Shown here piece after piece: positions 1 to 64,000 of a DNA stretch of 64,000 nt (position 1 is the stretch's first letter; the number at the start of each line of letters is the position of its first letter). The translations under genes and the position numbers were made by a program. The notes beneath the pieces were generated by a model. The model was not told the origin of the DNA. It ran no database searches and was given only the letters and a program-made list of their open reading frames with translations. The stretch covers positions 83,126-147,125 of the forward strand of contig CAYZWI010000003.1 in NCBI GenBank assembly GCA_964482205.1, read 5' to 3'. This stretch comes from an uncultured bacterium. Lineage in GTDB: Bacteria > Eisenbacteria > RBG-16-71-46 > CAIMUX01 > WJJG01.

Positions 1-211
1 GAGTATACAGGAACGAACGCTTCCCGCTCCAGGCCACCGGAAGGCTCGGCCGCGCAGGCGCGCCTCCTGGTTCTTTTCCACGCGAGACGCCGATTCGTCC
101 GATCTCTTGTGCTAAGATGCGCCCCTGCCGCGATCGGTTACGGCTGAGAAGCGGCGGCTCCTCGACGGGGCCGCGGCGCGTGGCCGTTCCCCATCCGGCA
201 GGCAGTCACGC

Positions 212-1981
212 ATGCTCATCGGCCTCGAGCGCACGGAGGACGCCATTCGCCGTCTGGCATTTCTGATCCCCTATCTGCGCCCCTATCGGAGTGCGCTGCT
301 CATCGGCGTCGGCGCGATGCTGCTGGCGACGGGGTTCTCGCGCCTGACGCCGTGGATCTTGAAGATCGCGATCGATGAGCTCGAAGCGGGCGCCACCGCC
401 GCGCGCATCGCCACCCTCGGCGGCGCGATGATCGCCGCGGCGGCGGTCGGCGCGCTCTTCCTCTATGTGCAGCGCTGGCTGCTGATCGGCACCTCGCGGC
501 GGGTCGAGTACGATTTGCGCCGCGATCTCTTCTCCCATCTCCAGGGCCTCGATGTCCCCTACTTCACCAGCCGTCACACCGGCGACTTGATGGCCCACTT
601 CACCAACGACTTGAGCGCGCTGCGCGATGTTGCGGGCCCCGGGATCATGTACATGGCGACGATGACTACCACCCTCGCCGTTTCCATTTCGCTGATGGCC
701 GCGATCGACCCGATGCTCACGCTGCTTTCGTTCGCCCCTTACCCGCTCGTCTCCATCGCCGCCTTCTTCTTCGGCCGCTCGATGTACCATCGCTCGCGCC
801 GCGTGCAGGATTTGTTCGGATCGATCTCTTCGCGCGCCCAGGAGGATCTCGCCGGGACGCGCATCATCCGCGCGTACGGGCAGGAGGAACCGCGCGCCCA
901 ACATTTCCATGCGCTCAATGTCGCCTATCAAGAGGCGAACCTCGCGGTCGCCCGCTTGCGCGGCTCCTTCTTCGCGGCGATGAGCCTCCTCGCGGGCAGC
1001 GGACTCGTGATCGCGCTCGTCGTGGGCGGCCGGCGGGTCATCGCGGGCACCTTGAGCCTCGGTTCGCTCGTCGCGCTGTCGGCGTATCTCGTCGAGCTCC
1101 TCTGGCCCGTGATGGCGATCGGTTGGGTGATTGCGATGATCCAGCGCGGGGCGAGCGCCGCCGCGCGCCTCGAAGCCGTTCGCAGCGCGCAGGCGACGAT
1201 CATCTCCGGGCCGCGCCGCGAGAAACCCGCTCCCCGCCTGGCGTTTGAGCGCGTGTCGCTGCGCTATCCCGGCGCGAGTCACGATGCGCTGAGCGATCTC
1301 TCCTTCGAGCTTCTCCCCGGGGGATCGTTGGGGATCGTGGGCCGCACGGGTTCCGGCAAGAGCACCATCCTGCGGCTCATTCTGCGCTTCTACGAACCGA
1401 CTTCCGGTCGCATTCTCATCGACGGCGCCGATCTGCGCGAACGCGATCTCGTCTCGCTGCGCGCTTCCATCGGCTATGCCCCGCAGGATGCGTTTCTCTT
1501 CTCGCGCACGATCGCCGAGAATCTCGCCTTCGGTTGTCCGGATGCGCCGCGCGAGTCCATCGAGCGCGTGAGCCGGCAAGTGGGCTTCGCGGAAGAATCC
1601 GCGACCTTCCCGCGCGGACTCGACACCATGGTCGGCGAACGCGGCATCACGCTTTCCGGAGGCCAGCGCCAGCGCGTCTCGCTGGGGCGCGCGCTGCTGG
1701 TCGAACCCGACCTCCTGCTCCTCGACGACACGCTCTCCCATGTGGACGCGGAGACGGAGACGCGCGTGCTGGCCGAACTCAGCGGCCTGATGCGGGGGCG
1801 CACCGCGATCATCGTCTCCCACCGCATCTCCGCCGTGCGCCACTGCGATCAGATCCTCGTCCTCGACGAAGGGCGCGTGATCGAGCGAGGCGCGCACGCG
1901 GAACTGGTCGCCTTGGGCGGGCTATACGCGCGCATTCTCGAGCGCCAGCAGATCACGGCGGAACTGGAGGAGCTCGCATGA
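212..1981 (+). CDS. ABC transporter, fused permease/ATP-binding subunit (type I exporter half-transporter, MsbA/multidrug-exporter-like)
   Basis: 589 aa with six N-terminal TM helices. The C-terminal NBD has a Walker A motif (GRTGSGKST), the ABC signature LSGGQRQRVSLGRAL and a Walker B motif (LLLLDD). The ATG at 212 is the first codon of the ORF. Confidence 0.85.
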   Translation: MLIGLERTEDAIRRLAFLIPYLRPYRSALLIGVGAMLLATGFSRLTPWILKIAIDELEAGATAARIATLGGAMIAAAAVGALFLYVQRWLLIGTSRRVEYDLRRDLFSHLQGLDVPYFTSRHTGDLMAHFTNDLSALRDVAGPGIMYMATMTTTLAVSISLMAAIDPMLTLLSFAPYPLVSIAAFFFGRSMYHRSRRVQDLFGSISSRAQEDLAGTRIIRAYGQEEPRAQHFHALNVAYQEANLAVARLRGSFFAAMSLLAGSGLVIALVVGGRRVIAGTLSLGSLVALSAYLVELLWPVMAIGWVIAMIQRGASAAARLEAVRSAQATIISGPRREKPAPRLAFERVSLRYPGASHDALSDLSFELLPGGSLGIVGRTGSGKSTILRLILRFYEPTSGRILIDGADLRERDLVSLRASIGYAPQDAFLFSRTIAENLAFGCPDAPRESIERVSRQVGFAEESATFPRGLDTMVGERGITLSGGQRQRVSLGRALLVEPDLLLLDDTLSHVDAETETRVLAELSGLMRGRTAIIVSHRISAVRHCDQILVLDEGRVIERGAHAELVALGGLYARILERQQITAELEELA

Positions 1982-3825
1982 GCGTGCCGGGCGGGCGCAT
2001 AGGCGGAATGGGCGGGCGCTTGAGCGGTAGCTCGGGCGCGGTGGAGAGCGAGCGCTCCCCAGGCGAGGATCGCGCGGGCCGCATCTACGATCACCGCCTG
2101 ATGAGGCGCCTGCTCGGCTATCTCCGCCCTTCGCTGCGCCTGATCCTCCTCTCGGCGGCGCTGCTCGTGCTCGGCTCGCTTGCCGCGCTGGCGGGCCCTT
2201 ACATCACGCGGATTGCCATCGACCATTACATCGCCCGCGGAGATTTCCCCGGGCTGCTGCGCATCTCGCTTCTCTGGCTCGGCCTGCTCATCGTCGCGGG
2301 TCTCCTGCAATACGCGCAGACGGTCGCCACGAATACGATCGGCCAGCAGTCGATGCGCCGGCTCCGCGACCAGCTCTACCGGCATCTGCAACGCCTGCCG
2401 CTCTCCTTCTACGACCGCAACCCGGTCGGGCGCCTGATGACCCGGGTGACGAACGATGTCGAAGTGTTGAATCAGCTCTTCAGCCAGGGAGTCGTGACCC
2501 TGATCGGCGATTCGGTCACGCTGATCGGCATCATGGCCGTCATGGTCGCGATGAACGCGCGCCTGGCGCTGGTCGCCTTCGCCGTCATGCCGCTGCTCTT
2601 CTGGTTCAGCGTTCGCTTTCGCAACGCGGTGCGCTCGTCGTTTCGGGACATCCGCCTGGCGGTGGCGCGCATCAATGCGTATCTGCAGGAGGCGTTGAGC
2701 GGCATCGCGATCATCAAGGCCTTTCGCCAGGAGAAGCGCGGCGAGCGCGAGTTCGACCGCCTCAATCGCGACCACACCGACGCCTACTTGCGATCGGTGC
2801 GCGCCTTTTCGCTCTACTTTCCCCTGGTGGAACTGACCCAAGCGGTCGCGATCGCGCTGATCCTCTGGTATGGCGGAGTGCGCTTCGTCGGCGACGGCCT
2901 GACCATCGGCGCGCTGGTCGCCTTCACCCAGTATGTGAGCCGCTTCTTCCGCCCGATCCGCGATCTCGCCGAGCAGTTCAATCTTCTCCAGGACACGATG
3001 GCCTCCTCCGAACGCATCTTCGCCCTGCTCGACCGTCCCGCGGAGGAGGAGCCGGTCCCCGAACTCGCGGCGGCGGCCGAGCGCGCGTTCGATCCGCGCG
3101 CGACCATTCGTTTTGAAGATGTGAGCTTCTCGTACGACGGGGCAACTCCGGTCTTGAACGAGCTCAGTTGCGAGATCCCGGCCGGGAAGACGACCGCGAT
3201 CGTGGGCGCGACCGGATCGGGCAAGACCACGCTCGTGCACCTGCTGATGCGCTTCTACGAATCGACCTCCGGGCGCATCTCGATCGGGAATGTGGACATT
3301 CGCTCTCTTCCGCGCCGCCGCTTGCGTGAACGCATGGCGATCGTCGAGCAGGATGTCTTCCTCTTCTCGGGAACGATTCGAGAGAACCTGCTGCTGGCGG
3401 AGCCCGAAGCGCAGCTCGCTTCGGCTCTCGCGGTGAGCCATGCGGACACATTCGTGCGCCGCTTGCCGGGCGGCTTGGATCACATCGTCACCGAGCGCGG
3501 GGGTAGCTTCTCGGGCGGCGAGCGCCAGTTGCTCGCCTTCGCGCGCGCGCTCGCCTTCGATCCCGACATCCTGATCCTGGACGAGGCGACGGCCAGCGTC
3601 GACAGCGAGACCGAACGCTTGATCCAGGACGCGCTGCGCTCGCTGCTGCGCGGACGGACGGCGATCGTGATCGCGCACCGTCTTTCGACCATCCAACGCG
3701 CGGATCAGATCCTCGTCATGCACCACGGACGCATCGCGGAACGCGGAACGCACGAAGAGCTGCTGGCCCGGGGAGAAATCTACGCCCGCCTGCATCACCT
3801 CCAGTTCGGTAGCGCGTCCGCCTGA
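1978..3825 (+). CDS. ABC transporter, fused permease/ATP-binding subunit (probable heterodimer partner of the upstream gene)
   Basis: The ATG at 1978 overlaps the stop of the upstream ABC gene as ATGA. The product has a TMD (ISLLWLGLLIVAGLLQY...), Walker A (GATGSGKTT), the signature FSGGERQLLAFARAL and Walker B (ILILDE). The listed ORF 1534-3825 has an Arg-rich 5' extension that I reject. Confidence 0.85.
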   Translation: MSVPGGRIGGMGGRLSGSSGAVESERSPGEDRAGRIYDHRLMRRLLGYLRPSLRLILLSAALLVLGSLAALAGPYITRIAIDHYIARGDFPGLLRISLLWLGLLIVAGLLQYAQTVATNTIGQQSMRRLRDQLYRHLQRLPLSFYDRNPVGRLMTRVTNDVEVLNQLFSQGVVTLIGDSVTLIGIMAVMVAMNARLALVAFAVMPLLFWFSVRFRNAVRSSFRDIRLAVARINAYLQEALSGIAIIKAFRQEKRGEREFDRLNRDHTDAYLRSVRAFSLYFPLVELTQAVAIALILWYGGVRFVGDGLTIGALVAFTQYVSRFFRPIRDLAEQFNLLQDTMASSERIFALLDRPAEEEPVPELAAAAERAFDPRATIRFEDVSFSYDGATPVLNELSCEIPAGKTTAIVGATGSGKTTLVHLLMRFYESTSGRISIGNVDIRSLPRRRLRERMAIVEQDVFLFSGTIRENLLLAEPEAQLASALAVSHADTFVRRLPGGLDHIVTERGGSFSGGERQLLAFARALAFDPDILILDEATASVDSETERLIQDALRSLLRGRTAIVIAHRLSTIQRADQILVMHHGRIAERGTHEELLARGEIYARLHHLQFGSASA

Positions 3826-3914
3826 GCGCGGGCGCTGCGCCTGCGGCCCTCCAAGGATCGGCAGCCCCCCAATGCCCTTGCCGCCCGCGGGGACGGCGCG
3901 CTACACTGCCGCGC

Positions 3915-5339
3915 ATGCGCAAAAAGAACAGCTCTTCTTCCGGCCGCCGGCTGATCGGGCTCGCGGTTCTCGCCGTGCCGATCGCGGCATTTCTCGTCTA
4001 TTGGCTGGCCTTTCATCATCCCAAGCAGCCGAACATCGTTCTCATCACGCTCGAATCGGTTCGCGCCGATCATCTCGGCTGCTATGGATACGACAAGCCG
4101 ACCAGCCCGGCGCTGGATGCCTTGGCGAAAGAAGGCGTGATCTACGAAAACGCGCAAGCGGTCACGAGTTGGACGCTGACCGCGCATGCCAGCATCTTCA
4201 CCGGGCTCTACCCGGACGCGCATCAGGTGACCGGCCCCTTCAGCCGACTGGACGACAAGTACACGACCATCACCGAGGCGCTCGCGAACGCCGGCTACTA
4301 CTGCGCGGGAGTGATCAGCGGCCCGTACCTCAGCCGGGCTCACAACGTGCCGCAGGGGTTCCAGCACTTCAACGAGAACCCCTCGGCGGAGAGCCAATCA
4401 CTGAGCCACTCCAAGGTGACCGGCCGGGAGATGGAGGCGGGCCTGCGGCATGTCATCAATGTGCTTCGCGATCGCAAGAAGCCGATGTTCCTCTTCGCCT
4501 ACTTCTGGGATCCGCACTACGACTACATTCCCCCGGCCCCGTATGACCGCATGTTCGTGACGCCCGACTGCCAGCCGATCGACGTCCGCAAGTACGAATC
4601 CTCCGGACGCATTCACCCCGGCATGGCGCCGGGCGAGCTGGCCTATGTGAAGTCGCAGTATGACGGCGAAATCCGTTGGACCGACGAGCATTTGGAGCGC
4701 GTGTTCGACGCCTTGAAAGCCCAGCACATGTGGGACAACACCGCGATCATCGTCCTGTCCGATCACGGAGAGGAGTTCTTCGAGCACGGGGAGAAGGGCC
4801 ACAAGAAAAATCTCTATACCGAGAGCGTGCAGATTCCTTTGATCATCAAGTATCCGAAGGGTGTGGGCGTGGGAAGAGACGCGCGGCTCGCGAGCCAGGT
4901 GGACATCTTCCCCACGATCCTCGAGCTCGCGCACGCGGAGAGCGACCAGCCCAACCAGGGCCTTTCTCTGCTCGGTCCCGTGCCGCCCGGTTCTCGGACC
5001 GCCTATATGGAGCTTCTGACGGCGAACTTCTTCCCCAAGCGTGGCGGAGGGTTCGAAGCTCGCGAGATCAAGAACTGGTACGGCACCCGCCAGGGCGATT
5101 ACCAGTTGATCGTTCAGGCGGAAGCAGAACGCCGCGAGCTCTACAACATGCGCGCCGATCCGGGCCAACGAACGAACATCTTCGGCCAGGAAGGCACGCC
5201 CAGCAACACGCTCATCTCGCTCCTCCAGCAAGCGACGGAACAGAACCTGGCGATCGCGAAGGTCTATGGGATTTCGACGGAGGCGAAGCTGGACGAGTCG
5301 GCGCTGGAGAACCTGCGGTCCTTGGGATACATCCAGTAG
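3915..5339 (+). CDS. Sulfatase-like hydrolase/transferase (alkaline-phosphatase superfamily), N-terminally membrane anchored
   Basis: An N-terminal TM anchor is followed by a sulfatase-fold N-terminus (IVLITLESVRADHLGCYGYD...TPALDALAKEGV). The C-X-P-X-R formylglycine motif is absent (TSWTLTAHASIFTG), so this resembles the Thr/Ser-nucleophile transferase subgroup (LtaS/EptA-like). Confidence 0.7.
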   Translation: MRKKNSSSSGRRLIGLAVLAVPIAAFLVYWLAFHHPKQPNIVLITLESVRADHLGCYGYDKPTSPALDALAKEGVIYENAQAVTSWTLTAHASIFTGLYPDAHQVTGPFSRLDDKYTTITEALANAGYYCAGVISGPYLSRAHNVPQGFQHFNENPSAESQSLSHSKVTGREMEAGLRHVINVLRDRKKPMFLFAYFWDPHYDYIPPAPYDRMFVTPDCQPIDVRKYESSGRIHPGMAPGELAYVKSQYDGEIRWTDEHLERVFDALKAQHMWDNTAIIVLSDHGEEFFEHGEKGHKKNLYTESVQIPLIIKYPKGVGVGRDARLASQVDIFPTILELAHAESDQPNQGLSLLGPVPPGSRTAYMELLTANFFPKRGGGFEAREIKNWYGTRQGDYQLIVQAEAERRELYNMRADPGQRTNIFGQEGTPSNTLISLLQQATEQNLAIAKVYGISTEAKLDESALENLRSLGYIQ

Positions 5340-5387
5340 GTTGTGGGTCGAAGACTCGGGCTGGCTGCCTCCACCAGCCAATACCCA

Positions 5388-6104
5388 TCAATCGAGCAAG
5401 TCGACCTTGCCGCAATCGAGTTCGTAGTAGGCGGCTTGGACGCGCAAGCTCCCTTGCGCCACTCGCTCCCGAATCACACGCGATTCGACCGGCAGCGCTT
5501 CGGCCGTCAAGCGCGCGTGCAACTGCGCGACTCGATTGTGGGCGACCCGTCGAGGCACTGATTCCGCGGGGTCGAGCGTTTCCTGCACGGCTTGTTCCGC
5601 GGCTCGTTGCGCCTTTTCTTCCCCCGTTCTCCTCGCCTCTTCCAGCACCCAGCCGATCGCGGGCGCGATCGCCCGAGCGAGATGGGAGAGATGGCCGGGC
5701 AGGACATCGGAGCGCTCCAGGGCCGCGTGCACCGCGCCGCACTCCGCATGTCCGAGGACGATGATGAGCGGGACGTGCAAGTGCAGGACGGCATACTCCA
5801 GGCTTGCGATCCCCTGCTCTCCAAGCACATGGCCCGCGGTCCGCACGACGAAGAGATCGCCCAAGCCGCGATCGAACAGGATCTCGGGCGAGACGCGGGA
5901 ATCGGAGCAGGATGCTACGGCCGCAAAGGGCCGCTGCGCCGCAAGAAGGCTTCTCCGCCAGCCGACGCTGGCATGCGGATGCTGCAGCGCGCCTTGGACG
6001 AAGCGCTCGTTGCCTTCCATCAAGAGCGCGAGCGCCCCCTCGGGATCCACGCGGTCCGTCTGCTCGACATTCGATTCTTCCATCGATCGCATCTCCTCGA
6101 TCAT
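5388..6104 (-). CDS. Beta-class carbonic anhydrase
   Basis: Beta-CA zinc-ligand motifs CSDSR and HxxCG (HAECGAV) are present. The length (238 aa) is typical for the family. Confidence 0.8.
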   Translation of the reverse strand: MIEEMRSMEESNVEQTDRVDPEGALALLMEGNERFVQGALQHPHASVGWRRSLLAAQRPFAAVASCSDSRVSPEILFDRGLGDLFVVRTAGHVLGEQGIASLEYAVLHLHVPLIIVLGHAECGAVHAALERSDVLPGHLSHLARAIAPAIGWVLEEARRTGEEKAQRAAEQAVQETLDPAESVPRRVAHNRVAQLHARLTAEALPVESRVIRERVAQGSLRVQAAYYELDCGKVDLLD

Positions 6105-6286
6105 TCATCGGCATTGCGCCCCGCAGGACGGCGCCGGGTCTGATCCGTCGTCTTCACCTGGATGGTACGATGCGGATTCGAAATCGTGAAGTCTTTTGGC
6201 GCACGCCCGCGCGCACTCTCCCGCATCGCTTGGCCGCGCGCCGCGCGCCTCTTTTCCCCCATCGCCTCGTGTGCCATCATGCAAGC

Positions 6287-7516
6287 ATGCATCGCGAGCC
6301 GCCCAGAGTCGTCTCCTGTGCGCAGCCTGCCCTCCCCTGGCAGCGCGCCATCGCGCATGTCGACATGGATGCCTTCTACGCCTCCATCGAAATCCGCGAC
6401 GATCCAAGCCTGGCGGGCAAGCCCGTCGTCGTGGGCGCGGCGACTTCCGAACGCGGCGTGGTGAGCGCGGCGTCCTACGAAGCGCGCAAGTACGGCATCC
6501 ATTCGGCCATGCCCATGGCGCAGGCCGAGCGCCGCTGCCCGCAGCTCGTGCGCTTGCCGGTCGATTTCGTGAAGTACCGCGGAGTGTCGCATCAGATCAT
6601 GGAAGTCATGCGCTCCTTTTCTCCGCTCGTGGAGCCGCTCTCCCTCGACGAGGCCTTCCTCGACCTGACGGGCACGGAGCGTTCGCTCGGCCCTCCGCCG
6701 GAACTGGGCCGGCGGATCAAAGACGGGATTCGCGAGGCGACGCGACTGACGGCCTCGGTTGGGATTGCGCCGGTGAAGTTCGTCGCCAAGATCGCCTCCG
6801 ACTTCCAGAAGCCCGACGGTCTCGTGATCGTGCGGCCCGGCGAGGTGGAGAGCTTCCTGCGGCCGCTTCCGCTCGGCCGTCTCTGGGGAGTGGGCCCGAA
6901 GACGCGGGCCGCCCTGGAGGAGATCGGCTTGCGCACCGTCGGCGATCTCGCCGCTTGCGATGCACAGCTGCTCAGCGCGCGCTTTGGCCAGCATGGCGAG
7001 CATCTGCACGAGCTCGCCAGAGGAATCGACGAGCGCGAGGTCGTCCCCGACTGGGATGCGAAATCGTACAGCCACGAGGAGACCTTCGCGCGCGATGTCA
7101 GCGATCCCGATCGTCTCGAGGAAGTGCTGCTCGATCAGGCGCATCGCGTGGCGCGGCGCTTGCGCCGGGACGGCGTCACGGCAAGAACCGTGCAGATCAA
7201 GGTTCGCTATCACGATTTCCGCACCATCACGCGCCAAGTCACCCTGCGGAGCTTGACCGCCGACGGCGGCGAGATCTACGAAGCCGCGCTCGCGCTCTTC
7301 CGGCGGGCGTGGAACCGCAAGGCGCTGCGGCTGCTCGGCGCCGGCGTGTCGGGGGTCGATCCCTGCGCGGCGGAAACGCTCGATCTCTTCGCGCCCGAGG
7401 AGGAATGCGCGCGACGCAAGCGCCTCGCGGAGACGATCGATCGCCTGGAGGATCGCTTCGGAGAAGGGAAGATCCGGCCCGCTCGACTCCTGCATCGCGA
7501 CCGGCGTGGGGACTGA
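6287..7516 (+). CDS. dinB: DNA polymerase IV (Y-family translesion polymerase)
   Basis: Y-family motifs are present: IAHVDMDAFYASIE, SYEARKYGIHSAMP, LSLDEAFLDLTG and GIAPVKFVAKIASD. The listed ORF begins at a TTG at 5804 with an Arg-rich extension that runs antisense through the carbonic anhydrase gene. The first ATG (MHREPP) is at 6287. Confidence 0.85.
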   Translation: MHREPPRVVSCAQPALPWQRAIAHVDMDAFYASIEIRDDPSLAGKPVVVGAATSERGVVSAASYEARKYGIHSAMPMAQAERRCPQLVRLPVDFVKYRGVSHQIMEVMRSFSPLVEPLSLDEAFLDLTGTERSLGPPPELGRRIKDGIREATRLTASVGIAPVKFVAKIASDFQKPDGLVIVRPGEVESFLRPLPLGRLWGVGPKTRAALEEIGLRTVGDLAACDAQLLSARFGQHGEHLHELARGIDEREVVPDWDAKSYSHEETFARDVSDPDRLEEVLLDQAHRVARRLRRDGVTARTVQIKVRYHDFRTITRQVTLRSLTADGGEIYEAALALFRRAWNRKALRLLGAGVSGVDPCAAETLDLFAPEEECARRKRLAETIDRLEDRFGEGKIRPARLLHRDRRGD

Positions 7517-7591
7517 CCGCGCGGCACCGTTCGTGCGCGCAAATGCGATCGCCCCTGCCGTGCGCATCACGCGTGCGCGCGAATGCCGGCG

Positions 7592-8602
7592 CTAACGCAT
7601 GCTCTCCGCGTAACGATGTCCGATCGCGTCGGCGTACCCGATCACACCGCTGACATAGGTGTCGATCGGGTTGTAGGCGTGAATGCCTTTCTTGCGCAGC
7701 TCGACGCTTTCCGCATACCCATGTTCGTGCAGGTAGCGCGCCACGCTCAAGATCGCATCCGGCCAGCTGTTCAGGTCAACCCGCCCGTCTCCATCTCCAT
7801 CCGCCGCGTAGACGAGCGAGCTCGGCAGAAACTGCGTGTATCCGATCGCGCCGCCCCAGGAGCCGACCTGCGTCAGCGGATCCGTCCCCTGTTGCTTGGC
7901 GTGGCGCAGGAGGGAGGCGAGGTTCTCGGCCGCGCGCCTGCGAATGCGGTCGAGCCGCTCCCGTTCCTTTCCCTGCGCCGCACCCGGCGGCTCCGTTCCC
8001 CGCGCGGTCTTGCGCACGGCCACATCGCGCGCGTGCTCGAGATAGAGAATCTGGCCCATGAAGATGTTGAAGACGAAGTAGTCGCCCGCCACATTTCCGA
8101 GCCCCGACTCCCACATCAGAATCGAGACGATGTCCTTGGGGGCGACTCCGTACTCGGCTTCCGCGCGATCGAGCAGCAGCTTCTGTTCGCGCAGGAACCG
8201 CACGCCCGCCTGCAAGGGCTCGTCGCGCATCAGCGCTTTCGCGTACTTGAACTGCTCTTTCTTCTGGAGCTCCACGCTGCTCGGCGTCGCGTACTTGATC
8301 AACTGCTGCACATACACGACCGGATCGCCGCGCCGGATGCATTCCTGCAATTCCTCGAGCGAAACGGGCGCGCCCGGGCCGTTCTCGCGTTGCAGCGCGA
8401 GGACCAGCTCTTCCACAAAGGCATTCGCGGGCGTCTGCTCGGGGAAAACCGTCTCGAGAGAGATGCGCCAGTCCTTCGTATCCAGGCTCTCCTGCGCGTG
8501 ACTGACTCCCGATCCGAAGAAGAGACCCAGGAGCAGGCCCGCAAGGACCCACCTGCCTGCGCAGGATCCTGCCCGCATGCCAGGCCGAATCCACTTGCGC
8601 AT
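7592..8602 (-). CDS. Lytic murein transglycosylase, MltB family (SLT_2)
   Basis: Signal peptide MRKWIRPGMRAGSCAGRWVLAGLLLGLFFGSGVSHA. The catalytic Glu context is LMWESGLG and the family motif is GAIGYTQFLPSS. The 598-aa listed ORF has a spurious Arg-rich N-terminal extension. I start the gene at the Met encoded at 8602-8600. Confidence 0.75.
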   Translation of the reverse strand: MRKWIRPGMRAGSCAGRWVLAGLLLGLFFGSGVSHAQESLDTKDWRISLETVFPEQTPANAFVEELVLALQRENGPGAPVSLEELQECIRRGDPVVYVQQLIKYATPSSVELQKKEQFKYAKALMRDEPLQAGVRFLREQKLLLDRAEAEYGVAPKDIVSILMWESGLGNVAGDYFVFNIFMGQILYLEHARDVAVRKTARGTEPPGAAQGKERERLDRIRRRAAENLASLLRHAKQQGTDPLTQVGSWGGAIGYTQFLPSSLVYAADGDGDGRVDLNSWPDAILSVARYLHEHGYAESVELRKKGIHAYNPIDTYVSGVIGYADAIGHRYAESMR

Positions 8603-8933
8603 GCTGTCTCGTCGTGGCGATGACTTCACACTTCCTCCACCCGCACCAGATTCGTTTTTCTCCATAGCGCGCCCGCGCTCACGCCCCCGAGACGAGGGCG
8701 CGGCGGGCACGCGCCGGGATGGTAGCTCCGCATACGAAGCGGGCCAACCCTTCTTGGCGGCCGCGCGTGGCAGCCGCGCGAATGCAGCTCGCGGACCGCG
8801 CGCCGGCAAGACTCGACGGACGCTTGAGAATCGACGAGGCAATCCGCACAATGGGTCCCACATTCGGGCACGGACGGCGCGCGACCGTGATCGCGCGATC
8901 ACGCAAGCGGGCGCGAACAGCCTCGGAGGAACC

Positions 8934-9782
8934 ATGGATCTCGGATTGAAGGATCGAGTCGTCTTCATCACGGGCGCGTCGGGCGGGCTCGGGCGCGCGC
9001 TCGCGGAAGCCTTTCTCGCCGAAGGAAGCCTGCTCGCTCTGCAAGCGCACCGGCATCTCGACGAACTGCGCGCCTTCGCCGCCGAACGCCTGCCCTCCGA
9101 TCGCACGCTGGTCTTGAGAGCCGATGTCTCGCAGCCCGAGCAGGTGCAGAGCGCATTCGCCGAGGCGGTGGGACATTTCGGACGGGTGGACATCTGCATC
9201 GTGAACGCGGGCATCTGGTGGGAAGAGTCATTGCGTCTCGACGAGATGACCATCGATCGCATCCGCCACACCGTGAATGTCGATCTGCTCGGCGCGATCT
9301 GGACCGTGCGCGCCTTTCTGCGGGCGCTCGCCTCAGGACCGCCGCGCGATCCGCGCGCGGGCGCGAGCGCGACCTTCATCGGGTCCACTGCCGGCCGCTT
9401 TGGCGAACGGGGCCACAGCGACTATTCGGCCAGCAAAGCGGCGCTCTACGGTCTGGTGCGCTCGTTGAAGAACGAGATCGTCAGCATCGATCCCTACGCG
9501 CGCGTGAACATGATCGAGCCGGGCTGGACACTCACGCCGATGACGCGCGAGACGCTGCGCGTGGCGAGCGCGGTGAAGCGCATCGTGCGCACCATGCCGC
9601 TGCAGCAGATCGCGCGCCCCGAGGACATCGCCCGCGCGGCGCTCTTCCTCTCCTCCCCGCTCGCCGCCCGGCATGTAAGCGGCGAGATCCTCACCATTGC
9701 GGGAGGCATGGAGGGGCGCATACAGTGGGAGCCGGATCAAATCGATGTCGACGCGATCGAACGCCGCATGCAGGCCGATTGA
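8934..9782 (+). CDS. Short-chain dehydrogenase/reductase (SDR) family oxidoreductase
   Basis: Rossmann motif TGASGGLGRALA. Catalytic Tyr/Lys in YSASKAALYGL. The ATG is at 8934, in frame within the 401-aa listed ORF. Confidence 0.8.
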   Translation: MDLGLKDRVVFITGASGGLGRALAEAFLAEGSLLALQAHRHLDELRAFAAERLPSDRTLVLRADVSQPEQVQSAFAEAVGHFGRVDICIVNAGIWWEESLRLDEMTIDRIRHTVNVDLLGAIWTVRAFLRALASGPPRDPRAGASATFIGSTAGRFGERGHSDYSASKAALYGLVRSLKNEIVSIDPYARVNMIEPGWTLTPMTRETLRVASAVKRIVRTMPLQQIARPEDIARAALFLSSPLAARHVSGEILTIAGGMEGRIQWEPDQIDVDAIERRMQAD

Positions 9783-9860
9783 GCGGAGTTGACCGCGCCT
9801 GCAGGGGCTCCCCCCACCGTTAGGGGCGGACGGTCGCGCATCTTGCCGAAGGAGACGGCC

Positions 9861-11570
9861 ATGAACCGCATTCCCTCCGTTTTCGCCTGCGCGCTCATTT
9901 TTGTATGTGTGCTGCTCGTCGCTTTGCCCGCTCGCGCGCAAACCTGCACTGCGACCGATCCCGCGACCGATGCGCCGCTCGCCAACGACGGCGGGCTCGT
10001 CCTGCGCACGCTGCCGCTGCCCACCGACACGCCCGGCGATCTCGCCTGGGACGGCGAAGCGCTGTGGGTCTCCGACTGGCAGCGCGGGCAACTGATCCGC
10101 TTCGATCCCGAACGCGGCAACACGCTTCAGCGCATCGACGCGCCTTGCTATCGCCCGCGCGGGCTCGAGTGGCGCGAGAACCTGCTGTATGTGGCCGACG
10201 ACTTCGAAGGCATGATCTATGTCTTCGATCCCGCGAGCAGACGGACGCTCACGCGCTACGCCACGCCGCACAAAGGCGGCCAGGGTCTCGCGTGGGACGG
10301 CGAAGGGCTGTGGCTCGCGGAAGCGGCCGACGGCAGCCTGCAACGCCTCATTCCGATGGACGGCACCGCGCTCACCTATTTCGCATCTCCGCAGCGCGAC
10401 CCGGGCGGTCTCGCCTTCGACGGGAAGTACTTGTGGGTGACGCAACGGATGCACGATCGCATCTACATGGTCGATCCCGTCTCCGGGCGGGCGATCACGA
10501 GCTTCGACGCGCCCGGGCCCTATCCCTGCGGGCTGGCCGCGCTGCCGAATGGACGGCTGTGGGTCGCCGACAACGAGACCGGCAATCTGACCCTCTGCGC
10601 GCCGCGCGAATGCCGCGCCTATCAGACGAGCGATTGGCGCGAGGCCGAGATCGAGATGATCTATCGCCTCGAGAACCAGGGGCCCGGCGAGATCGTCGAT
10701 GCGGCGGTGCACTTCGCGGTGCCCCAAGAAACGCTCGAGAACCAGACGATCCTGGATCCGCTCGTCTTCTCGCCGGGCGTTTCCGAACGCAGCGTCGATC
10801 AATGGGGCCAGTCGATCGCGACCTTCCGGCGCGACATCATCAAGCCCGGAGAGCGCTGCGAATTCTCCTATCGCACGCGGATCAAGCTGGCGAACCTCGC
10901 CTACATCGTGATTCCGGACAAGGTCGGAACGCTCAAGGATATTCCCGCCGACATCCGCAAGGCCTACACCGCCGACAGCGACCGCTATCGCATCACCACC
11001 CCGCTCGTGCGCGACACCGCGAAGCGCCTGGTCGGGAACGAGACGAATGTCTACTGGATGGTGCGCAACATCTACGACTGGATCATCGAGACGATGAGCT
11101 ACGAGATGGTCGGCGGCTGGGATGTGCCCGAGACCTTGATCAAGCGCAAGACGGGATCCTGCTCGGAGTACACCTTCCTCTTCATTGCGCTGTGCCGCTC
11201 GGCGGGAATTCCCGCGCGCTACGAAGCGGGCACCGTTCTGCGCGGCGACGATGCGAGCGTCGATGTCGCCTATCACCGCTGGACTGAGATCTATCTGCCG
11301 AATTACGGCTGGGTGCCCTTCGATCCGCAAGCCGGCGATCAACCCGCGCCGGGCAGCCAGGCCGATTGCATCGGCCGCCTCGGGAACCGCATCTTCGTCA
11401 CCACGCATGGGGGCGGCGGCTCCGATGCGCTCGGCTGGAGCTACAACTCGAACGCGATCTATTCCTTCGAAGGCCGCTGCGTCTTCAACGAAGACGCGTG
11501 GATCTCCTGGCGCCGGGCGAAGGAAGAAGGCAAAAGCATCGTGCCGAGTGGCGCCGTGCTGATGCCCTGA
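9861..11570 (+). CDS. Secreted protein: N-terminal beta-propeller-like repeats plus C-terminal transglutaminase-like cysteine protease domain
   Basis: Signal peptide MNRIPSVFACALIFVCVLLVALPARA. Five repeats of the LAWDGEALWVSD / LAFDGKYLWVTQ type are glutamine-cyclotransferase- or NHL-like. The transglutaminase core carries its catalytic triad in GSCSEYTFLFIALCRSAGIPARY ... YHRWTEIYLPNYGWVPFDP. Confidence 0.65.
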   Translation: MNRIPSVFACALIFVCVLLVALPARAQTCTATDPATDAPLANDGGLVLRTLPLPTDTPGDLAWDGEALWVSDWQRGQLIRFDPERGNTLQRIDAPCYRPRGLEWRENLLYVADDFEGMIYVFDPASRRTLTRYATPHKGGQGLAWDGEGLWLAEAADGSLQRLIPMDGTALTYFASPQRDPGGLAFDGKYLWVTQRMHDRIYMVDPVSGRAITSFDAPGPYPCGLAALPNGRLWVADNETGNLTLCAPRECRAYQTSDWREAEIEMIYRLENQGPGEIVDAAVHFAVPQETLENQTILDPLVFSPGVSERSVDQWGQSIATFRRDIIKPGERCEFSYRTRIKLANLAYIVIPDKVGTLKDIPADIRKAYTADSDRYRITTPLVRDTAKRLVGNETNVYWMVRNIYDWIIETMSYEMVGGWDVPETLIKRKTGSCSEYTFLFIALCRSAGIPARYEAGTVLRGDDASVDVAYHRWTEIYLPNYGWVPFDPQAGDQPAPGSQADCIGRLGNRIFVTTHGGGGSDALGWSYNSNAIYSFEGRCVFNEDAWISWRRAKEEGKSIVPSGAVLMP

Positions 11571-11574
11571 GGTG

Positions 11575-11622
11575 AAGGCGCGCGCCCCCTGCTCGAACTC
11601 TCTCTTGGCGCGCGCCGGTCCC
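11575..11622. repeat. REP-like palindromic extragenic element (copy 1; copy 2 at 37402-37449)
   Basis: aaGGCGCGCGCCccctgctcgaactctctcttGGCGCGCGCCggtccc. Two self-complementary GGCGCGCGCC arms flank an approximately 20-nt loop. It is about 90% identical to the copy at 37402-37449. Confidence 0.5.
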
Positions 11623-11658
11623 GCGCGGCCATCCGACCCCGCCGCCCCAAGAGAAGCA

Positions 11659-11690
11659 AACGGCGGCTCCGTGCTCCGGAAGCCGCCGTT
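11659..11690. terminator. Putative bidirectional stem-loop between convergent genes
   Basis: AACGGCGGC-tccgtgctccggaa-GCCGCCGTT forms a perfect 9-bp stem. It sits between the + gene ending at 11570 and the - gene ending at 11731. No clear U-tract follows. Confidence 0.3.
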
Positions 11691-11730
11691 CGCATGCGCG
11701 GGCAGAGGGGGCTCCACCCAGGACGAACGC

Positions 11731-12690
11731 CTAGTAGCGCTCTTCGATGATCCTTGCCGGCATCGCGTCGCGCGCGATGCGCTCCTGCCCGAAAGCGCGC
11801 AGATCGCCCATGCGAGCGCGCAGCACGAGACGGGTCACATCCTCTTCGTCATCGCCGACGCGCACTTCGTTCGGGAAGAACGCGGCGATCACCACCCATT
11901 CATCATCCGCCAGTCGCGTCAGCGTGTCGCCGTAGTCCATCAGGAGGTCCATCAATTCCTGCCGGCCCTTCTCGAGCCGTTCGGCTTTGCGTTCCGCCGC
12001 CTCCGCCTGCTTTTCCTTCCACTCCGCGCCCCATTCTCCGTCGAATAGAGGCGCGCGCATCATCCGGACCTCGACATTCTTCTCGACCTCGTCTTCATCA
12101 TCATCTTCATCGTCATCATCATCGTCATCGCCGACCTCGTCGCGGTCCCGCACGCGGTACTCGTACCTCCGTTTGCCCCCACGATCGTCGTCTTCGTCGT
12201 CGCTTTCGTCTCCATCTTCGTCTTCGTCATCGTCATGCGTCTCTTTTCGAATCACCGTCACCGTGCCATCGTCATTCGTCTCCACGTGAATGTTACGCAA
12301 GCGCGAGCCGATGTCCGGGACGTCGGGCATGTCGGGCAGGTCCTGAATGATCAGATTGTCTCCAAAGAAGCGCAGTCCGCCGGTGGCGGAAGCTTCGAAG
12401 CTGAAGATCGCTCCATATCCCGGGAGATAGAGGCCGCGCACCGGATGGAGGCCGGCGACCATGAAGTTGTCGCTTTTGACGAGCACCTTGTCGATGATCG
12501 TCTCCATGACATCGACCTGGCGCTTCAACTTTTCCGGCATGGCCCCGCCGCCCGCAGGTTGGGCCCAAGCGACCGACACCCATGCCAGCATCCCCATTGT
12601 CGCAATCGCCCAGACGGACATCCGCCCGGCCGTCTTCCATGCATTTCGAGTCATGTTGCCTCCTCGCATCCGCATTTCCATGCCCATCAC
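11731..12690 (-). CDS. Secreted poly-acidic protein of unknown function (last gene of the ECF sigma operon)
   Basis: Signal-like segment MSVWAIATMGMLAWVSVAWAQ. There are two very long Asp/Glu runs (HDDDEDEDGDESDDEDDD and DDDDDDDEDDDEDE). The gene overlaps the anti-sigma stop by 4 nt. The true start may be an internal Met (MTRNAWK). Confidence 0.5.
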   Translation of the reverse strand: MMGMEMRMRGGNMTRNAWKTAGRMSVWAIATMGMLAWVSVAWAQPAGGGAMPEKLKRQVDVMETIIDKVLVKSDNFMVAGLHPVRGLYLPGYGAIFSFEASATGGLRFFGDNLIIQDLPDMPDVPDIGSRLRNIHVETNDDGTVTVIRKETHDDDEDEDGDESDDEDDDRGGKRRYEYRVRDRDEVGDDDDDDDEDDDEDEVEKNVEVRMMRAPLFDGEWGAEWKEKQAEAAERKAERLEKGRQELMDLLMDYGDTLTRLADDEWVVIAAFFPNEVRVGDDEEDVTRLVLRARMGDLRAFGQERIARDAMPARIIEERY

Positions 12691-13709
12691 CTCGTGGTGT
12701 CATCGCTCTCCCGTGGAGACGGGCCGAGCGTGTTTTCCTGTTGCGTCGATGGTCTTGTCAACGGCCGTTCCATCCCGCCGCTTCCAGTTGCCTGGTAGGC
12801 AGCCAGCTTGAGCAAGGCGTCCGCGAACTGCGCATTCATCTCGTCCTGATGACGCTTCTGGCGCGAATCGAGATCGTCGTAGATGCCGTTCAGCACATAG
12901 GCGAGCTCCGCTTCGCGGCGGCGGTCGTATTCGGTCAAGCCTTGCGCGATGAGCTGCACGAACTGGTTCGAGTACTCGGCGAATTCAGCGCGCGTCAGAT
13001 ACGGCCGCACCACATCTTGACCGGCGCGCGGTCCGCCCGGCTCACCGGCCGGTACACCGCCGTCCGCGCGCAGAGCATCACCGGCCGGCTCTCCCCGGGC
13101 GTCCGCGGGGGTCCTGCTCGGCTCGAGCGGGATCCCCTGCGAGTCTTGCTTGGCGTCATTCGTCTCCTCGAGCGGAATGTCCGCCAGCGGGCCGCGCGAA
13201 CCAGCCGCCGGCTCATCCGCGCGCGCCGCCGTTTCGTTCGACGGCCCAGTCGAGTTCGCGATGGAATCGTTCGATTCCATCTGCGTCTCTCCGAACCGCA
13301 CCACGAGCGCCCCGTTCTCGCGATCGATCCGCAATCCGGCCAGCATCAGGACGAGCAGTGCGGCGGCGCCCAAGGCGAAGCTCGCGATCGGCAGGCGCAG
13401 GGCGGCCCAGGATCCTGCCCTTCGCGTTTCGAATCGCCGTTCCTCTTCGCGCACTGTCACCCCGTGTGACTGCAGAGCACGATCGCTCGAGGAGTCGACC
13501 GGCAACAGGAACGAAAACGCGGGCGCCTTCTCCTCCACGCGCGACTCCTGCAAGAAGCCCCGCGCGGCCGTGAGCTCTTCCCACTCGGCTCGCAGCCCGG
13601 CGTCCGTGGCGAGCGCTTCATGAAACGCGCGCTCCTCCTCGGCGGACAATTCGCCGTAGAGGGCCGCGATCATTCGATCGCGACGAGGATCCAATGCATC
13701 GGCGGTCAT
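12687..13709 (-). CDS. Putative anti-sigma factor (single-pass membrane protein)
   Basis: The ORF follows the ECF sigma gene with a 4-nt overlap. It has an N-terminal cytoplasmic anti-sigma-like segment (DRMIAALYGELSAEEERAFHEALATDAGL), one TM helix (LPIASFALGAAALLVLMLAGL) and a Pro/Ala/Gly-rich periplasmic C-terminal region. Confidence 0.55.
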   Translation of the reverse strand: MTADALDPRRDRMIAALYGELSAEEERAFHEALATDAGLRAEWEELTAARGFLQESRVEEKAPAFSFLLPVDSSSDRALQSHGVTVREEERRFETRRAGSWAALRLPIASFALGAAALLVLMLAGLRIDRENGALVVRFGETQMESNDSIANSTGPSNETAARADEPAAGSRGPLADIPLEETNDAKQDSQGIPLEPSRTPADARGEPAGDALRADGGVPAGEPGGPRAGQDVVRPYLTRAEFAEYSNQFVQLIAQGLTEYDRRREAELAYVLNGIYDDLDSRQKRHQDEMNAQFADALLKLAAYQATGSGGMERPLTRPSTQQENTLGPSPRESDDTTR

Positions 13710-14299
13710 GCCCGCTCACCTCCTTTCATCCCCTTTCGACGATCCGAAGGGGCATTCTGTTCAGCGAGCATCTGATGAATGGCGCGCAGGCCGTAAAAAA
13801 TCCGGGTGCGGACGGTCGCGGCCGGCACGCCGGTGATTTCGGCGATCTCGTCGGATGTGAAGCCCTGGTACTCGCGCAGCAAGATCGCGGTGCGTTGCTC
13901 GAGAGAGAGCCGCTCGAGCAAGGCCTGGGCCGTCTGCCAGCGGATCACTTCTTCCTGCGCGGGAACGAGCGACATCTCCGACAGGCGCGCGCCTTCCGCG
14001 CCCTCTTCAAGATCGAGCGACTGGAAATGAGGACGCGCTTGCGCAGCGCGATGCCAGTCGCGGCAGAGATTGAGCGCGATGTGATGCAGCCAGGCGCGAA
14101 ATTTCTCCGGCTCGCGCAAGCGACGGATGTTCAGATAGGCCTTGAGGAGCGCTTCCTGGCAGACATCCTGCGCGTCCTCGCTGGTTCCCAGCATGCGGCG
14201 CACGAAGGGAAAGAGCCCGGCATGGGCCTTGCCCGCCAGCTCATTGAACGCGCGCAGGTCTCCCTGCTGGGAAAGAACCACGAGCTCGGTATCGGTCAT
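13706..14299 (-). CDS. ECF-type RNA polymerase sigma factor (sigma-70 family)
   Basis: Region 2 (FNELAGKAHAGLFPFVRRMLG...AQDVCQEALLKAYLNIRRL) and a region-4 HTH (FTSDEIAEITGVPAATVRTRIFYGLRAI) are present. The 197-aa length fits an ECF sigma. Confidence 0.85.
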   Translation of the reverse strand: MTDTELVVLSQQGDLRAFNELAGKAHAGLFPFVRRMLGTSEDAQDVCQEALLKAYLNIRRLREPEKFRAWLHHIALNLCRDWHRAAQARPHFQSLDLEEGAEGARLSEMSLVPAQEEVIRWQTAQALLERLSLEQRTAILLREYQGFTSDEIAEITGVPAATVRTRIFYGLRAIHQMLAEQNAPSDRRKGMKGGERA

Positions 14300-14340
14300 G
14301 AATACGCGCCGCCTCCCCAGCTTTCCTCGCTTCCCGATAG

Positions 14341-14369
14341 TAGACGCATCCGGGCGCCCAAATGTTCAA
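14341..14369 (-). promoter_or_regulatory. Putative ECF-type autoregulatory promoter upstream of the sigma gene
   Basis: The minus-strand sequence reads TGAACA-N17-CGTCTA (-35 AAC, -10 CGT). It lies about 45 bp upstream of the sigma start. Confidence 0.35.
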
Positions 14370-14531
14370 ACCGGAATCCGGACCAGAATCTCCGGGCGGC
14401 CGCCGTCTGAGCCGCTCGTGGCCGAAATCGGGTCCCTGCGCCAGGAGTTGGGCGCGAGGGCGCGAGCATGCGGCCTATTGACAGCCTGCCCAGCATTTGG
14501 CATTAGCGAGTGACCACCTGGAGGGAGTCCG

Positions 14532-16745
14532 TTGTCGCGAGTCCAGACTCGTTCGCGCCCCGCCGCAAAGCCGGGGGCCGTTCCCGTTGCCGCGCGTCCG
14601 GCATCGTGGAGCCCTGCCTGGACGATCGCCCTCATCCTCATCGCCCTTGCGACGGCCGCGATCCACTACGCCGAGCCGGTGCGCGACGGCGACCTCTTCT
14701 TCCATCTCGCCTATGGGCGCTACTTCCTCGAGCATCACACGCTGATTCCCGATCACACCGCCTTCAGCTGGTCGCCGACCGACGGCAAGAACATCTACTG
14801 CGCGTGGATTCCCGAGATCTTCTTCTATCTCGCGCACCAGGCGGGCGGCTACGCCCCGCTCTTCGCCTTCACCTACCTCTGCCTGCTCGTCTTCGTCGCC
14901 GCGACGCTTTGGATGGCCCGGAGACTCGGCGTGCTTCGCCATCCGCTGGTCGGCGTGATCCTGCTGCTCGGATTGCTCATGTCCGATAGCGCAGCCTACA
15001 ACAAGCCCGAGATCTTCTCCTATGTCTTCCTGGTCGTCGCCGTGACCTTGTGGGCGCTCGTCAAGACCGCGGGAGAGCGCGCCTGGAAACTCGTCTACGG
15101 CTTCCCCGTCCTGATGCTGCTGTGGGTGAACAGTCACGGCGGATACATCTTCGGCGTCTTGTTCCTGGCGCTCATGTTCGCGGGCGAAACAGTCAATCGC
15201 CGCTTCGCCCCTTCCCAGGCGCTTCCCGCGAGGGTGTGGAAGCATCTCTCGTACGCGATGGCCTTGAGCGCTCTCGCGATCCTCGTCACTCCCTACGGCA
15301 TTCGCTACCCGCTGCACTTGTTGACGGTCTTCTCGAAGGATTCGCCCGAGGACTGGGGGATGGTGCGCGCCTATCTCTCGATCTTCGACTCGCGCGCGCA
15401 GCATCTGTTCTATGTGCCCTACTTCGCGATCGTGATCGGGTTGTTCGCGCTCGCCGCGTGGGGCAAGCCCAATTTGCGGCGCATCGACTGGGCGCTCCTC
15501 CTGCCCAATCTCGGCCTCGCGTTTGTCTACACGCGCTATCTGCGGTCGACCTACTACTGGGCGCCCGTCTTGGCGATCGGCCTGCTGCTCCTCTTGTCGC
15601 GCCGGCGCGGCCCACTCTGGGCGGCCCGCCCGCGCTGGGCGGCCTACGCCATCGGCGCGGTTTTCTTGATCGGCGCTCTCGCACTCTCGACGCGCGCGAC
15701 CTATCAGTCGATCTGCCGCCCGACGGGTACGCGCTGGTGCGGCTTCGGCGTCTCGTACCAGAATCCCGTCGACGAGGCCGAGTTCATTCGCACGCATTTC
15801 GCCGGCCGCCGCCTGGGCAACGATTACGGCGGCGGGGCCTACCTGTTGTGGAAGCTCTATCCAAAAACCAAGGTGATGGTCGATCCGCGCGGCTTCCCGT
15901 ACCGTTCGTGGATCTCGCGCTATCAAGCGCTCGCGGACGCGAAAGACATGCCGGGATTCCTGAAGGACTTTCCGGCCGAGGTCTGGTGCGTGAATCACTC
16001 GTACGAGCGCCTGACTGCCTGGTTCCTGCGTCAGCCCGATTGGAAGCTCGCCTACTATGGGCCGTCCAGCGCGGTCTTCGCCCGCAGCGACATCCCGATC
16101 CCGGAGATGGAGGATCGTTCCGCCGAAAGCATCGCGCGGATTTCGAACGCCAGCCAGGCGCTCTTCGTCTTCCGCTTCGCGATGGCGATCAGCGACTGGG
16201 ACACTTCCTCGCAGATTCTCGCGCGCATGCGCAGTCACTTTCCTTGCTCGCACACGCGCGCAATGACCGAGTCGATGGAGGATCTGTACGCGGGCACCCG
16301 CGCGTACTACGACGAGAACTATCCGGAAGCGATTCGCCGTCTGGAGAAATGCCGCGCGGGCGGCGCGATCTCCGACCCCAATCTCCTCGTGAACGCCTAC
16401 TATCGCGTGATCGCCTCTTCCTGGAGCAAGCACGACGAGCGCGCGGCGTATGCGTCGGCCCAGGCCGCGCTCGCCGTGCGTCCCGATGACCCGATCGCGC
16501 TCTACAACGCGGGGGTGATCGGCTGGTATGTGGAAGCGCAGGCGGGCCCGCAAGGCGGGCGCGCAGCAGGCGCGGACGCGACGGGCTTGTCGCTGGCGCC
16601 GGTCGCGGGCTCGTGGCGCGATCCGCTGCGCCGCTTCCTGAAGGTGACCGAGAACCAGCCGATCAATCCGACGCTCACATCCGTTGCTTCAAAAATGCTC
16701 CAGGGGGAGTATGCTGAAAGGCCAAGTTTGGTGATGCCGAGATAG
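14532..16745 (+). CDS. Large polytopic membrane protein with C-terminal soluble TPR-like region (GT-C-like, family unassigned)
   Basis: 737 aa with at least 10 predicted TM helices and a motif WVNSHGG in a loop. The C-terminal region of about 250 aa is soluble and helical. The only in-frame start is a TTG at 14532. There is no internal Met before the first TM segment. Confidence 0.5.
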   Translation: MSRVQTRSRPAAKPGAVPVAARPASWSPAWTIALILIALATAAIHYAEPVRDGDLFFHLAYGRYFLEHHTLIPDHTAFSWSPTDGKNIYCAWIPEIFFYLAHQAGGYAPLFAFTYLCLLVFVAATLWMARRLGVLRHPLVGVILLLGLLMSDSAAYNKPEIFSYVFLVVAVTLWALVKTAGERAWKLVYGFPVLMLLWVNSHGGYIFGVLFLALMFAGETVNRRFAPSQALPARVWKHLSYAMALSALAILVTPYGIRYPLHLLTVFSKDSPEDWGMVRAYLSIFDSRAQHLFYVPYFAIVIGLFALAAWGKPNLRRIDWALLLPNLGLAFVYTRYLRSTYYWAPVLAIGLLLLLSRRRGPLWAARPRWAAYAIGAVFLIGALALSTRATYQSICRPTGTRWCGFGVSYQNPVDEAEFIRTHFAGRRLGNDYGGGAYLLWKLYPKTKVMVDPRGFPYRSWISRYQALADAKDMPGFLKDFPAEVWCVNHSYERLTAWFLRQPDWKLAYYGPSSAVFARSDIPIPEMEDRSAESIARISNASQALFVFRFAMAISDWDTSSQILARMRSHFPCSHTRAMTESMEDLYAGTRAYYDENYPEAIRRLEKCRAGGAISDPNLLVNAYYRVIASSWSKHDERAAYASAQAALAVRPDDPIALYNAGVIGWYVEAQAGPQGGRAAGADATGLSLAPVAGSWRDPLRRFLKVTENQPINPTLTSVASKMLQGEYAERPSLVMPR

Positions 16746-16860
16746 CGACGCGGGGCCGCAAGATCGAGCGGCTTCCGTGCGTCCGATGGGTTGGGAGCCT
16801 GACCGTTTCTGGAATCCGACACGGCTTGCGGAATCCGACGCGGCTTCGTGGAGCGGAACC

Positions 16861-17715
16861 ATGCGCATGGCGATCGTGCAATCGTGCTACATCCCGTGGA
16901 AGGGCTACTTCAGCCTGATCGACCTTGTCGACCAATTCGTACTCTATGACGATGTGCAGTACACGCGCGACTGGCGCAATCGAAATCGCATTCGGACTTC
17001 CTCCGGCGCCCAGTGGATCTCGATTCCCATCGCCGTCAAGGGCCAGCGCTTTCAGCGCGTGCGCGACGCCCAGGTGAGCGAGCCGGGCTGGGCCGAGCGC
17101 CACTGGCGCACGCTCTGCCATCACTATCGTCAGGCTCCACACTTCTCCGAAATCGCGCCGGCCATCGAAGAGGCCTACGCGCGCGCCGGCGCAGAGACGC
17201 ACTTGAGCGACATCAACGGCTGCTTTCTGCGACTGCTGGCCGGGATGCTCAACATCACGACTCCGCTTCACTGGTCGATGGAATTCCCCCTCGTGGAGGG
17301 CCGCACCGCGCGGCTCGTCGATCTCTGCCGTCAACTCGGCGCGGACGAATATCTCACCGGGCCCGCCGCACGCAGCTATTTGGATGAATCACTGTTTGCG
17401 AAGGCCGGCATTCGAGTGATCTGGATGGATTATTCCGGCTACCCGGACTATTCCCAGGTGCACGGCTCTCCTTGTCTGCACGAGGTGACCGCGATCGACC
17501 TTCTGATGAACCTCGGCATCGAGCGCGCGGCCGCGTACATGGCCGATTTCCGCGCGCGCGCCGAAGCGCGGTTGCAGGTGCCTTCGACCGTCGCCGCATC
17601 CTCAATCGCCGCTTCCGCGAACGCCGCATCCTCGGCCGCCTCCTCCCCTGCCGGGCGCCCGCATCCCAGCGCGCCTCCGAAGCCCCCCACGTCGTGGCAG
17701 GGAGACGCCTTCTGA
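16861..17715 (+). CDS. WbqC-like family protein
   Basis: The N-terminus MRMAIVQSCYIPWKGYFSLIDLVDQFVLYDDVQY matches the WbqC-like (PF08889) signature MKxAIMQPYFFPYIGYFQLI. The ATG at 16861 lies in the frame of the listed ORF 16777-17715. The C-terminal tail is low-complexity and Ala/Ser-rich. Confidence 0.7.
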   Translation: MRMAIVQSCYIPWKGYFSLIDLVDQFVLYDDVQYTRDWRNRNRIRTSSGAQWISIPIAVKGQRFQRVRDAQVSEPGWAERHWRTLCHHYRQAPHFSEIAPAIEEAYARAGAETHLSDINGCFLRLLAGMLNITTPLHWSMEFPLVEGRTARLVDLCRQLGADEYLTGPAARSYLDESLFAKAGIRVIWMDYSGYPDYSQVHGSPCLHEVTAIDLLMNLGIERAAAYMADFRARAEARLQVPSTVAASSIAASANAASSAASSPAGRPHPSAPPKPPTSWQGDAF

Positions 17716-18626
17716 TGCCGCCCGGCTTCATCATCAACTTCACTCCGACCGGCATGATCCCCACCAAGGCGATGACTCCGGAAGTGCCCGTCCAGCCTGC
17801 GGAAATCGTCGCCCAGATCTGCGAAGCGGCCGCGCTGGGCGCGAACATGGTGCACATTCACGCGCGCGACCCGGAGACCGGGCAACCGAGCCATCGCAAG
17901 GAGATCTACGCGGAGATCATCCGGGCCGTGCGCAAGCAATGCCCCGGCCTCGTGATCAGCGTCTCGACGAGCGGGCGGCAAGTGGCCGAGTTCGAGAAGC
18001 GCTCCGAGGTGCTCGATCTGGAAGGCGACGCGAAGCCCGACTTCGCCAGCCTGACGCTGAGCTCGCTCAACTTCAACAAGCAGGCGAGCATCAACACGCC
18101 GCAGATGATCCAGAGCCTGGCCGCGAAGATGCGCGAGCGCGGCATTCGGCCCGAGCTCGAGGCCTTCGATCTCGGGATGATCAACTACGCGAAATACCTC
18201 GCGAAAAAAGACCTTCTCCGGCCGCCCTTCTACTTCAATCTCATTCTCGGCAACATCGCCTGCGCCCAAGCCACGCTCCTTTCGCTGGGCCTGATGATCA
18301 ACGAGCTGCCGCCCGAATCGATCTGGTCGGTCGGCGGCGTAGGCGATGCCCAAGCGTCGATGAACGCGATGGCGATCGTCGCGGGCGGCGGCGTGCGCGT
18401 CGGACTGGAGGACAACATCTGGTACGACGAGGAGCGCACGCGGCTCGCGACCAATCGCGACCTCGTCGAGCGTGTGCTCACGATCGGGCAGGCGATGGGA
18501 CGAAGGCCGTGCACCGCGAAAGAGGCGCGCGCGTGGCTGGGCCTCGACGAGCGGATGGCGGGAGTGCGGAGGCGAAGACGCACGCAGACCAGCGGCCATA
18601 GGCCCGGCGGACCCAGGGCCCAGTGA
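17715..18626 (+). CDS. Beta-keto acid cleavage enzyme (BKACE/DUF849; 3-keto-5-aminohexanoate cleavage enzyme-like)
   Basis: The N-terminus MPPGFIINFTPTGMIPTKAMTPEVPVQPAEIVAQICEAAALGANMVHIHARD is the BKACE TIM-barrel signature. The start overlaps the WbqC-like stop as ATGA. Confidence 0.75.
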   Translation: MPPGFIINFTPTGMIPTKAMTPEVPVQPAEIVAQICEAAALGANMVHIHARDPETGQPSHRKEIYAEIIRAVRKQCPGLVISVSTSGRQVAEFEKRSEVLDLEGDAKPDFASLTLSSLNFNKQASINTPQMIQSLAAKMRERGIRPELEAFDLGMINYAKYLAKKDLLRPPFYFNLILGNIACAQATLLSLGLMINELPPESIWSVGGVGDAQASMNAMAIVAGGGVRVGLEDNIWYDEERTRLATNRDLVERVLTIGQAMGRRPCTAKEARAWLGLDERMAGVRRRRRTQTSGHRPGGPRAQ

Positions 18627-18663
18627 TGCAGGTACGGCGGCCAGAAACGGCCAGCCGGTTGGG

Positions 18664-20082
18664 TCACAGCCGTACTCGCCTCACGACGAGACAGTGGACG
18701 AGAGAATCGTGCAGCGCCTGGCCCTTGTCAGTCATCGCCGCCATCAGATACCCGCCCCCTAGAAGAACCAGCGACAGCAGCTTCAGGAGGTTGCGCATGA
18801 AAGCGCGTCGGAAGTCGACACGTCTGCCAAGTTCGTCTGTAACATGGATATTCATGATGCGCTTGCCGGGTGTGCCCTGCCATGTGGAAATCTCAAAGAG
18901 CGCGTAGTACATCGTCAATGCCAGATACGAGCCAAGTCCAATAAGAACCAATGGTGGGACTCTTAGTCGCCAGAAAAGCAGCGCAGCCAGGAAGAAGACC
19001 GGCACAAGGATCACGCCGTCCAACAAGAGCGCGGAGCCTCTCAGCCAGAACCCGGCATGGGAGAGGGGCAACTCCCCCGGGACCGCGTTCGCCCCAAGGT
19101 CTCCGACAACCTGGGATCCGCGGAGAGCCGGAGGGTTGCCTTGCCCTTCCGGGCAGGGAAGCGGGAACAAGTTGCCGCGGTGCCTGTCTTTGTCCTCCTG
19201 CCAGGCCGCGATGGGAGGTGGCGGAGCTGCCGTGTGCCAACTCGTGGCGCGTTCCAGCGCATGCCGGAAAGCCCGGATCGAAGGGAAGCGATGCTCCGGC
19301 CGTTTGGCCATGGCCTTCCACACAAGAGACTCCAATCCGGGATCGATGTTCGAAAGCAGACCCGACAGTCGCGGAGGTGCTTCCTCCATGATCTTGCGCA
19401 TGAGCAGATCATCTGTATCCGCTTCGAAAGGTCTTACCCCCGTGATCATCTCGTACATCATCACTCCAAGTGCATAGATGTCCGAGCGAGCGTCGACTTC
19501 CCGGGGATTTTGAAGTTGCTCGGGCGACATGTACGCCAAGGTACCAGGTTTCATCGCCGTCGCCGCCTTCAGCTCCTCGGAGCCAAGGACCCTTGCGACT
19601 GCAAAGTCGGTCACCTTGGCCACTAGACCGGCATCCGATCTGGTGACGAGGATATTGCTGGGTTTCAGATCCCGGTGGACGAGCTCCAATCCGTGGGCCT
19701 TTTCGAGCGCGGAGAGCACCTGGAAGGTGATGGCCATGACCTGACCAAGGGGCAGGCCGCCTCCCTGGCGGACGATCAGCTGATCCACCGGCAGGCCGTC
19801 CACATATTCCATGACGATGCCTATCGCCTGCTCATCTTCGACGAAATCGAGGACCTTCACGACATGCGGATGGACCAATTGCGCTTGAATGCGGGCCTCG
19901 GCCCGAAAGCGATCAAGCACCGCGGCGTCCTGACGGAAATGGGAATGCAGACACTTGATGGCCACCATCCTGCCGCCGTCGGGGTCCTGAGCACGGTACA
20001 CAGTGCCCATCCCGCCCTTTCCCAGAACGCCGAGGACTTGGTAGCGCCCAATTCGATCCGGGTCTGTATGCATTCCGCTCAT
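18664..20082 (-). CDS. Ser/Thr protein kinase with C-terminal RDD-family membrane domain
   Basis: Hanks kinase motifs are present (GKGGMGTVY, VAIK, HRDLKPSNIL, DFAVA, MSPEQ). The C-terminal 150 aa form an RDD-like polytopic membrane domain. The start MSGMHTDPDRIGRYQV overlaps the upstream kinase stop as TGATG. Confidence 0.8.
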   Translation of the reverse strand: MSGMHTDPDRIGRYQVLGVLGKGGMGTVYRAQDPDGGRMVAIKCLHSHFRQDAAVLDRFRAEARIQAQLVHPHVVKVLDFVEDEQAIGIVMEYVDGLPVDQLIVRQGGGLPLGQVMAITFQVLSALEKAHGLELVHRDLKPSNILVTRSDAGLVAKVTDFAVARVLGSEELKAATAMKPGTLAYMSPEQLQNPREVDARSDIYALGVMMYEMITGVRPFEADTDDLLMRKIMEEAPPRLSGLLSNIDPGLESLVWKAMAKRPEHRFPSIRAFRHALERATSWHTAAPPPPIAAWQEDKDRHRGNLFPLPCPEGQGNPPALRGSQVVGDLGANAVPGELPLSHAGFWLRGSALLLDGVILVPVFFLAALLFWRLRVPPLVLIGLGSYLALTMYYALFEISTWQGTPGKRIMNIHVTDELGRRVDFRRAFMRNLLKLLSLVLLGGGYLMAAMTDKGQALHDSLVHCLVVRRVRL

Positions 20083-21761
20083 CAGGGGTCCCTGACCACA
20101 TCGCTTTCGGTTTCGGAAACGATTTTCCATCCCGCCGAAAACCGGCGGAACCAAAGCTGTTGTTTTTCGCTCGCACGGTATCGCTTGCCGTTTGCCTGCA
20201 AGATGTCCCAGGATTTGGCGAAGGTGACGAGGGCATGGTCCGCCCCCAGAAAGTCGATGGAGACCTCGCGCACATCGTACCGAAGAACCTCTTCGAAGCG
20301 CGCAAGGGCTTTCCGCTTGTCGTCGCGGATACGGGCATTGGAGGCGTTCGTCCACCCGAAGTACCGTTCCACCTGGTCCGCATAGCACCCCATATGGGTC
20401 TCGAGGTCCCGGTTCACGAGGGAGCGCCGCCAAGTTTCGACCACTCCCAGAATCGCCTGACGGTCCTGCTCATGGGACGACGAAACAGGGTTCTCGGTCG
20501 CCACCTGCCGGACCGGCGTAGAGGAGGCGGATTGCGTGCTAGCCCGTGGAACATCCTGGATGATTGCACGTTGGCTGGCCCCTCCGTCGGAGCCTCGGAT
20601 GACAAGCACAACCATGATGACAACGATGAGTAGACCCAGGCCCAGGAGCCACACGGGAAACGGCCGGGAAGCGGAGGGACGGGAACTCCCCTCCAAAGTG
20701 GAATGATTCGTCCAGCGCTGGAGCCTCCCCTCGACGGCAGGTGCTTCGGCATCGATCGCCGCTGACCGTGACCGGCTCTCAAGCGGGAATCCGGTCCCTT
20801 CTCTCGCCCCAGCGCTCGACCGGCTGGACTGAGCCAGACCGGGAGGAGGCTGCGTCCCCGCACTCACGGAGCGCACACCCCTCGGCTCCACTTTTCCTTC
20901 GGGCGCAGCGCGATCCGTGCCTACGACCGCACCCACCGCAAGCGCCTTCAGGGCCTGCAAAAACTCCTCCGCGCTCTGGAAACGCGCGTCCGGGTTCTTC
21001 GCCATCGCCTTCAGAATGACCGCCTCAAAACCCGGGAAGATTCCCCGATAGAATCTGCTGGGCGCAGGCGCTTCCTCCGAGATGATCGCTTGCATGATTG
21101 AGAAATCCGTATCCGCATCGAAGGGAACTCTGCCCGTGGCCATCTGATAGAGAGTGACTCCCAACGAATAGATGTCGGACCTGCGGTCCACGTCTCGAGC
21201 TGCGCGAATCTGTTCGGGAGGCATGTACCAGAGCGTTCCCATCTTGGCTCCTGTCGCCGTTCGCCCCTTGCCTCCTTCCAGGATCTTGGCCACTCCGAAG
21301 TCCATTACTCGAGCCAGCGTTTCTCCCTTTACCACACTCAGCATGATGTTCGACGGCTTCAGGTCCCGATGGACCACCCCCTGGTCGTGGGCGTATCCCA
21401 CGGCCCGGAGAACCTGATCCATGATTGCCATACACCGCTCGAAGGGAATCGGGCCCGTTTCCTCGGCGATCACCTTGTCCAACGGTCGACCGTCGACATA
21501 TTCCAGCATCAAGCAGAGGAGTTCCCCCTCCTCGATGAAGTCATAGACATGGACGATGTTGGGATGGCTCAGTCGCGCCTGGATCTGCGCTTCCGCACGA
21601 AACCGTTCCCGCACCTGACAATCCCGGGCGAAGAAGGAATGGAGGACTTTCACAGCAACCGGCCGATCGAAACGCAAATCGGTCCCCCGGAAAACGGTCC
21701 CCATGCCGCCGTCGCCAAGGAACGCATCGATCCGATACGGCCCGATCTGCTCTCCGATCAT
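20082..21761 (-). CDS. Receptor-type Ser/Thr protein kinase with extracytoplasmic NTF2/SnoaL-like domain
   Basis: The N-terminal kinase domain has GDGGMGTVF, VAVK, HRDLKPSNIM, DFGVA. A single TM helix (WLLGLGLLIVVIMVVLVI) follows. The C-terminal domain (ILGVVETWRRSLVNRDLETHMGCYADQ...WFRRFSAGWKIVSE) is NTF2-like. Confidence 0.8.
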   Translation of the reverse strand: MIGEQIGPYRIDAFLGDGGMGTVFRGTDLRFDRPVAVKVLHSFFARDCQVRERFRAEAQIQARLSHPNIVHVYDFIEEGELLCLMLEYVDGRPLDKVIAEETGPIPFERCMAIMDQVLRAVGYAHDQGVVHRDLKPSNIMLSVVKGETLARVMDFGVAKILEGGKGRTATGAKMGTLWYMPPEQIRAARDVDRRSDIYSLGVTLYQMATGRVPFDADTDFSIMQAIISEEAPAPSRFYRGIFPGFEAVILKAMAKNPDARFQSAEEFLQALKALAVGAVVGTDRAAPEGKVEPRGVRSVSAGTQPPPGLAQSSRSSAGAREGTGFPLESRSRSAAIDAEAPAVEGRLQRWTNHSTLEGSSRPSASRPFPVWLLGLGLLIVVIMVVLVIRGSDGGASQRAIIQDVPRASTQSASSTPVRQVATENPVSSSHEQDRQAILGVVETWRRSLVNRDLETHMGCYADQVERYFGWTNASNARIRDDKRKALARFEEVLRYDVREVSIDFLGADHALVTFAKSWDILQANGKRYRASEKQQLWFRRFSAGWKIVSETESDVVRDP

Positions 21762-21800
21762 CTGCTGGCTCTCTCCATCTCCCGGGTCACTCGTGGATCC

Positions 21801-22898
21801 CTATCTGTAGCGGCGCACTTCGAGAATTCTGCGATTGCCGATCAAGCTGGTGCTCCCCACGCCCACGCCCTCTTCCGGCGATGCGCGGAGAAAGGTCGTG
21901 CCACCGTCCAAGAGAATGACCGGCTGGGATCGCCCGGGATCGAGAGTCGAAAGAAAGGCGATATCTCCTACCTTCGCGGAATCGACTGACACGACATTGC
22001 CCCAATCGGCTAGCGCTTCGAGCGTCCGCGGCGCCCTGATTCCCGCCAGGCGAAAGAAAAGATGAACCAGCCCTTCGGCATCCATCGCCGCCATGCTGTT
22101 CGCCCCGGTCTGGTACCGCGTCCTACGGAACTTGCGAACCGCTTCGATGGCGTCAGGTATGGGCAATGGTTCTGATAGCGGCGCCACGTTCGCTCGATCG
22201 ACGCGCACACTTGGACCGCCCGGAACCGCCAACGTCACCGAGGAATCCGCGGCACTCTGCCCCCGAGGCCGGCCTACCCCGGTCGCCCGCAGGCGGGCCC
22301 CGCACGGCAGAAAGATCCCTTGATCGCACGGCACGCCGGGAGCGGCGACGACGGTGAACGAATCCCCGGAATCCTCCATCCCATGATCGCTCTGCTCCGG
22401 CGCCAGTGCGGTGACCGGCACCCAACCCGTCGGGTCACCTCGTTCCCCAAAGCGCACTTCCCTCCAGGCCCCTTGGCTGGCAAGCACCTCCACCCGGTCC
22501 CCGACCAAGAGCTGGGCCAGACGTGAGGAGGACTCCGACGGGCTCTCGAACACGTCACTCCAGGGTCGCTGCCTGTCCTGCAACCGCAGCACGGCCTTTC
22601 CCCGCCAGGGCGCGTCCGTCGCACGTTGGGCCGCGTCAGCGGATTGTGCCGGCCCGGTTCCGCCCGTATGCCCGGAGGAGTCGCCCGCCGATCGAGGCGG
22701 GGCACCTGTCGCGCGGCTTGCGTTGGAATCGAGACCGAGCGATTCGAGGCCCGGCCCCACAAGAAACCGCCCGATCCCCGTGCCGACCGCGAAGACCAGA
22801 ACCAGGGAGACGAAGGCTCCCAAGGCCGGGCGCCGCCCCCGGGTCTTCCCGAGACGTCTGTTGCGCTGCCCATGCCGCTTCATTGGGAGTAGATCCAC
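21801..22898 (-). CDS. NlpC/P60-like pseudo-peptidase with SH3b-like domain (catalytic Cys and His replaced)
   Basis: N-terminal TM/signal anchor. An SH3b-like segment (GDRVEVLASQGAWREVRFGERGDPTGWVP) precedes a C-terminal NlpC/P60 fold. In place of the FDCSGLV catalytic motif it reads MDAEGLV. In place of the His motif it reads SQPVILLDGG. Confidence 0.6.
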   Translation of the reverse strand: MDLLPMKRHGQRNRRLGKTRGRRPALGAFVSLVLVFAVGTGIGRFLVGPGLESLGLDSNASRATGAPPRSAGDSSGHTGGTGPAQSADAAQRATDAPWRGKAVLRLQDRQRPWSDVFESPSESSSRLAQLLVGDRVEVLASQGAWREVRFGERGDPTGWVPVTALAPEQSDHGMEDSGDSFTVVAAPGVPCDQGIFLPCGARLRATGVGRPRGQSAADSSVTLAVPGGPSVRVDRANVAPLSEPLPIPDAIEAVRKFRRTRYQTGANSMAAMDAEGLVHLFFRLAGIRAPRTLEALADWGNVVSVDSAKVGDIAFLSTLDPGRSQPVILLDGGTTFLRASPEEGVGVGSTSLIGNRRILEVRRYR

Positions 22899-25129
22899 TG
22901 GTAGTTCTTATAGTCTCCGAGCACTCGCTTGATGTAGTTCCTGGTCGCCTGAAATGGGATGTTCTCGATGAATTCGTCCACAGGCTGATCGGCCGGCTTG
23001 GCGTTCCACCACTTTTCAACCTGCTCGGGTCCGGCGTTGTAACTGCAGATAGCGGGGAACCAGTCGCCTCCAAACCGCTGGACCATCTTGGCCAGATAGT
23101 ACGTTCCGTACCGAATGTTCGTCTGGGGATTGACCAGGTCGGCTTTCCCCGGCACCGGAAGGCCCCTTTCCTTCGCAATCTGCTCGGCCGTTCCGGGCAT
23201 GAGCTGCATCAGGCCAATCGCACCCACACCGGACGTGACCACAGGGGAAAACTTGCTCTCGTTGCGAATCAACGCCGCCGTCAGGTGAGCGTCGATTCCG
23301 TTCTTGAGAATGCCCGTTTCCTCGATGGCTTGCCTGATCTCCTCCTTGTAGTTGTACGGATAGAGGATTTGCCAGAACTCGATAGGAACCAAGTCGCCGT
23401 TCCTGGATCCGGACAGCACGAAGTCCCGATAGCTGTCGACCAGCATGTCGATCGCTTCCCAACTCTGACCTGCTCGACTGTATAAGTAGGCCAAGGAGAG
23501 CCTCAGCTTCGGATCGGTCGCCGCGGAAGGAACGGAGGCCAGTTCCGCCGCGGCGAATTCGTACAGTCCGATCGCGCGCAGATTGACCGCCCGGGCATAC
23601 CCTCCCTCTCCAGGGGGGCCGGCCGCGGCATCCGTGAGCTTGTCGAAGGCGGGAAAGGGCTTGAGGTTTCCGAACTGTCTCGGTTGTTGGCCCAGAGCCA
23701 GCAGGTTCTCGACGGCCCGATGTCCGTAGTAGTCCTGGGGGTACTCGCGGACGAGCTGCTGGTACAGCTCGATCGCCCCCGCCCGATCGGAATCCGCGGT
23801 GAAGCGAGCAATCCAGTAGAGAGCCGCTTTCTTATAGCCGGTGTCTGAATGTTCAGCCAACAAGCGGCGCATGGTGGCCACCGCCGCTGCCGTGTTGCCT
23901 TGATTCCTCTGGAACCAGGCCAGCTTCCAGAGCGCGTCATGGGCCACGTCGCTCTCTCCCGCCATTCCGACCACCTGCTCGAGCACCGGCAGCGCCTGTT
24001 CGATGCTCACGTCGTTTCCCAGATGCACGCCGTAGGCGTACATCGCATCCGCGGCGCTGGAACTTCCCGGATATTGCCCCTTCAGGAATTCCGCCCATTG
24101 GCGGATGGCATCGGTGTTGCCCGAGGTCCGGCGGAGCGCCGCGATAGCCGAGAGCACGGCCGATGGAACGCAATTCGACGAGGGATACCGCGATCGCAAG
24201 TCCCGGACGGTCTGCACGCAAGCATCGTTTTCTCGAAGATCGTAGAGGCACTGCGCGCGCGTCAGAAGAACTTCGTCGGTTCGCGGGTCGCCCGGATGGG
24301 AGCCCAGGAAGGTCTCGATCTCTTGCTTCATGGCGCTCTTCAGACCTGCGGCCCCCAGGCTTGATATGAACTCAAACCGCCGCGCGGAAGACATTGTGCG
24401 AGGCGCGAGCCCCGCCGAGCGTTCGAGGTCGCGGGCGCGATCTCTGGCCTGCACGGCCCAGGGGCTGCGCGGAGTGTCGAACCATGTCGTTTCGTAAAGG
24501 CGGTGGGCTTCAGCCGCGTTCCCCGCCTGGCGCTCCGCCTCGGCGGTCAGCCAACGAGCCTCGTGGATTTCCCGGGCCTTCGGCCAGCGAGTGAGAAAGG
24601 TCAACCCGGCGGACGCCGCCTGGGGCCATCGCTGTTGGGCGCTTGCCAACTTGAGAAGCAGGAATTGCGCTTCCCTCTCCAGGACCGGGCTTCCGCCCGG
24701 TCCCGTTGCGCTCAAGATCTCCTGCAGGCGATCGAAGGCCAGGGTGTACTGGTCCTGCAGCCCACCTTCGATCACTGCGCGGGCGACGAGCACTTTTCCG
24801 TACTCGGGCCCCACCGTGCCCGCTGAAGCGCGCTCCAGATAAGGGAGAGCTTCCGAATAGCGGCGCATGCCGATCAACATGTTGCCCAGCACGAGAGCCG
24901 CACGGTCACCGACCGCGTCCTTTTCGTACGTCTCCACGACCCCCTGCAGCAGGTCGACGGCCTGAGATGTCTCCCCTCGGCTGAAGACATCCAAGGCCGT
25001 GTCGATGTCGGTTGGGCTGGACTTGCCCCTCGAGGCTTTCTCCTCCTCTTGGCAGGATGTCCCGGCAAGGATCAAGCAGACGGACAGGAAGATCAGCGTA
25101 GGCAGCGAACGCACGCCACGAGCGGACAT
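22880..25129 (-). CDS. Soluble lytic murein transglycosylase (Slt70-like)
   Basis: Signal peptide MSARGVRSLPTLIFLSVCLILAGTSC. A long alpha-superhelical N-terminal region precedes a C-terminal SLT domain (IRNESKFSPVVTSGVGAIGLMQLMPGTA, SYNAGP). The listed ORF is extended to 25195. I start the gene at the Met of MSARG. Confidence 0.8.
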   Translation of the reverse strand: MSARGVRSLPTLIFLSVCLILAGTSCQEEEKASRGKSSPTDIDTALDVFSRGETSQAVDLLQGVVETYEKDAVGDRAALVLGNMLIGMRRYSEALPYLERASAGTVGPEYGKVLVARAVIEGGLQDQYTLAFDRLQEILSATGPGGSPVLEREAQFLLLKLASAQQRWPQAASAGLTFLTRWPKAREIHEARWLTAEAERQAGNAAEAHRLYETTWFDTPRSPWAVQARDRARDLERSAGLAPRTMSSARRFEFISSLGAAGLKSAMKQEIETFLGSHPGDPRTDEVLLTRAQCLYDLRENDACVQTVRDLRSRYPSSNCVPSAVLSAIAALRRTSGNTDAIRQWAEFLKGQYPGSSSAADAMYAYGVHLGNDVSIEQALPVLEQVVGMAGESDVAHDALWKLAWFQRNQGNTAAAVATMRRLLAEHSDTGYKKAALYWIARFTADSDRAGAIELYQQLVREYPQDYYGHRAVENLLALGQQPRQFGNLKPFPAFDKLTDAAAGPPGEGGYARAVNLRAIGLYEFAAAELASVPSAATDPKLRLSLAYLYSRAGQSWEAIDMLVDSYRDFVLSGSRNGDLVPIEFWQILYPYNYKEEIRQAIEETGILKNGIDAHLTAALIRNESKFSPVVTSGVGAIGLMQLMPGTAEQIAKERGLPVPGKADLVNPQTNIRYGTYYLAKMVQRFGGDWFPAICSYNAGPEQVEKWWNAKPADQPVDEFIENIPFQATRNYIKRVLGDYKNYQWIYSQ

Positions 25130-25157
25130 AGCTCTTTCCTCCTTGCTTGCAGGACTG

Positions 25158-26561
25158 TCAGGGAAAGGAGACGGAGATCGTCTTCCCGGGTTCAATGCTC
25201 ACTTTCTTCTCTTGCTGGTGATGGCCCCACCAAACCTTGACCGTGTGTCCCGTGGCCGACAAGTTGAGAAATTCATGTTTCGTGGAGTTCTTCCCGCTGG
25301 AATAGAAATCGTCCACATAGGCACGACCGGCCGGTTGCATGTTCACAATCAGGGTTCCGGTGGTCGGCACCTGGCCTCCGCCTGTGTCTTCGATCGGGTC
25401 AGGGTCGTGTCCATTCGGGATCACCAAAATCGCCACGACTGCCGCCGCGATCAAGAGCACGATCGGAACCAGGTAGCGAAGTGGCGATTGGCCCTTTCTC
25501 GGCGCGAGGCCCTGCACCTTCTGCGCTGGTGCGTCTGGTGGCCTTGGCCGGAGGTCGTTTCCCGCTCCCTCGCCCGGCGCTCCCCGCCCACCTTCCGGAG
25601 TCGGGGCCGCCACCTGCCCGGTGGCAACCGAAACGCCTGGTGGGACCGCCATGCCTGGACCCGCCTGTTCCTTTGAAGCCGCGGCGGCGCTCCCCGGCGT
25701 CTCGGCCGGCGCCTCGGGCACCAGTGGCGGAAGTGTCCCCGCGTCCAGAAGCGCCTCGAGAAACTCCTCGCAGTTTGAAAAACGCTTGTCGGGGTCCTTG
25801 GCCATGGCGCGCAGAATCACCTGCTCGAACTTCTTGGAGATATGGGGATATCGCTCACTGGGCAACGGCGGATCCTGCGTAATGACCTTGGTCATCACCT
25901 CGTATTCGCTGTCGCCCTGGAATGGCAGGACGCCCGTCGCCATTTCATAGAGCGTGCAACCGAGCGAGTAGATGTCGGACCGCGCATCGACATCCTTCGG
26001 CGAGCGGATCTGCTCCGGGGAGCTGTAGAAGAAGGTCCCCAGCTTCGCGTCCGGATTCGTTCGCCTCTTTTCATCGCCGAGGATCTTTGCGATCCCGAAG
26101 TCCATGATCTTCGCATGCACGCGCTTGCCGAACCATTGAATCATGATGTTGGAGGGTTTGATGTCCCGGTGGATCAATCCCTTGGCGTGGGCGAAGCCGA
26201 GTGCGTTCAGGACCTGGGACATGATCTCGCAGCACATCGGGTAGGGCATCGGGCCGGTCACTTCGGCCAGAACCTCCGTCAGGCTCTTGCCGTCGACGTA
26301 CTCCATGACAATGGCGGCCACGTGCTCGTCAAGAAGGAAGTCGTGAACGGTGACGATGTTGGGATGCTGCAGGCGAGCCTGGATGACCGCCTCGCTCTTG
26401 AACCGCTCCAAGGTCGCCGGATCGCGCGCGAGGTGCTCATGAATGACTTTGATCGCGACCGGAGAGTCGAAGCGCGGGTCCCGTCCCTTGTAGACGGTTC
26501 CCATGCCTCCGTCACCGATCACGCCGGTAATCTCGTAGCGCCCGATCGACTCCATCTCCAC
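25158..26561 (-). CDS. Receptor-type Ser/Thr protein kinase with extracytoplasmic PEGA domain
   Basis: Kinase motifs GDGGMGTVYKG, VAIK, HRDIKPSNIM, DFGIA. A Pro-rich linker and a TM helix (YLVPIVLLIAAAVVAILVI) follow. The C-terminal PEGA-like beta domain is GTLIVNMQPAGRAYVDDFYSSG...HTVKV. Confidence 0.8.
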   Translation of the reverse strand: MEMESIGRYEITGVIGDGGMGTVYKGRDPRFDSPVAIKVIHEHLARDPATLERFKSEAVIQARLQHPNIVTVHDFLLDEHVAAIVMEYVDGKSLTEVLAEVTGPMPYPMCCEIMSQVLNALGFAHAKGLIHRDIKPSNIMIQWFGKRVHAKIMDFGIAKILGDEKRRTNPDAKLGTFFYSSPEQIRSPKDVDARSDIYSLGCTLYEMATGVLPFQGDSEYEVMTKVITQDPPLPSERYPHISKKFEQVILRAMAKDPDKRFSNCEEFLEALLDAGTLPPLVPEAPAETPGSAAAASKEQAGPGMAVPPGVSVATGQVAAPTPEGGRGAPGEGAGNDLRPRPPDAPAQKVQGLAPRKGQSPLRYLVPIVLLIAAAVVAILVIPNGHDPDPIEDTGGGQVPTTGTLIVNMQPAGRAYVDDFYSSGKNSTKHEFLNLSATGHTVKVWWGHHQQEKKVSIEPGKTISVSFP

Positions 26562-26591
26562 TCCGCAATTGACGTCCGCCTCGCCAGCCCT

Positions 26592-28427
26592 CTACTTGCC
26601 GCGCCTCGTCCGCGGGGCCGGCTTGGTCTGCCCGGTCGGCCGGGTCTGCCCAGCCGACCCGGTCTTCCTGATGTCCGCGGTGGCTGGTTTGCCCGCATCC
26701 GTTCTCTGGCCCGCTCGCAAGGCGGCGGGCTGCGCCTGAGCAGCCGCCGTCGGCTGAGCCGCCGGCTCTACCGCGCCTTGCTGCTGAACACGATCCGCTG
26801 GAGCCGATCGCGCACGAGGAGTGTTCGCGTCAACATCCGAATCGTCCGAGGCTCTCCGTGACAACCCTTGGATATCGTCAGGCAGGTGCTGCCGGAGCGT
26901 GTCGCTCTTTGCCCGTGCGATCCACTCGACTGGCTCGAGTCTCATCGAAGAGGCCACGGTCCGCGCCCAGACTCCGAACACCACCAAGCCGGTGCCGCTG
27001 GAGGCAATGGCTGCAATCCTCCCGTCCGGCAAGAGATCGACATGCACCGAGGCGCCCGTCGTCGGGAGAACATTCCCATCAAGACGAAGGGGCTCGGGCG
27101 CCTGGTCCATTGTGAGCTCGGATCCTAAAGACCGGACTCGGAGCAGAAGGTAGTGCGTTCCCGGTCCGAGAGCGCCTTGCGGCAAACCCGATGCCGACGA
27201 GGATGGATCGACATGCAATTGGCCGCACTGAGAAAGAAGACTGATCAGGTCCCCCTTCTCTTCTCCGACGTACCGGCGCATACGCAGAAGACACGCGCTG
27301 GCGGTGTCGGACGGATCGGGCAGGTAGAAACCACAGAGCGCCACCAGATCGGTTTGGGGAGAAGCCGGAGCGAACCGAATGCTCATGTACGGAGCTCCCG
27401 CCGCCTGGTCCTGCAGAATCAGCCGGAGCTCGCCGCCGAAGTCATCTCCCGTGTCGGCCGGCCCTCGAATCACGTCATTCAGCGTCTGGAATGCGCCAGT
27501 CGACCAGGCCGCTGAGGGAGGCCTGTGGGCCGAATACAGGTAGTACGCCGAGCCCACGATGATACCCAGCAAGAGAGCCGCCGCAGCGGGAATCCAGTGC
27601 CACGTGAGTTTCCGGCGCCCGGCGGGTCCGAAATCCGGAACCGGCGCTTGGCTGCGCATGCGCGACCACGTGCCTCGCGGTCGTCCGCGATGGATTATCT
27701 GCACGGTGGCGTTGTCGTGACCACCGCGCTGATTCGCCAAGTCAACGAGGCGCTTGCATGCTCTCTGGGGTCCGTATTGCCGGCTCATCCAGGCCATTTC
27801 CTTGGGTGAGACGGCGTCATACAGCCCGTCCGTGCACATGATGAGGCTGTCGCCTTCCTCCAATCGGATTGGCATCGTGCAGATGTCTGGATCGATGTCG
27901 GAGGCCGGTCCGATCACGCGCTCGAGGACGTGTCGCTTGGGATGCTCACGCGCCTGTTCCACCGTGATCAGGCCGTCGTCGATCATTCTTTGCACGAGGG
28001 TATGATCCCGGGTGACTTGGGTGGCTTCGTCTTCGTGCAAATGGTAGATGCGGCCGTCTCCGATGTGACCCCACCAGGCACGATTCTCCTCCACCACGAC
28101 CACATCGAGGGTGGCGCCCATGTTGGCGAGCTCCGGCCTTTCTTCCTTGACGCTCTGGCAGGCAAAATTCGCTTCCCGCATGGCCCGGGCAATCAGCCTG
28201 CGGGGAGTCTGCCCCAAGCCTTTCTGGAACACCGCGTGCACCGCCTGCACGACAGTGCGGCTCGCTTCTCGCCCGCCCGACGCCCCACCCATTCCATCGG
28301 CGACCACGAACAGTCGCTGGGAGCCGATTTGGCAATAGAGATGGTAGTCCTCATTCGTCTCTCGAACTCTGCCGACATCACTGTGGTTGCTGACAAGCAG
28401 CGGGATCTGGCGCCGGAACAGGCTCAT
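26592..28427 (-). CDS. PP2C-family Ser/Thr protein phosphatase, membrane-anchored with extracytoplasmic C-terminal domain
   Basis: PP2C motifs are present (SDVGRVRETNEDY, FVVADGMGG, MCTDGL, GGHDNATV). A TM helix (WIPAAAALLLGIIVGSAYYLY) is followed by a periplasmic region of about 300 aa. Confidence 0.85.
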   Translation of the reverse strand: MSLFRRQIPLLVSNHSDVGRVRETNEDYHLYCQIGSQRLFVVADGMGGASGGREASRTVVQAVHAVFQKGLGQTPRRLIARAMREANFACQSVKEERPELANMGATLDVVVVEENRAWWGHIGDGRIYHLHEDEATQVTRDHTLVQRMIDDGLITVEQAREHPKRHVLERVIGPASDIDPDICTMPIRLEEGDSLIMCTDGLYDAVSPKEMAWMSRQYGPQRACKRLVDLANQRGGHDNATVQIIHRGRPRGTWSRMRSQAPVPDFGPAGRRKLTWHWIPAAAALLLGIIVGSAYYLYSAHRPPSAAWSTGAFQTLNDVIRGPADTGDDFGGELRLILQDQAAGAPYMSIRFAPASPQTDLVALCGFYLPDPSDTASACLLRMRRYVGEEKGDLISLLSQCGQLHVDPSSSASGLPQGALGPGTHYLLLRVRSLGSELTMDQAPEPLRLDGNVLPTTGASVHVDLLPDGRIAAIASSGTGLVVFGVWARTVASSMRLEPVEWIARAKSDTLRQHLPDDIQGLSRRASDDSDVDANTPRARSAPADRVQQQGAVEPAAQPTAAAQAQPAALRAGQRTDAGKPATADIRKTGSAGQTRPTGQTKPAPRTRRGK

Positions 28428-29959
28428 CAGACCTCCCCACGGAACTGAAGCACGACGCCGCCAATACGAAACCGCTGCCCGGACGTCAAGAGCGTGGGTT
28501 GATCGATCCGCTCGCCCCCGGCGAGGTACGTGCCATTCGTGCTTTGCAGGTCCTCCAGCCAGAACTGATGGTCGCGGAATTCGATGACCGCGTGGTGGGA
28601 GGAAACGCGCTCTTCATCCAAGACGATGTTGTTGTCCAGGGCCCGGCCCAACGACGTGCGCGCCGGCAGCAAGGGCAGATTCGATCCGGCCAGCGGGCCG
28701 CTTTCCACGTGCAGCGAGCCGGCGCGATAGGCCTGCAGGACCGATGTCCCGGGATCGTACATGGTCCGTTGCTTGGGCCGCGCAGCCGGCGGGGCGGCGG
28801 GGCGAGCATCCGAGCCGGACTGGACGACTCGCTGTTCCATCTCCTTGATGCTGGCCGTCGCCTGCGCAAGCTGGCCTTCCAGCTTCTGAAACGCGTCGGC
28901 CTGCTGCCTCTTTTCCTCTTCCACGCGATGCATCTCGCCCTGATACGCGAGGTGACGGGCGCGCGATCTGAACCAGAGCAACGCCGAGCACGCCGCAACG
29001 CCCACGAGGGCGATTCCGACGTAGAGCAGCCAAGGCGTCTTTTGGGGAGGGATCGCATGAAGGGGCACGCGGAAGGAGAAACTCCGCCGGACCTGGGTGG
29101 TCGGCATCTTCACCTCGAGCACGGCCGCATGTTCGGAACCGTCCGCCGGCAAGCTCGAAGTCCAGACGAACTCCCAGCGCGATTCCAGGTTGGTCCGCAT
29201 GGCCGCAAGCTTGTCCTTCCACCGCTGCCCGCTCTCGAAAGGCAGGAAGACTCCTCCCGTTTCGGTGGACAGCCGCTGAACGTTGCGCCAGTCCGTCTGG
29301 CTGCCGGACTTGATGCCGATCCCCATGATGCTGGCCCCCACCTTGGCGGCCATTTCCCGGCAGGATTCCAGGGTGTAGGCCCCCCCCTCGTTCTTCCCGT
29401 CCGAGATCAGCACGAGCACCTTGCGTTCGGGCAACCCTTCCTGCTGGAGCAACTCGAGCCCGCGCACGACGCCGTAGAACAGCTCCGTGCGCTTTCCGGG
29501 CGTCTCCATTTCACGCATCGCGGCAACCAAGGCCGAGCGGTCAACCGCGAAATCGATGAGTTGCTGCTGATCATCGTGAAAGGCCACGAGGGCACAGCGG
29601 TCGCCGTCCTCCAACCGCCCCACGAAATCGACCAAGGCAGTTCTCACCTCCGGCATCACTTCCTTCATCGAACCGGAGACGTCGACTGCAAACACGAACC
29701 CAATGCCGTTGACCAGACCGATCTTGCGCAATTCGCCCTTCACCGGCTGGTCCTTCTCCAGCACCGTCACATCCTCGACGTTCAGGCTGCTGACCAGCTC
29801 GCTGTGCTCGGACATGACTTCGAACCGAATGGCCATGCGGGGATATCCGGTCGTGTCGATGCCGGCATTCTGCAGCTCGCACACTGCGGCGTGGACGCCC
29901 GGCACAACAGAGAGCGCTACGCAGGCGGCAATCGACAGGCGGAGACAAGGCATCATCAC
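28427..29959 (-). CDS. vWA-domain / FHA-domain transmembrane protein
   Basis: Signal peptide MMMPCLRLSIAACVALSVVPGVHA. The vWA MIDAS motif is FVFAVDVSGSMKE...LISDG. A TM helix (WLLYVGIALVGVAACSALLWF) and a coiled coil follow. The C-terminal FHA domain is VSSHHAVIEF...STNGTYL. The stop overlaps the PP2C start. Confidence 0.8.
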   Translation of the reverse strand: MMMPCLRLSIAACVALSVVPGVHAAVCELQNAGIDTTGYPRMAIRFEVMSEHSELVSSLNVEDVTVLEKDQPVKGELRKIGLVNGIGFVFAVDVSGSMKEVMPEVRTALVDFVGRLEDGDRCALVAFHDDQQQLIDFAVDRSALVAAMREMETPGKRTELFYGVVRGLELLQQEGLPERKVLVLISDGKNEGGAYTLESCREMAAKVGASIMGIGIKSGSQTDWRNVQRLSTETGGVFLPFESGQRWKDKLAAMRTNLESRWEFVWTSSLPADGSEHAAVLEVKMPTTQVRRSFSFRVPLHAIPPQKTPWLLYVGIALVGVAACSALLWFRSRARHLAYQGEMHRVEEEKRQQADAFQKLEGQLAQATASIKEMEQRVVQSGSDARPAAPPAARPKQRTMYDPGTSVLQAYRAGSLHVESGPLAGSNLPLLPARTSLGRALDNNIVLDEERVSSHHAVIEFRDHQFWLEDLQSTNGTYLAGGERIDQPTLLTSGQRFRIGGVVLQFRGEV

Positions 29960-30175
29960 TTCTGCCCTCCCTGGTCAAGGACCCGAACAGTGCCTCGGGC
30001 GTGAGCAATCGGTCCCTGGGATGCGCGACGGCCACCCGACTGGCCAGGAAACAGGCCATGCCGGATCTCGACGAGGACGTTCTGGCTCGTGGGTCGACGG
30101 GAGGATTCCGGGCATGTCGCAGGCGCGAAACGGATCCTCCCGACCTGGCAGACGCGCATCTGTCAACCGCCCCGG

Positions 30176-30925
30176 TTAGATCATGTAGATCGTGAAGACC
30201 GAGCGCTTCCCGAGTTCGATCGAATCCCGGTTCTGCAAGAGAACGGCCCCCTCCGCAAACAGATCCTGCTGATTGACCTTGGTGCCGTTCATGGAATCAC
30301 AGTCCTTGATGTAGAACTGACCGTCCTGAAACCGAATGACCGCATGCCGTCCCGAAATCGTGGGATCCCAGTCGACGCAGATCTCACACTCTCTTTCGGA
30401 TCCGATGAGATTCCGGCCCTCCCGCAGTCGAAAATCTCGACCCGTCGGCCCTTGGGAGAAAGTCACCAACCAACCCACCAGCTTGCGCTCGGAAGAAGAA
30501 GCCCGGCCTGCCGGGAGACCCGGTTGCTCCGGTGCCGCCTGGACTCCCGGATCGTAGACCGTCTTCCCCTTGTCGCTCCGACCTCCGCCACCCCCTTCCA
30601 TGACCGTGCGAGGCTTCGGAGAGGATCCTCGGGCCTGGTCGCCGCGATCTCCGGTCGACGGCTGCTCCAGGATCGTGGCCCCTTTGGTGAACGCCCCTGG
30701 AGGCCCAACGGGAGGATTGGCGGAAGTGCCCGGGCTTTGGTTTCGATGGCGCGCGGTTGGCGGACAGTATTGGCACTCCGTCCAGGTCGGGTCCATGATA
30801 TGCCCGTTTGGGCAGAGCCTGGCATTCAGCTGGATTCCGCACCGTTCGCAGTAGCCATTGATTGGTTTCACTTCTGCCCGGCAGTTGGCACAGTACATGG
30901 TGCCCCTCCATTTCACTTGCCTCAC
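30176..30925 (-). CDS. FHA-domain protein with N-terminal zinc-ribbon
   Basis: Cys4-type zinc ribbons are present (CANCRAEV...CERCG and CPNGH...CQYC). A Pro/Gly-rich linker leads to a C-terminal FHA domain (GRHAVIRFQDGQFYIKDCDSMNGTKVN). This is the first gene of the minus-strand operon. The true start may be MYCANC at 30898. Confidence 0.7.
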   Translation of the reverse strand: MRQVKWRGTMYCANCRAEVKPINGYCERCGIQLNARLCPNGHIMDPTWTECQYCPPTARHRNQSPGTSANPPVGPPGAFTKGATILEQPSTGDRGDQARGSSPKPRTVMEGGGGGRSDKGKTVYDPGVQAAPEQPGLPAGRASSSERKLVGWLVTFSQGPTGRDFRLREGRNLIGSERECEICVDWDPTISGRHAVIRFQDGQFYIKDCDSMNGTKVNQQDLFAEGAVLLQNRDSIELGKRSVFTIYMI

Positions 30926-31376
30926 GGTATAGAGAACTGAGCAAGTTCCATACTAGGTAATAGTGACGCAAGGCGCAACCATGCGAAACTTGCCCGGTGG
31001 TGGCCCCCGATCGCCATTTCGACGGCCTGCCCCTGCCGGCACGAACCTCCCCCTGGGTTTCAGAAGCTTTTCCGATGTCGCAGGCGACGCAGCTGCGTCA
31101 CTTGCGCCTTCCCGGCAGAAGCTATTCCCTTCATTTGGAATTCCTTGTCGGCGTATCTTCGCGAAGACTCTGCATCCTGGCCACGCCAGCGGCGGTCGGT
31201 TGCCGCATGCGGCTCGTTATCCGCATCTGCGCAAAAAGATTGACTCTCCTCACGGTTGCGTTCCACTATCAGAGACGATCAGGACATGGCTGACATCGAG
31301 TGTTGCGATTCCGTAGCATTTGCGGTCTTCGGTCGTTCGTGTCGCTTCACAACCGTTCAACGCGAGGGTCCCCTCT

Positions 31377-32624
31377 ATGGAAGGCGGCAGCATCAATCCG
31401 GCCTTGATTGCGCTCTTGGTCTTTGTGATCGCCCTCGTCATCTACCTCATCGCCGGCTTTCGCAGGATTCCACTGGGTGCTGTGGGACTCGTCGTCACGA
31501 TGGGGAGGCGGACGGGCGATGTGCGCTCGGAGGGAAACACCTGGCTAGCTCGTTTCTTCCAGAGCGTCGTTGTCCTCTTCATTCGTGAACGCCAAGTCGA
31601 CATTCCCACGGCGCAGTACTACACATCCGACCGCGTTCGAATCGCTTTCAAGACTACGATCCGGGTTTCCGTCGCCGATGCAGCCGCATTGTTCAGCCAG
31701 GGACCTGGCACCTACGGTCCGTTTACCAGAGAAGGCTATGGAAACACCGAAAGTGGCTCGGAAGAGGCGAACATCGCTTTACGGAATTTGGTCCAAAACT
31801 CGATTCGCGAGACAATCCAGGCGATGCGCATCGATGAAGTGATGTTTGGGGGATCGTCTCAAAACTCCGTGCGGGAACTAATCCGCCAGGCACTCGCCCG
31901 AACGGCCAAGCGATGGGGCCTGGAAGTGCTCGAGGTTTGGCTGACGGATGTAGATGCGGATAATGCCGAGGTGAAAAAGGCCGTTCAGGCAGAAGTCCAA
32001 GCCACCATGGAGGGGCGCGGGCAACTGGCCAAATTCGAAGTGAAGGTTGCCCAGGGAGGGCTCTTCCAGAAGGTGGCCATGGATGTGGCCAATCTCATCT
32101 ACGACCGGACGGGAAACCGGGTGAGCCCCGACCAAGTGATGAATTTCCTGATTGGCTTCTATCGGAACGAACGCGCGCTAGATGTCGCCATGGCCGCGAG
32201 CAAGGGGACCAATGATATTCTGCAGGCGTTCTACATGCATCATGTGGGCATGCCTCTTCCCGATGCCCCGCCAGTCTTGCCGGGTTTGCAGAACGCTCCT
32301 GGAGCGGGTTTGTTTCTTGGCGGTAGTCCCGGCATCCCCTTCCTGCAAGGCTCCTGGATCATTGGCCGTGAAGGCACGATTGAAATTGACAGCCCAGGTG
32401 TGTCTCGAAGGCATGCGCGTTTGGACGGAAACGGTAGTCAGTACACGCTCACCGACCTCGGATCTTCGAATGGGACTTTTGTCAACAACGCCATGCTGAC
32501 GCCCAACTCCCCGATCCTGGTGCAACCAAGTGATTCGGTCCGGTTCGGACAGCGAGTATCGACGACAGTCGCCAGTCTCGTCCAGGCGGTCGGACGAGGA
32601 CGCTTGGATGTCCAGCCAGGATAG
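31377..32624 (+). CDS. SPFH (band-7/stomatin-like) domain protein fused to a C-terminal FHA domain
   Basis: An N-terminal TM helix (ALIALLVFVIALVIYLIAGF) is followed by an SPFH core (IPLGAVGLVVTMGRR...YYTSDRVRIAFKTTIRVSV) and a coiled coil. The C-terminal FHA domain is GSWIIGREGTIEIDSPGVSRRHARLD...LTDLGSSNGTFVNN. The ATG at 31377 lies in frame within the listed ORF. The gene is divergent from the kinase operon. Confidence 0.7.
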   Translation: MEGGSINPALIALLVFVIALVIYLIAGFRRIPLGAVGLVVTMGRRTGDVRSEGNTWLARFFQSVVVLFIRERQVDIPTAQYYTSDRVRIAFKTTIRVSVADAAALFSQGPGTYGPFTREGYGNTESGSEEANIALRNLVQNSIRETIQAMRIDEVMFGGSSQNSVRELIRQALARTAKRWGLEVLEVWLTDVDADNAEVKKAVQAEVQATMEGRGQLAKFEVKVAQGGLFQKVAMDVANLIYDRTGNRVSPDQVMNFLIGFYRNERALDVAMAASKGTNDILQAFYMHHVGMPLPDAPPVLPGLQNAPGAGLFLGGSPGIPFLQGSWIIGREGTIEIDSPGVSRRHARLDGNGSQYTLTDLGSSNGTFVNNAMLTPNSPILVQPSDSVRFGQRVSTTVASLVQAVGRGRLDVQPG

Positions 32625-32657
32625 CGGACGGGGTTCTGGCCGCGGCGCGAAATAGAG

Positions 32658-33446
32658 CTAGCCGATCCTGGTCGACTGCTCGGAGTCCGGACTGAAAGCG
32701 CGCTCGGGCACTCGTCTTCCTGTGGCGTCATTCAATGCATCCAGCAACGGCAACACTTCCCGCAAGTCTCGCAGCTCGTGATCGGCCGACTCGTCGCGAT
32801 CGAAGATGTACCCGTCCGGCTGCCCGTTGTCGAGAAGCGCGGTCACCATCCCCGCGCGCGCCGCTCCCGCCATCTCACGCCCGTGTCCGTCGCCCACATA
32901 CAGGCACGCGGCCGGCTCCACCTGCAAGCGGGCGATCATCTGCGCGTAGATGCGCGCGTCCGGCTTGGCCGCTCCCACCTCCGACGAAAACAGCGCCACT
33001 TGAAAGTGCCGCGCGAGCGGACCGGCGCGAAAGACCGCGGGCACATCCGGGTTGCAGTTCGAGATCAGGCCGAGAGGATATCCGCGTGTTGCGATCTCAC
33101 GCAGAACTTCTTCGCTTTCAGGCTTGGGCCGAAGCGTCGCGCGCAAGAGCTCACGAAAGGGAACGAGGCCGCGGGTGATCTCGTCGTCTTCTGTGCGCAC
33201 CTGCAAGCGCGCGCAGATCACGCGGACGTTGTCTTCGAGCGTCGCCAGGCGCCCGTCGTTGCGTTCGCGATAGGTGGCGTCCCATTCGGCGCGGAAGGCC
33301 GCTTCCGGGATCCCGAGCGCGGCGGAGAGCGAGGCCAGCGTTCCGTAGTAATCGGTCAAACGCGACACGGGGACGAGCGTGCCGAAGAGATCGAACACGC
33401 AAGCGCGGATGGCGGTCGCCCGGCGCGGCTCATCGAGTGGATGCAT
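32658..33446 (-). CDS. HAD-superfamily hydrolase
   Basis: HAD motif I reads VFDLFGTLV and motif IV reads YVGDGH. The product is 262 aa. Confidence 0.7.
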   Translation of the reverse strand: MHPLDEPRRATAIRACVFDLFGTLVPVSRLTDYYGTLASLSAALGIPEAAFRAEWDATYRERNDGRLATLEDNVRVICARLQVRTEDDEITRGLVPFRELLRATLRPKPESEEVLREIATRGYPLGLISNCNPDVPAVFRAGPLARHFQVALFSSEVGAAKPDARIYAQMIARLQVEPAACLYVGDGHGREMAGAARAGMVTALLDNGQPDGYIFDRDESADHELRDLREVLPLLDALNDATGRRVPERAFSPDSEQSTRIG

Positions 33447-33575
33447 CCTTGCGCTGCCCTTCCCCGCATGGCCCTGATGCGCGTTGCCTTCTGCAAGCGC
33501 CCTCTGCGCGCGCCTGCAGCGAGCGGCTCTTCTACTCGCAGCTCGCGCGATCCTTGCGCGCGCAGCCCTTACCGA

Positions 33576-35231
33576 TCAGCTCTTCTCCCATCCCGGCCGC
33601 GCTCCCGACTCGTGCACCCACACATCCTTGTTCTCGCCGTAGTCGATCGGGCAATCGATGAGCACCGGCCGGTTCTGTTGAAACGCCTCTTCCAGGGCAG
33701 GTCGTAGCTGATCCTCCGCGGTGATGCAATAGCCGATCGTGCCGTAGGCCTCCGCGTACTTGCAGAAGACGGGGTTGTGCAAATCCAGGCCGAAGTCGGG
33801 GAATCCGTGGCTCTGCTGTTCCCACTTGATGAACCCGTAGGCGTTGTCGTTCAGGATGAGGACCACGACGGCGATTCCCAAACGCACCGCGGTCTCGAGC
33901 TCCTGGGAGTTCATCAGGAATCCGCCGTCTCCCACGACGGCGAGCACGCGGCGATCGGGACGCACGAGCTTCGCCGCCATCGCGAGCGGCATGCCGGCCC
34001 CCATCGTCGCGAGGCTGTTGTCGAGAATGAAGGTGCCGATGTCGTAGACCGGGTAATGGCGCGAGAACCACAGCTTGTAGATCCCGTTGTCGAGGCAGAG
34101 CACATCTTCCCGCCCCAACGCGCGCCGGCATTCGGCCACGATCCTTCGCGGGCGCAGCGGGAAGGCGGTGTCATCGGCGCCTTCGACGTGCAGGCGCCGC
34201 TCGAACTCCCGGCGCAAGCGCGCGAGCGTGTCGCCCGCGTAGCGGTAATTCGCCAGCCGTTCGCCCAAGCGGTCGAGGGTGGTCGCGATGTCGCCGATCA
34301 GCTCGATGCGTGGGTTGTAATGCGCCTGGGTCTTCCCCACGCTGAAGTCGATGCGCAGAATCGGCTTGTCCATGCGCGGGTTCCACAAGCGCGGCGGATA
34401 CTCGTTCGTCGAATAGCCCACGGTGATGATCAGATCGACGCCTTCCACGATCGCGCTCAGATGATCGTGCCGGTGGACGCCGAAGGAGAAGAGCGAGTTG
34501 GGATGGTCGTCTCCCAGCGCGCCTTTCCCGAGTTGCGTGTGAATGACGAAGACGTTCGTCGCATCGCAGAAGCGCCGCAGGCTCTCGTGCACGCGCCGCC
34601 GCTGTCCGCGGCTCGAGACGATCAGGATCGGATCGCGAGCGCGGCGGATCATCTCCGCCGCAGCGTCGATCGCGCTCGCCTCCGCCACCGGGCGGCGAAT
34701 CCATCCGGGATCGAGCGGCCGGAACTCCGCCGGAACCGATTCGTTGGCGATGTCCTCGGGCAGCTCGATGTGGCAGGCGCCCAGGCGCTCGGTGGTCGCG
34801 ACCTTGAAGGCTTCGCGCACTTCGGTCGGGATCATCTTTGGATCCTGGATCTGGATCGTGCGCTTCGTGATCGGACGCATGAGGCTCACGATGTCGAGCA
34901 ATTGGAAATCGGCCTGCCAGTTCTCGCGAATCCCCTTCTGGCCGGTGATTGCGAGCAGCGGAACGCCGGAGAGCTGCGCGTGCGCGATCCCCGTCACGAG
35001 ATTCGTCGCGCCGGGGCCGAGCGTGGCCAGGCACACGCCCGTCTTTCCGGTCATGCGCGCGTACCCTGCGGCCATGAACGCCGCCGCCTGCTCATGGCGA
35101 TTCACGATCAAGCGGATCGACGAGGTGCGCAGGCTTTCGAGCAGATCCAGGTTCTCTTCACCGGGAACGCAGAAGACATACTCGGTCCCTTCCCGTTCGA
35201 GGCAACGAACAAACAGATCGGATGCCTTCAT
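33576..35231 (-). CDS. Thiamine-pyrophosphate-dependent enzyme (acetolactate synthase large-subunit-like)
   Basis: The N-terminus MKASDLFVRCLEREGTEYVFCVPGEENL matches the family. The TPP-binding motif is GDGGFLMNSQELETA. The listed 648-aa ORF carries an Arg-rich extension. The start is the Met encoded at 35231-35229. Confidence 0.8.
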   Translation of the reverse strand: MKASDLFVRCLEREGTEYVFCVPGEENLDLLESLRTSSIRLIVNRHEQAAAFMAAGYARMTGKTGVCLATLGPGATNLVTGIAHAQLSGVPLLAITGQKGIRENWQADFQLLDIVSLMRPITKRTIQIQDPKMIPTEVREAFKVATTERLGACHIELPEDIANESVPAEFRPLDPGWIRRPVAEASAIDAAAEMIRRARDPILIVSSRGQRRRVHESLRRFCDATNVFVIHTQLGKGALGDDHPNSLFSFGVHRHDHLSAIVEGVDLIITVGYSTNEYPPRLWNPRMDKPILRIDFSVGKTQAHYNPRIELIGDIATTLDRLGERLANYRYAGDTLARLRREFERRLHVEGADDTAFPLRPRRIVAECRRALGREDVLCLDNGIYKLWFSRHYPVYDIGTFILDNSLATMGAGMPLAMAAKLVRPDRRVLAVVGDGGFLMNSQELETAVRLGIAVVVLILNDNAYGFIKWEQQSHGFPDFGLDLHNPVFCKYAEAYGTIGYCITAEDQLRPALEEAFQQNRPVLIDCPIDYGENKDVWVHESGARPGWEKS

Positions 35232-35241
35232 CCCTCCCCCG

Positions 35242-36888
35242 TCATTTCCGCGCGCGCGAGACGCCCGCCCCGCGGCCGCCGCGCTGAGACCTGGTTTTCT
35301 TGCTGGGCGCTTTCTTGCCGACGGTCCTCTTGGCCGGCGTTCTTGTGGGGCTTGGTTTACCCTTGCTTGACCGCTTCGCGATCGATGTCGTCGTGCGCTT
35401 CGTAGGTGCCTTCGATGCACGCTTCGCGGGCGCTTTCGTCGCGGGCGGCACAGCGCGCTTCCCCGTTCCCGTCGCCGCACGCTTCCTGGCCGCTCTCGTG
35501 GCCGGCACGTGCTGTTCCCCATGCGCGTGAATGCTGATGCCCTTCACATTCACGAATTCGCGCAATCCGAAATGCGAGAGCTCTCGCCCGAAGCCGCTTT
35601 GCTTCACGCCGCCAAAGGGCATGCGCGGGTCGGACTTGACGACGCTGTTCACGAAGGTCGTGCCCGCCTCGAGCCTGCGCAGCAGGCGTTCGCCGCGGCG
35701 AAGATCCGGCGTCCAGACGCTGGCACCCAATCCGAAGGGGCTCGCGTTCGCGATTCGCACGGCATCGTCGTCATCTCTCGCGGCGATCACCGGAGCGATT
35801 GGGCCGAAGACCTCTTCGAGCACGACCGGCATTTGCGCATTCGCATTCGCGACGACCGTGGGCGCGAAGTAGAATCCCGGCCGCTCGAGCCGCTGCCCTC
35901 CGGTGACGACGCGCGCGCCCATGCTCACGGATTGCTCCATTTGCCGGGTGAGTTGAGCGACCGCATCTTCATCGACGAGCGGCCCCACTTCCGTGCTTTC
36001 CTCTTGCGGATCTCCGACGACGAGCGCTTCCATCCCCGCCGCAAATCGTTCGGTGAAGGCTTCGACGAGCGGTTCAGCCACGATGAAGCGCTTGGCGGCG
36101 ATGCAGCTCTGCCCCGTGTTGATCATCCTTCCCGCGACCGCCTGACGCGCCGCGAATTCCACATCGGCGTCGTCGAGCACGATGAAGGCGTCCGATCCGC
36201 CCAGTTCGAGCACGACCTTCTTCAACGCCCGGCCCGCGGTCTCGGCAATGCGCGCACCCGCTTCGGTGCTGCCGGTCAGGGAGACGCCCTGGATCCATTC
36301 GCCTTCGAACAACCCGCTCACCGTCTTGTGATCGGTGAAGATCGCTCGAAAGATGTTGGGAGGAAACCCCGCCTCGCGAAACGCGCGCTCGATGGCGAGC
36401 GCGCATTGAGGCACATTGCGCGCGTGCTTGAGGAGGCTCGCGTTGCCGGCGAGCACCGCGGGAACACCAAAGCGCAACGCCTGCCAAAAGGGAAAATTCC
36501 AGGGCATGATCGAGAGGATCACGCCCAACGGCTCGAAGACCACGCGGTTCTCGATCCCGCCCGCATCCACCGTTTCCTCGGCGAGCCAATCGGGACCGTA
36601 TTCCGCGTAGATCTCGGCCAGCCACGCGCACTTCTCGATTTCCGCACGCGATTGCGCGATCGGTTTTCCCATCTCGGTGGTGATGTGGCGGGCATTCGTC
36701 TCGAGACTGTCGCGCAACACCGCCGCGAGGCGGAAGAAGAGCCCGGCGCGCTCGGTCACATCGACATCGCGCCATTCGGTATAGGCCTCACGCGCCTGCC
36801 GGGCGATGGCGCGCACATCCTCGCGGCAGGAAGTCTCATATCCGCCGGCCGCTTCGCCGGTGGCCGGATTGACGAGCTCGATTCTCAT
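35242..36888 (-). CDS. NAD(P)+ aldehyde dehydrogenase (succinate-semialdehyde-DH-like) with about 90-aa Lys/Ala/Pro-rich histone-H1-like C-terminal tail
   Basis: ALDH motifs VVLELGGSDAF, catalytic Cys in GQSCIAAKR, and EEVFGPIAP. The tail is in frame with no intervening stop: KRAATGTGKRAVPPATKAPAKRASKAPTKRTTTSIAKRSSKGKPSPTRTPAKRTVGKKAPSKKTRSQRGG. The start MRIELVNP lies inside the listed ORF. Confidence 0.8.
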   Translation of the reverse strand: MRIELVNPATGEAAGGYETSCREDVRAIARQAREAYTEWRDVDVTERAGLFFRLAAVLRDSLETNARHITTEMGKPIAQSRAEIEKCAWLAEIYAEYGPDWLAEETVDAGGIENRVVFEPLGVILSIMPWNFPFWQALRFGVPAVLAGNASLLKHARNVPQCALAIERAFREAGFPPNIFRAIFTDHKTVSGLFEGEWIQGVSLTGSTEAGARIAETAGRALKKVVLELGGSDAFIVLDDADVEFAARQAVAGRMINTGQSCIAAKRFIVAEPLVEAFTERFAAGMEALVVGDPQEESTEVGPLVDEDAVAQLTRQMEQSVSMGARVVTGGQRLERPGFYFAPTVVANANAQMPVVLEEVFGPIAPVIAARDDDDAVRIANASPFGLGASVWTPDLRRGERLLRRLEAGTTFVNSVVKSDPRMPFGGVKQSGFGRELSHFGLREFVNVKGISIHAHGEQHVPATRAARKRAATGTGKRAVPPATKAPAKRASKAPTKRTTTSIAKRSSKGKPSPTRTPAKRTVGKKAPSKKTRSQRGGRGAGVSRARK

Positions 36889-37166
36889 CGTTCCTCCAAT
36901 GGTGATGCCTCCTGATCGTCCCGGCTCGAACGGCGGGGTTCCAACCGGCGGCCGCAGGAATGCAGAGATCACTGTCGCGACGATGCCAAGGTCAATCGCG
37001 CTTCTCGCGGCGACCGGATGGTGGGGAGAACGGCAAGAGGCCGTTCATCCGGCTGCCCCGACATGGGAAGCGAGAACCGCGCTCGCGCGCCTCTCGCCGC
37101 CCTGGAGAATACCCGAGCGACGCGCCCGCAGCAAGGTCGCGTCCTGCCGCCAGGATCGCGTCACGA

Positions 37167-37295
37167 GCGTGCTATAGCAGACCGCATGCCCAGCTCCCCG
37201 GCGCACGGTGCCTGCTATAGCAAACGCAAGGCCCAGCTTTCGCGTGCCTATGGCCTGCTATAGCAGGCCGCATGCCCAGCATTCGCTCTGCACCG
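37167..37295. repeat. Three tandem 43-bp direct repeats, each containing the perfect palindrome TGCTATAGCA
   Basis: The palindrome sits at 37170-37179, 37213-37222 and 37256-37265, exactly 43 bp apart. Each is followed by the conserved string [AG][AG][AC]CGCA[TA]G[CG]CCAGC. The array lies in the 680-bp divergent intergenic region between the ALDH gene (-) and the DUF2029 gene (+). Confidence 0.6.
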
Positions 37296-37401
37296 CCCTG
37301 CAACCGCGCCGCGGCGGCCCGCATGGTGTCATAGGGATGTAAGCGAAGCGCGGCCGCGGAAGTCTCCAGGCCTCTCTTGGCCCTGACGGCGCTGAGCGTA
37401 C

Positions 37402-37449
37402 AAGGCGCGCGCCCCCTGCGTGAACTCTCTCTGAGCGCGCGCCGGTCCC
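37402..37449. repeat. REP-like palindromic extragenic element (copy 2)
   Basis: aaGGCGCGCGCCccctgcgtgaactctctctgaGCGCGCGCCggtccc is about 90% identical to 11575-11622. Confidence 0.5.
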
Positions 37450-37571
37450 GAGACACCATGCGGGCCACGCGGCGCGAGGTTCCACAGGCCTCGCAGGGCT
37501 ATGCAAGCGTTGGGGCGGGATGCTGCGACAAAGCGCTTGCGAACCGGAGTCGCTCGCGTAGGCTGCACGGC

Positions 37572-39152
37572 ATGTCGCCCTTCGATGCGGACAAGCGCGC
37601 GCAGTTCGCGTTCATCGCGGCCCTGGCGCTCCATGCGCTCTTTCTCGTCTCGCTCGCGACGGGATTTCTGAATCCGCTGTTCGTGGAGGCGAGCCAAGGG
37701 TACGGGCAGGCGTCGGACTTCCACGGCATCTATCAGGCGGGCGCGAATCTCGCTCACGGCTACAGCATCTACGACTCGCCCGATTATCTTCACGAGGCGC
37801 CGCAGGTCGTGCCCTCGTACTATTTCTATCGCTATCTTCCGCCGACCGCGTACGGTTCGGCGCTGCTTTCGCTCGCCCTTCCGCCTCGTCCCGCATACTG
37901 GGCCTGGGTGCTCATCAACGAAGCGCTGGTCGCCCTCGTGGTCGTCTCGCTTCTTCGGGACACGCGCTGGCAAGCGTGGAGGCGCTACCTCGTCGCCGCA
38001 TTGTGGGTCGGGTTCTTTCCCCTGTATGTCGAGCAGTTCATGGGCCAGTTCTCGCTCACCATGGCCGTGCTGCTCTGGTTTCTTTGGCGCGCGGAGGCCA
38101 ACCATCCCGCGCACGGTTCCACTCGCCAAGCTCGCGCCGATTCTTGCATCCCTGACCTCCCGGAAGCGGGCCGTGACTCCACGGATGCAACGCGCGCGCG
38201 CATGACTGTCGGTCCCGCACGCCGGCCATGGAGCGAAGTCTGGCAGGCGCTGTGGATGCGCTGGTCGAGTTATCGCTGGCGCGCGGATACCGTGCGGCCG
38301 TGGCGCATTCCGATCGCCTGGGCGGCCAGCATCACGCTGAAGAGCTTCTCCGCGCTCCTTGCCATTCCCTATCTTCGCGATGGGCGCTGGAAGCGCATAC
38401 TCGCGGGCGCGGCGCTCACCATCGCCGCGAGCCTTCCCTACTTTCTCGCGCGGCCCAAGGACCTGGGCGAATTCGTGCGCTTGAATCTGACTCCGTTCAC
38501 GCGCGGGATCTACAAAGGCTCCTTCGGACTTCAGACCTTCCTGCGCGACTTGCTCACGCATCTTCCGAACGATTGGGAAGCGGTCAGGATCGTGATTGGA
38601 GGAGGCGATATTCGCGTGGGAAGCGCGATCCTGCTCTTCGTCTCGATCGTCATCGTGCTGCTCGCGCTGCTCGCTTCCCTTCGCATGGCGACGCCGCCCG
38701 GATACGCACATTCCGCGAGATCTGCGTCGCTTTCCACGAATGGGCCCGACGCGGCCGACGATCGCAAAGGCCGCCGCGCAGGCAACGGCTCGAGCGCAAT
38801 GCGCTCGGCCATCGACCTCGCCCTCTGGGTGACGGTGTTCTTTCTCGTCTTCAAGACCGTCTGGGAATACCACTACCTGATGATGCTGCCGGTCCTGAGC
38901 GCGCTCATTCTCCTCACCGGTTCGCGCACGCTCATCGTCCTGGCCGTTCTCATCGGCATGCCGACGATCTTCGTCCTCGGTCCGGTTATCACGGGAGCCG
39001 CGCGAGATGCGTCCATCGGCGCCTGGCCGGGGTGGTTTCGCGCCTGGCATTTCAGCGTGAAGTGCGTGCCGGCAGTGGTGTTCTTCGGTTGGTGCCTGCG
39101 CGCGGCGTGGCGATACGGAGATGCTGCCAGGTTGAGTCGCGTCAGCGATTGA
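37572..39152 (+). CDS. DUF2029 / GT87-family polytopic membrane glycosyltransferase-like protein
   Basis: The family N-terminal motif is SDFHGIYQAGANLAHGYSIYD (D-F..Y..A.....G.nPY). About 10 TM helices. The start MSPFDADKRAQF at 37572 avoids translating the upstream REP-like element that the listed ORF (37377) includes. Confidence 0.65.
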   Translation: MSPFDADKRAQFAFIAALALHALFLVSLATGFLNPLFVEASQGYGQASDFHGIYQAGANLAHGYSIYDSPDYLHEAPQVVPSYYFYRYLPPTAYGSALLSLALPPRPAYWAWVLINEALVALVVVSLLRDTRWQAWRRYLVAALWVGFFPLYVEQFMGQFSLTMAVLLWFLWRAEANHPAHGSTRQARADSCIPDLPEAGRDSTDATRARMTVGPARRPWSEVWQALWMRWSSYRWRADTVRPWRIPIAWAASITLKSFSALLAIPYLRDGRWKRILAGAALTIAASLPYFLARPKDLGEFVRLNLTPFTRGIYKGSFGLQTFLRDLLTHLPNDWEAVRIVIGGGDIRVGSAILLFVSIVIVLLALLASLRMATPPGYAHSARSASLSTNGPDAADDRKGRRAGNGSSAMRSAIDLALWVTVFFLVFKTVWEYHYLMMLPVLSALILLTGSRTLIVLAVLIGMPTIFVLGPVITGAARDASIGAWPGWFRAWHFSVKCVPAVVFFGWCLRAAWRYGDAARLSRVSD

Positions 39153-39222
39153 TGGCAGGCGGATCGTCACCGCGAATCGGTCCGCGATCGCAGGCCGGCT
39201 CGATGGCCAGCGGTCGCCGAGC

Positions 39223-40125
39223 CTACCGCCCGCTCTCTTCCCGCGCCCAATCGACCGCTCTCCGAATCGCGCGAATGTGTTCGGGGGTCGTGCCGCAGCA
39301 GCCGCCGATGATCTGCGCTCCCGCCGCGATCAACTCGGGAACGCGCGCGGCCATGAATTCCGGCGTCTCGGAATAGACGGGCCGTCCCTCTTCCAACGAG
39401 GGCAGCCCCGCGTTCGATTGAATCACGATCGGCCGCTCGCTCGCCGCGCGGAAGGCGCGCGCGATGGCGACCATCTGCTCGATCCCGTTGCCGCAGTTCG
39501 AGCCGATCACATCTGCGCCCGCCGGCGCGAGCCCGGCCGCCGCCTGCTCGATGCTGTTGCCCATGATCGTGAAGAAACCGCGCGGTGTGGGATCGAAGGT
39601 CATCGACGCGATCACGGGGAGGCCGGGCGCTGCTTCCCGGGCCGCCTCCACCAGCAGCTTCGCCTCCGCGAGATCGGTCATCGTCTCGATGATGATCGCA
39701 TCGGCCCCCGCTTGCGTGAGCACGCGAATCTGACGCGCGAATCCATCTTTGAGCTCCGCCGGCTCGGCATCGCCATACGGCTTCAGCATGCGGCCGCTCG
39801 GCCCGCAGCAAGCCGCCACGCACGCGCGAACGCCCGCCACTTCGCGCACAGCTTCCACGGCAATGCGATTGATCTCTTCCATGCGGCTATCGAGGCCGTA
39901 GAAGGCGAGCTTCGCGGGAGAGCCGCCGAAGGTGTTCGTCTCGAGGATCTGTGCGCCGGCATCGAGGTAGAGTTGGGCGATCTCTTTCAGAATCTCCGGA
40001 CGCTCGAGGTTCACCGACTCGGGCGGCGAGCCCGGCGGAAGACCGCGCGCGATGAGGAGCGTTCCCATGGCGCCGTCGCAGACGAGGACTTCTCCGCTTC
40101 GCAACCGCTCGAGAAGCGTTGGCAT
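39223..40125 (-). CDS. Homocysteine-binding S-methyltransferase domain protein (MetH N-terminal-module-like, PF02574)
   Basis: N-terminus LLERLRSGEVLVCDGAMGTLL. The zinc-ligand cysteines are conserved: IGSNCGNG and GGCCGTTPEHIRAI. Confidence 0.8.
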   Translation of the reverse strand: MPTLLERLRSGEVLVCDGAMGTLLIARGLPPGSPPESVNLERPEILKEIAQLYLDAGAQILETNTFGGSPAKLAFYGLDSRMEEINRIAVEAVREVAGVRACVAACCGPSGRMLKPYGDAEPAELKDGFARQIRVLTQAGADAIIIETMTDLAEAKLLVEAAREAAPGLPVIASMTFDPTPRGFFTIMGNSIEQAAAGLAPAGADVIGSNCGNGIEQMVAIARAFRAASERPIVIQSNAGLPSLEEGRPVYSETPEFMAARVPELIAAGAQIIGGCCGTTPEHIRAIRRAVDWAREESGR

Positions 40126-40180
40126 GCGATCCTCCGATTGCGCGACTTCCCGGAAGTCCTCGAAGGGCGGAGCCTGATCC

Positions 40181-40813
40181 CTACGCGAGCAGCGCCCTCA
40201 CGCGCTCGACCGCGTTCGCTCCATCGAAGGCGTAGTCATCCGCCCCGATCTTGCGCGCGTACTCCGCCGACACGGGCGCGCCGCCGATGATCGTGCGCAC
40301 TTGGCCCGTCAGGCCGCGCTCGCGGATGAGTGCCGTCACGCGCTCCATCGTCGGCATCGTCGTCGTCAGCAGCGCTGACATGCCGATCACGCGCGCGCCC
40401 GATTCCTGCGCGGCCGCGAGGAATCGTTCGGGCGCGACATCGTGACCGAGATCGATCACTTCGAACCCCGCCCCGCGCAGCATCACCGCCACCAGGTTCT
40501 TGCCGATGTCGTGGAGATCGCCCTGCACGGTGCCGAGCACGACCTTGCCGACCGTCGGAATCCCTTCCTTGACCAGCAACGGCTTCAACTCATCCATGCC
40601 CGCGTACATCGCCTTGGCCGCCATCAGCACATCGGGCAGGAAGATCTCGTGGACGCGAAACTTCTCGCCGATCACATTCATCCCGGCGATCAGGCCGCGG
40701 TCGAGGATCTCTTTCGGAGCGATTCCCTGGGTGATCGCTTCGCGCGTGAGCGCCTGCACCCGTTCGTCGTCGCCCCGCTGCAATTCCTCGGCAATGCGTT
40801 CCAGGATGTCCAT
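40181..40813 (-). CDS. Corrinoid (cobalamin)-binding protein, MtmC/MtbC/MetH-B12-module-like
   Basis: B12-binding cap helix bundle MDILERIAEELQRGDDERVQAL. The DxHxxG His-on motif is GDLHDIGKNLV, in a Rossmann-like B12 domain. The start Met is inside the listed 303-aa ORF. Confidence 0.8.
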   Translation of the reverse strand: MDILERIAEELQRGDDERVQALTREAITQGIAPKEILDRGLIAGMNVIGEKFRVHEIFLPDVLMAAKAMYAGMDELKPLLVKEGIPTVGKVVLGTVQGDLHDIGKNLVAVMLRGAGFEVIDLGHDVAPERFLAAAQESGARVIGMSALLTTTMPTMERVTALIRERGLTGQVRTIIGGAPVSAEYARKIGADDYAFDGANAVERVRALLA

Positions 40814-40827
40814 CAATCTTCCTTTCC

Positions 40828-41619
40828 TCAACCTGCGCTCTTGGCCGCTGCCTTGCGCCCGCGATCGACGCACTCGCGCGAACGGCACGACCCGCAGAAC
40901 GGAAACTCGGCCGCGAAGGAGTGGATTTCGGGCCTCCCGAGCACGATCGCGCCCGAAATCGACTTGAGCGGACTCATGAGACAACTCTCTCCGAGTCGAA
41001 TGCCGATCGCTTCGGGCCCCAATTCGGCGAAGAGCGCCCGCTGGCCGGTCACATCCCAGCCGCAATAGCCGGGACTGTATCGCATCGCGCACAAACGCCC
41101 CGCCGATTCATCGGCGCGCGATCCGTCGCGCTTCTCGCACGGTGCAAGAAACCGCGCTTCCCACCGCTCTTCCAGAGTTTCCGCCGCACGCTCGGCCGCT
41201 TCCGACGCGGCCGCATCGAGAACCGCAGCAAGGGCGAATTCGCGCGCTTGAAATAACTCTGCGATCTTCCGCTCGACCTCCGCCCCAATCGTGACGGCGA
41301 AGATCGCGAGCCGTTCGGCCTTCGGGAAGATGCCGGCTAAGGGGCCTTCCGGCGCATTCTTCCCTTCGCCCTGATAGATGAACGCGAACCGTTCGGGGCT
41401 CACATCCTTCCACACGCCCACCGGCTCTGCACACTCCCGTACAACATCGAGCGCGCGAGAGAGCAGTTCCGATGTCCGCGCGCCCTGGTGGGCACCCGAG
41501 TCCGCCTCCGCGGCTCCCGGCAACCCGAGCGCGCAGCGCACGCGCTCGACATCGGGCACGATCTCTTCCGCGGACATGCGCACGATCTCGCCCATCGCGA
41601 TTGGCCTCACGCTTCGCAT
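40828..41619 (-). CDS. Methionine-synthase activation (AdoMet-dependent reactivation) domain-like protein
   Basis: MRYSPGYCGWDVTGQRALFAELGPEAIGIRLGESCLMSPLKSISGAIV matches the Met_synt_B12 pattern (R.SPGY...LTES..M.P.aSvSG). The C-terminal segment is FPFCGSCRSRECVD. Confidence 0.6.
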   Translation of the reverse strand: MRSVRPIAMGEIVRMSAEEIVPDVERVRCALGLPGAAEADSGAHQGARTSELLSRALDVVRECAEPVGVWKDVSPERFAFIYQGEGKNAPEGPLAGIFPKAERLAIFAVTIGAEVERKIAELFQAREFALAAVLDAAASEAAERAAETLEERWEARFLAPCEKRDGSRADESAGRLCAMRYSPGYCGWDVTGQRALFAELGPEAIGIRLGESCLMSPLKSISGAIVLGRPEIHSFAAEFPFCGSCRSRECVDRGRKAAAKSAG

Positions 41620-41674
41620 CCGCTCTGCGGCATCGCGACTCCGCTTCGAATCCGTTCCGTGGCCGCGACTGCCC

Positions 41675-43141
41675 TCACGCTTCCAATCCGCTCTTGGGCA
41701 GCGCGTCCATCCCGAATTTGCGCGCCTCCTTTTGCATGAGCCGCGTGAGCTCGGTCTTCGCCTCCTTGGACAATCTCGAAGGCTGCGCCGCCGCCACCAA
41801 CCGCTCGACTTCGCGATGCGCGCGCTCTCCCAAAGTGAGGCCGCCCTCTTCCATCCAGCGGGCGCGATTGGCGCGATCGATCGCGGGGCCGGGGATGTAG
41901 TGCTCGTCGCGCAAGTGACGCCGCGTGTGCTTGGAGATGAGCAAGTGGCCTTCGCGCAGCAATTCCTCGAAGCGCTCCAGCGAAGGGAAATCCTCGCGTG
42001 GCGCGATGCCTTCCGCCAACCGGCCGGCGAGGCCGCAGATCTCGTTGTCGACCACGAGCTTTTCGAGACTCTGGCAGCTCTCGAAGTCGAGCATGCCCGG
42101 CCCCGAGACGCTGTTCACCCCCGAGAGCATCGCAAGCGTCGCGCCCATCGAAGTCTCGAGCCCCGCCTGCGCGTCGAGCTGCTTGGCGTCGCTCAGTCCG
42201 ATGTAGGCCTGCGTCGGCATCCCGAGATGCTTGCCGATCTCGCTGTAGGCGCAATCGATCATCTGCGTCTCGACCGCGCCCATCGGAGTCGTCTCGTAGC
42301 GCACATCGAAGATCGCGGGCGATCCGCCGTAGAGCACCGGAGCGCCCGGGCGGGCGAGCTGGGTGAGGACCACTCCGCTCAGCGTCTCGGCGGTGTGCTG
42401 AATGAGCGAGCCCACCAAGGTGACCGGCCCCATGAAGCCGGCCAGCGGCATCGAGACATATTCCACCGGCACGCCGTCGCGCGCGCAGTCGAGCAGGTTC
42501 TGCGAAGTCACTTCGCTCCACTTGAGCGGCGCGGTGGGACAGACGGAGAAGATCGTGAGCGGTTTCGCGCGCAGCTCCTCGGCCGATCCGCGCACCGCGA
42601 TCTGCAGGTCGCGCATGAGCTCGTACGAAGGAATCGTGAAGGCCCCGGTCACGACCGGCTTCTCGCCGTGCAGCAGGCTCAAGTACAGCCGGTAGCTGTC
42701 CTGGATGCCGGCCGGAACATCGGCCGCGATCATCGCCGTGCTCTGCGAAGCGATGTGCTTCAACCCCGCGACGAGCTTCGTGTAGCGCACATAATCGGCG
42801 GTTTCGGGCCGGCGCATCGCGCCCGAGGGATAGTCGAGGATGTGAATGGCCGCCGAGCCGGGAGTGAAATAGACACGGTCGTCGATGAAGTCGTGGGTCT
42901 CGTTTCCCAGAACATCGTAGAGCTTGAACGACCGGGGCACCCGTCGCAGCGCCTCGTCGATCATCGCCTGCGTCAAACGCACGCGGCCGTCGGCGTGGCC
43001 GACTTGCGCGCCGTTGTCGGCGAGCAGCCGGACGGCGCGATCGTTGTGGACCTCGAGGCCCAGCCGGCAGAGGAGATCCCGCCCTTCGGTCACGATGCGT
43101 TCCAGCAACGGGTCGTCGAGGAATCTGAGCCGTGGTCTCAC
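41675..43141 (-). CDS. MttB-superfamily methyltransferase (non-pyrrolysine trimethylamine-methyltransferase homolog; quaternary-amine:corrinoid methyltransferase-like)
   Basis: 488 aa. The N-terminus LDDPLLERIVTEGRDLLCRLGLEVHNDRAVRLLADNGAQV fits the MttB TIM-barrel family pattern. There is no in-frame stop, which is consistent with non-Pyl members. Confidence 0.7.
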   Translation of the reverse strand: MRPRLRFLDDPLLERIVTEGRDLLCRLGLEVHNDRAVRLLADNGAQVGHADGRVRLTQAMIDEALRRVPRSFKLYDVLGNETHDFIDDRVYFTPGSAAIHILDYPSGAMRRPETADYVRYTKLVAGLKHIASQSTAMIAADVPAGIQDSYRLYLSLLHGEKPVVTGAFTIPSYELMRDLQIAVRGSAEELRAKPLTIFSVCPTAPLKWSEVTSQNLLDCARDGVPVEYVSMPLAGFMGPVTLVGSLIQHTAETLSGVVLTQLARPGAPVLYGGSPAIFDVRYETTPMGAVETQMIDCAYSEIGKHLGMPTQAYIGLSDAKQLDAQAGLETSMGATLAMLSGVNSVSGPGMLDFESCQSLEKLVVDNEICGLAGRLAEGIAPREDFPSLERFEELLREGHLLISKHTRRHLRDEHYIPGPAIDRANRARWMEEGGLTLGERAHREVERLVAAAQPSRLSKEAKTELTRLMQKEARKFGMDALPKSGLEA

Positions 43142-43332
43142 GAAACGCTCCTTCCCTTGCGCGTCGAAGAAGATGCGGCAACGAAACGAGCGTAAGGGAG
43201 GATCGCGAAGGGAAGCAAGAACGGAGCGCGTCCGTTCAGGGAGCCGGCGTGCGCTTGTTCATGGATCGTCCACGAACAAACGACGACGCTCCGCGCCCCG
43301 GGCGCTCGCGCATGCGGCCATGCGGACCGGAA

Positions 43333-44190
43333 TCATCTGGCCTGATAGTACTGCCTCGCTTCGGGAAGCCACTTTTCCAGATTCCGGATGCGCGTCTCAT
43401 CCGTCGGGTGCGTGCTCAAGAATTCGATAGGAGCGCCTCCCGATTTGCTCGCGCTCATCCTCTCCCAGAAGTCGATCGTCGCCGCCGGGTCATAACCGGC
43501 CATCGCCATGAAGATCATGCCCAGACGGTCGGCCTCCGACTCGTGCAGGCGGCTGAAGGGCAATAGCACTCCCACCTGCGCGCCCACGCCAAAGGCGGTC
43601 ATGAAGAGGCTGCGCGTCTCAGCGGGCTTTTCCTTCAAGGCTTGCTCGAGCGCCATGCCTCCCAACTGCGCGAGCAGCGTCTGGCTCATCCGCTCGTTGC
43701 CGTGCCGCGCGACGGCGTGCGCGATCTCGTGGCCGAGCACGGTCGCGAGACCGGCGTCGTTCTGCGCGACCGGCAACAGTCCCGTGTAGACGACGACCTT
43801 GCCGCCCGGCATCGCCCAGGCGTTCACCTGATCGTCTTCCACGACATTGAAATCCCACTTGTATCCTTCGAGCGCGTCCGACTGGCCCTGCTGCGCGTAG
43901 AAGCGTTCGACCGCCCCCGCGATGCGCTCGCCCACGCGGCGCACCATGTCGTTGTCGCGCGCATCGTTGCTCACGGCGTGAGTCGCGAGAAATTCGCTGT
44001 ACTCATCGCCGGCGAGGCTGTTGATCGTTTCCGCGGGAATGAGATTCAATTGCTGACGCCCGGTGATGGGCACCTTCGAACAGGTCACGATGAAGGCGGC
44101 GAGGAGCAGCAGTCCGACCGTCCGGACAGCCAGGCGCGGAGCGCGCCCTCTCGGGAGCAGATTATGTTGGGCCATCACATTCCTCCGTGT
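43333..44190 (-). CDS. M48-family zinc metallopeptidase (BepA/LoiP/YcaL-like), probable lipoprotein
   Basis: HEXXH motif VLGHEIAHAV plus a downstream Glu. Signal/lipobox-like segment LLLLAAFIVTCSK. The listed ORF (401 aa) has an Arg-rich 5' extension. Confidence 0.75.
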   Translation of the reverse strand, partial: TRRNVMAQHNLLPRGRAPRLAVRTVGLLLLAAFIVTCSKVPITGRQQLNLIPAETINSLAGDEYSEFLATHAVSNDARDNDMVRRVGERIAGAVERFYAQQGQSDALEGYKWDFNVVEDDQVNAWAMPGGKVVVYTGLLPVAQNDAGLATVLGHEIAHAVARHGNERMSQTLLAQLGGMALEQALKEKPAETRSLFMTAFGVGAQVGVLLPFSRLHESEADRLGMIFMAMAGYDPAATIDFWERMSASKSGGAPIEFLSTHPTDETRIRNLEKWLPEARQYYQAR

Positions 44191-44398
44191 CATAGGTTCG
44201 TTCACGGTTTTCCTGACGAGCCGCATGATAGCAGACACCCACGCGGAGAGCGAGATCCCTGTGAGCCGTCGATGGGAAGATGGAGCGCACCCGGCCCGGA
44301 TACTGCCGAGGGCGCTCCTCGGGATCGATCCCACATGCATCCTGGAACGCATTCCCGCGTGACTGCACCCCGCGCGGATCGCGGGCGGACGGATGCCG

Positions 44399-45292
44399 TC
44401 ACTTCCCCGGGGACGCGGTCGACGAGCCCGCCTTTTCCGTTTCGCCCGCAGGCGCGCTTTCGGCGGGCGCCGCGGATTTTGCCAGCAACGCCTGAATGGG
44501 CTCCGGCAGACGGAAGACGCTGTCGGGAATCGCGACATTGCAGGCGATGGAATCCGTCGTGAAGACCATCTCCTGCATTTTCATGACCACCTGCCGGCTG
44601 CGGTGAGGGATCAACATGCCTTCCACCCAGCGGTAATCGTTCGCGAACGACTCCATCGGGATTCTGCCCATCGGGCTCTCGACTTCCATTTCCTGCTTCA
44701 CGACCAGATAGGTTTCCATGTCGTAGTAGCGCGTGTCGACCGGGCCCTCGGTGGGAATCATCACCACTTTGTAGCACGGCCGCCCGTCGACGGTGTCGAT
44801 GCCGGCCACCGAGACATCGGGGAAGGTTTCACGCCAGTGCAGATCCGAATCCAAGGCGGAACGCTTGGCCAGCGCCTTCTCTTCCCCTTCCTTGATCCGC
44901 GGCCCCGTCATCTGGGTCATCTCCCAATACACGCCACCGCTCGCTCCCTCTTCGATCTTGCCCATTTCGGGACTCTCGATGACCGAGTAGCTCGAATGCG
45001 GAAGCGCCGCGTAGTGCGTCATCGAGGCCTTGATGCCCATGGCAGGCAATTCCATCGTGCTCTTGGTCACCATCGTGCGCACATTCTCGATCGCGGCCCG
45101 GCCTCCCGTCGCCTCGATTCCCTTTTCGATGATCGTTTCCGCGGACGGCAGATCCTTGCCAGCGTCCTGCGCGCCAACCGCGAAACCCACCAGGGCCAAC
45201 ATCGACGCAATCGCCAACGCGCCGGCCCAACGGTGAAGCGGGCTGCGCGTGATGATTCCCGCGTTCCTGCGCAACATCCAACCGAATCTCAT
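44399..45292 (-). CDS. Periplasmic hypothetical protein (LolA-like/DUF4412-like beta-sandwich suspected)
   Basis: The signal peptide lies within MLRRNAGIITRSPLHRWAGALAIASMLALVGFAVGAQ. No catalytic motifs were found. The C-terminus is Ala/Pro/Glu-rich. Confidence 0.45.
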   Translation of the reverse strand: MRFGWMLRRNAGIITRSPLHRWAGALAIASMLALVGFAVGAQDAGKDLPSAETIIEKGIEATGGRAAIENVRTMVTKSTMELPAMGIKASMTHYAALPHSSYSVIESPEMGKIEEGASGGVYWEMTQMTGPRIKEGEEKALAKRSALDSDLHWRETFPDVSVAGIDTVDGRPCYKVVMIPTEGPVDTRYYDMETYLVVKQEMEVESPMGRIPMESFANDYRWVEGMLIPHRSRQVVMKMQEMVFTTDSIACNVAIPDSVFRLPEPIQALLAKSAAPAESAPAGETEKAGSSTASPGK

Positions 45293-45373
45293 TCGTCCGC
45301 CTCCCTTCGATTCAAGTCCAAGCGCGATTCGAGCTCACGCGACTCCCGTGCGAACGCCTTGCAGACGCTCGCC

Positions 45374-46726
45374 TCACCTTCCGCGTTGCTCCCCGCGAAT
45401 CCACGCCTGCGCCGCCTGCAAGGGCGCATCGATTCCCTGAAGGAGATCCGATTGAACGACGGGAATCGCGATGTCCGGTTCGATCCCTTCTCCCTCCAGC
45501 ACTGCGCCGCTGTACGAAAGATAGTTGGCGAAGGCGTATTGGAAGCCGTCCCCATTCGGCAAGCGCGAAACCATCGAGGGCAACGCCGCGCCCGCCGTGC
45601 GCGCGCCGAAGATGCGCGCGCGCCCGAGATCCTTCATTCCACCGGCGAAAATCTCCGAGGTCGAGGCCGACAATCCGTCGACGAGCACGGCCACCGGCCC
45701 TCGATAGGTCTGGGGGCGAGGCAGGACCGCGAATTTCAGTTCGGTCATGCGCGTGTGCATGGTGCCCAGCTGCCGGCCCTGCTCTTCGATGAGCCATCCG
45801 GCCATGCCCATCGCCATTCCTCCGAGGCCGCCGGGATTGCCGCGCAGATCGATGATCACTCCGGGAGCATCGAGGAACGATTCCATGGCCGCGTCGAATT
45901 GCGGCATCATCTCCGCCGGGTCGAGAAACATGTTGAAGGCGATGTATCCCGCGCCGTCTTCGAGCCGCCGGCTTTTGAACCACACATGCTGCGCCGGCAG
46001 ATTGCCCATCCCGATCTTGTGGCCGCGCGCTTGGGCGAGCGGAATCGCGAGCTCCACGCGCTTGCCCGCGCCATCCAGGAGTCGAACCTTCACCGTTTCC
46101 CCAACCGGCCCGCTGAGACGCGAGATCACCGAGCGCGCTTCGATGAACGGCAGTATGGTCTTGCCCGCAAATTGTTCCCCGACCGCCTTCAAGCGCTTGG
46201 GAATGTCCTCCTCGCCCACGCGCACGACTTCCCATCCCATCCGCACACCGAGCGAATCGGCGGGCGAGCCGGCTTCGACGCGCGTGACCAGCGCCTGGCC
46301 TTCGACGACGCGTACATCGATGCCCGTCGTTCCATCGCCGGAAGCCCCTCCGCTGGCCTGATCGACATCGGCGTAGATCTCTTGCGGAATGATGCCGAAG
46401 TGCGACTGGCCCAGCCGTTCGATCATGGCTTCCATGACGCCGCGCGCTTCGGGCATCGTGCGCGCGCGCTCCGCTTGCGGAAGAAGCTCGTCGTGCACCG
46501 CCTGCCAGTCGAGCCCGCCCAAGGTCGGGTCCCAGTGCTTGTCGCGGATCGTGGTCCAGACCTCCTCAAAGGATTGCAGGTTCTTCGCGTGTTGATCGGC
46601 CGTGAGGCTGGGCGCTCCGCCGCCCGGGCGGCATCCCGACACGATCAGGATCAGCGTGAGCAGCAGACCAGCTGCGTTTGCCAAGCCGGAGGAAAGGTTC
46701 GCGTTGCCCGCGCTCGCATGAAACAT
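45374..46726 (-). CDS. S41-family C-terminal processing peptidase (Prc/CtpA-like), lipoprotein
   Basis: The catalytic Ser context is VIIDLRGNPGG...S. A PDZ-like segment is present. Lipobox LTLILIVSGC. The listed ORF extends to 46915. I place the start at the Met of MFHASAGN. Confidence 0.75.
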   Translation of the reverse strand: MFHASAGNANLSSGLANAAGLLLTLILIVSGCRPGGGAPSLTADQHAKNLQSFEEVWTTIRDKHWDPTLGGLDWQAVHDELLPQAERARTMPEARGVMEAMIERLGQSHFGIIPQEIYADVDQASGGASGDGTTGIDVRVVEGQALVTRVEAGSPADSLGVRMGWEVVRVGEEDIPKRLKAVGEQFAGKTILPFIEARSVISRLSGPVGETVKVRLLDGAGKRVELAIPLAQARGHKIGMGNLPAQHVWFKSRRLEDGAGYIAFNMFLDPAEMMPQFDAAMESFLDAPGVIIDLRGNPGGLGGMAMGMAGWLIEEQGRQLGTMHTRMTELKFAVLPRPQTYRGPVAVLVDGLSASTSEIFAGGMKDLGRARIFGARTAGAALPSMVSRLPNGDGFQYAFANYLSYSGAVLEGEGIEPDIAIPVVQSDLLQGIDAPLQAAQAWIRGEQRGR

Positions 46727-47015
46727 GCGACGCACGCTCTCGATCGACGACCATCGCATAGGAATCCTCTTCGTGTCTTCCGGTGGATCCGCCGCGTTCA
46801 CGGCATTCGGCGGCTTCGGCGGCTTCGGCAGGTCGCGCAAAGAGGACGACCGTCGCATCTTCGGCAAGCGCGAAATCCCACACCGAGCCCGTTGCCGGAT
46901 GACGAACGCCCGCATCCTTCCTCAAATCGGAGGCGAACGCAAGCCGAAGCCGCAGGCCGGGTAAGATCAACGCAGCCTCGAGACTGTGCGGACTGCTTGC
47001 CGGCTTCGCGGGGCG

Positions 47016-50012
47016 CTATTTCGCCAGCACCACCCGGCGCGTGAACGCTTGCCCGCGCGCATCCAGGCGCACGAAGTAGATCCCGCTTCCGAGATCGTCT
47101 CCGCGATCGTCGCGGCCGTCCCAAGCCAGTTCGGTGACGCCCGCATCCACGCGGCCGCTCGCCAGCGTGCGCACGCGCCGGCCGGCGGCGTCGAACACCG
47201 CCACATCCACTTCCTCGCTCCCAGGCAGCGCGAGCGCGATGCGCGTCGAGCCGGCGAAGGGATTCGGTCCGCGGGTGAAGAGGGCGATGGCAAGATCGCC
47301 TTCGCGCGGACCGACTCCAGAGAAGGCGTCGCCGGTGTCGAAGGCGATGTCGTCGATCCAGAAGCCGGGGCCGTTCACTCCTTGGTCGGAGCCGAACAGC
47401 ACGCGGAAGGAAAGATGCGACGAAATGTACGGCGTGAGATCGAAGACCGTTCCCACCCAACCGCCGGTCGATCCCGACCATCCGTCGCGATAGTCCAATC
47501 CGCCCAACGTCGCCGAGCCGTATCCCGGCAGCGGAACGATCGGCACCCAAGCAGAAGTGCTCGCATCCCACACATCCACGGCCGCGCCGTCGTAGTCCGC
47601 TTCGGTCTCGCACCAGTAGTGAAAGCTGAGCTTCAACTCCTGCACGCCTGAGAAATCGTAGGAAGGGCTGGTCAAGTAGCCGCTCACATCGTCGTCGTAG
47701 TCGCCGTTCATGCCCACGCCCCAGCAACGCGCGCCGCTGAAGCCCCCGGTCGGCCCATCCGCTCCCACGGGCGTACCGCGCGACCAGATCGGATCGCCGG
47801 TGAATCCGTTCGCCCCGGATTCGAAATCCGCCGTCACCGCCGGCAACTGCAGGAAAATGCCGTAGTCGAAGCGCGCGGGACGCTCGACTGCGACGCTGGC
47901 GAATTCCGCGCCGTGGCCGGGCCGGCCGTCGAAGAGAAACGCGTAGGTGTGTCCCATCGGAAAGCCGTCGATCGCCCAATCGCCCTGCAGATCGGTCGAG
48001 GTCGCACCGATGGGAACGCCTTGCGGAGCGACGCGTACGCCGGGCAGAGGCGTGACGCCGTCGTCGCTGATCACGCTCCCGCCGATTTCCACCGTCGGGC
48101 GCAGCGCGAGGGCGGCGTCCTGCGTCGTCGTCTGCCCGCCCGCGATCTCGATCGGCAAGCTCATCTCTTCGTACAAGAACGAATCGAATTCGAGGGTGTA
48201 GCTGTCCGCGCGCAGGGGAATGGCGTAGTCGCCATTGGAGGCCGTGACGGCGTACGCTCCCGTCTCGGGAATGCGCACATCGATTCCCGCGAGCGGCTGC
48301 CCCGTTCCTTGCGCCGTCACCGTGCCGGCGACTCTGCCGATGCCCGACTGCGCTTCCGCCCAGGCCGCGGTCAAGTGCGGCCGCGGTCCGATGTGGGCCG
48401 TTCCCGTTTGCGGTGTGCCGGTCTCAACCAAGATCTCGCGCGCCAGATGCGCGTCCAGCGGAATGCCGAAAGCGGCTTTGACCATGCCCTGCAGCGAAGC
48501 CACCGATCCGGCGACGATCGGAGTCGCGCTGGAAGTGCCGGAAAAGGTGTCGGTGTACCATTCCGTTTCGTCGCCGTCTTGCAGATTGCCGTATCCGCAA
48601 GTCACGACATTGTATCCCCATCCGTGCAGATCCACGCGCGCGCCGTAGTTCGTGAAGCCCGCCGGCTCGAGGCTCGAGCCGTCGCTCGCTCCGCAGAGAA
48701 TCGCGCCCGAATCGCGCGCCTCGCGGTCGAACAGGCTTCCGTACACCGGATCGTCATAGTTCTGCGAACCGTTGCCCGCCGCTTCGCAGCAGATCCTTCC
48801 ATTGGCCGTGGCGATCTGGATCGCTTCGAAATTGTCCAGCCAGAATTCCATGCAGACATACCCGAACTGCCCTTCGCCGGTCGCATTGGGACCGGGCGCG
48901 TGCAGCTCGATCACGAAGATGTCGCCGGGGGCGAGCTGCGCCGAAGCGGTGTTGATCGCGTCGGCCACCGAAAGCTCGGCGATCGACACGCCACCGATTT
49001 GCGCGAGATTCGCGATGCCGCTCACGCCGTACGAATTGCTCGTGCCTCGAATCTCGCCCATGACCGCCGTGCCGTGGTTGCGCCAGCTCGCATCCGTCAT
49101 CTCGCCGCCCGCCGTGAAGAAGGGCGTCACGAGGTCTTCGTGGTCCCACAGCCAAGCCCCTTCGATGTCGATCAACTTCACCGTCTGACCGCGTCCGCCC
49201 GCGATCGTCCACACGCCTTCCGCGTCGACGCCGAGGGGCGCGGGATCGAGATAGCCCTGCTGATCGACGAAACTGGGAGTGGGCAGCAACGCGCCCGCCG
49301 GGATGGCGGCCTCGCGGCCAAGCGTCCGCACGCGCGCATCCAGCGAAGGGGCCTGCACGATCGCGTGCGCGCGCATTTCCTCTGCGGCCGCATGAGGATC
49401 GTACCGGCCGGTGAAGGCATCGAAGCCGAGCGCCGCGGGAACGGCGACCGGCTCGAGAAAGGCCGCTTCCACAGCCGGATCGGCCGAGAGCTCGGCGACC
49501 ATGTCGAGGAGCTCCGCGCGCGAGAGCGAACGCGAAGGAACGATCTGCGCGTAACGATTCAGATCGGGAAGCGCGCGCCCCGAGCGACGCTCCGCTTCTT
49601 GCCGCTCGGCGTCGAGATCGTCCGCCGAACGCGAGAAGTGACGCTGCAGGCGCACATCGCCGTGCGCGGCCCGCAAGCGGTCGAGCAATCCACGCACGCG
49701 CTCCAGTTGGGGCGCCGCGGCTTCCGGACCCTCCTCCTTCATGCGCACGCCCGTCGATGCGGCGAACTTGACGACGATCCGTCCCGAAGGAGCGGGCGTT
49801 TGGAGCGCAAGGTGGCGATCGATGGAGAGCTTCGAGGCGCGGCCCGGATTCGGGCTGTGCGGACGAGCGGTCGGGCTGTTCGAACGGGCGGCGCGCGATT
49901 CGAGCGCAGGAGTAAGCTCAGGGGAATGGGCCAGGGCCGACAGCATCGGCACGCAGGCGAGAAGCGCGATGAGGGGCAGGAAGAACGCCACGATGCGGCG
50001 CAAGTCCTTCAT
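47016..50012 (-). CDS. Secreted S8 subtilisin-family peptidase with carboxypeptidase-regulatory-like domains and a T9SS/FlgD-Ig-like C-terminal sorting domain
   Basis: Signal peptide MKDLRRIVAFFLPLIALLACVPMLSALA. Subtilase His (NHGTAVMG) and Ser (GTSSATPIVAG) motifs. CarboxypepD_reg-like segments are present. The C-terminal 85 aa (PNPFAGSTRIALALP...GIYFVRLDARGQAFTRRVVLAK) match the Por-secretion-tail/FlgD-Ig pattern. Confidence 0.8.
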   Translation of the reverse strand: MKDLRRIVAFFLPLIALLACVPMLSALAHSPELTPALESRAARSNSPTARPHSPNPGRASKLSIDRHLALQTPAPSGRIVVKFAASTGVRMKEEGPEAAAPQLERVRGLLDRLRAAHGDVRLQRHFSRSADDLDAERQEAERRSGRALPDLNRYAQIVPSRSLSRAELLDMVAELSADPAVEAAFLEPVAVPAALGFDAFTGRYDPHAAAEEMRAHAIVQAPSLDARVRTLGREAAIPAGALLPTPSFVDQQGYLDPAPLGVDAEGVWTIAGGRGQTVKLIDIEGAWLWDHEDLVTPFFTAGGEMTDASWRNHGTAVMGEIRGTSNSYGVSGIANLAQIGGVSIAELSVADAINTASAQLAPGDIFVIELHAPGPNATGEGQFGYVCMEFWLDNFEAIQIATANGRICCEAAGNGSQNYDDPVYGSLFDREARDSGAILCGASDGSSLEPAGFTNYGARVDLHGWGYNVVTCGYGNLQDGDETEWYTDTFSGTSSATPIVAGSVASLQGMVKAAFGIPLDAHLAREILVETGTPQTGTAHIGPRPHLTAAWAEAQSGIGRVAGTVTAQGTGQPLAGIDVRIPETGAYAVTASNGDYAIPLRADSYTLEFDSFLYEEMSLPIEIAGGQTTTQDAALALRPTVEIGGSVISDDGVTPLPGVRVAPQGVPIGATSTDLQGDWAIDGFPMGHTYAFLFDGRPGHGAEFASVAVERPARFDYGIFLQLPAVTADFESGANGFTGDPIWSRGTPVGADGPTGGFSGARCWGVGMNGDYDDDVSGYLTSPSYDFSGVQELKLSFHYWCETEADYDGAAVDVWDASTSAWVPIVPLPGYGSATLGGLDYRDGWSGSTGGWVGTVFDLTPYISSHLSFRVLFGSDQGVNGPGFWIDDIAFDTGDAFSGVGPREGDLAIALFTRGPNPFAGSTRIALALPGSEEVDVAVFDAAGRRVRTLASGRVDAGVTELAWDGRDDRGDDLGSGIYFVRLDARGQAFTRRVVLAK

Positions 50013-50489
50013 GGAGAATCCTCCGGAGTTGTCGGACCTCGAGAAGCGAAGCAACGAGGGGGCATACACCAGCCCGGCGACCTCGATTCCATTGTAGCAG
50101 AAGCGGGTGACTGCCCGCGCCGGCTCCGTCGCCCCTGTGTTCGGCCGGTCACAGAATGCCCGGAAATCGGGCCGAAAGCTGCCATTTCCAGGCGCCGGCG
50201 AGCCTCGGTCCCAACTCACGCCCCCATCGTGAAAGATCCTTCCGCTCAGCCAATCCAAGTGCAACGGCAGGAGCGGCGCAGGAGCCGGGTATTCCGGCTC
50301 CGCGATCGAGAAGAATTCTTCTTGTCGCCGATGTTCCCCTCTCCCGCTCCTTGCGATAGAATCTCCCGTTCGTGACATCCATGTTCACTCGAAATCGGGG
50401 GGACCTCCATGCATTGTAGATTCTCCGGCCGCTGCTCGCGCTTCTCGTCCTGGTTTCGTGCGTCTCGATGGTCGCGATCGAGCCTGGCG

Positions 50490-52286
50490 ATGTCCGCCCT
50501 CATCCTGTTGACGGGAATCGTTCTGGTCGCTTTCCTGCATCCCATGGGGAACGCGGGCGCCGCGTCGACCCGCCCGAATCCCTTGCAGGAGCGCGCCGAT
50601 CGCTTTCTCGCCCTCGTGAACAGCGGCTATCAGGCTCTGCGCACCCTGGAGCACGAAACCACCTGGACCGCGGAGACGGATGTGACTCCGGAGCATGACG
50701 CCGCCGCCGCCGCCGCGAGCAAGGCCTTGGCCGCCTTCAATGGAAATCCCGAGATCATCACCGAAGCGCGCGAGCTCCTGGCGCACGAACGCGAGCTCGA
50801 CCCGGTGACCGTGCGCCAGTTGCGCCAGGCGCTCCTCAATGCGGCCGAGGGGCCGATGACCAACCCCGAACTCGTCGCTGCCCGCATCGATGCCGAGACG
50901 GCGCAGACTTCCACCTTGAACAGTTTTCCCTTCGTGCTTCAAGGACAGCCGGTTTCCACGAATCAAATCGACGATCGCTTGATCGAGTCCACCGACCTGG
51001 CCGAGCGGCTCGCCGTTTGGGAGGCGTCGAAGATGTCGGGCCCCGCGCTCAAGCCGGGTCTCGTGAAGCTGCAGCCGCTGCGCAACGGAGTCGCCCGCGA
51101 ACTGGGCTATCACGATTACCTCGCGCTTCAGGCGGCCCGTCACGATCTCACGGTCGCGGAGTTGCTCGCGCTCGAGGAAGAGTTCCTCGAGGTGCTCCAG
51201 CCGCTCTACCTGCAGATCCACACCTGGGCCAAACACGAATTGGCGCGCCGCTACGGGCAGCCGGCGCCCGAGAAGATCCCCGCCCACTGGATCACCAATC
51301 GATGGGCGCAGGAATGGAACGGCATGCTGCCGACGCCTGGAATGAGCAAGGCCTTCGAGAATCGTTCGCCCGAATGGGTCGTGCAAACGGCCGAGCGCTT
51401 CTATACGAGCATGGGGCTTCCGTCGCTGCCCGCGTCGTTTTGGGAGAAGTCGGACCTCTATCCGGTGCCGCCCGGCGACGCGCGCAAGAAGAATACGCAC
51501 GCCTCCTGCTGGAGCATCGATCTCGGCCTGGACATCCGGTCGTTGATGAGCGTGGAGGCTGACGAGTACTGGTTGGCGACCGCGCATCACGAGCTCGGTC
51601 ACGCCTACTACGACATGGCCTATTCGAAGCCGCCGATTCCCTTCCTGCTTCGCACCGGCGCGAGCCCGGCGATGCACGAGGCATTCGCGGGTCTGGGCGA
51701 GATGGGGGGCAGGCAGGTTCCCTATTTGAAATCGCTCGGGCTTCTGGCGGAGGGCCCCGACGACGAAATCGCCTTCCTGCTTCGCGATGCGCTCAACAAC
51801 ATCCCCTTCATGTTCTTCGCCTCGGGGACGATGACCCACTGGGAAGCCGATCTCTATGCGAACGAGTTGCCGCCCGATCAGTGGAACGCGCGCTGGTGGG
51901 AATATGTCGAGCGCTTCCAAGGCGTCGAGCCGCCCGCGCCGCGCGGCGAGGAATTCTGCGACGCGGCCACCAAGACGCACATCAACACGAATCCCGGCTA
52001 CTATTTCTCCTACACGATCGCGACAGTGATGAGCTACCAGCTGCACGATCACATCGCCCGCAAGGTTCTCCACGAAGATCCGCGCCATTGCATGTACGCG
52101 GGACGAACGGAAGTGGGCGAGTTCCTGCTGAGCATGCAACGCTGGGGCGCGACGCGCGACTGGCGCGCGCTGCTGCGCGAGGCGACGGGCGAGGATCTCT
52201 CCACACGCGCGATGCTCGAATACTACCAGCCGCTCATGACCTGGCTGGAGGAGCAGAACAAGGGACGGAAGATCGGGTGGGATTGA
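50490..52286 (+). CDS. M2-family peptidyl-dipeptidase (angiotensin-converting-enzyme homolog)
   Basis: Signal anchor MSALILLTGIVLVAFL. ACE-like N-terminus ADRFLALVNSGYQALRTLEHETTWTAETDVT. Zinc motif HHELGHAYYDMAY with downstream HEAFAGLGE. Confidence 0.75.
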   Translation: MSALILLTGIVLVAFLHPMGNAGAASTRPNPLQERADRFLALVNSGYQALRTLEHETTWTAETDVTPEHDAAAAAASKALAAFNGNPEIITEARELLAHERELDPVTVRQLRQALLNAAEGPMTNPELVAARIDAETAQTSTLNSFPFVLQGQPVSTNQIDDRLIESTDLAERLAVWEASKMSGPALKPGLVKLQPLRNGVARELGYHDYLALQAARHDLTVAELLALEEEFLEVLQPLYLQIHTWAKHELARRYGQPAPEKIPAHWITNRWAQEWNGMLPTPGMSKAFENRSPEWVVQTAERFYTSMGLPSLPASFWEKSDLYPVPPGDARKKNTHASCWSIDLGLDIRSLMSVEADEYWLATAHHELGHAYYDMAYSKPPIPFLLRTGASPAMHEAFAGLGEMGGRQVPYLKSLGLLAEGPDDEIAFLLRDALNNIPFMFFASGTMTHWEADLYANELPPDQWNARWWEYVERFQGVEPPAPRGEEFCDAATKTHINTNPGYYFSYTIATVMSYQLHDHIARKVLHEDPRHCMYAGRTEVGEFLLSMQRWGATRDWRALLREATGEDLSTRAMLEYYQPLMTWLEEQNKGRKIGWD

Positions 52287-52425
52287 GCCTCACGCGCATG
52301 GATGGCGCTGGTCAGCCATATCTGATATTTCATAACTAATTGCATGGTTTGAAGTTATTCCTTCGATCCTGCTTCTGGAGCCGAGCGCGCCGTCTGATGC
52401 CTGACATGCAGATAGAGGTTTTTCC

Positions 52426-52454
52426 TGGATTTTCTCTCAAAAGCCCGGTAGAAT
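52426..52454 (+). promoter_or_regulatory. Putative sigma70-like promoter for secreted paralog A
   Basis: TGGATT-N17-TAGAAT. It follows the only AT-rich island in the window (52322-52372) and precedes the conserved approximately 45-bp leader shared with paralog B. Confidence 0.25.
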
Positions 52455-52527
52455 CTTGATGTGCGGCCCAATCAAGGGCCCGTGCTGCAGCCGGTCCAAG
52501 CACCTTTAGCTAGTGGAGGGAAGAGAC

Positions 52528-53202
52528 ATGAAGAAACTGCTACTGCTGACTGCGATGGCCCTGCTCGCGGCCTCCCCCGCGTTTGCGGAGACCGCGTCCA
52601 AGGACGGCACGCCCATCGAGGTGAATCCGGGAACACCGAATGAGGCGAGCCTGACCCGCGCGCTCTTCGAGTACAACACCGGTGGAGCCATTGATGTCGT
52701 TCCGACCATGGGCGGTTCCGCGACGGGTTGGTCCGAGTGGGCGATCGCCTTCGTTGCGAATGGGACAGGCGACGATCTGCTCCTCACGGAGATCTCCTGG
52801 CCGTGCGGCGGCCCTGCCAGCGGTCCGTATGGATGGATCATCTGGACTGGAACGGGCGGAGTCCTTCCGGGTGCCGCTTCCACGGCGGACTACTTCGGAC
52901 CTTACACGCCGGACAATCCCGACGGCACGACCTATCCGCCTCTCGATTACACCTATGTGGACATTTCCGCTGCGGCCGTGCCCTTCCTGGCCGGTGACAT
53001 GATCTGCTTCGGCATGGACAACACCGGCATCATGGGCCAGGTCAGCTACAATGGCGTGGAGACCTGGGGCTGGTATAGCGGGATGTGGGACAGTGATGCC
53101 CCCTATAGCCGTACCACAGTCCTTCAGATCAAGGCTGATCTCGAAGGCCCGGTGCCTGCGGATGTCAACAGCTGGGGCCAGGTGAAGGAGCTCTTCCAGT
53201 AG
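52528..53202 (+). CDS. Small secreted Thr/Gly/Pro-rich protein, paralog A (unknown function)
   Basis: Good RBS (GGAGGGAAGAGAC-ATG). Signal peptide MKKLLLLTAMALLAASPAFA. It is about 75% identical to the product of 57314-57985. Confidence 0.7.
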   Translation: MKKLLLLTAMALLAASPAFAETASKDGTPIEVNPGTPNEASLTRALFEYNTGGAIDVVPTMGGSATGWSEWAIAFVANGTGDDLLLTEISWPCGGPASGPYGWIIWTGTGGVLPGAASTADYFGPYTPDNPDGTTYPPLDYTYVDISAAAVPFLAGDMICFGMDNTGIMGQVSYNGVETWGWYSGMWDSDAPYSRTTVLQIKADLEGPVPADVNSWGQVKELFQ

Positions 53203-53227
53203 TCGATCCTCACAGGGTCTGAGATTC

Positions 53228-53265
53228 GGGATGCCCGGCTTGCGGGCATCCCGTTCTCTTTGTGG
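53228..53265 (+). terminator. Rho-independent terminator downstream of paralog A
   Basis: Perfect hairpin GGGATGCCCG-gcttg-CGGGCATCCC followed by a T-rich tract (gttctctttgt). Confidence 0.6.
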
Positions 53266-53432
53266 CTCATGGTCGCAGCTCTTGCATCCGCTTCTCGTTG
53301 GCCTCGAGCCGCCGCGGCCCGGCACTCTGAACGCCGCAAGCATCGTCTGCATCCTGCGCTTCTCCTTGGCCGGAATCGCGGCGGCAACAAATGCATTCCG
53401 GTTCCTTCCACCACGATCCATAATTCTCGGAC

Positions 53433-55406
53433 ATGCCGACCCATCCCACAGCCGCCCGGACCCTGGTCCGCTCCGAGGGCCGCCTGACGAACTCTCCCTC
53501 GACGCGTGCGAGCGCTCTGTTGGCTGCCTCCTGCACGATCGCTGCCGCCGGCCTGTATGCCTGCACGGCCGCGCGGACCATCTTCGTCGGGGACAGCGCC
53601 GAACTGGCCGGTGCCGCCGCGTGCTTCGGCGTTCCACATCCTCCTGGATATCCGCTCTACACGCTGACGACCGGCCTCTGGACGCATTTCTTCCCCACTT
53701 CTTTGCGCGACTTCGCCGCGAACCTCGCTTCGGGATTGCACGCGGCTCTTGCGGCCGGCCTTGTCGCGCTGCTGCTCGCCCGCGCGGCCTTCTCGACGAG
53801 CGCGGTCCTGGCCGCCGCCGCGATCCTGGCCTTGGGACGATCCACCTGGGCCCAGGCCGTTGCCGCGGAGGTGTACGCGTTCGACATCCTTCTGCTGGCT
53901 GTCTCCATCGTCGCCATCGTGCATGCTCGGAAGAGCGACCGCGCGACCGACGAGATGATGGCGGGGCTGGCCCTCGGCCTCTGGCTCGGACATCGCCCGC
54001 TGAATTTCCTCTATCTTCCCGCGATCTGGCTCCTCGCTCAGGGATTGGCCGCGTCGAGCACGCACCATGCCGCACGCGGCTTCGAGAACGGCCGCAGTCT
54101 TCGCCATATCTGGCGGCGCACCCGCTCGTACTTGCTGGGTGTGTTCGGATCCTCGCTCGTGTACTTGTACTTGCCGATCGCGAGCCGCGCGAACCCGCCG
54201 ATCGACATCGGCGATCCGGAATCGTTCGGTCGCTTTCTGGAGGTCGTTCGGGGGGCGCCGTATGTCCGCCATGTGGACGCGTTCCCTCTCTCCGCCGCAG
54301 CCACGCGGATGATCCATCATGTATGTGCGCTCCCGTTCGAAGCGGGCTTCGGCCTGATCCTCGCCGTCGTCGGACTCCTTTCGCTTCGATCGTCGGACAC
54401 CGGCAGACGGCGTCTCTCGCAGGGCGCTGCGTTGCTCTTGATCTTGAATCTGCTGCTCGTCTCGGCGTATCGAGTGCTCGATGTCGCGAGCTTCCGGCTG
54501 CCTGGCGCGCTTGCGATCGCGATCCTCGGCGCGCTCGGCGCCGAACGGCTGCTGGCCTTCCTCGGCCGAGCGCGGGCAACAGATCGATCGATGGCGAAGT
54601 CCGCATGGAATCCGGCAGGCGCGGCCATCGTTCTGCTGTGCGCGCTCAGCTTGCCGCTCAATTTCCGCACCAATGATCTGCACCGGGACGACGCGGCGCG
54701 CGTGTACGGCGAACAACTCCTGCGCGGCGTCCCGCACTCGGCGCTGCTTCTCACCCAGGGCGACACGGTCACGCATGTGCTTTGGTATCTGCAGGGCATC
54801 GAAGGCCAACGCACCGATCTTCTGCTGGTTTCCACGGGGCATGCGTCCGAATGGTACTTCGATCAACTCGCTCGCCGTTCCGCGGTCGGTTTTCCGCGCC
54901 TCCCTTCCGGGCAGCATCCCGAAGACGCCTACCGGGCGCTTCTCGAAAGCCAGGGAGCGACGCGGCCGGTCGCGTTCACCTTCAGCCCGGCCCTCTTTGC
55001 GGAACGGACGATGGGGCCTTGGTGGCAGGACCGCACGGTCGTGCCTTCCGGATTGGCGCTCACCGCGCCGAGAAGCGCGTCGCTGGACCGCGACTCCCTG
55101 GCCGCCGCGAATGTGACCTTGTGGAATGATCTTCGTTCATCGCTGCCGGGCGTGCGTGAAGCCGCCGACCTGGAGACGCAGGCCATCGGTTTGGCGTATG
55201 CTGTCGCCATGCAGCGGACCGCCGAGTTTCTCGAGCGCAGAGGAAGAGGCGCAGAGGCGCGCGATCTCTATCGATCGATCCTCGCCTTGCGGCCGGACCG
55301 TTGGGCGAGCGCCATCGCGCGCGCGAATGCGCGCATCGGGCGGCCGTTCGAAGCGCTCGATCTGGAACGTCGCGCCCGCCTCGCAGGGCAGTCGTCAAAT
55401 CCTTAG
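53433..55406 (+). CDS. DUF2723-family (TMEM260-like, GT-C fold) polytopic membrane protein with C-terminal TPR-like domain
   Basis: DUF2723 N-terminal signature LYACTAARTIFVGDSAELAGAAACFGVPHPPGYPLYTL. More than 10 TM helices. The C-terminal region is soluble and helical. Confidence 0.7.
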   Translation: MPTHPTAARTLVRSEGRLTNSPSTRASALLAASCTIAAAGLYACTAARTIFVGDSAELAGAAACFGVPHPPGYPLYTLTTGLWTHFFPTSLRDFAANLASGLHAALAAGLVALLLARAAFSTSAVLAAAAILALGRSTWAQAVAAEVYAFDILLLAVSIVAIVHARKSDRATDEMMAGLALGLWLGHRPLNFLYLPAIWLLAQGLAASSTHHAARGFENGRSLRHIWRRTRSYLLGVFGSSLVYLYLPIASRANPPIDIGDPESFGRFLEVVRGAPYVRHVDAFPLSAAATRMIHHVCALPFEAGFGLILAVVGLLSLRSSDTGRRRLSQGAALLLILNLLLVSAYRVLDVASFRLPGALAIAILGALGAERLLAFLGRARATDRSMAKSAWNPAGAAIVLLCALSLPLNFRTNDLHRDDAARVYGEQLLRGVPHSALLLTQGDTVTHVLWYLQGIEGQRTDLLLVSTGHASEWYFDQLARRSAVGFPRLPSGQHPEDAYRALLESQGATRPVAFTFSPALFAERTMGPWWQDRTVVPSGLALTAPRSASLDRDSLAAANVTLWNDLRSSLPGVREAADLETQAIGLAYAVAMQRTAEFLERRGRGAEARDLYRSILALRPDRWASAIARANARIGRPFEALDLERRARLAGQSSNP

Positions 55407-55424
55407 CCGACAAGGCGGGACGCG

Positions 55425-57212
55425 ATGCGAACTCGGCTCGATCCGCGGGGAAGGAGAATGGGTTTGAGGATCGTCTTCTTTTCGACCATGGGATTGCTGG
55501 CCGTTCTCCTCTTCTTCCCGCCGTCAGGGGCGGCCGAGGATGCGGCCGTCTCGCTGCGCGGGTGGAGCATGACCGCCGCGGAGATCGCCAGCGAATGCGA
55601 TCGCGTGCGCGGGGCAGGCGCGTTCGATTCCCTGGACGTCGCCGCGCGGGTGGCGTTCGCTCGCACGCTCGCCGACCGCGAGATCCTCTTCCGCCTCGCC
55701 AAGAGCGAACAAGTGGCCATCGCAGGCCGCGCGCAGCGGGGATATCGAGCCGAGCACGAGAAACTGCTCATCCGCGAATTGCTGCGCGATCTTCGCGATC
55801 GCTTCCATCCCGATTCCCTGCAGGAGGCGCGCGAGTTTCCGCGCCTGCTTCGCGCCGCTCGCACGGAGCAGTTTCTCGTGATCGACAACGGCCGGGCCGT
55901 GCAAGCGGAGAACGCCTTGCGCGAAGGGCGCGACTTCGCCGAGGCGGCCAAGGAATTCTGCGATGTCCATTCCCCCGGCGGGGCGCCGGCGGCGCCGGTT
56001 CAATCGAAGGTCGTGCGCATCGACGACCGCCAGGCTCCCGTGCCGCTCTTGAAGGAATGTCTGCTGCGCGATCTGCAGCCGGGATCCGTGGGCGAGCCGG
56101 TGCGCATGCCCGAAGGCACGGTGTTCGTTCGCGTCCTCGGGTACGAGCCGCTGTCCGAGGCTTCCGATTCCTCGTGGCTCTCTCAGGCGCGACGCGCCTT
56201 CACGAATCTCCTCTGGATCGACCGCTCGCGCGAGTGGTCGGACAGCTTGAAGCAGGCGGCCGGACTGGCCACCCATCCGGAAACCTATGCGCTCATCGTG
56301 GAGCGCTTCGCTGCGATGTGGGATTCCCTGCAAGCGGCTCGCGCCGAAGGATTCCCATTCGACATCCTGTCTGTCCGCCCGCCCGCGTGGCGATTCTCTC
56401 GCGACGAGCTCGCCCTGCCCGTGTACGAGCTCCGGGGACGGGCTTTTGATGTCGCCGATTATCTCGCGGGTCTCGAGGAGATCGATGTCGAGTACTGGCC
56501 GGGAATGGTCTCGGGAACCAAGGCTCTTGAGCACTTCGAGGCGCGCGTGGAGCGCATTCTACTCGCCGAAGAAGCCAACCGCCGTGGAATCCCTTCCAGC
56601 CTTCCATTTCGTGAAGCGTTGCAGATGCTCGTAGACAAGTGGCTGCTCGAAGCCTATTTTGGATACGTGACAGCGTCGATTCCCGATCCGAGCCCCGATT
56701 CCCTCGCGGCCGCGTATCAACGCTACCGCTCGTTGCTCGCCTTCCCGGAAGCCGTCTCCTTCAGTTTGCTCAGCTATCCTCCTTCGGAAGAAGCGCGCGC
56801 GCGTGAAATCCTGCAACGATTGCGCGCGGCATCGCCCGACTCGCTGGCGGCCATCGGCCCGCGCGAAGCGCAGCAGCGTGGGGCCTGGTTCGTCGCGCGC
56901 ACGCAGCTGCGCAATGTCGCGCTCGGGCCCTTCCGTCCGGAGTTGGCCGACTACTGGCCCGTGGCGCTCGAGCTCGAAGAGAAGCAGTACTCGGACGTCT
57001 TCCGCACCTCCGCGGGAGGCTGGGCCTTCGTGCGGGTGGAGGAGCGCCGCCCTGCGCGCGACCGCACGATGGCGGAGGCGCGGCCCTACTTGCTCGTGAA
57101 GACCAAAGGGGTCGAGCAGAACCGCGCCATCGAGCGCATCCTCGAGCGCGAGCGCCTGAACATGGAGTTGCTCATTCGGCAGGAACCGCTGCGCGATTGG
57201 AGGAGGAACTGA
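55425..57212 (+). CDS. Periplasmic PpiC/parvulin-type peptidyl-prolyl isomerase chaperone (SurA/PpiD-like)
   Basis: Signal peptide MRTRLDPRGRRMGLRIVFFSTMGLLAVLLFF. Chaperone-like helical regions flank a parvulin domain (ENALREGRDFAEAAKEFCDVHSPGGAPAAPVQ...PGSVGEPVRMPEGTVFVRVLGYEP). The start follows the DUF2723 gene by 18 nt. Confidence 0.6.
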   Translation: MRTRLDPRGRRMGLRIVFFSTMGLLAVLLFFPPSGAAEDAAVSLRGWSMTAAEIASECDRVRGAGAFDSLDVAARVAFARTLADREILFRLAKSEQVAIAGRAQRGYRAEHEKLLIRELLRDLRDRFHPDSLQEAREFPRLLRAARTEQFLVIDNGRAVQAENALREGRDFAEAAKEFCDVHSPGGAPAAPVQSKVVRIDDRQAPVPLLKECLLRDLQPGSVGEPVRMPEGTVFVRVLGYEPLSEASDSSWLSQARRAFTNLLWIDRSREWSDSLKQAAGLATHPETYALIVERFAAMWDSLQAARAEGFPFDILSVRPPAWRFSRDELALPVYELRGRAFDVADYLAGLEEIDVEYWPGMVSGTKALEHFEARVERILLAEEANRRGIPSSLPFREALQMLVDKWLLEAYFGYVTASIPDPSPDSLAAAYQRYRSLLAFPEAVSFSLLSYPPSEEARAREILQRLRAASPDSLAAIGPREAQQRGAWFVARTQLRNVALGPFRPELADYWPVALELEEKQYSDVFRTSAGGWAFVRVEERRPARDRTMAEARPYLLVKTKGVEQNRAIERILERERLNMELLIRQEPLRDWRRN

Positions 57213-57313
57213 TCCGCCGCGTCACGAAGCGAAGCGGCGAGCAGACGGGAAGATGAATCCATGGCCCGGGCCGCAGCCGGTCCAAGTGCTCTCAGCTAGT
57301 GGAGGAAAGAGAC

Positions 57314-57985
57314 ATGAGAAAACTGCTGCTGCTGATTGTGATCGCCCTGCTGGCGGCCTCCCCCGCATTCGCGGACACCGCGTCCAGGGACGGCACGCCT
57401 GTCGTGGTGAATCCGGGAACGCCGAATGTGGCGAGCCCGACCCGCGCGTTCTTCGAGTACAACACCGGTGGAGCCATCGATTACCCTCCGAGCACGGGCG
57501 GTTCCGCGACGGGTTGGTCCGAGTGGGCAATCGCCTTCGTTGCGAATTCCACCTACAACGACCTGGGCCTCACGGAGATCTCCTGGCCGTGCAGCGGTCC
57601 TGCCAGCGGTCCGTATGGATGGATCGTTTGGACCGGCACAGGGGAAACCCTTCCGGGTCCCGCTGAGACGGCGGAGTACTTCGGACCTTACACGCCTGAC
57701 GATCCCGACCCCTCGACCTTCCCGCCTGATGACTACACCTATGTAGACATCTCCGCATCGAACATTCTCTTCCCGGCCGGTGACACGATCTGCTTCGGCA
57801 TGGACAACACCGGCATGATGGGCATGACCAGCTACAATGGCGTGGAGACCTACGGTTGGTATGGCGGGGTTTGGGATAGCGACAGCGCGTATGGCCGCAC
57901 CACGATCCTTCAGATCAAGGCTGATCTCCTGCTGGTGCCTGCGGATGTCAACAGCTGGGGCCAGGTGAAGGAGCTCTTCCAGTAG
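57314..57985 (+). CDS. Small secreted Thr/Gly/Pro-rich protein, paralog B
   Basis: RBS GGAGGAAAGAGAC-ATG. Signal peptide MRKLLLLIVIALLAASPAFA. It is a paralog of 52528-53202 with the same conserved leader and terminator. Confidence 0.7.
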   Translation: MRKLLLLIVIALLAASPAFADTASRDGTPVVVNPGTPNVASPTRAFFEYNTGGAIDYPPSTGGSATGWSEWAIAFVANSTYNDLGLTEISWPCSGPASGPYGWIVWTGTGETLPGPAETAEYFGPYTPDDPDPSTFPPDDYTYVDISASNILFPAGDTICFGMDNTGMMGMTSYNGVETYGWYGGVWDSDSAYGRTTILQIKADLLLVPADVNSWGQVKELFQ

Positions 57986-58010
57986 TCGATTCTTGCAGGG
58001 TCCAACATTC

Positions 58011-58035
58011 GGGATGCCCGGCTTGCGGGCATCCC
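58011..58035. terminator. Hairpin terminator (identical stem to 53228-53252), placed between convergent genes
   Basis: GGGATGCCCG-gcttg-CGGGCATCCC. It lies downstream of paralog B (+) and of the DUF853 gene (-). Confidence 0.5.
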
Positions 58036-58050
58036 GAGCGCCTGCTCCTA

Positions 58051-59589
58051 TCACCGGCGCGTTCCTCCGAGGATTCCTCCCAGCATGCCGCGCAGAATCT
58101 GGCGCCCGATCTGGCTGCCGACCGTGCGCGCCGCCTGCTTGGCCATCGTCTCCACCATGCCCTGGCGGCGCTTCGTTCCCCACAACATGTCGCCCACCGG
58201 TCCGCGGCTCTCGGACTTGCGCTCGGCCGGCTCGCTCTCGCGAGGCGCGCGCCGACGCGAGGAACCGCCGCGCGACCGTCCTTCGCCTTCACCTTGCGGC
58301 GCATTCCCGCCCGCCTGTTCGGCTCTCGCGCTCAGGATCTCGTAGGCCGACTCGCGATTCACGGGCGCGTCGTACTTGCTCCCCACCGGGCTTCGTGAGC
58401 GCACCGCCGCGCGTTCTTCGGGCGTGATGGCGCCCATGCGGCAGCGCGGCGGGCAAATCAGCGTGCGCTCGACCGGCATGGGAATGCCCTTCTCCTGAAG
58501 CAACGAAACGAGCGCCTCTCCCACCTGAAGCTGCGAGATCGTCTGGGCCACATCGACGCCAGGGTTGGGGACGAAGGTCTCGGCCGCGGTGCGCACGGCC
58601 TTCTGGTCGCGCGGCGTGTACGCGCGCAGCGCATGTTGGATGCGATTGCCGAGCTGTCCGAGGATTTCGTCGGGCACATCGTCGGGGAATTGCGAGCAGA
58701 AGTACACGCCGACGCCTTTCGAACGAATGATCCGCACCACCTGCTCGACTTTCTGGCGCAGCGCGGGCGGCGCATCGTCGAAGAGCAGGTGCGCTTCATC
58801 GAACAGGAAGACGAGCTTGGGCTTTTCCAGATCGCCCACTTCGGGCAGGTTCTCGAAGAACTCCGAGAGCAGCCAGAGGAGCAGGCTCGAATACATGCGC
58901 GGCTTCAGGATCAAACGATCAGCCGCGAGAATGCTGATCACCCCCCGGCCGTTCAAATCCGTGCGCATGAGATCGCCGAGCTCGAGGGCCGGCTCGCCGA
59001 AGAGCTCGGTCCCGCCCTCACGCTCGAGGGTGAGCAGCCCGCGCTGAATGGCGGCGATCGAGGGCGCGCTCACGAGGCCGTACTCGCTCGAGATCTCCTT
59101 GCGATGGTCCGCAACATAGGTGAGCAGCGCGCGCAAGTCGTCGAGGTCGAGAAGCAGCAGCCCTTGCTCGTCGGCCAGCTTGAAGGCGACCTCCAGGGTT
59201 CCCGCCTGCACATCGTTCAACTCGAGAATACGCGCGAGCAGGCTGGGGCCGATCTCGCTCACCGTCGTGCGCACCGGATGGCCCGCGTCTCCGAACACAT
59301 CCCAGAAGAGCACGGGGCTGCCCTCGGGCGCGTAGTCCGTGATCCCGATTTGCGCCGCGCGGGCCTGGATCTTTTCATTGGGGATCGCAGGCATCGCGAG
59401 CCCGGCCATGTCGCCTTTCACATCGGCGAGAAACACGGGAACGCCCAAACGCGAAAACCCTTCGGCGAGCACCATCAGCGAGACGCTCTTCCCGGTGCCC
59501 GTCGCTCCGGCGACGAGACCGTGACGATTTCCATACGGAGCGAGCAGGCGAATCTGCTGCTCTCCTTTTCCGACCAGAATCGTGTTCAC
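58051..59589 (-). CDS. DUF853-family P-loop NTPase (HerA/YjgR-like)
   Basis: A GTG start is preceded by the RBS GGAGGAAGAGG. The N-terminus reads MNTILVGKGEQQIRLLAPYGNRHGLVAGATGTGKS, which is the Walker A motif. The Walker B motif is LVFLFDEAH. The listed 752-aa ORF has an Arg-rich antisense extension. Confidence 0.7.
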   Translation of the reverse strand: MNTILVGKGEQQIRLLAPYGNRHGLVAGATGTGKSVSLMVLAEGFSRLGVPVFLADVKGDMAGLAMPAIPNEKIQARAAQIGITDYAPEGSPVLFWDVFGDAGHPVRTTVSEIGPSLLARILELNDVQAGTLEVAFKLADEQGLLLLDLDDLRALLTYVADHRKEISSEYGLVSAPSIAAIQRGLLTLEREGGTELFGEPALELGDLMRTDLNGRGVISILAADRLILKPRMYSSLLLWLLSEFFENLPEVGDLEKPKLVFLFDEAHLLFDDAPPALRQKVEQVVRIIRSKGVGVYFCSQFPDDVPDEILGQLGNRIQHALRAYTPRDQKAVRTAAETFVPNPGVDVAQTISQLQVGEALVSLLQEKGIPMPVERTLICPPRCRMGAITPEERAAVRSRSPVGSKYDAPVNRESAYEILSARAEQAGGNAPQGEGEGRSRGGSSRRRAPRESEPAERKSESRGPVGDMLWGTKRRQGMVETMAKQAARTVGSQIGRQILRGMLGGILGGTRR

Positions 59590-60152
59590 CCTCTTCCTCC
59601 CAGCAGACGAAGACCTCGTCGCAAGGCGAAAGCGCCGAGCAGGACGAGCGCCAGCAACGCCACCAGCGGAATCACGATCGCGAGAATCGAAACGACGATC
59701 GCCGATCCCGACTCCGCGGACGCGAAGGCGGGGTTCCCCGCGCCGCCCGTCATCATCGTCGATCCGAGACGCGTCATGCCGGTGAGACCCTGGAACAGGC
59801 CGGCGACTCCCCCTCCCGCGAGCACGGCGAGCGCCCAGCGGACGAAGGGACTCACCTGATCCATCGAAGCGGCCATGACGATCACGCCGGCCGCAACGGC
59901 GAGCGGCGCGCCGGCCACATCGAGCAGGTGATCGAGCCAGGGCACATGATAGGAAACGATCTCGACCACGGTGGCCGCGGCAAGCGCGATCAATGCGCCC
60001 CACGATCCGAGCCAGGCGAATCCCGGCGAAAGCGCGAAGTGGCCGAAGTGCGCGGCGGCGCTCAAGGCCAGCAAGGGGACGAAGATGCGCAACCCGCAGG
60101 CCGCGGCGAGCGCGATGCCGACGAGGAGGCTGAGAAGGATCTCCGGAATCAT
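59586..60152 (-). CDS. DUF4126-family small polytopic membrane protein
   Basis: 188 aa with 5-6 TM helices. Family-like pattern GLRIFVPLLALSAAAHFGHFAL...VPWLDHLLDVAGAP. Its stop overlaps the DUF853 start by 2 nt. Confidence 0.55.
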   Translation of the reverse strand: MIPEILLSLLVGIALAAACGLRIFVPLLALSAAAHFGHFALSPGFAWLGSWGALIALAAATVVEIVSYHVPWLDHLLDVAGAPLAVAAGVIVMAASMDQVSPFVRWALAVLAGGGVAGLFQGLTGMTRLGSTMMTGGAGNPAFASAESGSAIVVSILAIVIPLVALLALVLLGAFALRRGLRLLGGRG

Positions 60153-60385
60153 CGCAGAACCTTTCTAAGACGAACCGACCTTGTGCGACCGGATGGAAGC
60201 GCCCTGCTCCCCTGCCGCCGGAAACGGGAAGCGCCCTCGGCCGACTGCCGATCGTCACATCTTCAGCGGGATTGTAGGGCAATGCCGCCCGGCAGGCCAT
60301 AGCCAGCACCTGGGGGTTTCAAAAAGCCTTCAGACCGGGTATGGTCGGGCTTCGTTAGGGCATATCACAGGAAAGGAGCAAGACG

Positions 60386-60976
60386 ATGTCAGCAGTCATG
60401 CAGATTCTTCAGCAGCAATTGAGCGGCGAGGCGATGAACCAGATCAGCCGCCGGCTCAATGCGGATCCGGCCACCACCCAAAACGCCATCGCCGCCGCCC
60501 TGCCGCTTCTGGTCGGCGCCCTCGCCCGGAATTCCTCGAATCCATCGGGCGCCGAATCCCTTCATGGAGCGTTGGAGAGAGATCACGACGGCAGCATTCT
60601 CGATGGGCTTGGCTCGATGCTCGGGAATCTCGATCTCGGGCAAGGGGCCGCGATTCTCGGACATGTCCTCGGCGCGGGCCAGGACCGCGTCCAACGCGGA
60701 CTCGGGCAGACGACCGGTCTGAACGCAGGGCAGATCGGGACGCTGCTCACGATGCTCGCCCCGATCGTGCTCGGCGCCCTCGGCAAGATGCAACGCCAGC
60801 AGAATCTCGACTCCAGCGGTCTGGGCTCGATGCTGAACCGGGAGCGGCAATCGATCGAGCAACGTGCGCCGAGAGAGATGGGACTCCTGGAGAGCCTTCT
60901 CGACGCGGATGGCGATGGCGATGTGGATTTGAGCGACCTGGCCCGCAAGGGACTCGGGAAACTCTTCGGCCAGTAG
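60386..60976 (+). CDS. DUF937-family protein
   Basis: MSAVMQILQQQLSGEAMNQISRRLNADPATTQNAIAAALPLLVGALARN matches the DUF937 N-terminus. The protein has repetitive G/L-rich segments. Confidence 0.6.
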   Translation: MSAVMQILQQQLSGEAMNQISRRLNADPATTQNAIAAALPLLVGALARNSSNPSGAESLHGALERDHDGSILDGLGSMLGNLDLGQGAAILGHVLGAGQDRVQRGLGQTTGLNAGQIGTLLTMLAPIVLGALGKMQRQQNLDSSGLGSMLNRERQSIEQRAPREMGLLESLLDADGDGDVDLSDLARKGLGKLFGQ

Positions 60977-61150
60977 CTCTCCGAAGCGCACCGACCAAGC
61001 GCGTGGTGATCGCAGGCGCTGCGTTCTCGCCGTGCGCCAAAAGCGTGGCATTTCACCGACGGCGTGATGCTATCGACGGCCCGATACCGTCCGGCGCGCC
61101 GTCGGTTTTTGCATATTCTCAATCTTCACGAAAGCTGGAGAGGTTCGATC

Positions 61151-62044
61151 ATGCGGTCCATCGTGATGGGTTGCTCGAAGATCATGTTCGTGAGCCTGCT
61201 CCTCTCGTGGGCGGCCGGGACAGCCGCTCCCGCATGGGCGGACGGCGACAGCCGCGCCGCGACCGCGGCCGAACGCGACTTCTCCCTGCGCATGCTGACC
61301 GCCATGGCGCGCGCAGTGGCCCATCCCCTTCCCGGATTCGAGCGCGCCGACACGACCGAGCTGCGGGGATTCGAATCGCTCTCTCCGGGTTGCGAGCAGT
61401 CGCCGCTCGGCGTCGATTACGAAGTCGATTGGGTGAATCCTCAGCTCGAAGAACAGGAACAGCTGCAGGAAGCGGCGGCGGTCGAGCGCGCCGCCGCCCG
61501 CCTGCAATCCGGCGACACGCAGATTCGCATGACGCAATTGATGGACAAGCAGCAGAAGCTGGCCGAAGAGCTCGCCGCAGCCATGCAGGCGCAGAACATG
61601 GCGCGAGTCGAGGAAATCCAGGCGCAAATGGAGGCGCTCGGTAAGGAGATGGAGAAGGCCGCAGATGAGCAGAACGCCGTCCTCGACGGCGAGATGAGCA
61701 CGCTCGCTCACAAGAGCCGCGTCGTCATCGACATGTCGGTCAACAGTCTCTACGCCTCCCTCCCCGCCAACCGCGTCGTCGACTGGAAGCCTCCGTTCGG
61801 ACAGATGGGATATATCGAGCACGATCCGGAAGGCGTGTACGAAGACCGCCTCGTCGTTCTCATCGGCCCTTGGACGAGGAGCACCGAGAACGAGCAGACG
61901 ATGTATCAAGCGCGACCCAACTCCGCGCTGCCGCACACCACTGCCCAGACGGTATTCCTCGCCATTCGAGGCGATCGCGAGCTCGCCATGCGCGCTTTGA
62001 GCGCGATCGATTCCAAAGCCCTCCTCGCGTTGATCGCCTCGTAG
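61151..62044 (+). CDS. Secreted hypothetical protein with coiled-coil segment
   Basis: Signal peptide MRSIVMGCSKIMFVSLLLSWAAGTAAPAWA. A Gln/Glu/Ala-rich coiled-coil lies in the middle. I found no recognisable catalytic motif. Confidence 0.45.
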   Translation: MRSIVMGCSKIMFVSLLLSWAAGTAAPAWADGDSRAATAAERDFSLRMLTAMARAVAHPLPGFERADTTELRGFESLSPGCEQSPLGVDYEVDWVNPQLEEQEQLQEAAAVERAAARLQSGDTQIRMTQLMDKQQKLAEELAAAMQAQNMARVEEIQAQMEALGKEMEKAADEQNAVLDGEMSTLAHKSRVVIDMSVNSLYASLPANRVVDWKPPFGQMGYIEHDPEGVYEDRLVVLIGPWTRSTENEQTMYQARPNSALPHTTAQTVFLAIRGDRELAMRALSAIDSKALLALIAS

Positions 62045-62282
62045 AGATCCGCACTTCCGATCACCTCCTCGGGATGGTATCATTCCTCCCGTGACAGCCC
62101 GGTCGTTCGCGTTTCTCTCCTTCATGCAACGGCGAGCGGCTGCATGCGATGTCGCATCCCGGAGTCGCGCATGTGCTTTCCTACCCATCGTTCACGTATG
62201 CGGGACATCGACCTCTCCGGACCTCTCGCCATTCGTCCCATGCCTGCCTTAGCCCTTGGGCGTCTCTCTTCGGAGGTGAACC

Positions 62283-64000
62283 ATGTCTCGAGTCCTGAAC
62301 ATCGTTTGCGATCGACGCGCTCTGATTGCATGCGCGAGCATACTCGCTGCAAGCGCCCTTCTCGTTTCGGGAAGCATTCTGTCTGATCCTGATTCGCTTC
62401 CTCGCGCCGTCGCAAAGAACCCCGACGATGCATGGAACATGGACAGCCGCGCGAATGGCGGCCTCGCACGGGAGCCGCATCAAGGGGATTGGTGGAAGCA
62501 GGTCTCGGTCGTCGTCGAGGAGATGGAGTACCGGCCGTCGCGCGCGGACTTCGGCCTGCAGGCTCCCAACCGGGCGAACGGATTTCGCGCGCAGTTTCAT
62601 GCGGACGGCGTGGAGCTCGTCCCCAGAACGGCGGCGCAGACCGAATGGAAGTGGAGTTGGACCACTCGTTCCTTCGGTCGCGAGACAGGCACGGTCGCGC
62701 TCGCGCCATCGGATCCCATCCAGACGATGAGCCGCGTCGAATACCGGCGCGCGGGATTCGACGAGTGGTACGAGAACGGACCATCGGGACTCGAGCAAGG
62801 CTTCACGATCGCGCAAACGCCGGCCGGCGAGGGGCGCATCTGCATCGAGGCGACGATCGGCGGCAGTCTGCGCGCGATGGCGACGCGCGCGGCAAGTGCG
62901 CCGGCGGCAGCGGGCCCTGCAGCGGACGATCGGGCAGCAGGCGCCCAAACCTCAGGCGTCACCTTCCGCGGCCCCGACAGTCGGGCGACGCTGCACTACG
63001 GCGGACTTCTGGCCATGGATGCCAGCGGACGCGAACTGCCGGGAGAGATCGCCTTCGATCAGGATCGCCTTCGCATTCTCGTCGATGACAGAGGCGCGGA
63101 GTATCCCGTCATCATTGATCCTCTGATTGCGGCTCCCGCGTGGGACTTTCTTGGCGATCAGGTGCGCGTGGTGGCGGGCCGGGCCTTGTCGACCGCCGGC
63201 GACGTGAACGGAGATGGCTTCAGCGACGTTCTCCTCGGGTTGGGCAGCTACGACAACGGACCGAACTTGAATCAAGGCCGCGTGCTCCTCTTCTACGGAG
63301 GCCCGACTGGCCCTTCGACAACCCCCGAATGGATGGCAGAGGGAGAAAGCCCGTCCAGCTACTTCGGCTTTTCCGTGTCGACCGCCGGCGACGTGAACGG
63401 AGACGGGTACGACGATGTGATTGTGGGAGCCCCCATGCAACTCCACGAAGACGGATCGCAGGGAAGCGTGTTCCTTTATTGCGGCTCGCCGTCGGGCCCC
63501 ACCGGTCCGCACTGGAGCGCGCGCACCTTCGCTCCCGATACCACGCACACCTTCGCCGGCCACTTGTCCTACGCGGGCGATGTGAACGGAGACGGTTTCG
63601 ACGATGTGGCCGTCTCCGACTTTGGGCACGACGGCGCAATACCGAAAGCCGGCGCGGTCTGGGTCTATCATGGATGCTCCGACGGCCTGGAAGATACCCC
63701 GGCCTGGTTCAAGGAAGGCACCGAGGAGGAATCCTACTACGGCGGCGGTGTGAGTTCCGCCGGCGATGTGAACGCGGATGGATATGACGACCTGGTGATC
63801 GGCGCTTCCCGTTTCAGCGACGATGTCGGCCGCGCCTATCTCTACTGCGGCTCCGCGGGCGGGCTCTCACCCGCTCCGTGCTGGACCAAGGATGGATTCG
63901 CGGCCAGCTGGCGCTTCGGCACGGCCGTTTCCCTCGCGGGCGATGTGAACGGCGATGGCTATGGAGATGTGCTCGTCGGTTCGCTCGGTTGCGCGCACCT
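62283..64000 (+). CDS. Secreted FG-GAP-repeat (integrin-alpha-like beta-propeller) protein, 3' partial at window edge
   Basis: This frame-0 ORF is not in the supplied track because it has no stop before the window end. RBS GGAGGTGAACC-ATG. Signal peptide MSRVLNIVCDRRALIACASILAASALLVSG. From 63160 onward there are at least five FG-GAP repeats with GDVNGDG[FY][DS]D calcium-binding loops. Confidence 0.65.
   Translation, partial: MSRVLNIVCDRRALIACASILAASALLVSGSILSDPDSLPRAVAKNPDDAWNMDSRANGGLAREPHQGDWWKQVSVVVEEMEYRPSRADFGLQAPNRANGFRAQFHADGVELVPRTAAQTEWKWSWTTRSFGRETGTVALAPSDPIQTMSRVEYRRAGFDEWYENGPSGLEQGFTIAQTPAGEGRICIEATIGGSLRAMATRAASAPAAAGPAADDRAAGAQTSGVTFRGPDSRATLHYGGLLAMDASGRELPGEIAFDQDRLRILVDDRGAEYPVIIDPLIAAPAWDFLGDQVRVVAGRALSTAGDVNGDGFSDVLLGLGSYDNGPNLNQGRVLLFYGGPTGPSTTPEWMAEGESPSSYFGFSVSTAGDVNGDGYDDVIVGAPMQLHEDGSQGSVFLYCGSPSGPTGPHWSARTFAPDTTHTFAGHLSYAGDVNGDGFDDVAVSDFGHDGAIPKAGAVWVYHGCSDGLEDTPAWFKEGTEEESYYGGGVSSAGDVNADGYDDLVIGASRFSDDVGRAYLYCGSAGGLSPAPCWTKDGFAASWRFGTAVSLAGDVNGDGYGDVLVGSLGCAH

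Follow-up and report, generated by a model that had tools for sequence, protein, structure and literature searches.

Organization of the locus

The window, by which we mean the whole 64-kb stretch of DNA that was analysed, contains a divergent intergenic region of 683 bp (36889-37571), with an ALDH gene on one side and a GT87/DUF2029 gene on the other. Within this region the 10-bp palindrome TGCTATAGCA occurs three times, at 37170-37179, 37213-37222 and 37256-37265, with a spacing of exactly 43 bp. The features of the locus are as follows.

32658-36888, minus strand: putative target operon, comprising the ALDH gene and the genes for an acetolactate-synthase-like ThDP enzyme and a HAD hydrolase (gene calls and Pfam)
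35242-36888, minus strand: ALDH gene, succinate-semialdehyde-dehydrogenase-like, with a Lys-rich tail
37106-37134, minus strand: sigma-70-type promoter of the ALDH operon, with -35 TTGCTG (37134-37129) and -10 TATTCT (37111-37106)
37167-37194, minus strand: unit 1, GCTGGGCATGCGGTC-TGCTATAGCA-CGC
37210-37237, minus strand: unit 2, GCTGGGCCTTGCGTT-TGCTATAGCA-GGC
37253-37280, minus strand: unit 3, GCTGGGCATGCGGCC-TGCTATAGCA-GGC
37281-37330, minus strand: possible degenerate fourth unit, CCTGCAACCGCG...GGCCCGCATGG, running into the left arm of the hairpin (weak evidence)
37305-37476, no strand assigned: long imperfect hairpin, upstream of the units on the minus strand
37537-37574, plus strand: promoter of the GT87/DUF2029 gene, TTGCGA-N16-TAGGCT-N7-ATG, leaderless-type (alignment)
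37572-39152, plus strand: GT87/DUF2029 gene

The first-pass annotation had described three palindromes at this exact spacing in the divergent region, and the coordinates, Tandem Repeats Finder (TRF; 37157-37286, period 43, 3.0 copies) and a second strain all confirm it. Each of the three units has a perfect 10-bp dyad. These three copies are the sole matches to TGCTATAGCA with up to one mismatch in the window, compared with 0.26 expected, and when the abundance of the motif was checked over 81 kb of the same contig no copies beyond the array were found. A scan of genome contigs for the palindrome, covering genomes other than the source MAG, gave two chance matches, both in unrelated genomes.

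Each unit consists of a conserved 28-nt block (79-93% identity in the repeat search) made up of the palindrome and a box to its right. The conservation is one-sided, as it extends 15 nt to the right only, and the left flanks of the palindromes are dissimilar between units and are their fastest-evolving part. The box had been given as CGCA[T/A]G[C/G]CCAGC, which describes units 1 and 3 correctly but is one base off in unit 2 (CGCAAGGCCCAGC); the part of the box that is invariant in register is GCCCAGC, beginning 8 nt past the palindrome on the plus strand. Read on the minus strand, the conserved block is GCTGGGCATGCGGyC-TGCTATAGCA, in which the units all share GCTGGGC and TGCTATAGCA and vary in the 8 nt between the two. 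In the window, unit 3 is embedded in a longer perfect palindrome of 18 bp, GGCCTGCTATAGCAGGCC. A second TRF row (37156-37301, 3.4 copies) and an alignment of the next 43 nt are the basis for the fourth unit, and the array is a tandem triplication of the 43-bp unit, possibly with a decayed fourth copy.

An independent Logan contig carries the array with identical sequence, and this, together with the 43/43 spacing in the second strain, shows that the array is not an assembly artefact. Separately, Logan assemblies were seen to break inside the hairpin next to the array. The spacing itself had been read as four helical turns that place all copies on one face of the helix. This argument carries little weight, since a tandem duplication without indels gives an exact period automatically; three-unit arrays in phage contigs, moreover, have periods of 39 bp (L025) and 49 bp (L013).

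The sigma-70-type promoter of the ALDH operon belongs to a family with the consensus CTTGCCG-N17-TATGCT and has a predicted start at about 37099; CTTGC and TAT.CT are invariant in an alignment of five lineages (55-95% protein identity). The centres of the array lie about 76, 119 and 162 bp upstream of this promoter, the units spanning 70-190 bp upstream. The layout of the GT87/DUF2029 promoter is found also in two relatives (L010 and L132). In the operon, the ThDP (thiamine diphosphate) enzyme matches NCBIfam PRK08322 with 716 bits, and the third gene encodes a HAD (haloacid dehalogenase-type) hydrolase. The core of the hairpin is a perfect 15-bp inverted repeat of GGCCCGCATGGTGTC (37316-37330) with GACACCATGCGGGCC (37452-37466), and folds of the hairpin region (37140-37540) have z = -4.7 and -5.2. 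As had been stated from the immediate flanks, no regulator gene is near: Pfam searches covering about 20 kb on either side found no DNA-binding regulator, and the nearest transcription gene is that of an ECF sigma factor (13706-14365), 23 kb away. No phage genes flank the array, and no part of the insert described below has another copy in 81 kb.

Comparison with related genomes

The first-pass annotation had treated the presence of the array in close relatives as bearing on its function. The array is kept, with all three copies and the 43/43 spacing, in a strain represented by two other assemblies (L008 and L009; protein identity about 95%), but it is absent from the orthologous regions of L010, L011 and L132 at 55-70% protein identity. 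In these three relatives the distance between the two -35 boxes ranges from 73 to about 205 bp, compared with 402 bp here; the array and the hairpin together constitute a lineage-specific insert of 200-330 bp. Among 15 orthologous metagenome loci, the ALDH-GT87 pairing is kept only in L132, where the array is absent. Other Eisenbacteria have different small tandem repeats at the same locus.

Between the window and the second strain, none of 30 palindrome positions, 3 of 84 core positions and 5 of 55 spacer positions have changed, and about 10% of four-fold degenerate sites have done so. Statistical support for constraint on the array is weak (p about 0.03-0.04, two strains only), and for the same two strains the array as a whole is 5.8% diverged and the whole intergenic region 5.6%. 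The core arms of the hairpin are unchanged in L008; substitutions at 37308/37309 break the extended stem and are not compensated. The hairpin may serve enhancer binding, may be the remnant of a MITE-like element or may have no role.

The units as candidate sigma-54 promoter elements

We propose that the functional part of each unit is a -24/-12 promoter element of the sigma-54 (RpoN) type, located on the minus strand and pointing toward the ALDH operon. Judged from sequence, we give this reading a probability of roughly 45%. The element has the form GCTGGGC(A/C)-N7-(T/C)TGCT-ATAGCA, and GG-N10-GC, which is the sigma-54 spacing, is present in all three units in the same register and on the same minus strand. 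In sigma-54 numbering the units would read as follows.

Unit 1, minus strand: GG (-25/-24) at 37190/37189, GC (-13/-12) at 37178/37177, predicted start about 37165
Unit 2, minus strand: GG at 37233/37232, GC at 37221/37220, predicted start about 37208
Unit 3, minus strand: GG at 37276/37275, GC at 37264/37263, predicted start about 37251

The sigma-54 consensus has been quoted as mrNrYTGGCACG-N4-TTGCWNNw and that of Geobacter as TTGGCACGGTTTTTGCT (both in PMC2725144). Units 1 and 3 each have one mismatch to TGGCAYG-N4-YTGCW and are two of only four such matches in 128 kb (both strands), although matches with up to two mismatches are not enriched in the window (27 vs 31 expected). As training set for an independent position weight matrix (PWM) we used 90 RpoN promoters predicted in Geobacter (PMC2725144, Additional file 3). 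The matrix scores unit 1 at 9.7 bits (rank 10 of 161,496 positions), unit 2 at 9.3 bits (rank 18) and unit 3 at 8.4 bits (rank 31); these ranks are moderate, the scores lying within the training range of 5.6-21.5 but below the training median of 15.3. Three better-scoring chance matches fall in coding DNA, and the plus-strand halves of units 1, 2 and 3 score -6.7, 2.3 and 1.0 bits, respectively. By chance, a match of sigma-54 grade would be expected in about 0.5% of such units.

The units differ in how they approach the consensus. All of them have G instead of T at -26. Unit 2 has lost -24 matches and has a weaker box there (GGGCCT), but it has gained TTTGCT, a better -12 box. In L008 the sole change in unit 3 (37266) gives TTGCT, which raises its score from 8.4 to 12.25 bits and breaks the 18-bp palindrome. 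The minus-strand units share the orientation of the operon and are found 277-363 nt upstream of the start codon of the ALDH gene (36888). Inverted repeats are present 40-220 bp upstream of the units, with nothing linking them to an activator.

In about 286 kb (81 kb from this genome, 205 kb from relatives) we found neither rpoN nor a gene for an enhancer-binding protein, and the GAFTGA motif, the RpoN box and Pfam Sigma54_activat (PF00158) are absent from the same sequences. A search of the literature on sigma-54 in Eisenbacteria found nothing relevant. The perfect 10-bp palindrome (-10 to -5) in all copies is unexplained by sigma-54 recognition. The match is also partly post hoc, as it came to attention once several other kinds of motif had been examined.

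Other promoter readings of the units were rejected. A consensus scan for a sigma-70 or extended -10 reading of TGCTATAGC found no site, and TATAGC, taken as a sigma-70 -10 box, is without the final T that both conserved promoters of the locus keep (TANNNT). A plus-strand sigma-54 reading finds a weak match in unit 2 only, which L008 does not retain.

If the sigma-54 reading is correct, sigma-54 RNA polymerase would dock on at least one unit as a closed complex and would fire only upon the action of an ATP-dependent enhancer-binding protein, which would probably bind the hairpin-rich DNA just upstream (37296-37480). Initiation near 37165, 37208 and 37251 would then add signal-dependent expression of the operon to that from the sigma-70 promoter. 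The box that had been noted downstream of each palindrome would be the reverse complement of the -24 element, and the palindrome itself would comprise the -12 element (TGCT) and the AT-rich melting region.

Phage contigs carrying the core motif

The combination GGCAYG-N5-TGCTATAGCA is present in 88 viral contigs, compared with 1 for a spacing of N4 and 11 for N6. Units 1 and 3 match it exactly on the minus strand, and unit 2 has GGCCTT. The phage sites are usually mirrored on both sides, giving a 34-bp site of the form TGGCAYG-N5-TGCTATAGCA-N5-CRTGCCA. In 87 non-redundant phage half-sites, the positions that were not selected by the search have T before GGCA in 85%, Y in 74%, R in 74% and T before TGC in 54%; these positions follow the sigma-54 consensus and thereby support the sigma-54 reading of the units. 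The right half, also unselected by the search, has the frequencies T90 G82 C89 C91 A76. According to the PWM this mirrored second half is absent from the chromosomal units; the left flank of unit 2, GCGCACGGTGCC, amounts to a weak plus-strand mirror half (2.3 bits) and is not kept in L008.

The phage contigs with the site vary in GC content from 0.32 to 0.61 and have unrelated terminases. Two unrelated groups of phages carry the site at 200-800 nt upstream of terS-terL (the small and large terminase genes). The groups that carry it have no cultured relative above about 30% terminase identity, and comparison of the insert and the phage arrays with annotated phages gave no similarity match. The N4 spacers of the phage sites are non-complementary, so no hairpin is implied there. 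Most viral matches to paired palindromes were coding tandem repeats with periods in multiples of three, and were put aside as irrelevant.

On comparing these sites with the array, we tentatively suggest, as a possibility that we rate below an even chance by a good deal, that the TGCTATAGCA core marks a class of sites, widespread in uncultured phages, in which two mirror-image sigma-54-type elements share a palindromic -12 region, and that the Eisenbacteria array is a chromosomal, one-sided and triplicated derivative that was inserted, with the hairpin, upstream of an older sigma-70 promoter. The palindrome would then be common to the two sigma-54-like halves of the phage site, of which the array would retain one. 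The phage sites may be compact bidirectional sigma-54 promoters or sigma-54 docking sites; their role may be that of a bidirectional promoter, of a packaging or late-control site, or another. Our literature searches found no description of the palindrome or of symmetric sigma-54 phage promoters, and no earlier description of a mirrored sigma-54-type site class.

Alternative explanations

The alternative that survives best, a serious competitor of the sigma-54 reading although we put it well below an even chance, is close to the proposal of the first-pass annotation: a dimeric transcription factor encoded elsewhere would bind the 10-bp palindromes cooperatively and repress or activate the ALDH sigma-70-type promoter or the divergent pair. 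Such a factor would account for a dyad that is perfect in all units and unchanged in both strains, and for a full palindrome more conserved than sigma-54 recognition alone requires. The regular spacing would permit cooperative binding; a conserved sigma-70 promoter already serves the operon, and upstream activator sites would be expected where the array is located, with its centres in the typical activator zone. However, the flanks are asymmetric, conservation reaching 15 nt on one side while the other side evolves fastest, and L008 does not preserve the 18-bp palindrome of unit 3. Regulator genes are lacking over about 20 kb on either side, and 81 kb of sequence contains no further copy of the palindrome. 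A dimeric factor would also leave unexplained both the GCCCAGC box with its fixed distance and the occurrence, in 88 phage contigs, of the core with sigma-54-like flanks at a single exact spacing. Owing to the asymmetric conservation, the minus-strand GG-N10-GC spacing and the association of the core with sigma-54-like flanks in phages, cooperative operators for a dimeric factor are not favoured. The more general view of the first-pass annotation, that these are phased, repeated and probably protein-binding sites in a regulatory region, is upheld.

It is improbable, in our estimate, that the binder is instead an unknown symmetric factor other than sigma-54, for which the 34-bp phage palindrome would be the full site and the chromosomal units half-decayed versions, perhaps left over from a phage or mobile element. 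The phage site is nearly always two-fold symmetric in its unselected right half, which is the hallmark of a dimeric binder, its position upstream of terS-terL in two phage groups is one where packaging or late-control sites occur, and the array and hairpin are a lineage-specific insert. Yet each phage half reproduces the sigma-54 consensus, including the unselected positions and the spacing; the varied GC content and unrelated terminases favour a universal host factor over a phage-specific protein; the N4 spacers are non-complementary; and the window's array has no phage genes beside it.

An equally small chance is left to the view that the array has no function and either arose as a neutral tandem duplication or belongs to a MITE-like insert that happens to lie between two promoters. 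It is missing in the relatives at 55-70% protein identity, is not specially conserved as a whole when compared with the intergenic region, and is replaced in other Eisenbacteria by different small tandem repeats, and Logan assemblies break within the neighbouring hairpin. What a neutral origin does not account for is that the cores have only 79% identity and the spacers cannot be aligned, yet the palindrome and GCCCAGC are invariant in three copies and two strains. In addition, a sigma-54-grade match is expected by chance at only about 0.5%, as given above, and no part of the insert recurs in 81 kb.

A structured RNA, which had been offered as the alternative to protein-binding sites, is more improbable still and is unsupported by what we found. 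The array would in that case be part of a long 5' leader or a small RNA whose self-complementary palindromes act as a switch by pairing into one of two hairpins (1:2 or 2:3). Over 20 nt, the right side of unit 1 is indeed 80% complementary to the left side of unit 2, and folds of 37150-37300 have z = -3.3 and -3.7, in addition to the values for the hairpin region above. The fold z-scores of the array, however, result from the palindromes pairing with each other, and the two strands score equally for structure, which any inverted repeat would produce. Rfam yielded no match at gathering score and only two chance matches at E <=10, no tRNA or tmRNA was found, and there is no terminator. Four L008 substitutions fall in the proposed stem and reduce its complementarity from 16/20 to 15/20 with no compensation. 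Coding was rejected as well. Short ORFs from ATGs within the units gather only non-synonymous changes: among leaderless mini-ORFs starting at an ATG 7 nt after TATAGC (units 1 and 3), a 25-codon ORF has 5 of 5 L008 differences non-synonymous. A 98-codon minus-strand ORF has no third-position bias in its substitutions (5/17).

Finally, F-plasmid sopC consists of 43-bp repeats, each with a palindrome. A partition site or iteron array of this kind, formally resembled by tandem 43-bp units each with a dyad, or a degenerate CRISPR-like array, resembled in the layout of a 28-nt repeat and a 15-nt 'spacer', is highly improbable and effectively refuted by context, since the setting is chromosomal and housekeeping, with no parA/parB, rep or cas genes in 81 kb, no AT-rich unwinding element or GC-skew shift, spacers of 15 nt that are too short for CRISPR and repeats that are too divergent.

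Implications and comparison with known systems

Should the sigma-54 reading hold, an Eisenbacteria operon would have gained signal-dependent sigma-54 control through an inserted triple promoter cassette beside its ancestral sigma-70 promoter, which would illustrate concretely how regulatory wiring can be acquired. To our knowledge, Eisenbacteria is an uncultured phylum with no cultured member. If the reading is wrong, the array would be of local interest only, as an ordinary repeat or cluster of operators specific to the lineage. In dozens of unrelated phage contigs, the search with the palindrome has also revealed a sigma-54-like site that is two-fold symmetric and strict in its spacing; as far as we know, there has been hardly any description of phage genes under sigma-54 control or of symmetric sigma-54 promoters.

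With known sigma-54 promoters the units have in common a bipartite structure with invariant GG and GC 10 nt apart, TGCT as the -12 box followed by an AT-rich stretch, and a position upstream of a catabolic-type operon in its orientation. The distinguishable differences are the three tandem copies at 43 bp, the G at -26, the extension of the -12 region to a perfect 10-bp palindrome and the location upstream of an existing sigma-70-type promoter; about 286 kb of sequence yielded neither an activator gene nor rpoN. Phased operator arrays are similar to the array in that its dyads are perfect, regularly spaced and placed in a divergent promoter region; in contrast to such arrays, its conserved flank is asymmetric, it has no nearby regulator and its motif is found at no other promoter in 81 kb.

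The phage sites share with the units the core and its distance to the GGCAYG box. Nevertheless, they are two-fold symmetric and usually single, whereas the chromosomal units have one half and all lie on one strand. Symmetry-driven bidirectional promoters, which are of the sigma-70 type, consist of two promoters that share a symmetric -10 region. The phage site resembles these in that mirror halves share a symmetric centre, from which the predicted starts, about 19 bp apart, would face outward; the difference lies in the sigma class and, for the window, in units that are unidirectional.

The array and its conservation

The palindrome TGCTATAGCA recurs at 37170, 37213 and 37256 with a spacing of exactly 43 bp, as the first-pass annotation had it; at up to one mismatch these are the only occurrences in the 64-kb window, versus 0.26 expected, and no further copy was found in 81 kb of the contig (the window extended along it). 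Exact protein matches assign the window to contig JAEAME010000018.1 of GCA_016294925.1, and its closest homologues carry the label Candidatus Eisenbacteria. Tandem Repeats Finder delimits the array to 37157-37286, with period 43. The array is no assembly artefact, since it recurs unchanged in an independent Logan contig, and a second strain (~95% protein identity), represented by two more assemblies, has the three palindromes at 43/43 spacing. It is real and non-random, and more specific than could be seen at first. The conserved part of each unit is an asymmetric 28 nt, consisting of the palindrome and 15 nt on its right that end in an invariant GCCCAGC, and the 15-nt stretches to the left of the palindromes are unalignable among units.

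Relative to the second strain, none of the 30 palindrome positions and 3 of the 84 core positions have changed, compared with 5/55 in the spacers (four of the five clustered just left of unit 2), ~10% (158/1581) of four-fold degenerate positions across eight genes of the flanks and 5.6% over the whole intergenic region. These rates are weak evidence that the cores are under constraint (p ~0.03-0.04, from two lineages only).

The divergent locus

The neighbouring genes agree with their earlier description, and the locus comprises the following features, both promoters being defined by alignment of relatives.

35242-36888, minus strand: ALDH, succinate-semialdehyde-dehydrogenase-like, with a Lys-rich tail; first gene of an operon that also includes an acetolactate-synthase-like ThDP enzyme and a HAD hydrolase
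37572-39152, plus strand: GT87/DUF2029 membrane protein
37134-37129 (-35) and 37111-37106 (-10), minus strand: sigma-70-type ALDH promoter, CTTGCCG-N17-TATGCT
37537-37574, plus strand: leaderless-type GT87 promoter, TTGCGA-N16-TAGGCT-N7-ATG
37305-37476: long hairpin built around a 15-bp inverted repeat without mismatch (arms 37316-37330 and 37452-37466)

The divergent pair is kept in relatives with 55-70% protein identity (loci L010, L011 and L132), and the array is absent from the ALDH/GT87 locus of all three. As the gap between the two -35 boxes is 73 to ~205 bp in relatives but 402 bp in the window, the array and the hairpin both belong to an insert of ~200-330 bp that is specific to this lineage. 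The two promoters, common to Eisenbacteria lineages, could help to work out what promoters look like in this uncultured phylum. Small tandem repeats unlike the window's array occur at the same locus in other Eisenbacteria: a 13-nt unit, GSTGGAACTCRSY, is present three times ahead of GT87 (L011:3899-3940), and the ALDH leader of L132 (2118-2195) has two copies of a ~50-nt unit (GGCCGGATTGCC.G.GGACTCGCC).

The 401-nt region with the hairpin has fold z-scores of -4.7 and -5.2. The second strain has the same sequence in both arms, but its extended stem is broken without compensation; the hairpin may bind an activator or be what is left of a MITE-like element. Inside the hairpin, Logan contigs of three sequencing runs stop at 37418 or begin at 37445, and positions differing from the second strain cluster there (37416, 37419, 37420 and 37433), suggesting mixed strains or an assembly break induced by the repeat.

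The ALDH C-terminal tail (35242-35541, minus strand), ~100 residues with a high content of Lys, Ala and Pro, resembles a histone H1 tail. It evolves at ~4 times the rate of the catalytic core (9.6% versus 2-3% at codon positions 1 and 2), varies in length (proteins of 548 versus 567 residues) and is missing from orthologues of 55-70% identity (~457 residues). Elsewhere in the window, a second tandem repeat (41596-41693; period ~32-35, 2.8 copies) fills the gap between MTTB-family methyltransferase and Met_synt_B12 genes in a minus-strand corrinoid methyltransferase operon. The sole transcription-related gene found in the window encodes an ECF-type sigma factor (13706-14365, minus strand) and is followed by two ORFs without a Pfam match (12687-13715 and 11731-12699).

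Sigma-54-like reading of the units

The lead came from a scan of viral contigs for palindrome pairs, in which two GC-rich phage contigs (L013 and L025) carried TGGCACG-N4-(T/C)TGCTATAGCA; most of the paired-palindrome matches were coding tandem repeats. The motif of the two phage contigs is the sigma-54 promoter consensus (YTGGCACG-N4-TTGCW; PMC2725144), and the window's units were then re-read on the minus strand.

37167-37194, minus strand: unit 1, GCTGGGCATGCGGTC-TGCTATAGCA
37210-37237, minus strand: unit 2, GCTGGGCCTTGCGTT-TGCTATAGCA
37253-37280, minus strand: unit 3, GCTGGGCATGCGGCC-TGCTATAGCA

In 3/3 units GG and GC lie exactly 10 nt apart, in one register and on one strand, aimed at the ALDH operon. 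How the units are built and spaced, and that they share a strand, is directly observed, and their constraint is evidenced in part. The box noted earlier downstream of each palindrome is the -24 element in reverse complement.

Units 1 and 3 each have one mismatch to TGGCAYG-N4-YTGCW, a grade reached four times in the whole window; allowing up to two mismatches gives no enrichment (27 matches versus 31 expected), so looser sigma-54-like matches are common in this GC-rich DNA. Under a weight matrix trained on 90 Geobacter promoters predicted to be RpoN-dependent (Additional file 3 of PMC2725144), the units rank 10th, 18th and 31st among 161,496 positions in 81 kb; they score 9.7, 9.3 and 8.4 bits, against 5.6-21.5 (median 15.3) for the predicted Geobacter training set, and some chance matches in coding regions outscore them. 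Plus-strand readings reach at most 2.3 bits. Unit 2 has a worse -24 box and a better -12 box (TTTGCT). A single change in unit 3 of the second strain gives TTGCT, raises the score to 12.25 bits and disrupts an 18-bp extended palindrome. For an arbitrary 28-nt conserved unit, the chance of a match of this grade is an estimated ~0.5%, to be discounted because several other motif types were tried first. Neither a sigma-54 gene (rpoN) nor an enhancer-binding protein was found in 81 kb of this genome and 205 kb from relatives, which is only mildly negative at typical gene densities.

A symmetric site in phage contigs

GGCAYG-N5-TGCTATAGCA occurs in 88 viral contigs with GC contents of 0.32-0.61, and units 1 and 3 match it exactly. 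The spacing is strict (N4 in 1 contig, N5 in 88, N6 in 11). Positions left free by the search follow the sigma-54 consensus in 87 non-redundant half-sites: T directly before GGCA (85%), a pyrimidine one base further upstream (74%), a purine after GGCAYG (74%) and T before TGC (54%). Units 1 and 3 belong to a motif class that tracks this consensus in every feature. The far side of the palindrome, likewise free in the search, mirrors the near side (T90 G82 C89 C91 A76), so that the phage site is a 34-bp two-fold symmetric TGGCAYG-N5-TGCTATAGCA-N5-CRTGCCA. As the N4 spacers are non-complementary, its symmetry is that of a protein-binding site, not a hairpin.

The sites are intergenic in ~49% of cases, versus ~19% of random positions (crude ORF calls), and two unrelated phage groups have them 200-800 nt ahead of terS-terL. 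Among 37 loci that span a whole contig, 10 have the site no more than 500 nt from a contig end. Examples from the viral loci (L013, L025 and L046-L123) are as follows; L025, which encodes terminase and portal proteins, is a true phage fragment.

L073:1828-1859 and L049:9154-9185: individual sites
L025:210-690: three clusters of three units, 39-bp period; two palindromic units, then one plain TTGGCACG-N4-TTGCTGCCCGG unit
L013:1010-1200: three to four units, 49-bp period

The L013 array is adjoined by origin-like features, namely a cluster of GATC and repeats of tgtacgaaaccgtaca. No Rfam family overlaps the phage sites; a Pistol ribozyme (RF02679, 61.7 bits) lies at L081:8485-8552 (minus strand) in a viral contig. 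No annotated phage was near enough to these contigs to name a host, and no description of such sites was found in the literature searched, which shows a failure to find and nothing more.

Interpretation

We propose, at a probability of about 45%, that the array consists of three tandem sigma-54-type promoter elements driving the ALDH operon or docking polymerase for it. It would be a later addition, ahead of an older sigma-70 promoter of the same operon; sigma-54 would be the binding protein in this organism, an activator would presumably exist, and transcription would start near 37165, 37208 and 37251.

A transcription-factor operator or upstream-activating array, close to the original proposal, is a less likely but serious alternative: in its favour are a perfect dyad and a location 76-162 bp ahead of the sigma-70 promoter, but conservation is one-sided, no regulator gene was found within ~20 kb on either side, and the sigma-54-like flanks in phage contigs would be unaccounted for. 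The same-face phasing over four turns that had been read into the 43-bp period (~4.1 turns) counts for little, since tandem duplication without indels gives exact periodicity automatically and the phage periods of 39 and 49 bp (~3.7 and ~4.7 turns) mean that same-face presentation is not conserved in the class. Binding by some symmetric factor common to phages, other than sigma-54, would suit the phage symmetry but needs coincidental mimicry of the sigma-54 consensus, and is improbable. We give similarly little credence to a neutral duplication or mobile-element remnant, for which the insert's lineage specificity speaks, as invariant boxes inside otherwise diverged units do not fit it. The fold z-scores are the sole point in favour of an RNA element, yet neither strand scores better than the other and compensatory changes are lacking, so that this reading seems quite improbable. 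A centromere, iteron or CRISPR-like array does not fit the context and is very improbable.

Sigma-54 recognition leaves unexplained the perfect 10-bp palindrome in every copy. In the phages the full palindrome is there because the mirrored half is present; in the window that half is gone. With moderate confidence, what is unusual in the window is sigma-54-type elements as a triple tandem with a palindromic -12 region. The symmetric sigma-54-like site, widespread in uncultured phages, may outrank the array itself in interest, each half of its 34 bp matching the sigma-54 -24/-12 consensus.

Follow-up and report, generated by a model that had tools for sequence, protein, structure and literature searches.

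The gene cluster that most closely resembles the locus described here was recognised in 2022 by Williams et al. (Environ Microbiol 24:2576; PMC9324843), who reported an identical four-gene cluster in Electryoneota and "diverse bacteria" and hypothesised that it makes methionine by a corrinoid-dependent route from an unspecified methyl donor. That cluster encodes the same four products as the present locus, with an MttB homologue that falls outside the MtgB and MttB clades and nearer to MttB; the host phylum differs, being Candidatus Eisenbacteria here, and the two are compared by description and not by gene sequences. The MAGs of Williams et al. that hold the cluster also encode full-length MetH (PMC9324843), so that the cluster is not necessarily a housekeeping methionine synthase. 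Their study was purely genomic, the donor-site residues, the Cys motif and the Terriglobia variant presented below lie outside its coverage, and the literature searched yielded neither biochemical nor genetic experiments on clusters of this type. A sequence-only reading of the present locus had suggested that the arrangement might be undescribed, which is wrong given this report and the related MtgB/MtgC/MtgD/MtgE network (PMC12478193).

MtgBCDE is a dual glycine-betaine methyltransferase/split methionine synthase of Ruegeria pomeroyi, Phaeobacter inhibens and Sinorhizobium meliloti, for which Mausz et al. 2025 presented genetic evidence in R. pomeroyi (PMC12478193). Like the present operon it combines a PF06253 donor module with corrinoid and PF02574 homocysteine (Hcy) modules that are each a protein of their own, and it resembles the operon as a modular B12 system coupling methyl-donor demethylation to methionine synthesis; genetic support from Ruegeria shows a shared corrinoid core serving both the MttB-family donor module and the PF02574 module (PMC12478193). 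MtgBCDE requires however a pterin module, MtgD (PF00809), and passes the methyl group via THF, whereas no such module is present in the 64 kb window, that is, the whole stretch of 64,000 nucleotides analysed here. Reactivation in MtgBCDE is by RamA and DUF1638 and not by a PF02965 protein as in the operon, MtgC is reported to be CmuA-like while the corrinoid protein here is MttC/1y80-like, and the donor is glycine betaine, for which the MttB-like protein of the operon lacks the binding residues. In this relative, the one that has been studied experimentally, methionine synthesis does not proceed without MtgD, which is a counterpoint to a four-protein reading of the cluster. Mausz et al. also cite a split MetH from Price et al. 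2018 (PMC12478193).

The individual modules have further counterparts. The Hcy-Zn, B12 and activation modules of MetH are homologous to those of the operon, and the naturally split MetH of T. maritima, with TM0268 and the stand-alone activation protein TM0269 (PDB 1q7m and 1j6r), is a precedent for a separate activation protein. In place of the pterin (methyl-THF) module of MetH there is however an MttB-superfamily protein here, the corrinoid protein belongs to the methylotrophic type, and the activation protein has an extra 4-Cys motif. An MttB-superfamily MT1 with the same type of corrinoid protein is also found in MtgB/MtgC/MtgA of Desulfitobacterium hafniense and in MtpB/MtcB/MtyB/MthB with MtqC and MtqA of Eubacterium limosum, but those systems have THF as acceptor through a pterin methyltransferase, RamA/RamQ as activase and a catabolic role. 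BHMT, also a PF02574 member, methylates homocysteine to methionine with a methylammonium donor and no folate, yet it is a single enzyme that transfers the methyl directly and without a corrinoid. For the folate-independent methionine synthases of the core-MetE type, Deobald et al. 2020 (PMC7005905) give methylcobalamin and not methyl-THF as the methyl source for homocysteine. Core-MetE is in function an analogue of the acceptor half in the present proposal, but it has the unrelated fold of the MetE family instead of PF02574 and is not known to be encoded with a dedicated MttB-type donor enzyme.

The operon occupies positions 39223 to 43141 on the minus strand in a Candidatus Eisenbacteria host and consists of four intact, tightly spaced genes running from the MttB-like gene to the Hcy module, with intergenic gaps of 79, 14 and 55 nt. 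The domains that the sequence-only reading had claimed for these four consecutive genes were all matched by profile searches (PF06253, PF02965, PF02607 with PF02310, and PF02574). As in the cluster of Williams et al., the genes for the four products are co-located, and the MttB homologue among them is without pyrrolysine and belongs to neither the MtgB nor the MttB clade. The upstream intergenic region (43142 to 43332, minus strand) was read and scanned for terminators; a Shine-Dalgarno sequence, AAGGAG, lies at 43148 to 43153, 6 nt ahead of the GTG start of the MttB-like gene, and a terminator-like hairpin at 43285 to 43297 belongs to the preceding M48 peptidase gene on the same strand, while no terminator-like site was found inside the operon. 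Downstream the neighbour is a convergent gene for a GT87-like membrane protein. Unrelated genes border the operon on both sides. The window covers a further 39 kb to one side of it and 21 kb to the other, and a PF00809/pterin, MetH, MetE or folate gene was not found across these 64 kb, nor any C1-oxidation gene linked to the operon. A decayed or fragmented MetH, left as pseudogene pieces with the pterin piece just beyond the window, has in its favour a superficial resemblance to three MetH modules and is effectively refuted by the intact ORFs with invariant catalytic motifs, the PF06253 identity of the first gene and the MttC type of the corrinoid protein, the unrelated flanks devoid of a pterin ORF, and the maintenance of the same organisation across more than 20 phyla.

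The first gene (41675 to 43141, minus strand) encodes 488 aa, and that an MttB-superfamily member heads the operon was borne out by a PF06253 match of 247.9 bits (E 1.6e-73) covering profile positions 29 to 498 of 500. The protein lies about as far from MtgB of D. hafniense (2qne/9yce, 186 bits) as from MttB of M. barkeri (7xcl, 182 bits), and its orthologues have 65-72% identity in more than 20 phyla among the best 80 of at least 579 matched stretches. The gene has no in-frame stop. A genuine trimethylamine methyltransferase MttB was ruled out by Leu316 in the column of M. barkeri Pyl334 and by a TIGR02369 score of 335.6 bits, under the cutoff of 525. The betaine site of MtgB has been defined by mutagenesis and a bound structure, Y97 and F356 making cation-pi contacts and R312 and H348 holding the carboxylate, and the R312-type Arg is kept in all characterised quaternary-amine members (PMC13080624). 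In the present protein the four columns are S96, Q311, S346 and E354, so that this Arg is a Gln, and the replacements are invariant in 18 of 18 clade members. The glycine betaine methyltransferase MtgB was rejected on these grounds, and the earlier idea that the donor is a quaternary amine, for instance glycine betaine, was not supported: judged from these residues, glycine betaine or another acidic quaternary amine is probably not the donor. The pocket looks apt for a non-acidic, cationic methyl compound. No transporter or catabolic gene pointing to the donor was linked to the 80 loci analysed, and no riboswitch pointing to the donor or to methionine regulation was found at the operon or at 16 orthologous clusters.

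It is improbable that the MttB-clade protein replaces the pterin module by itself binding methyl-tetrahydrofolate or another cofactor-bound methyl, the operon then being an unusual split MetH. We know of no PF06253 member that binds pterin, and the E. coli pterin domain has no sequence similarity to the MttB-like protein. A split MetH with such a pterin stand-in would also be redundant beside the complete MetH in the same MAGs of Williams et al. (PMC9324843).

The corrinoid protein (40181 to 40813, minus strand, 210 aa; PF02607 and PF02310) has MtgC_2 as its best NCBIfam match with 212 bits, under the cutoff of 370, and reaches 194 bits against pyl_corrinoid with a cutoff of 215. Since these equivalog cutoffs are unmet, it is a corrinoid protein of the MttC/MtgC type that belongs to no named subfamily. 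Its nearest PDB entries are Moorella 1y80 (190 bits) and MttC 7xcn_M (164 bits), and the MetH B12 domain follows with 110 bits. The last gene (39223 to 40125, minus strand, 300 aa) matches PF02574 with 234 bits (E 3.6e-69), and among PDB entries the encoded Hcy module scores highest with the Hcy domain of T. maritima MetH (1q7m, 164 bits), well above BHMT (76) and MmuM-type HMT (67). It retains the DGAMGT and ETNTF motifs, C211 and C275/C276 align with the Zn ligands of T. maritima MetH, and the protein is without a fusion partner. The DxHxxG motif (GDLHDIGKN) and the Zn-ligand cysteines, both noted earlier, are invariant in 57 and 50 orthologues, respectively. By its sequence the Hcy module is assigned to the MetH type, which uses methylcobalamin, and not to the BHMT or MmuM type.

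The presence of an AdoMet reactivation-domain homolog was likewise substantiated. The second gene (40828 to 41595, minus strand) encodes a stand-alone activation protein of TM0269/MetH type that matches PF02965 with 46.6 bits (cutoff 25); the ORF could be extended to 41619, but the 255 aa used here is the length called in public records, where an identical product is already found. A profile matches TM0269 (1j6r, E 6e-11), and the fold is assigned from an AF2 model (pLDDT 91.5) for which the best Foldseek match was 1j6r (TMt 0.82, probability 1.00), followed by MetH activation domains. A family-specific 4-Cys motif is formed by C178 in PGYCGW and C234-x2-C237-x4-C242, the last three cysteines sitting in a C-terminal extension. 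The 49 homologues compared all retain S174-P-G-Y-C-G-W180, C234, C237 and C242, whereas TM0269 has PGYGD in place of PGYCGW and lacks the extension. The RxxxGY motif, which we take from the structure of the E. coli MetH activation domain to bind AdoMet, corresponds to R172-Y-S-P-G-Y177, in which P-G-Y is invariant, but only 24 of the 54 family members have the Arg. The 4-Cys motif is an addition of the present work, and the site may be an entry point for the electron, in the form of a bound metal or Fe-S centre.

The distribution of the cluster was investigated by scanning a species-dereplicated genome set with clade-specific peptides, which matched at least 579 stretches; the best 80, from more than 20 phyla, were analysed, and the 63 with at least 3.5 kb downstream were considered informative. 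The four-gene synteny, which the sequence-only reading had proposed to look for in other genomes, was found with the same order and strand (MttB-Act-Cor-Hcy) in other species, at 41 of the 63 loci, which is far beyond what chance would give. Four further loci of the 63 have an MttB-Cor-Hcy arrangement; as a counterpoint, 16 have the MttB-clade gene without partner genes nearby. Pairwise distances co-vary between the four proteins, their matrices correlating with r 0.50-0.73 (Mantel 0/500), and all-against-all clustering of ORFs from the 80 loci gave no additional gene family in more than seven loci. This cluster type, already recognised in 2022, is widespread.

The operon could also be one part of an MtgBCDE-like network, in which the corrinoid protein is a hub that also serves a pterin methyltransferase (of MtgD/MtgA/MtqA type) from elsewhere in the genome; methionine would then still come mainly from methyl-THF, and the MttB-like enzyme would mainly feed donor methyl groups into the folate pool. 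MtgC and MtgD are both needed for methionine synthesis and betaine demethylation in R. pomeroyi, where such a network is seen, the mtg genes are often dispersed (PMC12478193), and at one related locus (L082) a pterin-binding gene lies 1.3 kb from the MttB-clade gene. Among the 80 related loci, however, no pterin gene was found within 10 kb of the canonical four-gene clusters, which together with the window agrees with the claimed lack of a pterin module in or beside the operon, and with the E. coli MetH pterin domain as query just one of 81 sequences gave a homologue within 10 kb, at a non-canonical locus. The Hcy module is moreover the constant partner of the MttB gene here, whereas mtgE is usually unlinked to mtgBCD in marine bacteria (PMC12478193), the corrinoid protein is of MttC/1y80 type and not CmuA-like as Ruegeria MtgC is reported to be, and neither C1-oxidation nor folate genes are linked in the 64 kb window. 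Such a shared network is rather unlikely.

A second architecture, an addition of the present work, was observed in two Terriglobia loci (L025 and L048), where the same MttB clade occurs in a different operon with a PF02574 module and a corrinoid protein. RACo and DUF1638 reactivation genes were found only in this variant, and the association of MttB with the Hcy module thus recurs independently of the reactivation system. The variant operon has in addition URO-D-family (MtaA/MtbA-like) methyltransferases, which hint at further donors or acceptors on the same corrinoid, and no Rfam family, be it a SAM or B12 riboswitch or any other, was found upstream of the operon or the 16 orthologous clusters, so that no methionine-responsive riboswitch was found there. 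Both observations would fit a PF02574 protein with a thiol or selenol different from homocysteine as its methyl acceptor, or a system that mainly disposes of or catabolises the donor. With an Hcy module closest to genuine MetH Hcy domains and with the Zn triad, DGAMGT and ETNTF kept, and with one methyl per acceptor and no downstream catabolic genes, an anabolic logic, this is very improbable. Homocysteine, the acceptor predicted earlier, would fit well, as the logic of donor to corrinoid to homocysteine agrees with the four-gene conservation and with the Terriglobia association of MttB and PF02574.

In the proposed mechanism the MttB-clade enzyme, as MT1, would demethylate a small methylated donor and methylate the dedicated corrinoid protein in its Co(I) form, and the MetH-type Zn module, as MT2, would transfer the methyl group from methyl-Co(III) to homocysteine, yielding methionine. 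The TM0269-like activation protein would rescue corrinoid oxidised to Co(II) by methylating it reductively with AdoMet, and the electron may enter through the 4-Cys site of this protein. Domain identities, intact catalytic motifs, the modelled fold of the activation protein, conserved synteny, the lack of a linked pterin gene and the replacement of the betaine site are observed; the direction and partners of the methyl flow, the use of AdoMet, a metal at the Cys site and the donor class we infer. The operon is probably a self-contained four-protein system for corrinoid-dependent methyl transfer leading to methionine without a folate-binding module.

The minus-strand interval 39223-43141 holds four intact genes separated by gaps of 79, 14 and 55 nt, and profile searches with Pfam and NCBIfam bore out all four domain assignments of the sequence-only reading. 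The first gene (41675-43141) encodes an MttB-superfamily methyltransferase (PF06253, E 1.6e-73) and is followed by genes for an activation protein (40828-41595; Met_synt_B12, PF02965, 46.6 bits with a cutoff of 25), a corrinoid protein (40181-40813; B12-binding_2 and B12-binding) and a homocysteine-binding Zn module, here called the Hcy module (39223-40125; S-methyl_trans, PF02574, E 3.6e-69). A good Shine-Dalgarno sequence precedes the operon's GTG start. Upstream lie an M48 peptidase gene and then a terminator-like hairpin, detected by terminator scan, and downstream is a convergent gene for a GT87-like membrane protein. The window was placed on contig JAEAME010000018.1 of MAG GCA_016294925.1, and near-identical proteins are deposited under Candidatus Eisenbacteria.

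Public gene calls and Pfam scans, covering essentially all 64 kb, revealed no pterin-binding, MetH, MetE, MetF or C1 gene in the window, and that the cluster is a fragmented MetH is effectively refuted. No transporters, C1-oxidation or dimethylglycine/sarcosine genes were linked to the operon within the window, a BKACE gene about 23 kb from the operon is too far off for linkage, and Rfam gave no match at gathering thresholds in the entire window. The rest of the window carries peptidases, Ser/Thr kinase-FHA-PP2C signalling genes, an aldehyde dehydrogenase, a TPP enzyme and similar genes. In the aldehyde dehydrogenase (35242-36888, minus strand; PF00171, 548 aa as called), roughly the last 90 residues form a Lys/Arg/Pro/Ala-rich tail (e.g. 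...KRAVPPATKAPAKRASKAPTKR...) that resembles histone H1-like low-complexity sequence and overlaps the start of the next gene, that of the TPP enzyme, by 11 nt. A dense signalling cluster at about 18600-32600 (minus strand), unrelated to the methyltransferase operon, comprises three FHA-domain proteins (one with VWA), a PP2C phosphatase, three Ser/Thr kinases, a TPR/SLT protein and an NlpC/P60 protein. At 47016-50378 (minus strand) a large S8 subtilase of 998 aa as called, with CarboxypepD_reg, MAM-like and C-terminal FlgD_ig domains, is surrounded by further secreted peptidases (S41, M48, M2-like); such a set is typical for Eisenbacteria-like MAGs.

When one genome per species was scanned with clade-specific peptides, at least 579 matching stretches were obtained, the best 80 of which show 65-72% identity to the MttB-like protein of the window. 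These best 80 loci are from MAGs without exception and are spread over Acidobacteriota, Aminicenantes, Eisenbacteria, Zixibacteria, WOR-3, TA06, Planctomycetota/Phycisphaerae, Ignavibacteria, Gemmatimonadota, Cloacimonadota, Fibrobacterota, Calditrichota, Elusimicrobiota, Krumholzibacteriia, Fermentibacteria, Verrucomicrobiota and others; locus L058, with a canonical cluster, lies on a complete Phycisphaerales chromosome (CP070744.1). Synteny was counted in the 63 loci with at least 3.5 kb of downstream sequence. The look into other genomes that had been proposed from the sequence found the same four genes, methyltransferase, activation protein, corrinoid protein and Hcy module, in the same order and on the same strand in 41 of them, while 4 lacked the activation gene only and 16 had the MttB-clade gene alone. 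The distance matrices of the four proteins were pairwise correlated (r 0.50-0.73, Mantel 0/500), which fits inheritance or transfer as a unit. The four-gene cluster is thus a real, conserved unit.

All-against-all ORF clustering of the 80 loci placed any further gene family in at most 7 loci and gave no conserved fifth gene, whether for a pterin protein, a transporter, an activase or a regulator. A tblastn search with the pterin domain of E. coli MetH found a homologue in just 1 of 81 sequences, the non-canonical locus L082, and the earlier claim that a pterin module is missing holds within the window. In Ruegeria, genetics has shown the corrinoid protein MtgC and the pterin protein MtgD to be common to two pathways, betaine demethylation with the PF06253 protein MtgB and methionine synthesis with the PF02574 protein MtgE (Mausz et al. 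2025, PMC12478193). That the present genes work in a network of this kind with an unlinked pterin methyltransferase is unlikely, and against it stand the constant linkage of the Hcy gene and the fact that no folate gene is linked. A pterin-binding gene close to the MttB-clade gene occurs in L082 alone (12579-13385, minus strand; 17522-19640, plus strand). This locus also encodes a second MttB, a distant paralogue of 29% identity, together with a corrinoid protein of its own, a set resembling a conventional quaternary-amine:THF system beside an orphan clade gene. In four other loci (L081, L005, L009 and L013) the gene next to the Hcy gene on its downstream side, and running against it, encodes a DUF362 protein with two ferredoxin-type 4Fe-4S motifs (13770-14933, minus strand, in L081), and a partial match lies about 3 kb further out in L035; this adjacency could reflect lineage synteny or a redox partner.

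The closest solved structure to the Hcy module is the Hcy domain of Thermotoga maritima MetH (164 bits), far ahead of BHMT (76 bits) and the MmuM-type homocysteine methyltransferase (67 bits), and none of the three Zn cysteines varies among 50 orthologues. The module is accordingly assigned to the MetH type by its sequence, and a different thiol as the acceptor, or a mainly catabolic role, appears very improbable. The corrinoid protein, in which DxHxxG is invariant among orthologues, is closest to the Moorella structure 1y80 and Methanosarcina barkeri MttC, with the MetH B12 domain behind, and is classed as methylotrophic.

The activation protein has a stand-alone homologue in T. maritima, TM0269, which its profile matched at E 6e-11; its AlphaFold model (pLDDT 91.5) superposed on the TM0269 structure 1j6r (TMt 0.82), with MetH activation domains next. 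Its S-P-G-Y is retained. The protein of the window also has the Arg of RxxxGY, a residue shared by only 24 of 54 relatives. Specific to the family are four invariant cysteines, C178 (in PGYCGW) and C234-x2-C237-x4-C242 in a C-terminal extension, found in orthologues from L005 to L084 and missing from both T. maritima TM0269 and E. coli MetH. As a candidate Zn or Fe-S site, this set may serve as the electron entry for reactivation.

The MttB-like protein is about equidistant from Desulfitobacterium hafniense MtgB and M. barkeri MttB, has Leu in the pyrrolysine column and scores below the NCBIfam cutoff for the true MttB equivalog. That it is an analogue of the pterin module is improbable. In MtgB, glycine betaine is held by Y97 and F356 through cation-pi contacts and by R312 and H348 at the carboxylate, and R312 is conserved across all characterised members, all of them users of acidic quaternary amines (Picking et al. 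2026, PMC13080624). In an L-INS-i alignment these columns (Y97/F356/R312/H348) are occupied by S96, E354, Q311 and S346 in all 18 clade sequences, and by G, G, Y and Y in M. barkeri MttB; the surrounding stretch SGPGMLDFESC, including D352 and E354, is likewise invariant in the clade. With the betaine-site columns replaced, the clade is predicted not to bind glycine betaine in the manner of MtgB and probably does not use acidic quaternary amines at all, so that the quaternary-amine donor suggested earlier, glycine betaine, is disfavoured and doubtful. We infer that the donor may be a non-acidic cationic methyl compound.

Rfam, which detected no SAM or B12 riboswitch in 16 orthologous loci, returned only PYLIS_3, above its gathering threshold near codon 315 of non-Pyl mttB-like coding sequences (L013 3659-3758, L005 4103-4202, L009 1006-1105, L032 2773-2872 and L073 5119-5217). 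The matched position is UAG in true MttB and Leu in the clade genes; since the UAG is absent, the matches are read as coding-sequence homology to true mttB and not as a functional PYLIS, and they could mislead automated annotation.

In two Terriglobia loci, L048 (3491-11461, plus strand) and L025 (10001-17207), an MttB-clade protein of 70% identity was placed in a different operon, in the order PF02574 Hcy, DUF1638, a URO-D-family methyltransferase, a RACo/RamA-type activase (Fer2+RACo), a corrinoid protein, a second URO-D-like protein (L048 only) and MttB. RamA and DUF1638 are the reactivation pair assigned to the split MetH of Phaeobacter/Ruegeria (PMC12478193). The association of the MttB clade with Hcy and corrinoid proteins thus recurs with a different reactivation system, giving independent support for a functional link.

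The belief that the arrangement was undescribed proved wrong. For Candidatus Electryoneota, Williams et al. 2022 (PMC9324843) describe an MttB/MtgB homologue whose gene is clustered with counterparts of three MetH modules, the homocysteine-binding, the cobalamin-binding and the activation module; they report the cluster from "diverse bacteria", propose that it makes methionine from an unknown methyl donor, and note full-length MetH in the cluster-bearing MAGs too. The cluster type is therefore already known, and the literature search found it, in its pterin-free four-gene form, put to neither a biochemical nor a genetic test. New in the present analysis are how widely and strictly the synteny is kept, the replacement of the betaine-site residues, the family-specific four-cysteine set of the activation protein and the Terriglobia RACo/DUF1638 variant.

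Beside the observed domain identities, motifs and synteny of the cluster stands a methyl flow from donor via corrinoid to homocysteine, which is considered reasonably probable because of the established chemistry of MttB-type MT1 (donor-to-corrinoid) enzymes, corrinoid proteins and MetH modules. The MttB-like MT1 would transfer the donor methyl group to the Co(I) corrinoid protein, the resulting methyl-Co(III) would be demethylated by homocysteine to give methionine through the MetH-type Zn MT2 (corrinoid-to-homocysteine methyltransferase), and the TM0269-like protein would use AdoMet and a reductant to rescue occasional Co(II). As a whole, the earlier interpretation as a folate-free methionine synthase is partly supported: it is plausible and strengthened in its mechanism, wrong in its claim to novelty and doubtful in its donor class. 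A more tentative joint reading is that the four proteins suffice as a methionine synthase that depends on B12 but not on folate and is spread over more than 20 phyla, most of them uncultured, with a non-acidic methylated amine (e.g. trimethylamine, choline or a related cation) as donor, a non-Pyl MttB clade with a new pocket and an AdoMet reactivation protein with its own Cys4 metal/Fe-S centre for electron entry. If true, environmental methylamines would feed the pools of methionine and AdoMet directly by a new route, and the non-Pyl MttB enzymes would gain a new class of substrate.

Genes of this clade are routinely labelled "trimethylamine methyltransferase", and metabolic inference has been built on the label, for example in mercury methylators, where MttB was inferred to pass trimethylamine methyl groups to HgcA in MetH-less MAGs of Zixibacteria, Desulfobacterota and Spirochaetota (2025, PMC12484752). 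Zixibacteria are among the present loci; if these MttB genes belong to the clade, the annotation as TMA methyltransferase is doubtful and the missing MetH would fit the cluster acting as methionine synthase.

The MttB superfamily is very large and most of its members are without assigned function. Identification of the donor would extend the chemistry of the superfamily, because the acidic quaternary-amine residues of the characterised non-Pyl MttB enzymes are replaced in the clade, and the cluster, four small genes moving as a unit without other conserved partners, is an unusually clean experimental target. If the proposed flow is right, many bacteria of sediment, soil and peat would be able to draw on an environmental methyl compound for methionine and, through it, AdoMet. 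No folate-bound C1 unit would then have to be reduced for this purpose, and the known cobalamin demand of these communities would be larger still.

Follow-up and report, generated by a model that had tools for sequence, protein, structure and literature searches.

Duplicate genes for small, putatively secreted proteins flanking TMEM260-like glycosyltransferase and parvulin genes in an Eisenbacteria genome

What is to be made of two closely similar genes for small secreted proteins that bracket the genes of a membrane glycosyltransferase and a parvulin-type chaperone? The locus lies in a 64-kb stretch of DNA from an uncultured Eisenbacteria bacterium (hereafter the window), and the initial annotation read it as a compact, self-contained protein O-glycosylation module in which the small proteins are the substrates of the enzyme encoded between them. 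Here, we propose that both cassettes stem from a single small transcription unit that was copied in full, in a tandem-type duplication confined to this lineage, and that encodes a member of a secreted jelly-roll family with a tag for sorting and belongs to a maintained gene cluster. We give this explanation, taken as a whole, a probability of about 0.6.

Two copies of one putative transcription unit

Pairwise comparison delimits two direct duplicate units with sharp limits, at 52470-53253 and 57256-58036, each consisting of a 58-nt leader, a coding sequence (224 aa in paralog A, 52528-53202, + strand; 223 aa in paralog B, 57314-57985, + strand) and an identical hairpin. This is the layout described in the initial annotation, and its estimate of about 75% identity between the paralogs is close to the 78% amino acid identity over 224 aa (BLASTP, E=2e-119) and roughly 85% nucleotide identity in the coding sequence (100 differences in 669 nt) that we obtained by alignment. 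Homology sets in 58 nt before each ATG (52470 and 57256) and ends 53 nt past each stop codon (53253 and 58036; 3' flank identity 89%). Immediately beyond either limit, identity drops to about 25%, and further upstream of leader A it is 23%. The copies differ by a dS of 0.25 and a dN of 0.14, and their 3' ends are near-identical: dS is 0.07 in the last 24 codons, which is compatible with either a gene-conversion tract or constraint. Each paralog has the other as its nearest family member (78%, as against at most 69% to any other), and the two copies are recent. The bracketing of the middle genes by two copies was considered as a conserved feature of the locus and rejected, the duplication being specific to this lineage.

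Leader A (52470-52527, + strand) is a 5' UTR that opens the duplicated unit and carries a Shine-Dalgarno sequence, GGAGG, 8 nt before the ATG, while leader B (57256-57313, + strand) begins 44 nt past the stop codon of the parvulin gene, and the sequence preceding leader A is missing there. Within the window, the leader pattern has exactly two occurrences (0 expected in shuffles). An element of about 45 bp had been called conserved here, and the two paralogs do share it (58 nt, 83% identity), but the special conservation falls away: 83% is the neutral expectation at a dS of 0.25, so duplication suffices to explain the leader, and in orthologues its sequence is not conserved beyond the ribosome-binding site. 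Leader A has no match in Rfam and folds no better than shuffles (z=-0.2).

The hairpin, GGGATGCCCG-GCTTG-CGGGCATCCC, stands at 53228-53252 and 58011-58035, in both cases 25 nt past the stop codon, as had been noted, and is present in two copies in the window and in none of the shuffles. The suggested search for further copies of leader and hairpin, run on the 64 kb, returned only the two cassette copies of each. Hairpin A (53227-53253, + strand) is intrinsic-terminator-like, with an 11-bp G+C-rich stem and a 5-nt loop, and a terminator scan called it (11 bp, 9 GC pairs, tail TTCTCTTTGT). Hairpin B (58010-58036, + strand), which lies between paralog B and a convergent HerA-like gene, has the identical stem-loop with no T-run after it and was not called by the scan. 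For the hairpin-containing segment, the predicted folding energy is -36 kcal/mol, with a z of about -4.5. Such hairpins would probably act as terminators; a strong terminator-like hairpin separates the small gene from the next gene in every lineage, and the small gene would thus be its own transcription unit.

A predicted jelly-roll family and its C-terminal tag

Both paralogs carry Sec-type signal peptides, as read from the sequence, and are probably secreted. Paralog A is laid out as a signal peptide (about residues 1-20, ending in AFA and followed by E), a disordered N-terminal segment with a conserved TASKDGTP motif, and a predicted jelly-roll core (about residues 45-205). The label Thr/Gly/Pro-rich, under which the proteins had been introduced, is numerically true of the mature forms, in which Thr stands at about twice, and Gly and Pro at about 1.5 times, the average of the window proteome. 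With Trp at 3 times, Tyr at twice and Arg at 0.1 times that average, the composition is that of a globular extracellular beta-protein and not of a mucin-like low-complexity tract.

Structure prediction had been recommended as a check for IPT/Ig-like beta-sandwiches in the paralogs. It came out instead as a jelly-roll of lectin/CBM-like type, and the predicted fold is not an IPT/Ig-like (E-set) sandwich. The matching structures are the lectin-like domain of Cwp84 (4ci7), PHR, discoidin, CBM35/32/6 and the HA receptor-binding domain, the call being based on a single AF2 model, for which 27 sequences were used, and on structural matches at 6-13% identity that hold at the level of the fold only; carbohydrate binding by the small proteins would be an analogy drawn from these folds. 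Neither paralog matches a curated CBM or lectin profile, and searches of Pfam, NCBIfam and PDB sequences gave no match for either.

The family to which A and B belong comprises 28 clusters at 90% identity, and 64 representatives (about 64 clusters) were found among 1.84 billion proteins. Its hosts are Eisenbacteria, Krumholzibacteriota, Fermentibacteria, Fibrobacteraceae and Acidobacteriota MAGs, and as a family of extracellular modules of FCB-group candidate phyla and Acidobacteriota it is small and unannotated. Fusions of the same domain with a Kelch propeller, with beta-helix proteins and with an alpha/beta-hydrolase also occur, and relatives in other phyla bear on it a tail that is either T9SS type A or IPTL-like.

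The last residues of paralogs A and B form a tag, [ST]WGx[IV]KxL[FY]x, whose position is strictly C-terminal and which reads WGQVKELFQ at 53173-53199 in A and at 57956-57982 in B (both + strand). In the fetched DNA, 46 of 50 occurrences of the motif lie 0-2 residues from a stop, and the reversed control contains none. It also terminates 8 unrelated signal-peptide proteins. The tag occupies the site at which relatives bear the T9SS type A domain (TIGR04183) or an IPTL-CTERM-like tail (TIGR04174), as in the distant family member P0023, which scores 32.2 bits with the T9SS type A model against a cut-off of 23. Unlike those signals, the tag has only about 10 residues, with neither a transmembrane helix and basic tail nor a beta-sandwich C-terminal domain; A and B have no T9SS type A tail (TIGR04183, PF18962 or FlgD_ig) and no C-terminal beta-sandwich sorting domain. 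The tag matched no NCBIfam or Pfam model, and no sorting enzyme or cognate machinery was identified. Its position, together with the swapping of tails at that site, suggests that it may be a sorting signal.

The genes between the paralogs and their order in other lineages

The two middle genes are what they had been named, with matches to PF11028 (DUF2723) and PF13145 (Rotamase_2), respectively. The first (53433-55406, + strand, 657 aa) scores 66.6 bits with PF11028 (gathering cut-off 24.2, E=3e-18) and aligns with human TMEM260 (PDB 9rql) over about 465 residues (25-488, E=7e-24). The alignment covers the N-terminal GT-C module, where GDSAE and HPPGYPLYTL in the window protein stand against GDSGE and HPPGYPLFTL in TMEM260 (GDSxE and HPPGYPL, including the first-loop acidic motif), and an identical protein in lineage L011 also carries the TMEM260_2 domain. 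By sequence, then, this gene does encode a TMEM260-like GT-C. In plexins, cMET and RON, the human enzyme acts on IPT domains (PMC10214176); the window protein, by contrast, is bacterial, and the small proteins encoded beside it are predicted jelly-rolls. For TMEM260, the literature that we searched mentions only "distant homologs in bacteria", and it describes no acceptor for a bacterial DUF2723 protein. The window holds no donor-synthase or lipid-sugar donor genes, so "self-contained" does not apply to the locus.

The second gene (55425-57212, + strand, 595 aa) encodes a PpiC/parvulin-type protein with a hydrophobic N-terminus, and its residues 422-554 match PF13145 at 61.3 bits (cut-off 27, E=2e-16). 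It starts 18 nt past the DUF2723 stop codon, and the two genes are therefore probably co-transcribed. The Rotamase_2 domain, hydrophobic N-terminus and long non-PPIase region are shared with SurA/PpiD/PrsA-type parvulin chaperones, but assignment as a SurA or PpiD equivalog is not supported: the protein has no NCBIfam match at E<=1 and no PDB sequence match at E<=0.01.

In all six lineages of the closest Eisenbacteria subclade, a parvulin gene lies downstream of the small gene at about 0.1-3.5 kb, with unrelated outer flanks and proteins diverged to 45-66% identity. The order small gene, DUF2723, parvulin is found in four of the six (window/L011, L061, L031/L056 and L007), their outer flanks being entirely different, and this recurrence in diverged lineages genuinely supports a maintained gene cluster; as all six syntenic lineages fall in one subclade, inheritance and not selection could account for part of the synteny. 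The supposed linkage of the small gene to DUF2723 holds for these four lineages, but not for the two others of the subclade (L001-L004 and L066), which keep the parvulin gene alone, nor for about 35 further family lineages, which have neither a parvulin gene nearby nor a DUF2723 gene within 8 kb on either side. There, family members are found in a wide range of unrelated gene settings and frequently come as tandem pairs. DUF2723 orthologues at 44-47% identity, for their part, have neither partner gene beside them and adjoin other genes.

In the explanation that we prefer, the product would be a protein of about 20 kDa, abundant and exported by the Sec route, with a lectin/CBM-like beta jelly-roll core, most likely directed to envelope or surface sorting or anchoring by its tag. 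The small gene would belong to a cluster maintained in one Eisenbacteria subclade, with the periplasmic parvulin-type chaperone as its constant partner and the TMEM260-like GT-C, in an operon with the chaperone, as a common but non-essential member. With a hairpin behind it, the small gene could be expressed far above the downstream maturation genes.

What the neighbourhood may mean

In light of this gene order, are the small proteins dedicated acceptors of the adjacent GT-C, undergoing periplasmic Ser/Thr O-glycosylation with the parvulin as folding helper in one compact module? We consider this unlikely. The enzyme is a true relative of TMEM260 with aligned catalytic-loop motifs, the three genes keep their order in four diverged lineages with unrelated flanks, and the proteins are Thr-rich, at twice background. 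There is also a precedent in the group IV pilin locus pilA-tfpW-tfpX of Pseudomonas aeruginosa, where the gene of an abundant small exported structural protein, the substrate, is directly followed by that of a GT-C membrane glycosyltransferase and then by that of an accessory protein (bioRxiv 10.1101/2020.04.19.049825; PMC11841053), although the window genes have no homology to pilin or to TfpW/TfpX and their linkage is restricted to the subclade and dispensable in two of its six lineages. Moreover, Thr66 and Ser69 (in GGSATGWS) are Ser/Thr mainly in the subclade, position 66 being mostly Asp elsewhere (about 30% still Ser/Thr) and position 69 Gly or Ala. This correlation is imperfect, however, with L066 having Thr66 and no DUF2723, and L031 having Ala69 beside a DUF2723 gene. 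The jelly-roll is not the IPT domain that TMEM260 targets, a terminator-like hairpin parts the small gene from the GT-C gene, and the window lacks donor-synthesis genes. The distribution also speaks against dedicated acceptors: about 35 family lineages have no neighbouring DUF2723, two subclade lineages pair the small gene with the parvulin gene without it, and its orthologues at 44-47% identity adjoin other genes. That the acceptors are proteins at all is itself an assumption, as the searched literature reports no acceptor for any bacterial DUF2723 protein.

It is likewise unlikely that the neighbourhood has no functional meaning, its envelope genes being unrelated and adjacent by inherited synteny in one Eisenbacteria subclade, with one copy locally duplicated; the locus would then be a recent duplication of a hypothetical secreted protein gene. 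The lack of any linkage outside the subclade, the probable separate transcription of the small gene and the varied contexts of the family elsewhere fit this reading, but small gene and parvulin gene have stayed close in six lineages whose flanks are wholly different, and proximity retained amid rearrangement usually indicates selection. Very improbable, by comparison, is that leader and hairpin are a mobile or REP-like element, or a cassette spreading through the genome. The identity of the 25-nt hairpin at both sites and the sharp repeat ends would suit such an element, but there are only two copies in the 64 kb, one at the 3' end of each paralog, and neither terminal inverted repeats nor target-site duplications nor a transposase was found. 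Orthologues, furthermore, are followed at the same position by hairpins of differing sequence, as terminators would be, and the near-identity extends into the last 24 codons, which fits gene conversion or constraint.

The duplicated, tagged jelly-roll unit in a maintained cluster thus remains our preferred reading, and either of the middle genes' products may have a chaperone or glycosylation relationship with the small proteins. A fuller version of it, which we regard as quite doubtful, is a small envelope-protein maturation pathway of Eisenbacteria. In it, the tag would be an undescribed C-terminal sorting or anchoring signal of Eisenbacteria, Fermentibacteria, Krumholzibacteriota and relatives, interchangeable in function with T9SS/exosortase-type tails, a dedicated parvulin would assist the tag-bearing lectin-like protein, and a TMEM260 homologue, where present, would O-glycosylate it. 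If this were true, a natural acceptor would for the first time be assigned to a bacterial DUF2723 enzyme. As this gene neighbourhood is shared with no more than a few close relatives, the glycosylation link is a testable lead and not a demonstrated system.

DUF2723 is a large bacterial family whose only characterised member in the searched literature is human TMEM260, the product of a disease gene, and candidate acceptors encoded beside the enzyme make the question of what its bacterial members modify directly testable. Independently of glycosylation, our findings define, for candidate phyla about which little is known, an extracellular jelly-roll module that had no annotation, along with a strictly C-terminal tag common to unrelated secreted proteins. 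If the tag is a sorting signal, it would aid the prediction of surface proteomes in uncultured FCB-group bacteria.

The duplicated unit

Here, we propose that the window holds two copies of a unit whose product is a secreted, lectin-like protein with a C-terminal tag, and that the unit sits with a parvulin chaperone gene in a cluster specific to one subclade, a reading to which we assign a probability of roughly 0.6. The two copies, paralog A (52528-53202, + strand) and paralog B (57314-57985, + strand), each start at an ATG 8 nt after a GGAGG. Between them Pfam places an ORF for a DUF2723/TMEM260-like membrane glycosyltransferase (GT-C; 53433-55406) and, 18 nt past it, a Rotamase_2 (PpiC-type parvulin) ORF (55425-57212). 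The initial annotation had described duplicated small genes with a shared leader and the same hairpin bracketing the DUF2723 and PpiC genes, and this arrangement is confirmed by pairwise alignment, pattern counts and Pfam. The paralogs share 78% protein identity (E=2e-119) and ~85% nucleotide identity, and their homology has sharp ends, running from 58 nt before the ATG (52470 and 57256; 83% identity upstream) to 53 nt past the stop (53253 and 58036; 89% identity downstream), beyond which identity drops to a random 23-27%. The 64-kb window is high-GC DNA (64.6% G+C); it contains exactly two copies of the leader pattern and exactly two of the 25-nt hairpin, and shuffles contain none. Folding energies predicted for the two hairpin-bearing segments are about -36 kcal/mol (z about -4.5). 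A T-rich tail follows hairpin A, which the scan called terminator-like; hairpin B shares the stem and lacks the T-run. Homology in copy B begins just 44 nt past the parvulin stop codon, and copy A keeps its own upstream region.

We considered the leader as an RNA element and rejected this, as it has no match in Rfam at E<=1, its predicted fold does not exceed that of shuffles in stability, and conservation in orthologues is limited to the ribosome-binding site. Hairpins 5' of the small gene in two related loci (L001 and L007) align with no pairing in the window. Since 83% leader identity is the neutral expectation at a dS of 0.25, no special explanation is necessary, and on sequence grounds the leader can be taken as merely part of the duplicated unit.

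A and B are mutual closest relatives (78% identity; no other member of the family exceeds 69% to either), and the duplication is lineage-specific. Their dN of 0.14 and dS of 0.25 give a high ratio (~0.57), which suggests fast divergence of the proteins. Values of dS per 25-codon block form a mosaic along the genes (0.03 to 0.75). Across the final 24 codons and the hairpin/terminator the copies are nearly identical (dS almost 0), which suggests that the 3' end either is under strong constraint or was covered by a gene-conversion tract. That the repeated units stem from a mobile or REP-like element is highly improbable, and we rejected it, as the units are flanked by no transposase, target duplications or inverted repeats. 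As a third paralog we considered a weak match from tblastn at 19475-19846 (E=0.03); it falls within the ORF of a Ser/Thr kinase and is noise.

The locus genes encode proteins 100% identical to those of an NCBI MAG contig (L011; GCA_016294925.1), and the nearest named homologue comes from 'Candidatus Eisenbacteria'. Directly upstream of paralog A is a full-length bacterial M2 peptidase of the angiotensin-converting-enzyme family (50409-52286, + strand; PF01401, E=2e-91); in other lineages the conserved cluster does not include it. On the other side lies a HerA-like gene (58051-60309, - strand), a mechanically derived ORF of 752 aa with a GTG start; the identical locus L011 has a called gene of 512 aa followed by a separate DUF4126 gene, so the start of the longer ORF is probably over-extended. 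Elsewhere in the window are a signalling cluster (18664-29959, - strand) with three Ser/Thr kinases (one an RDD fusion), a PP2C phosphatase, a VWA-FHA protein and a TPR-SLT lytic transglycosylase, and a set (39223-43141, - strand) comprising an MttB-family methyltransferase, a B12-binding corrinoid protein and a homocysteine S-methyltransferase, which looks like quaternary-amine or methylamine demethylation.

A putatively secreted protein family and its C-terminal tag

The small proteins have no family match in Pfam or NCBIfam and no sequence match in the PDB. Their family is small: searches gave 28 clusters at 90% identity among 5.8 billion proteins, 64 members among 1.84 billion representatives scanned with a profile, and 43 loci in a genome scan. 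The MAGs that carry these loci are labelled as Eisenbacteria, Krumholzibacteriota, Fermentibacteria/Aegiribacteria/Sabulitectum, Fibrobacteraceae and Acidobacteriota (Holophagae, Thermoanaerobaculia), with a few labelled otherwise. Read off the sequence, the N-terminus is a predicted Sec-type signal peptide (…ASPAFA|E), followed by a disordered stretch with a conserved TASKDGTP motif and then by a conserved core of ~160 residues. The initial annotation had asked whether the paralogs are IPT/Ig-like sandwiches, which structure prediction does not bear out: the AlphaFold2 model, built from the family alignment, has an all-beta core (pLDDT 82, pTM 0.71), Foldseek matches it best to Cwp84 (E=7e-4) and next to influenza haemagglutinin receptor-binding domains, and no plexin-type or IPT domain is among the matches. 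The predicted fold is a lectin/CBM-like jelly-roll. Relative to the window average, the proteins have 2x Thr, 1.5x Gly, 1.5x Pro, 3x Trp, 2x Tyr and 0.1x Arg, a composition that fits a globular extracellular binding module. In other family members the domain is joined to a Kelch propeller and a T9SS tail (P0040), to beta-helices (P0073 and a 1078-aa ORF in locus L022) or to an alpha/beta-hydrolase (P0061).

Both paralogs terminate in …SWGQVKELFQ-stop (53173-53199 and 57956-57982, + strand), and family-wide the extreme C-terminus reads [ST]WGx[IV]Kx[LI][FY] plus 0-1 residue. MAGs of Eisenbacteria, Fermentibacteria and 'Fibrobacteraceae' have this tag; in Krumholzibacteriota it takes a looser form, ISAVKALF. 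In some members it is replaced by a T9SS type A or FlgD_ig tail (P0023 passes TIGR04183), and others end in VELQSLSVE at the same position. Holophagae members have in its place a 'PIPTLS + TM helix + RRR' tail, which resembles IPTL-CTERM, yet scores under the IPTL-CTERM cut-off. ORFs of at least 60 aa in the fetched DNA (~0.7 Mb) contain the motif 50 times, 46 of them 0-2 residues from the stop (reversed-sequence control, 0). Eight of these 46 terminal tags belong to unrelated proteins with N-terminal signal-like hydrophobic segments, including a beta-helix protein, a PPC-domain protein, a Calx-beta protein and large Cys-rich proteins. Tag-bearing ORFs, whether of the family or not, are located in other loci at L001 957-1661, L007 178-900 (- strand) and L008 3782-5050 (- strand), and others end at L022 11728, L029 1078 (- strand), L047 12629 and 14824 (both - strand) and L052 4862 (- strand). 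No Pfam or NCBIfam model matches the tag, and a 41-aa profile made for it returned only 9 candidates from the database of 5.8 billion proteins. The positional pattern of the tag resembles that of C-terminal sorting signals, and we take it as a candidate for a new signal of sorting or anchoring.

A large S8 subtilase in the window (47016-50378, - strand) has CarboxypepD_reg, MAM-like and FlgD_ig domains and a weak, below-cut-off match to a T9SS tail. Hence the same genome has a long FlgD_ig-type C-terminal domain beside the short tag.

The gene cluster across lineages

In the subclade of closest Eisenbacteria lineages, the parvulin gene is the constant partner of the small gene (6/6 lineages), and DUF2723 is near it in 4/6. 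With identities to the window given as small/DUF2723/parvulin, the window and L011 have small-DUF2723-parvulin-small (100/100/100%), L061 has small-DUF2723-parvulin, the last partial (63/58/62%), and L007 has small-DUF2723-parvulin (59/49/45%). L031 (equivalent to L056/L057) has the same order with a BrnT toxin-antitoxin pair before the parvulin gene (62/52/49%), L001-L004 have small-parvulin without DUF2723 (66/none/61%), and in L066 the order is small-Cys-rich secreted protein-parvulin (57-62/none/57%, the last over 42 aa). The GT-C is a frequent but dispensable member of the cluster. In L066, the 289-aa Cys-rich protein (2159-3028) holds the place of DUF2723 and ends in SSSWGRIKVMNLGRR, a degenerate and extended form of the tag. 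In L056/L057, the insertion (8198-8675, - strand) consists of a BrnT toxin gene and a 75-aa ORF, presumably the antitoxin, and splits the otherwise tight DUF2723/parvulin pair.

Where both are present, the gap between DUF2723 and parvulin is an operon-like 4-40 nt, with the exception of L031, where the toxin-antitoxin pair intervenes. From the small gene to the next gene the distance is ~110-240 nt in the five lineages with flanks aligned or measured, and in the four with aligned downstream flanks this gap holds a strong hairpin of lineage-specific sequence. From this layout, the small gene appears to be an independent unit, probably expressed well above the later genes. It would encode a structural or binding protein, followed at a lower level by genes for its maturation. 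The closest known case of such gene logic, an abundant protein and then maturation genes, is Pseudomonas pilA-tfpW-tfpX, in which the pilin is glycosylated by a GT-C enzyme whose gene directly follows that of the pilin (bioRxiv 10.1101/2020.04.19.049825; PMC11841053).

Is the small protein a substrate of its neighbour?

By its sequence matches, the GT-C enzyme is a real TMEM260 relative: it scores 66.6 bits against PF11028, aligns over residues 25-488 with human TMEM260 (PDB 9rql; E=7e-24), and shares with it the motifs GDSAE/GDSGE and HPPGYPL. On bacterial DUF2723 members, the papers searched say nothing past 'distant homologs in bacteria', and a metagenome scan with a single DUF2723 protein as query gave one irrelevant fragment. 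No lipid-sugar donor synthase was found by Pfam annotation of most of the larger window ORFs. For the parvulin protein, assignment to SurA or PpiD was unsupported by NCBIfam and PDB sequence searches.

Could A and B be dedicated acceptors of the adjacent GT-C? The pilA-tfpW-tfpX parallel keeps the idea alive, but we consider it doubtful: the predicted fold is unlike the known acceptors of TMEM260, two subclade lineages are without the enzyme, and the linkage is absent outside the subclade. Some 35 other family lineages (at most 53% identity), among which tandem pairs are frequent, have neither DUF2723 nor parvulin within 8 kb on each side, and DUF2723 orthologues at 44-47% identity adjoin ABC transporters, PhoU or a small FlgD_ig protein, with no adjoining family or parvulin gene. 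Thr66 and Ser69 (GGSATGWS) are Ser/Thr chiefly in the subclade (in other members position 66 is mostly Asp, with ~30% still Ser/Thr, and position 69 is Gly or Ala), yet they track DUF2723 imperfectly, so that both were set aside as acceptor sites and are mere leads. It is also improbable, in our estimation, that the neighbourhood of small gene, GT-C and parvulin is without functional meaning. The outer flanks differ in every lineage (for example M2 peptidase and HerA, Cache sensor kinase and ECF sigma factor, methyltransferase and sulfatase, or BipA and FMN dehydrogenase), which indicates that the core cluster has been retained amid rearrangement.

In two further loci (L064 8111-8542 and L065 3277-3804), a small FlgD_ig (Ig-like) protein of 143-175 aa directly follows a DUF2723 orthologue with 44% identity to that of the window, placing another small secreted beta-sandwich protein beside a DUF2723 enzyme in a different lineage.

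The enzyme and chaperone families of the cluster are both already known, and a recent gene duplication is nothing categorically new. What is new is an unannotated family of extracellular modules, a candidate short C-terminal tag, and a clade-restricted cluster of three genes that gives a bacterial TMEM260 homologue a concrete candidate acceptor.
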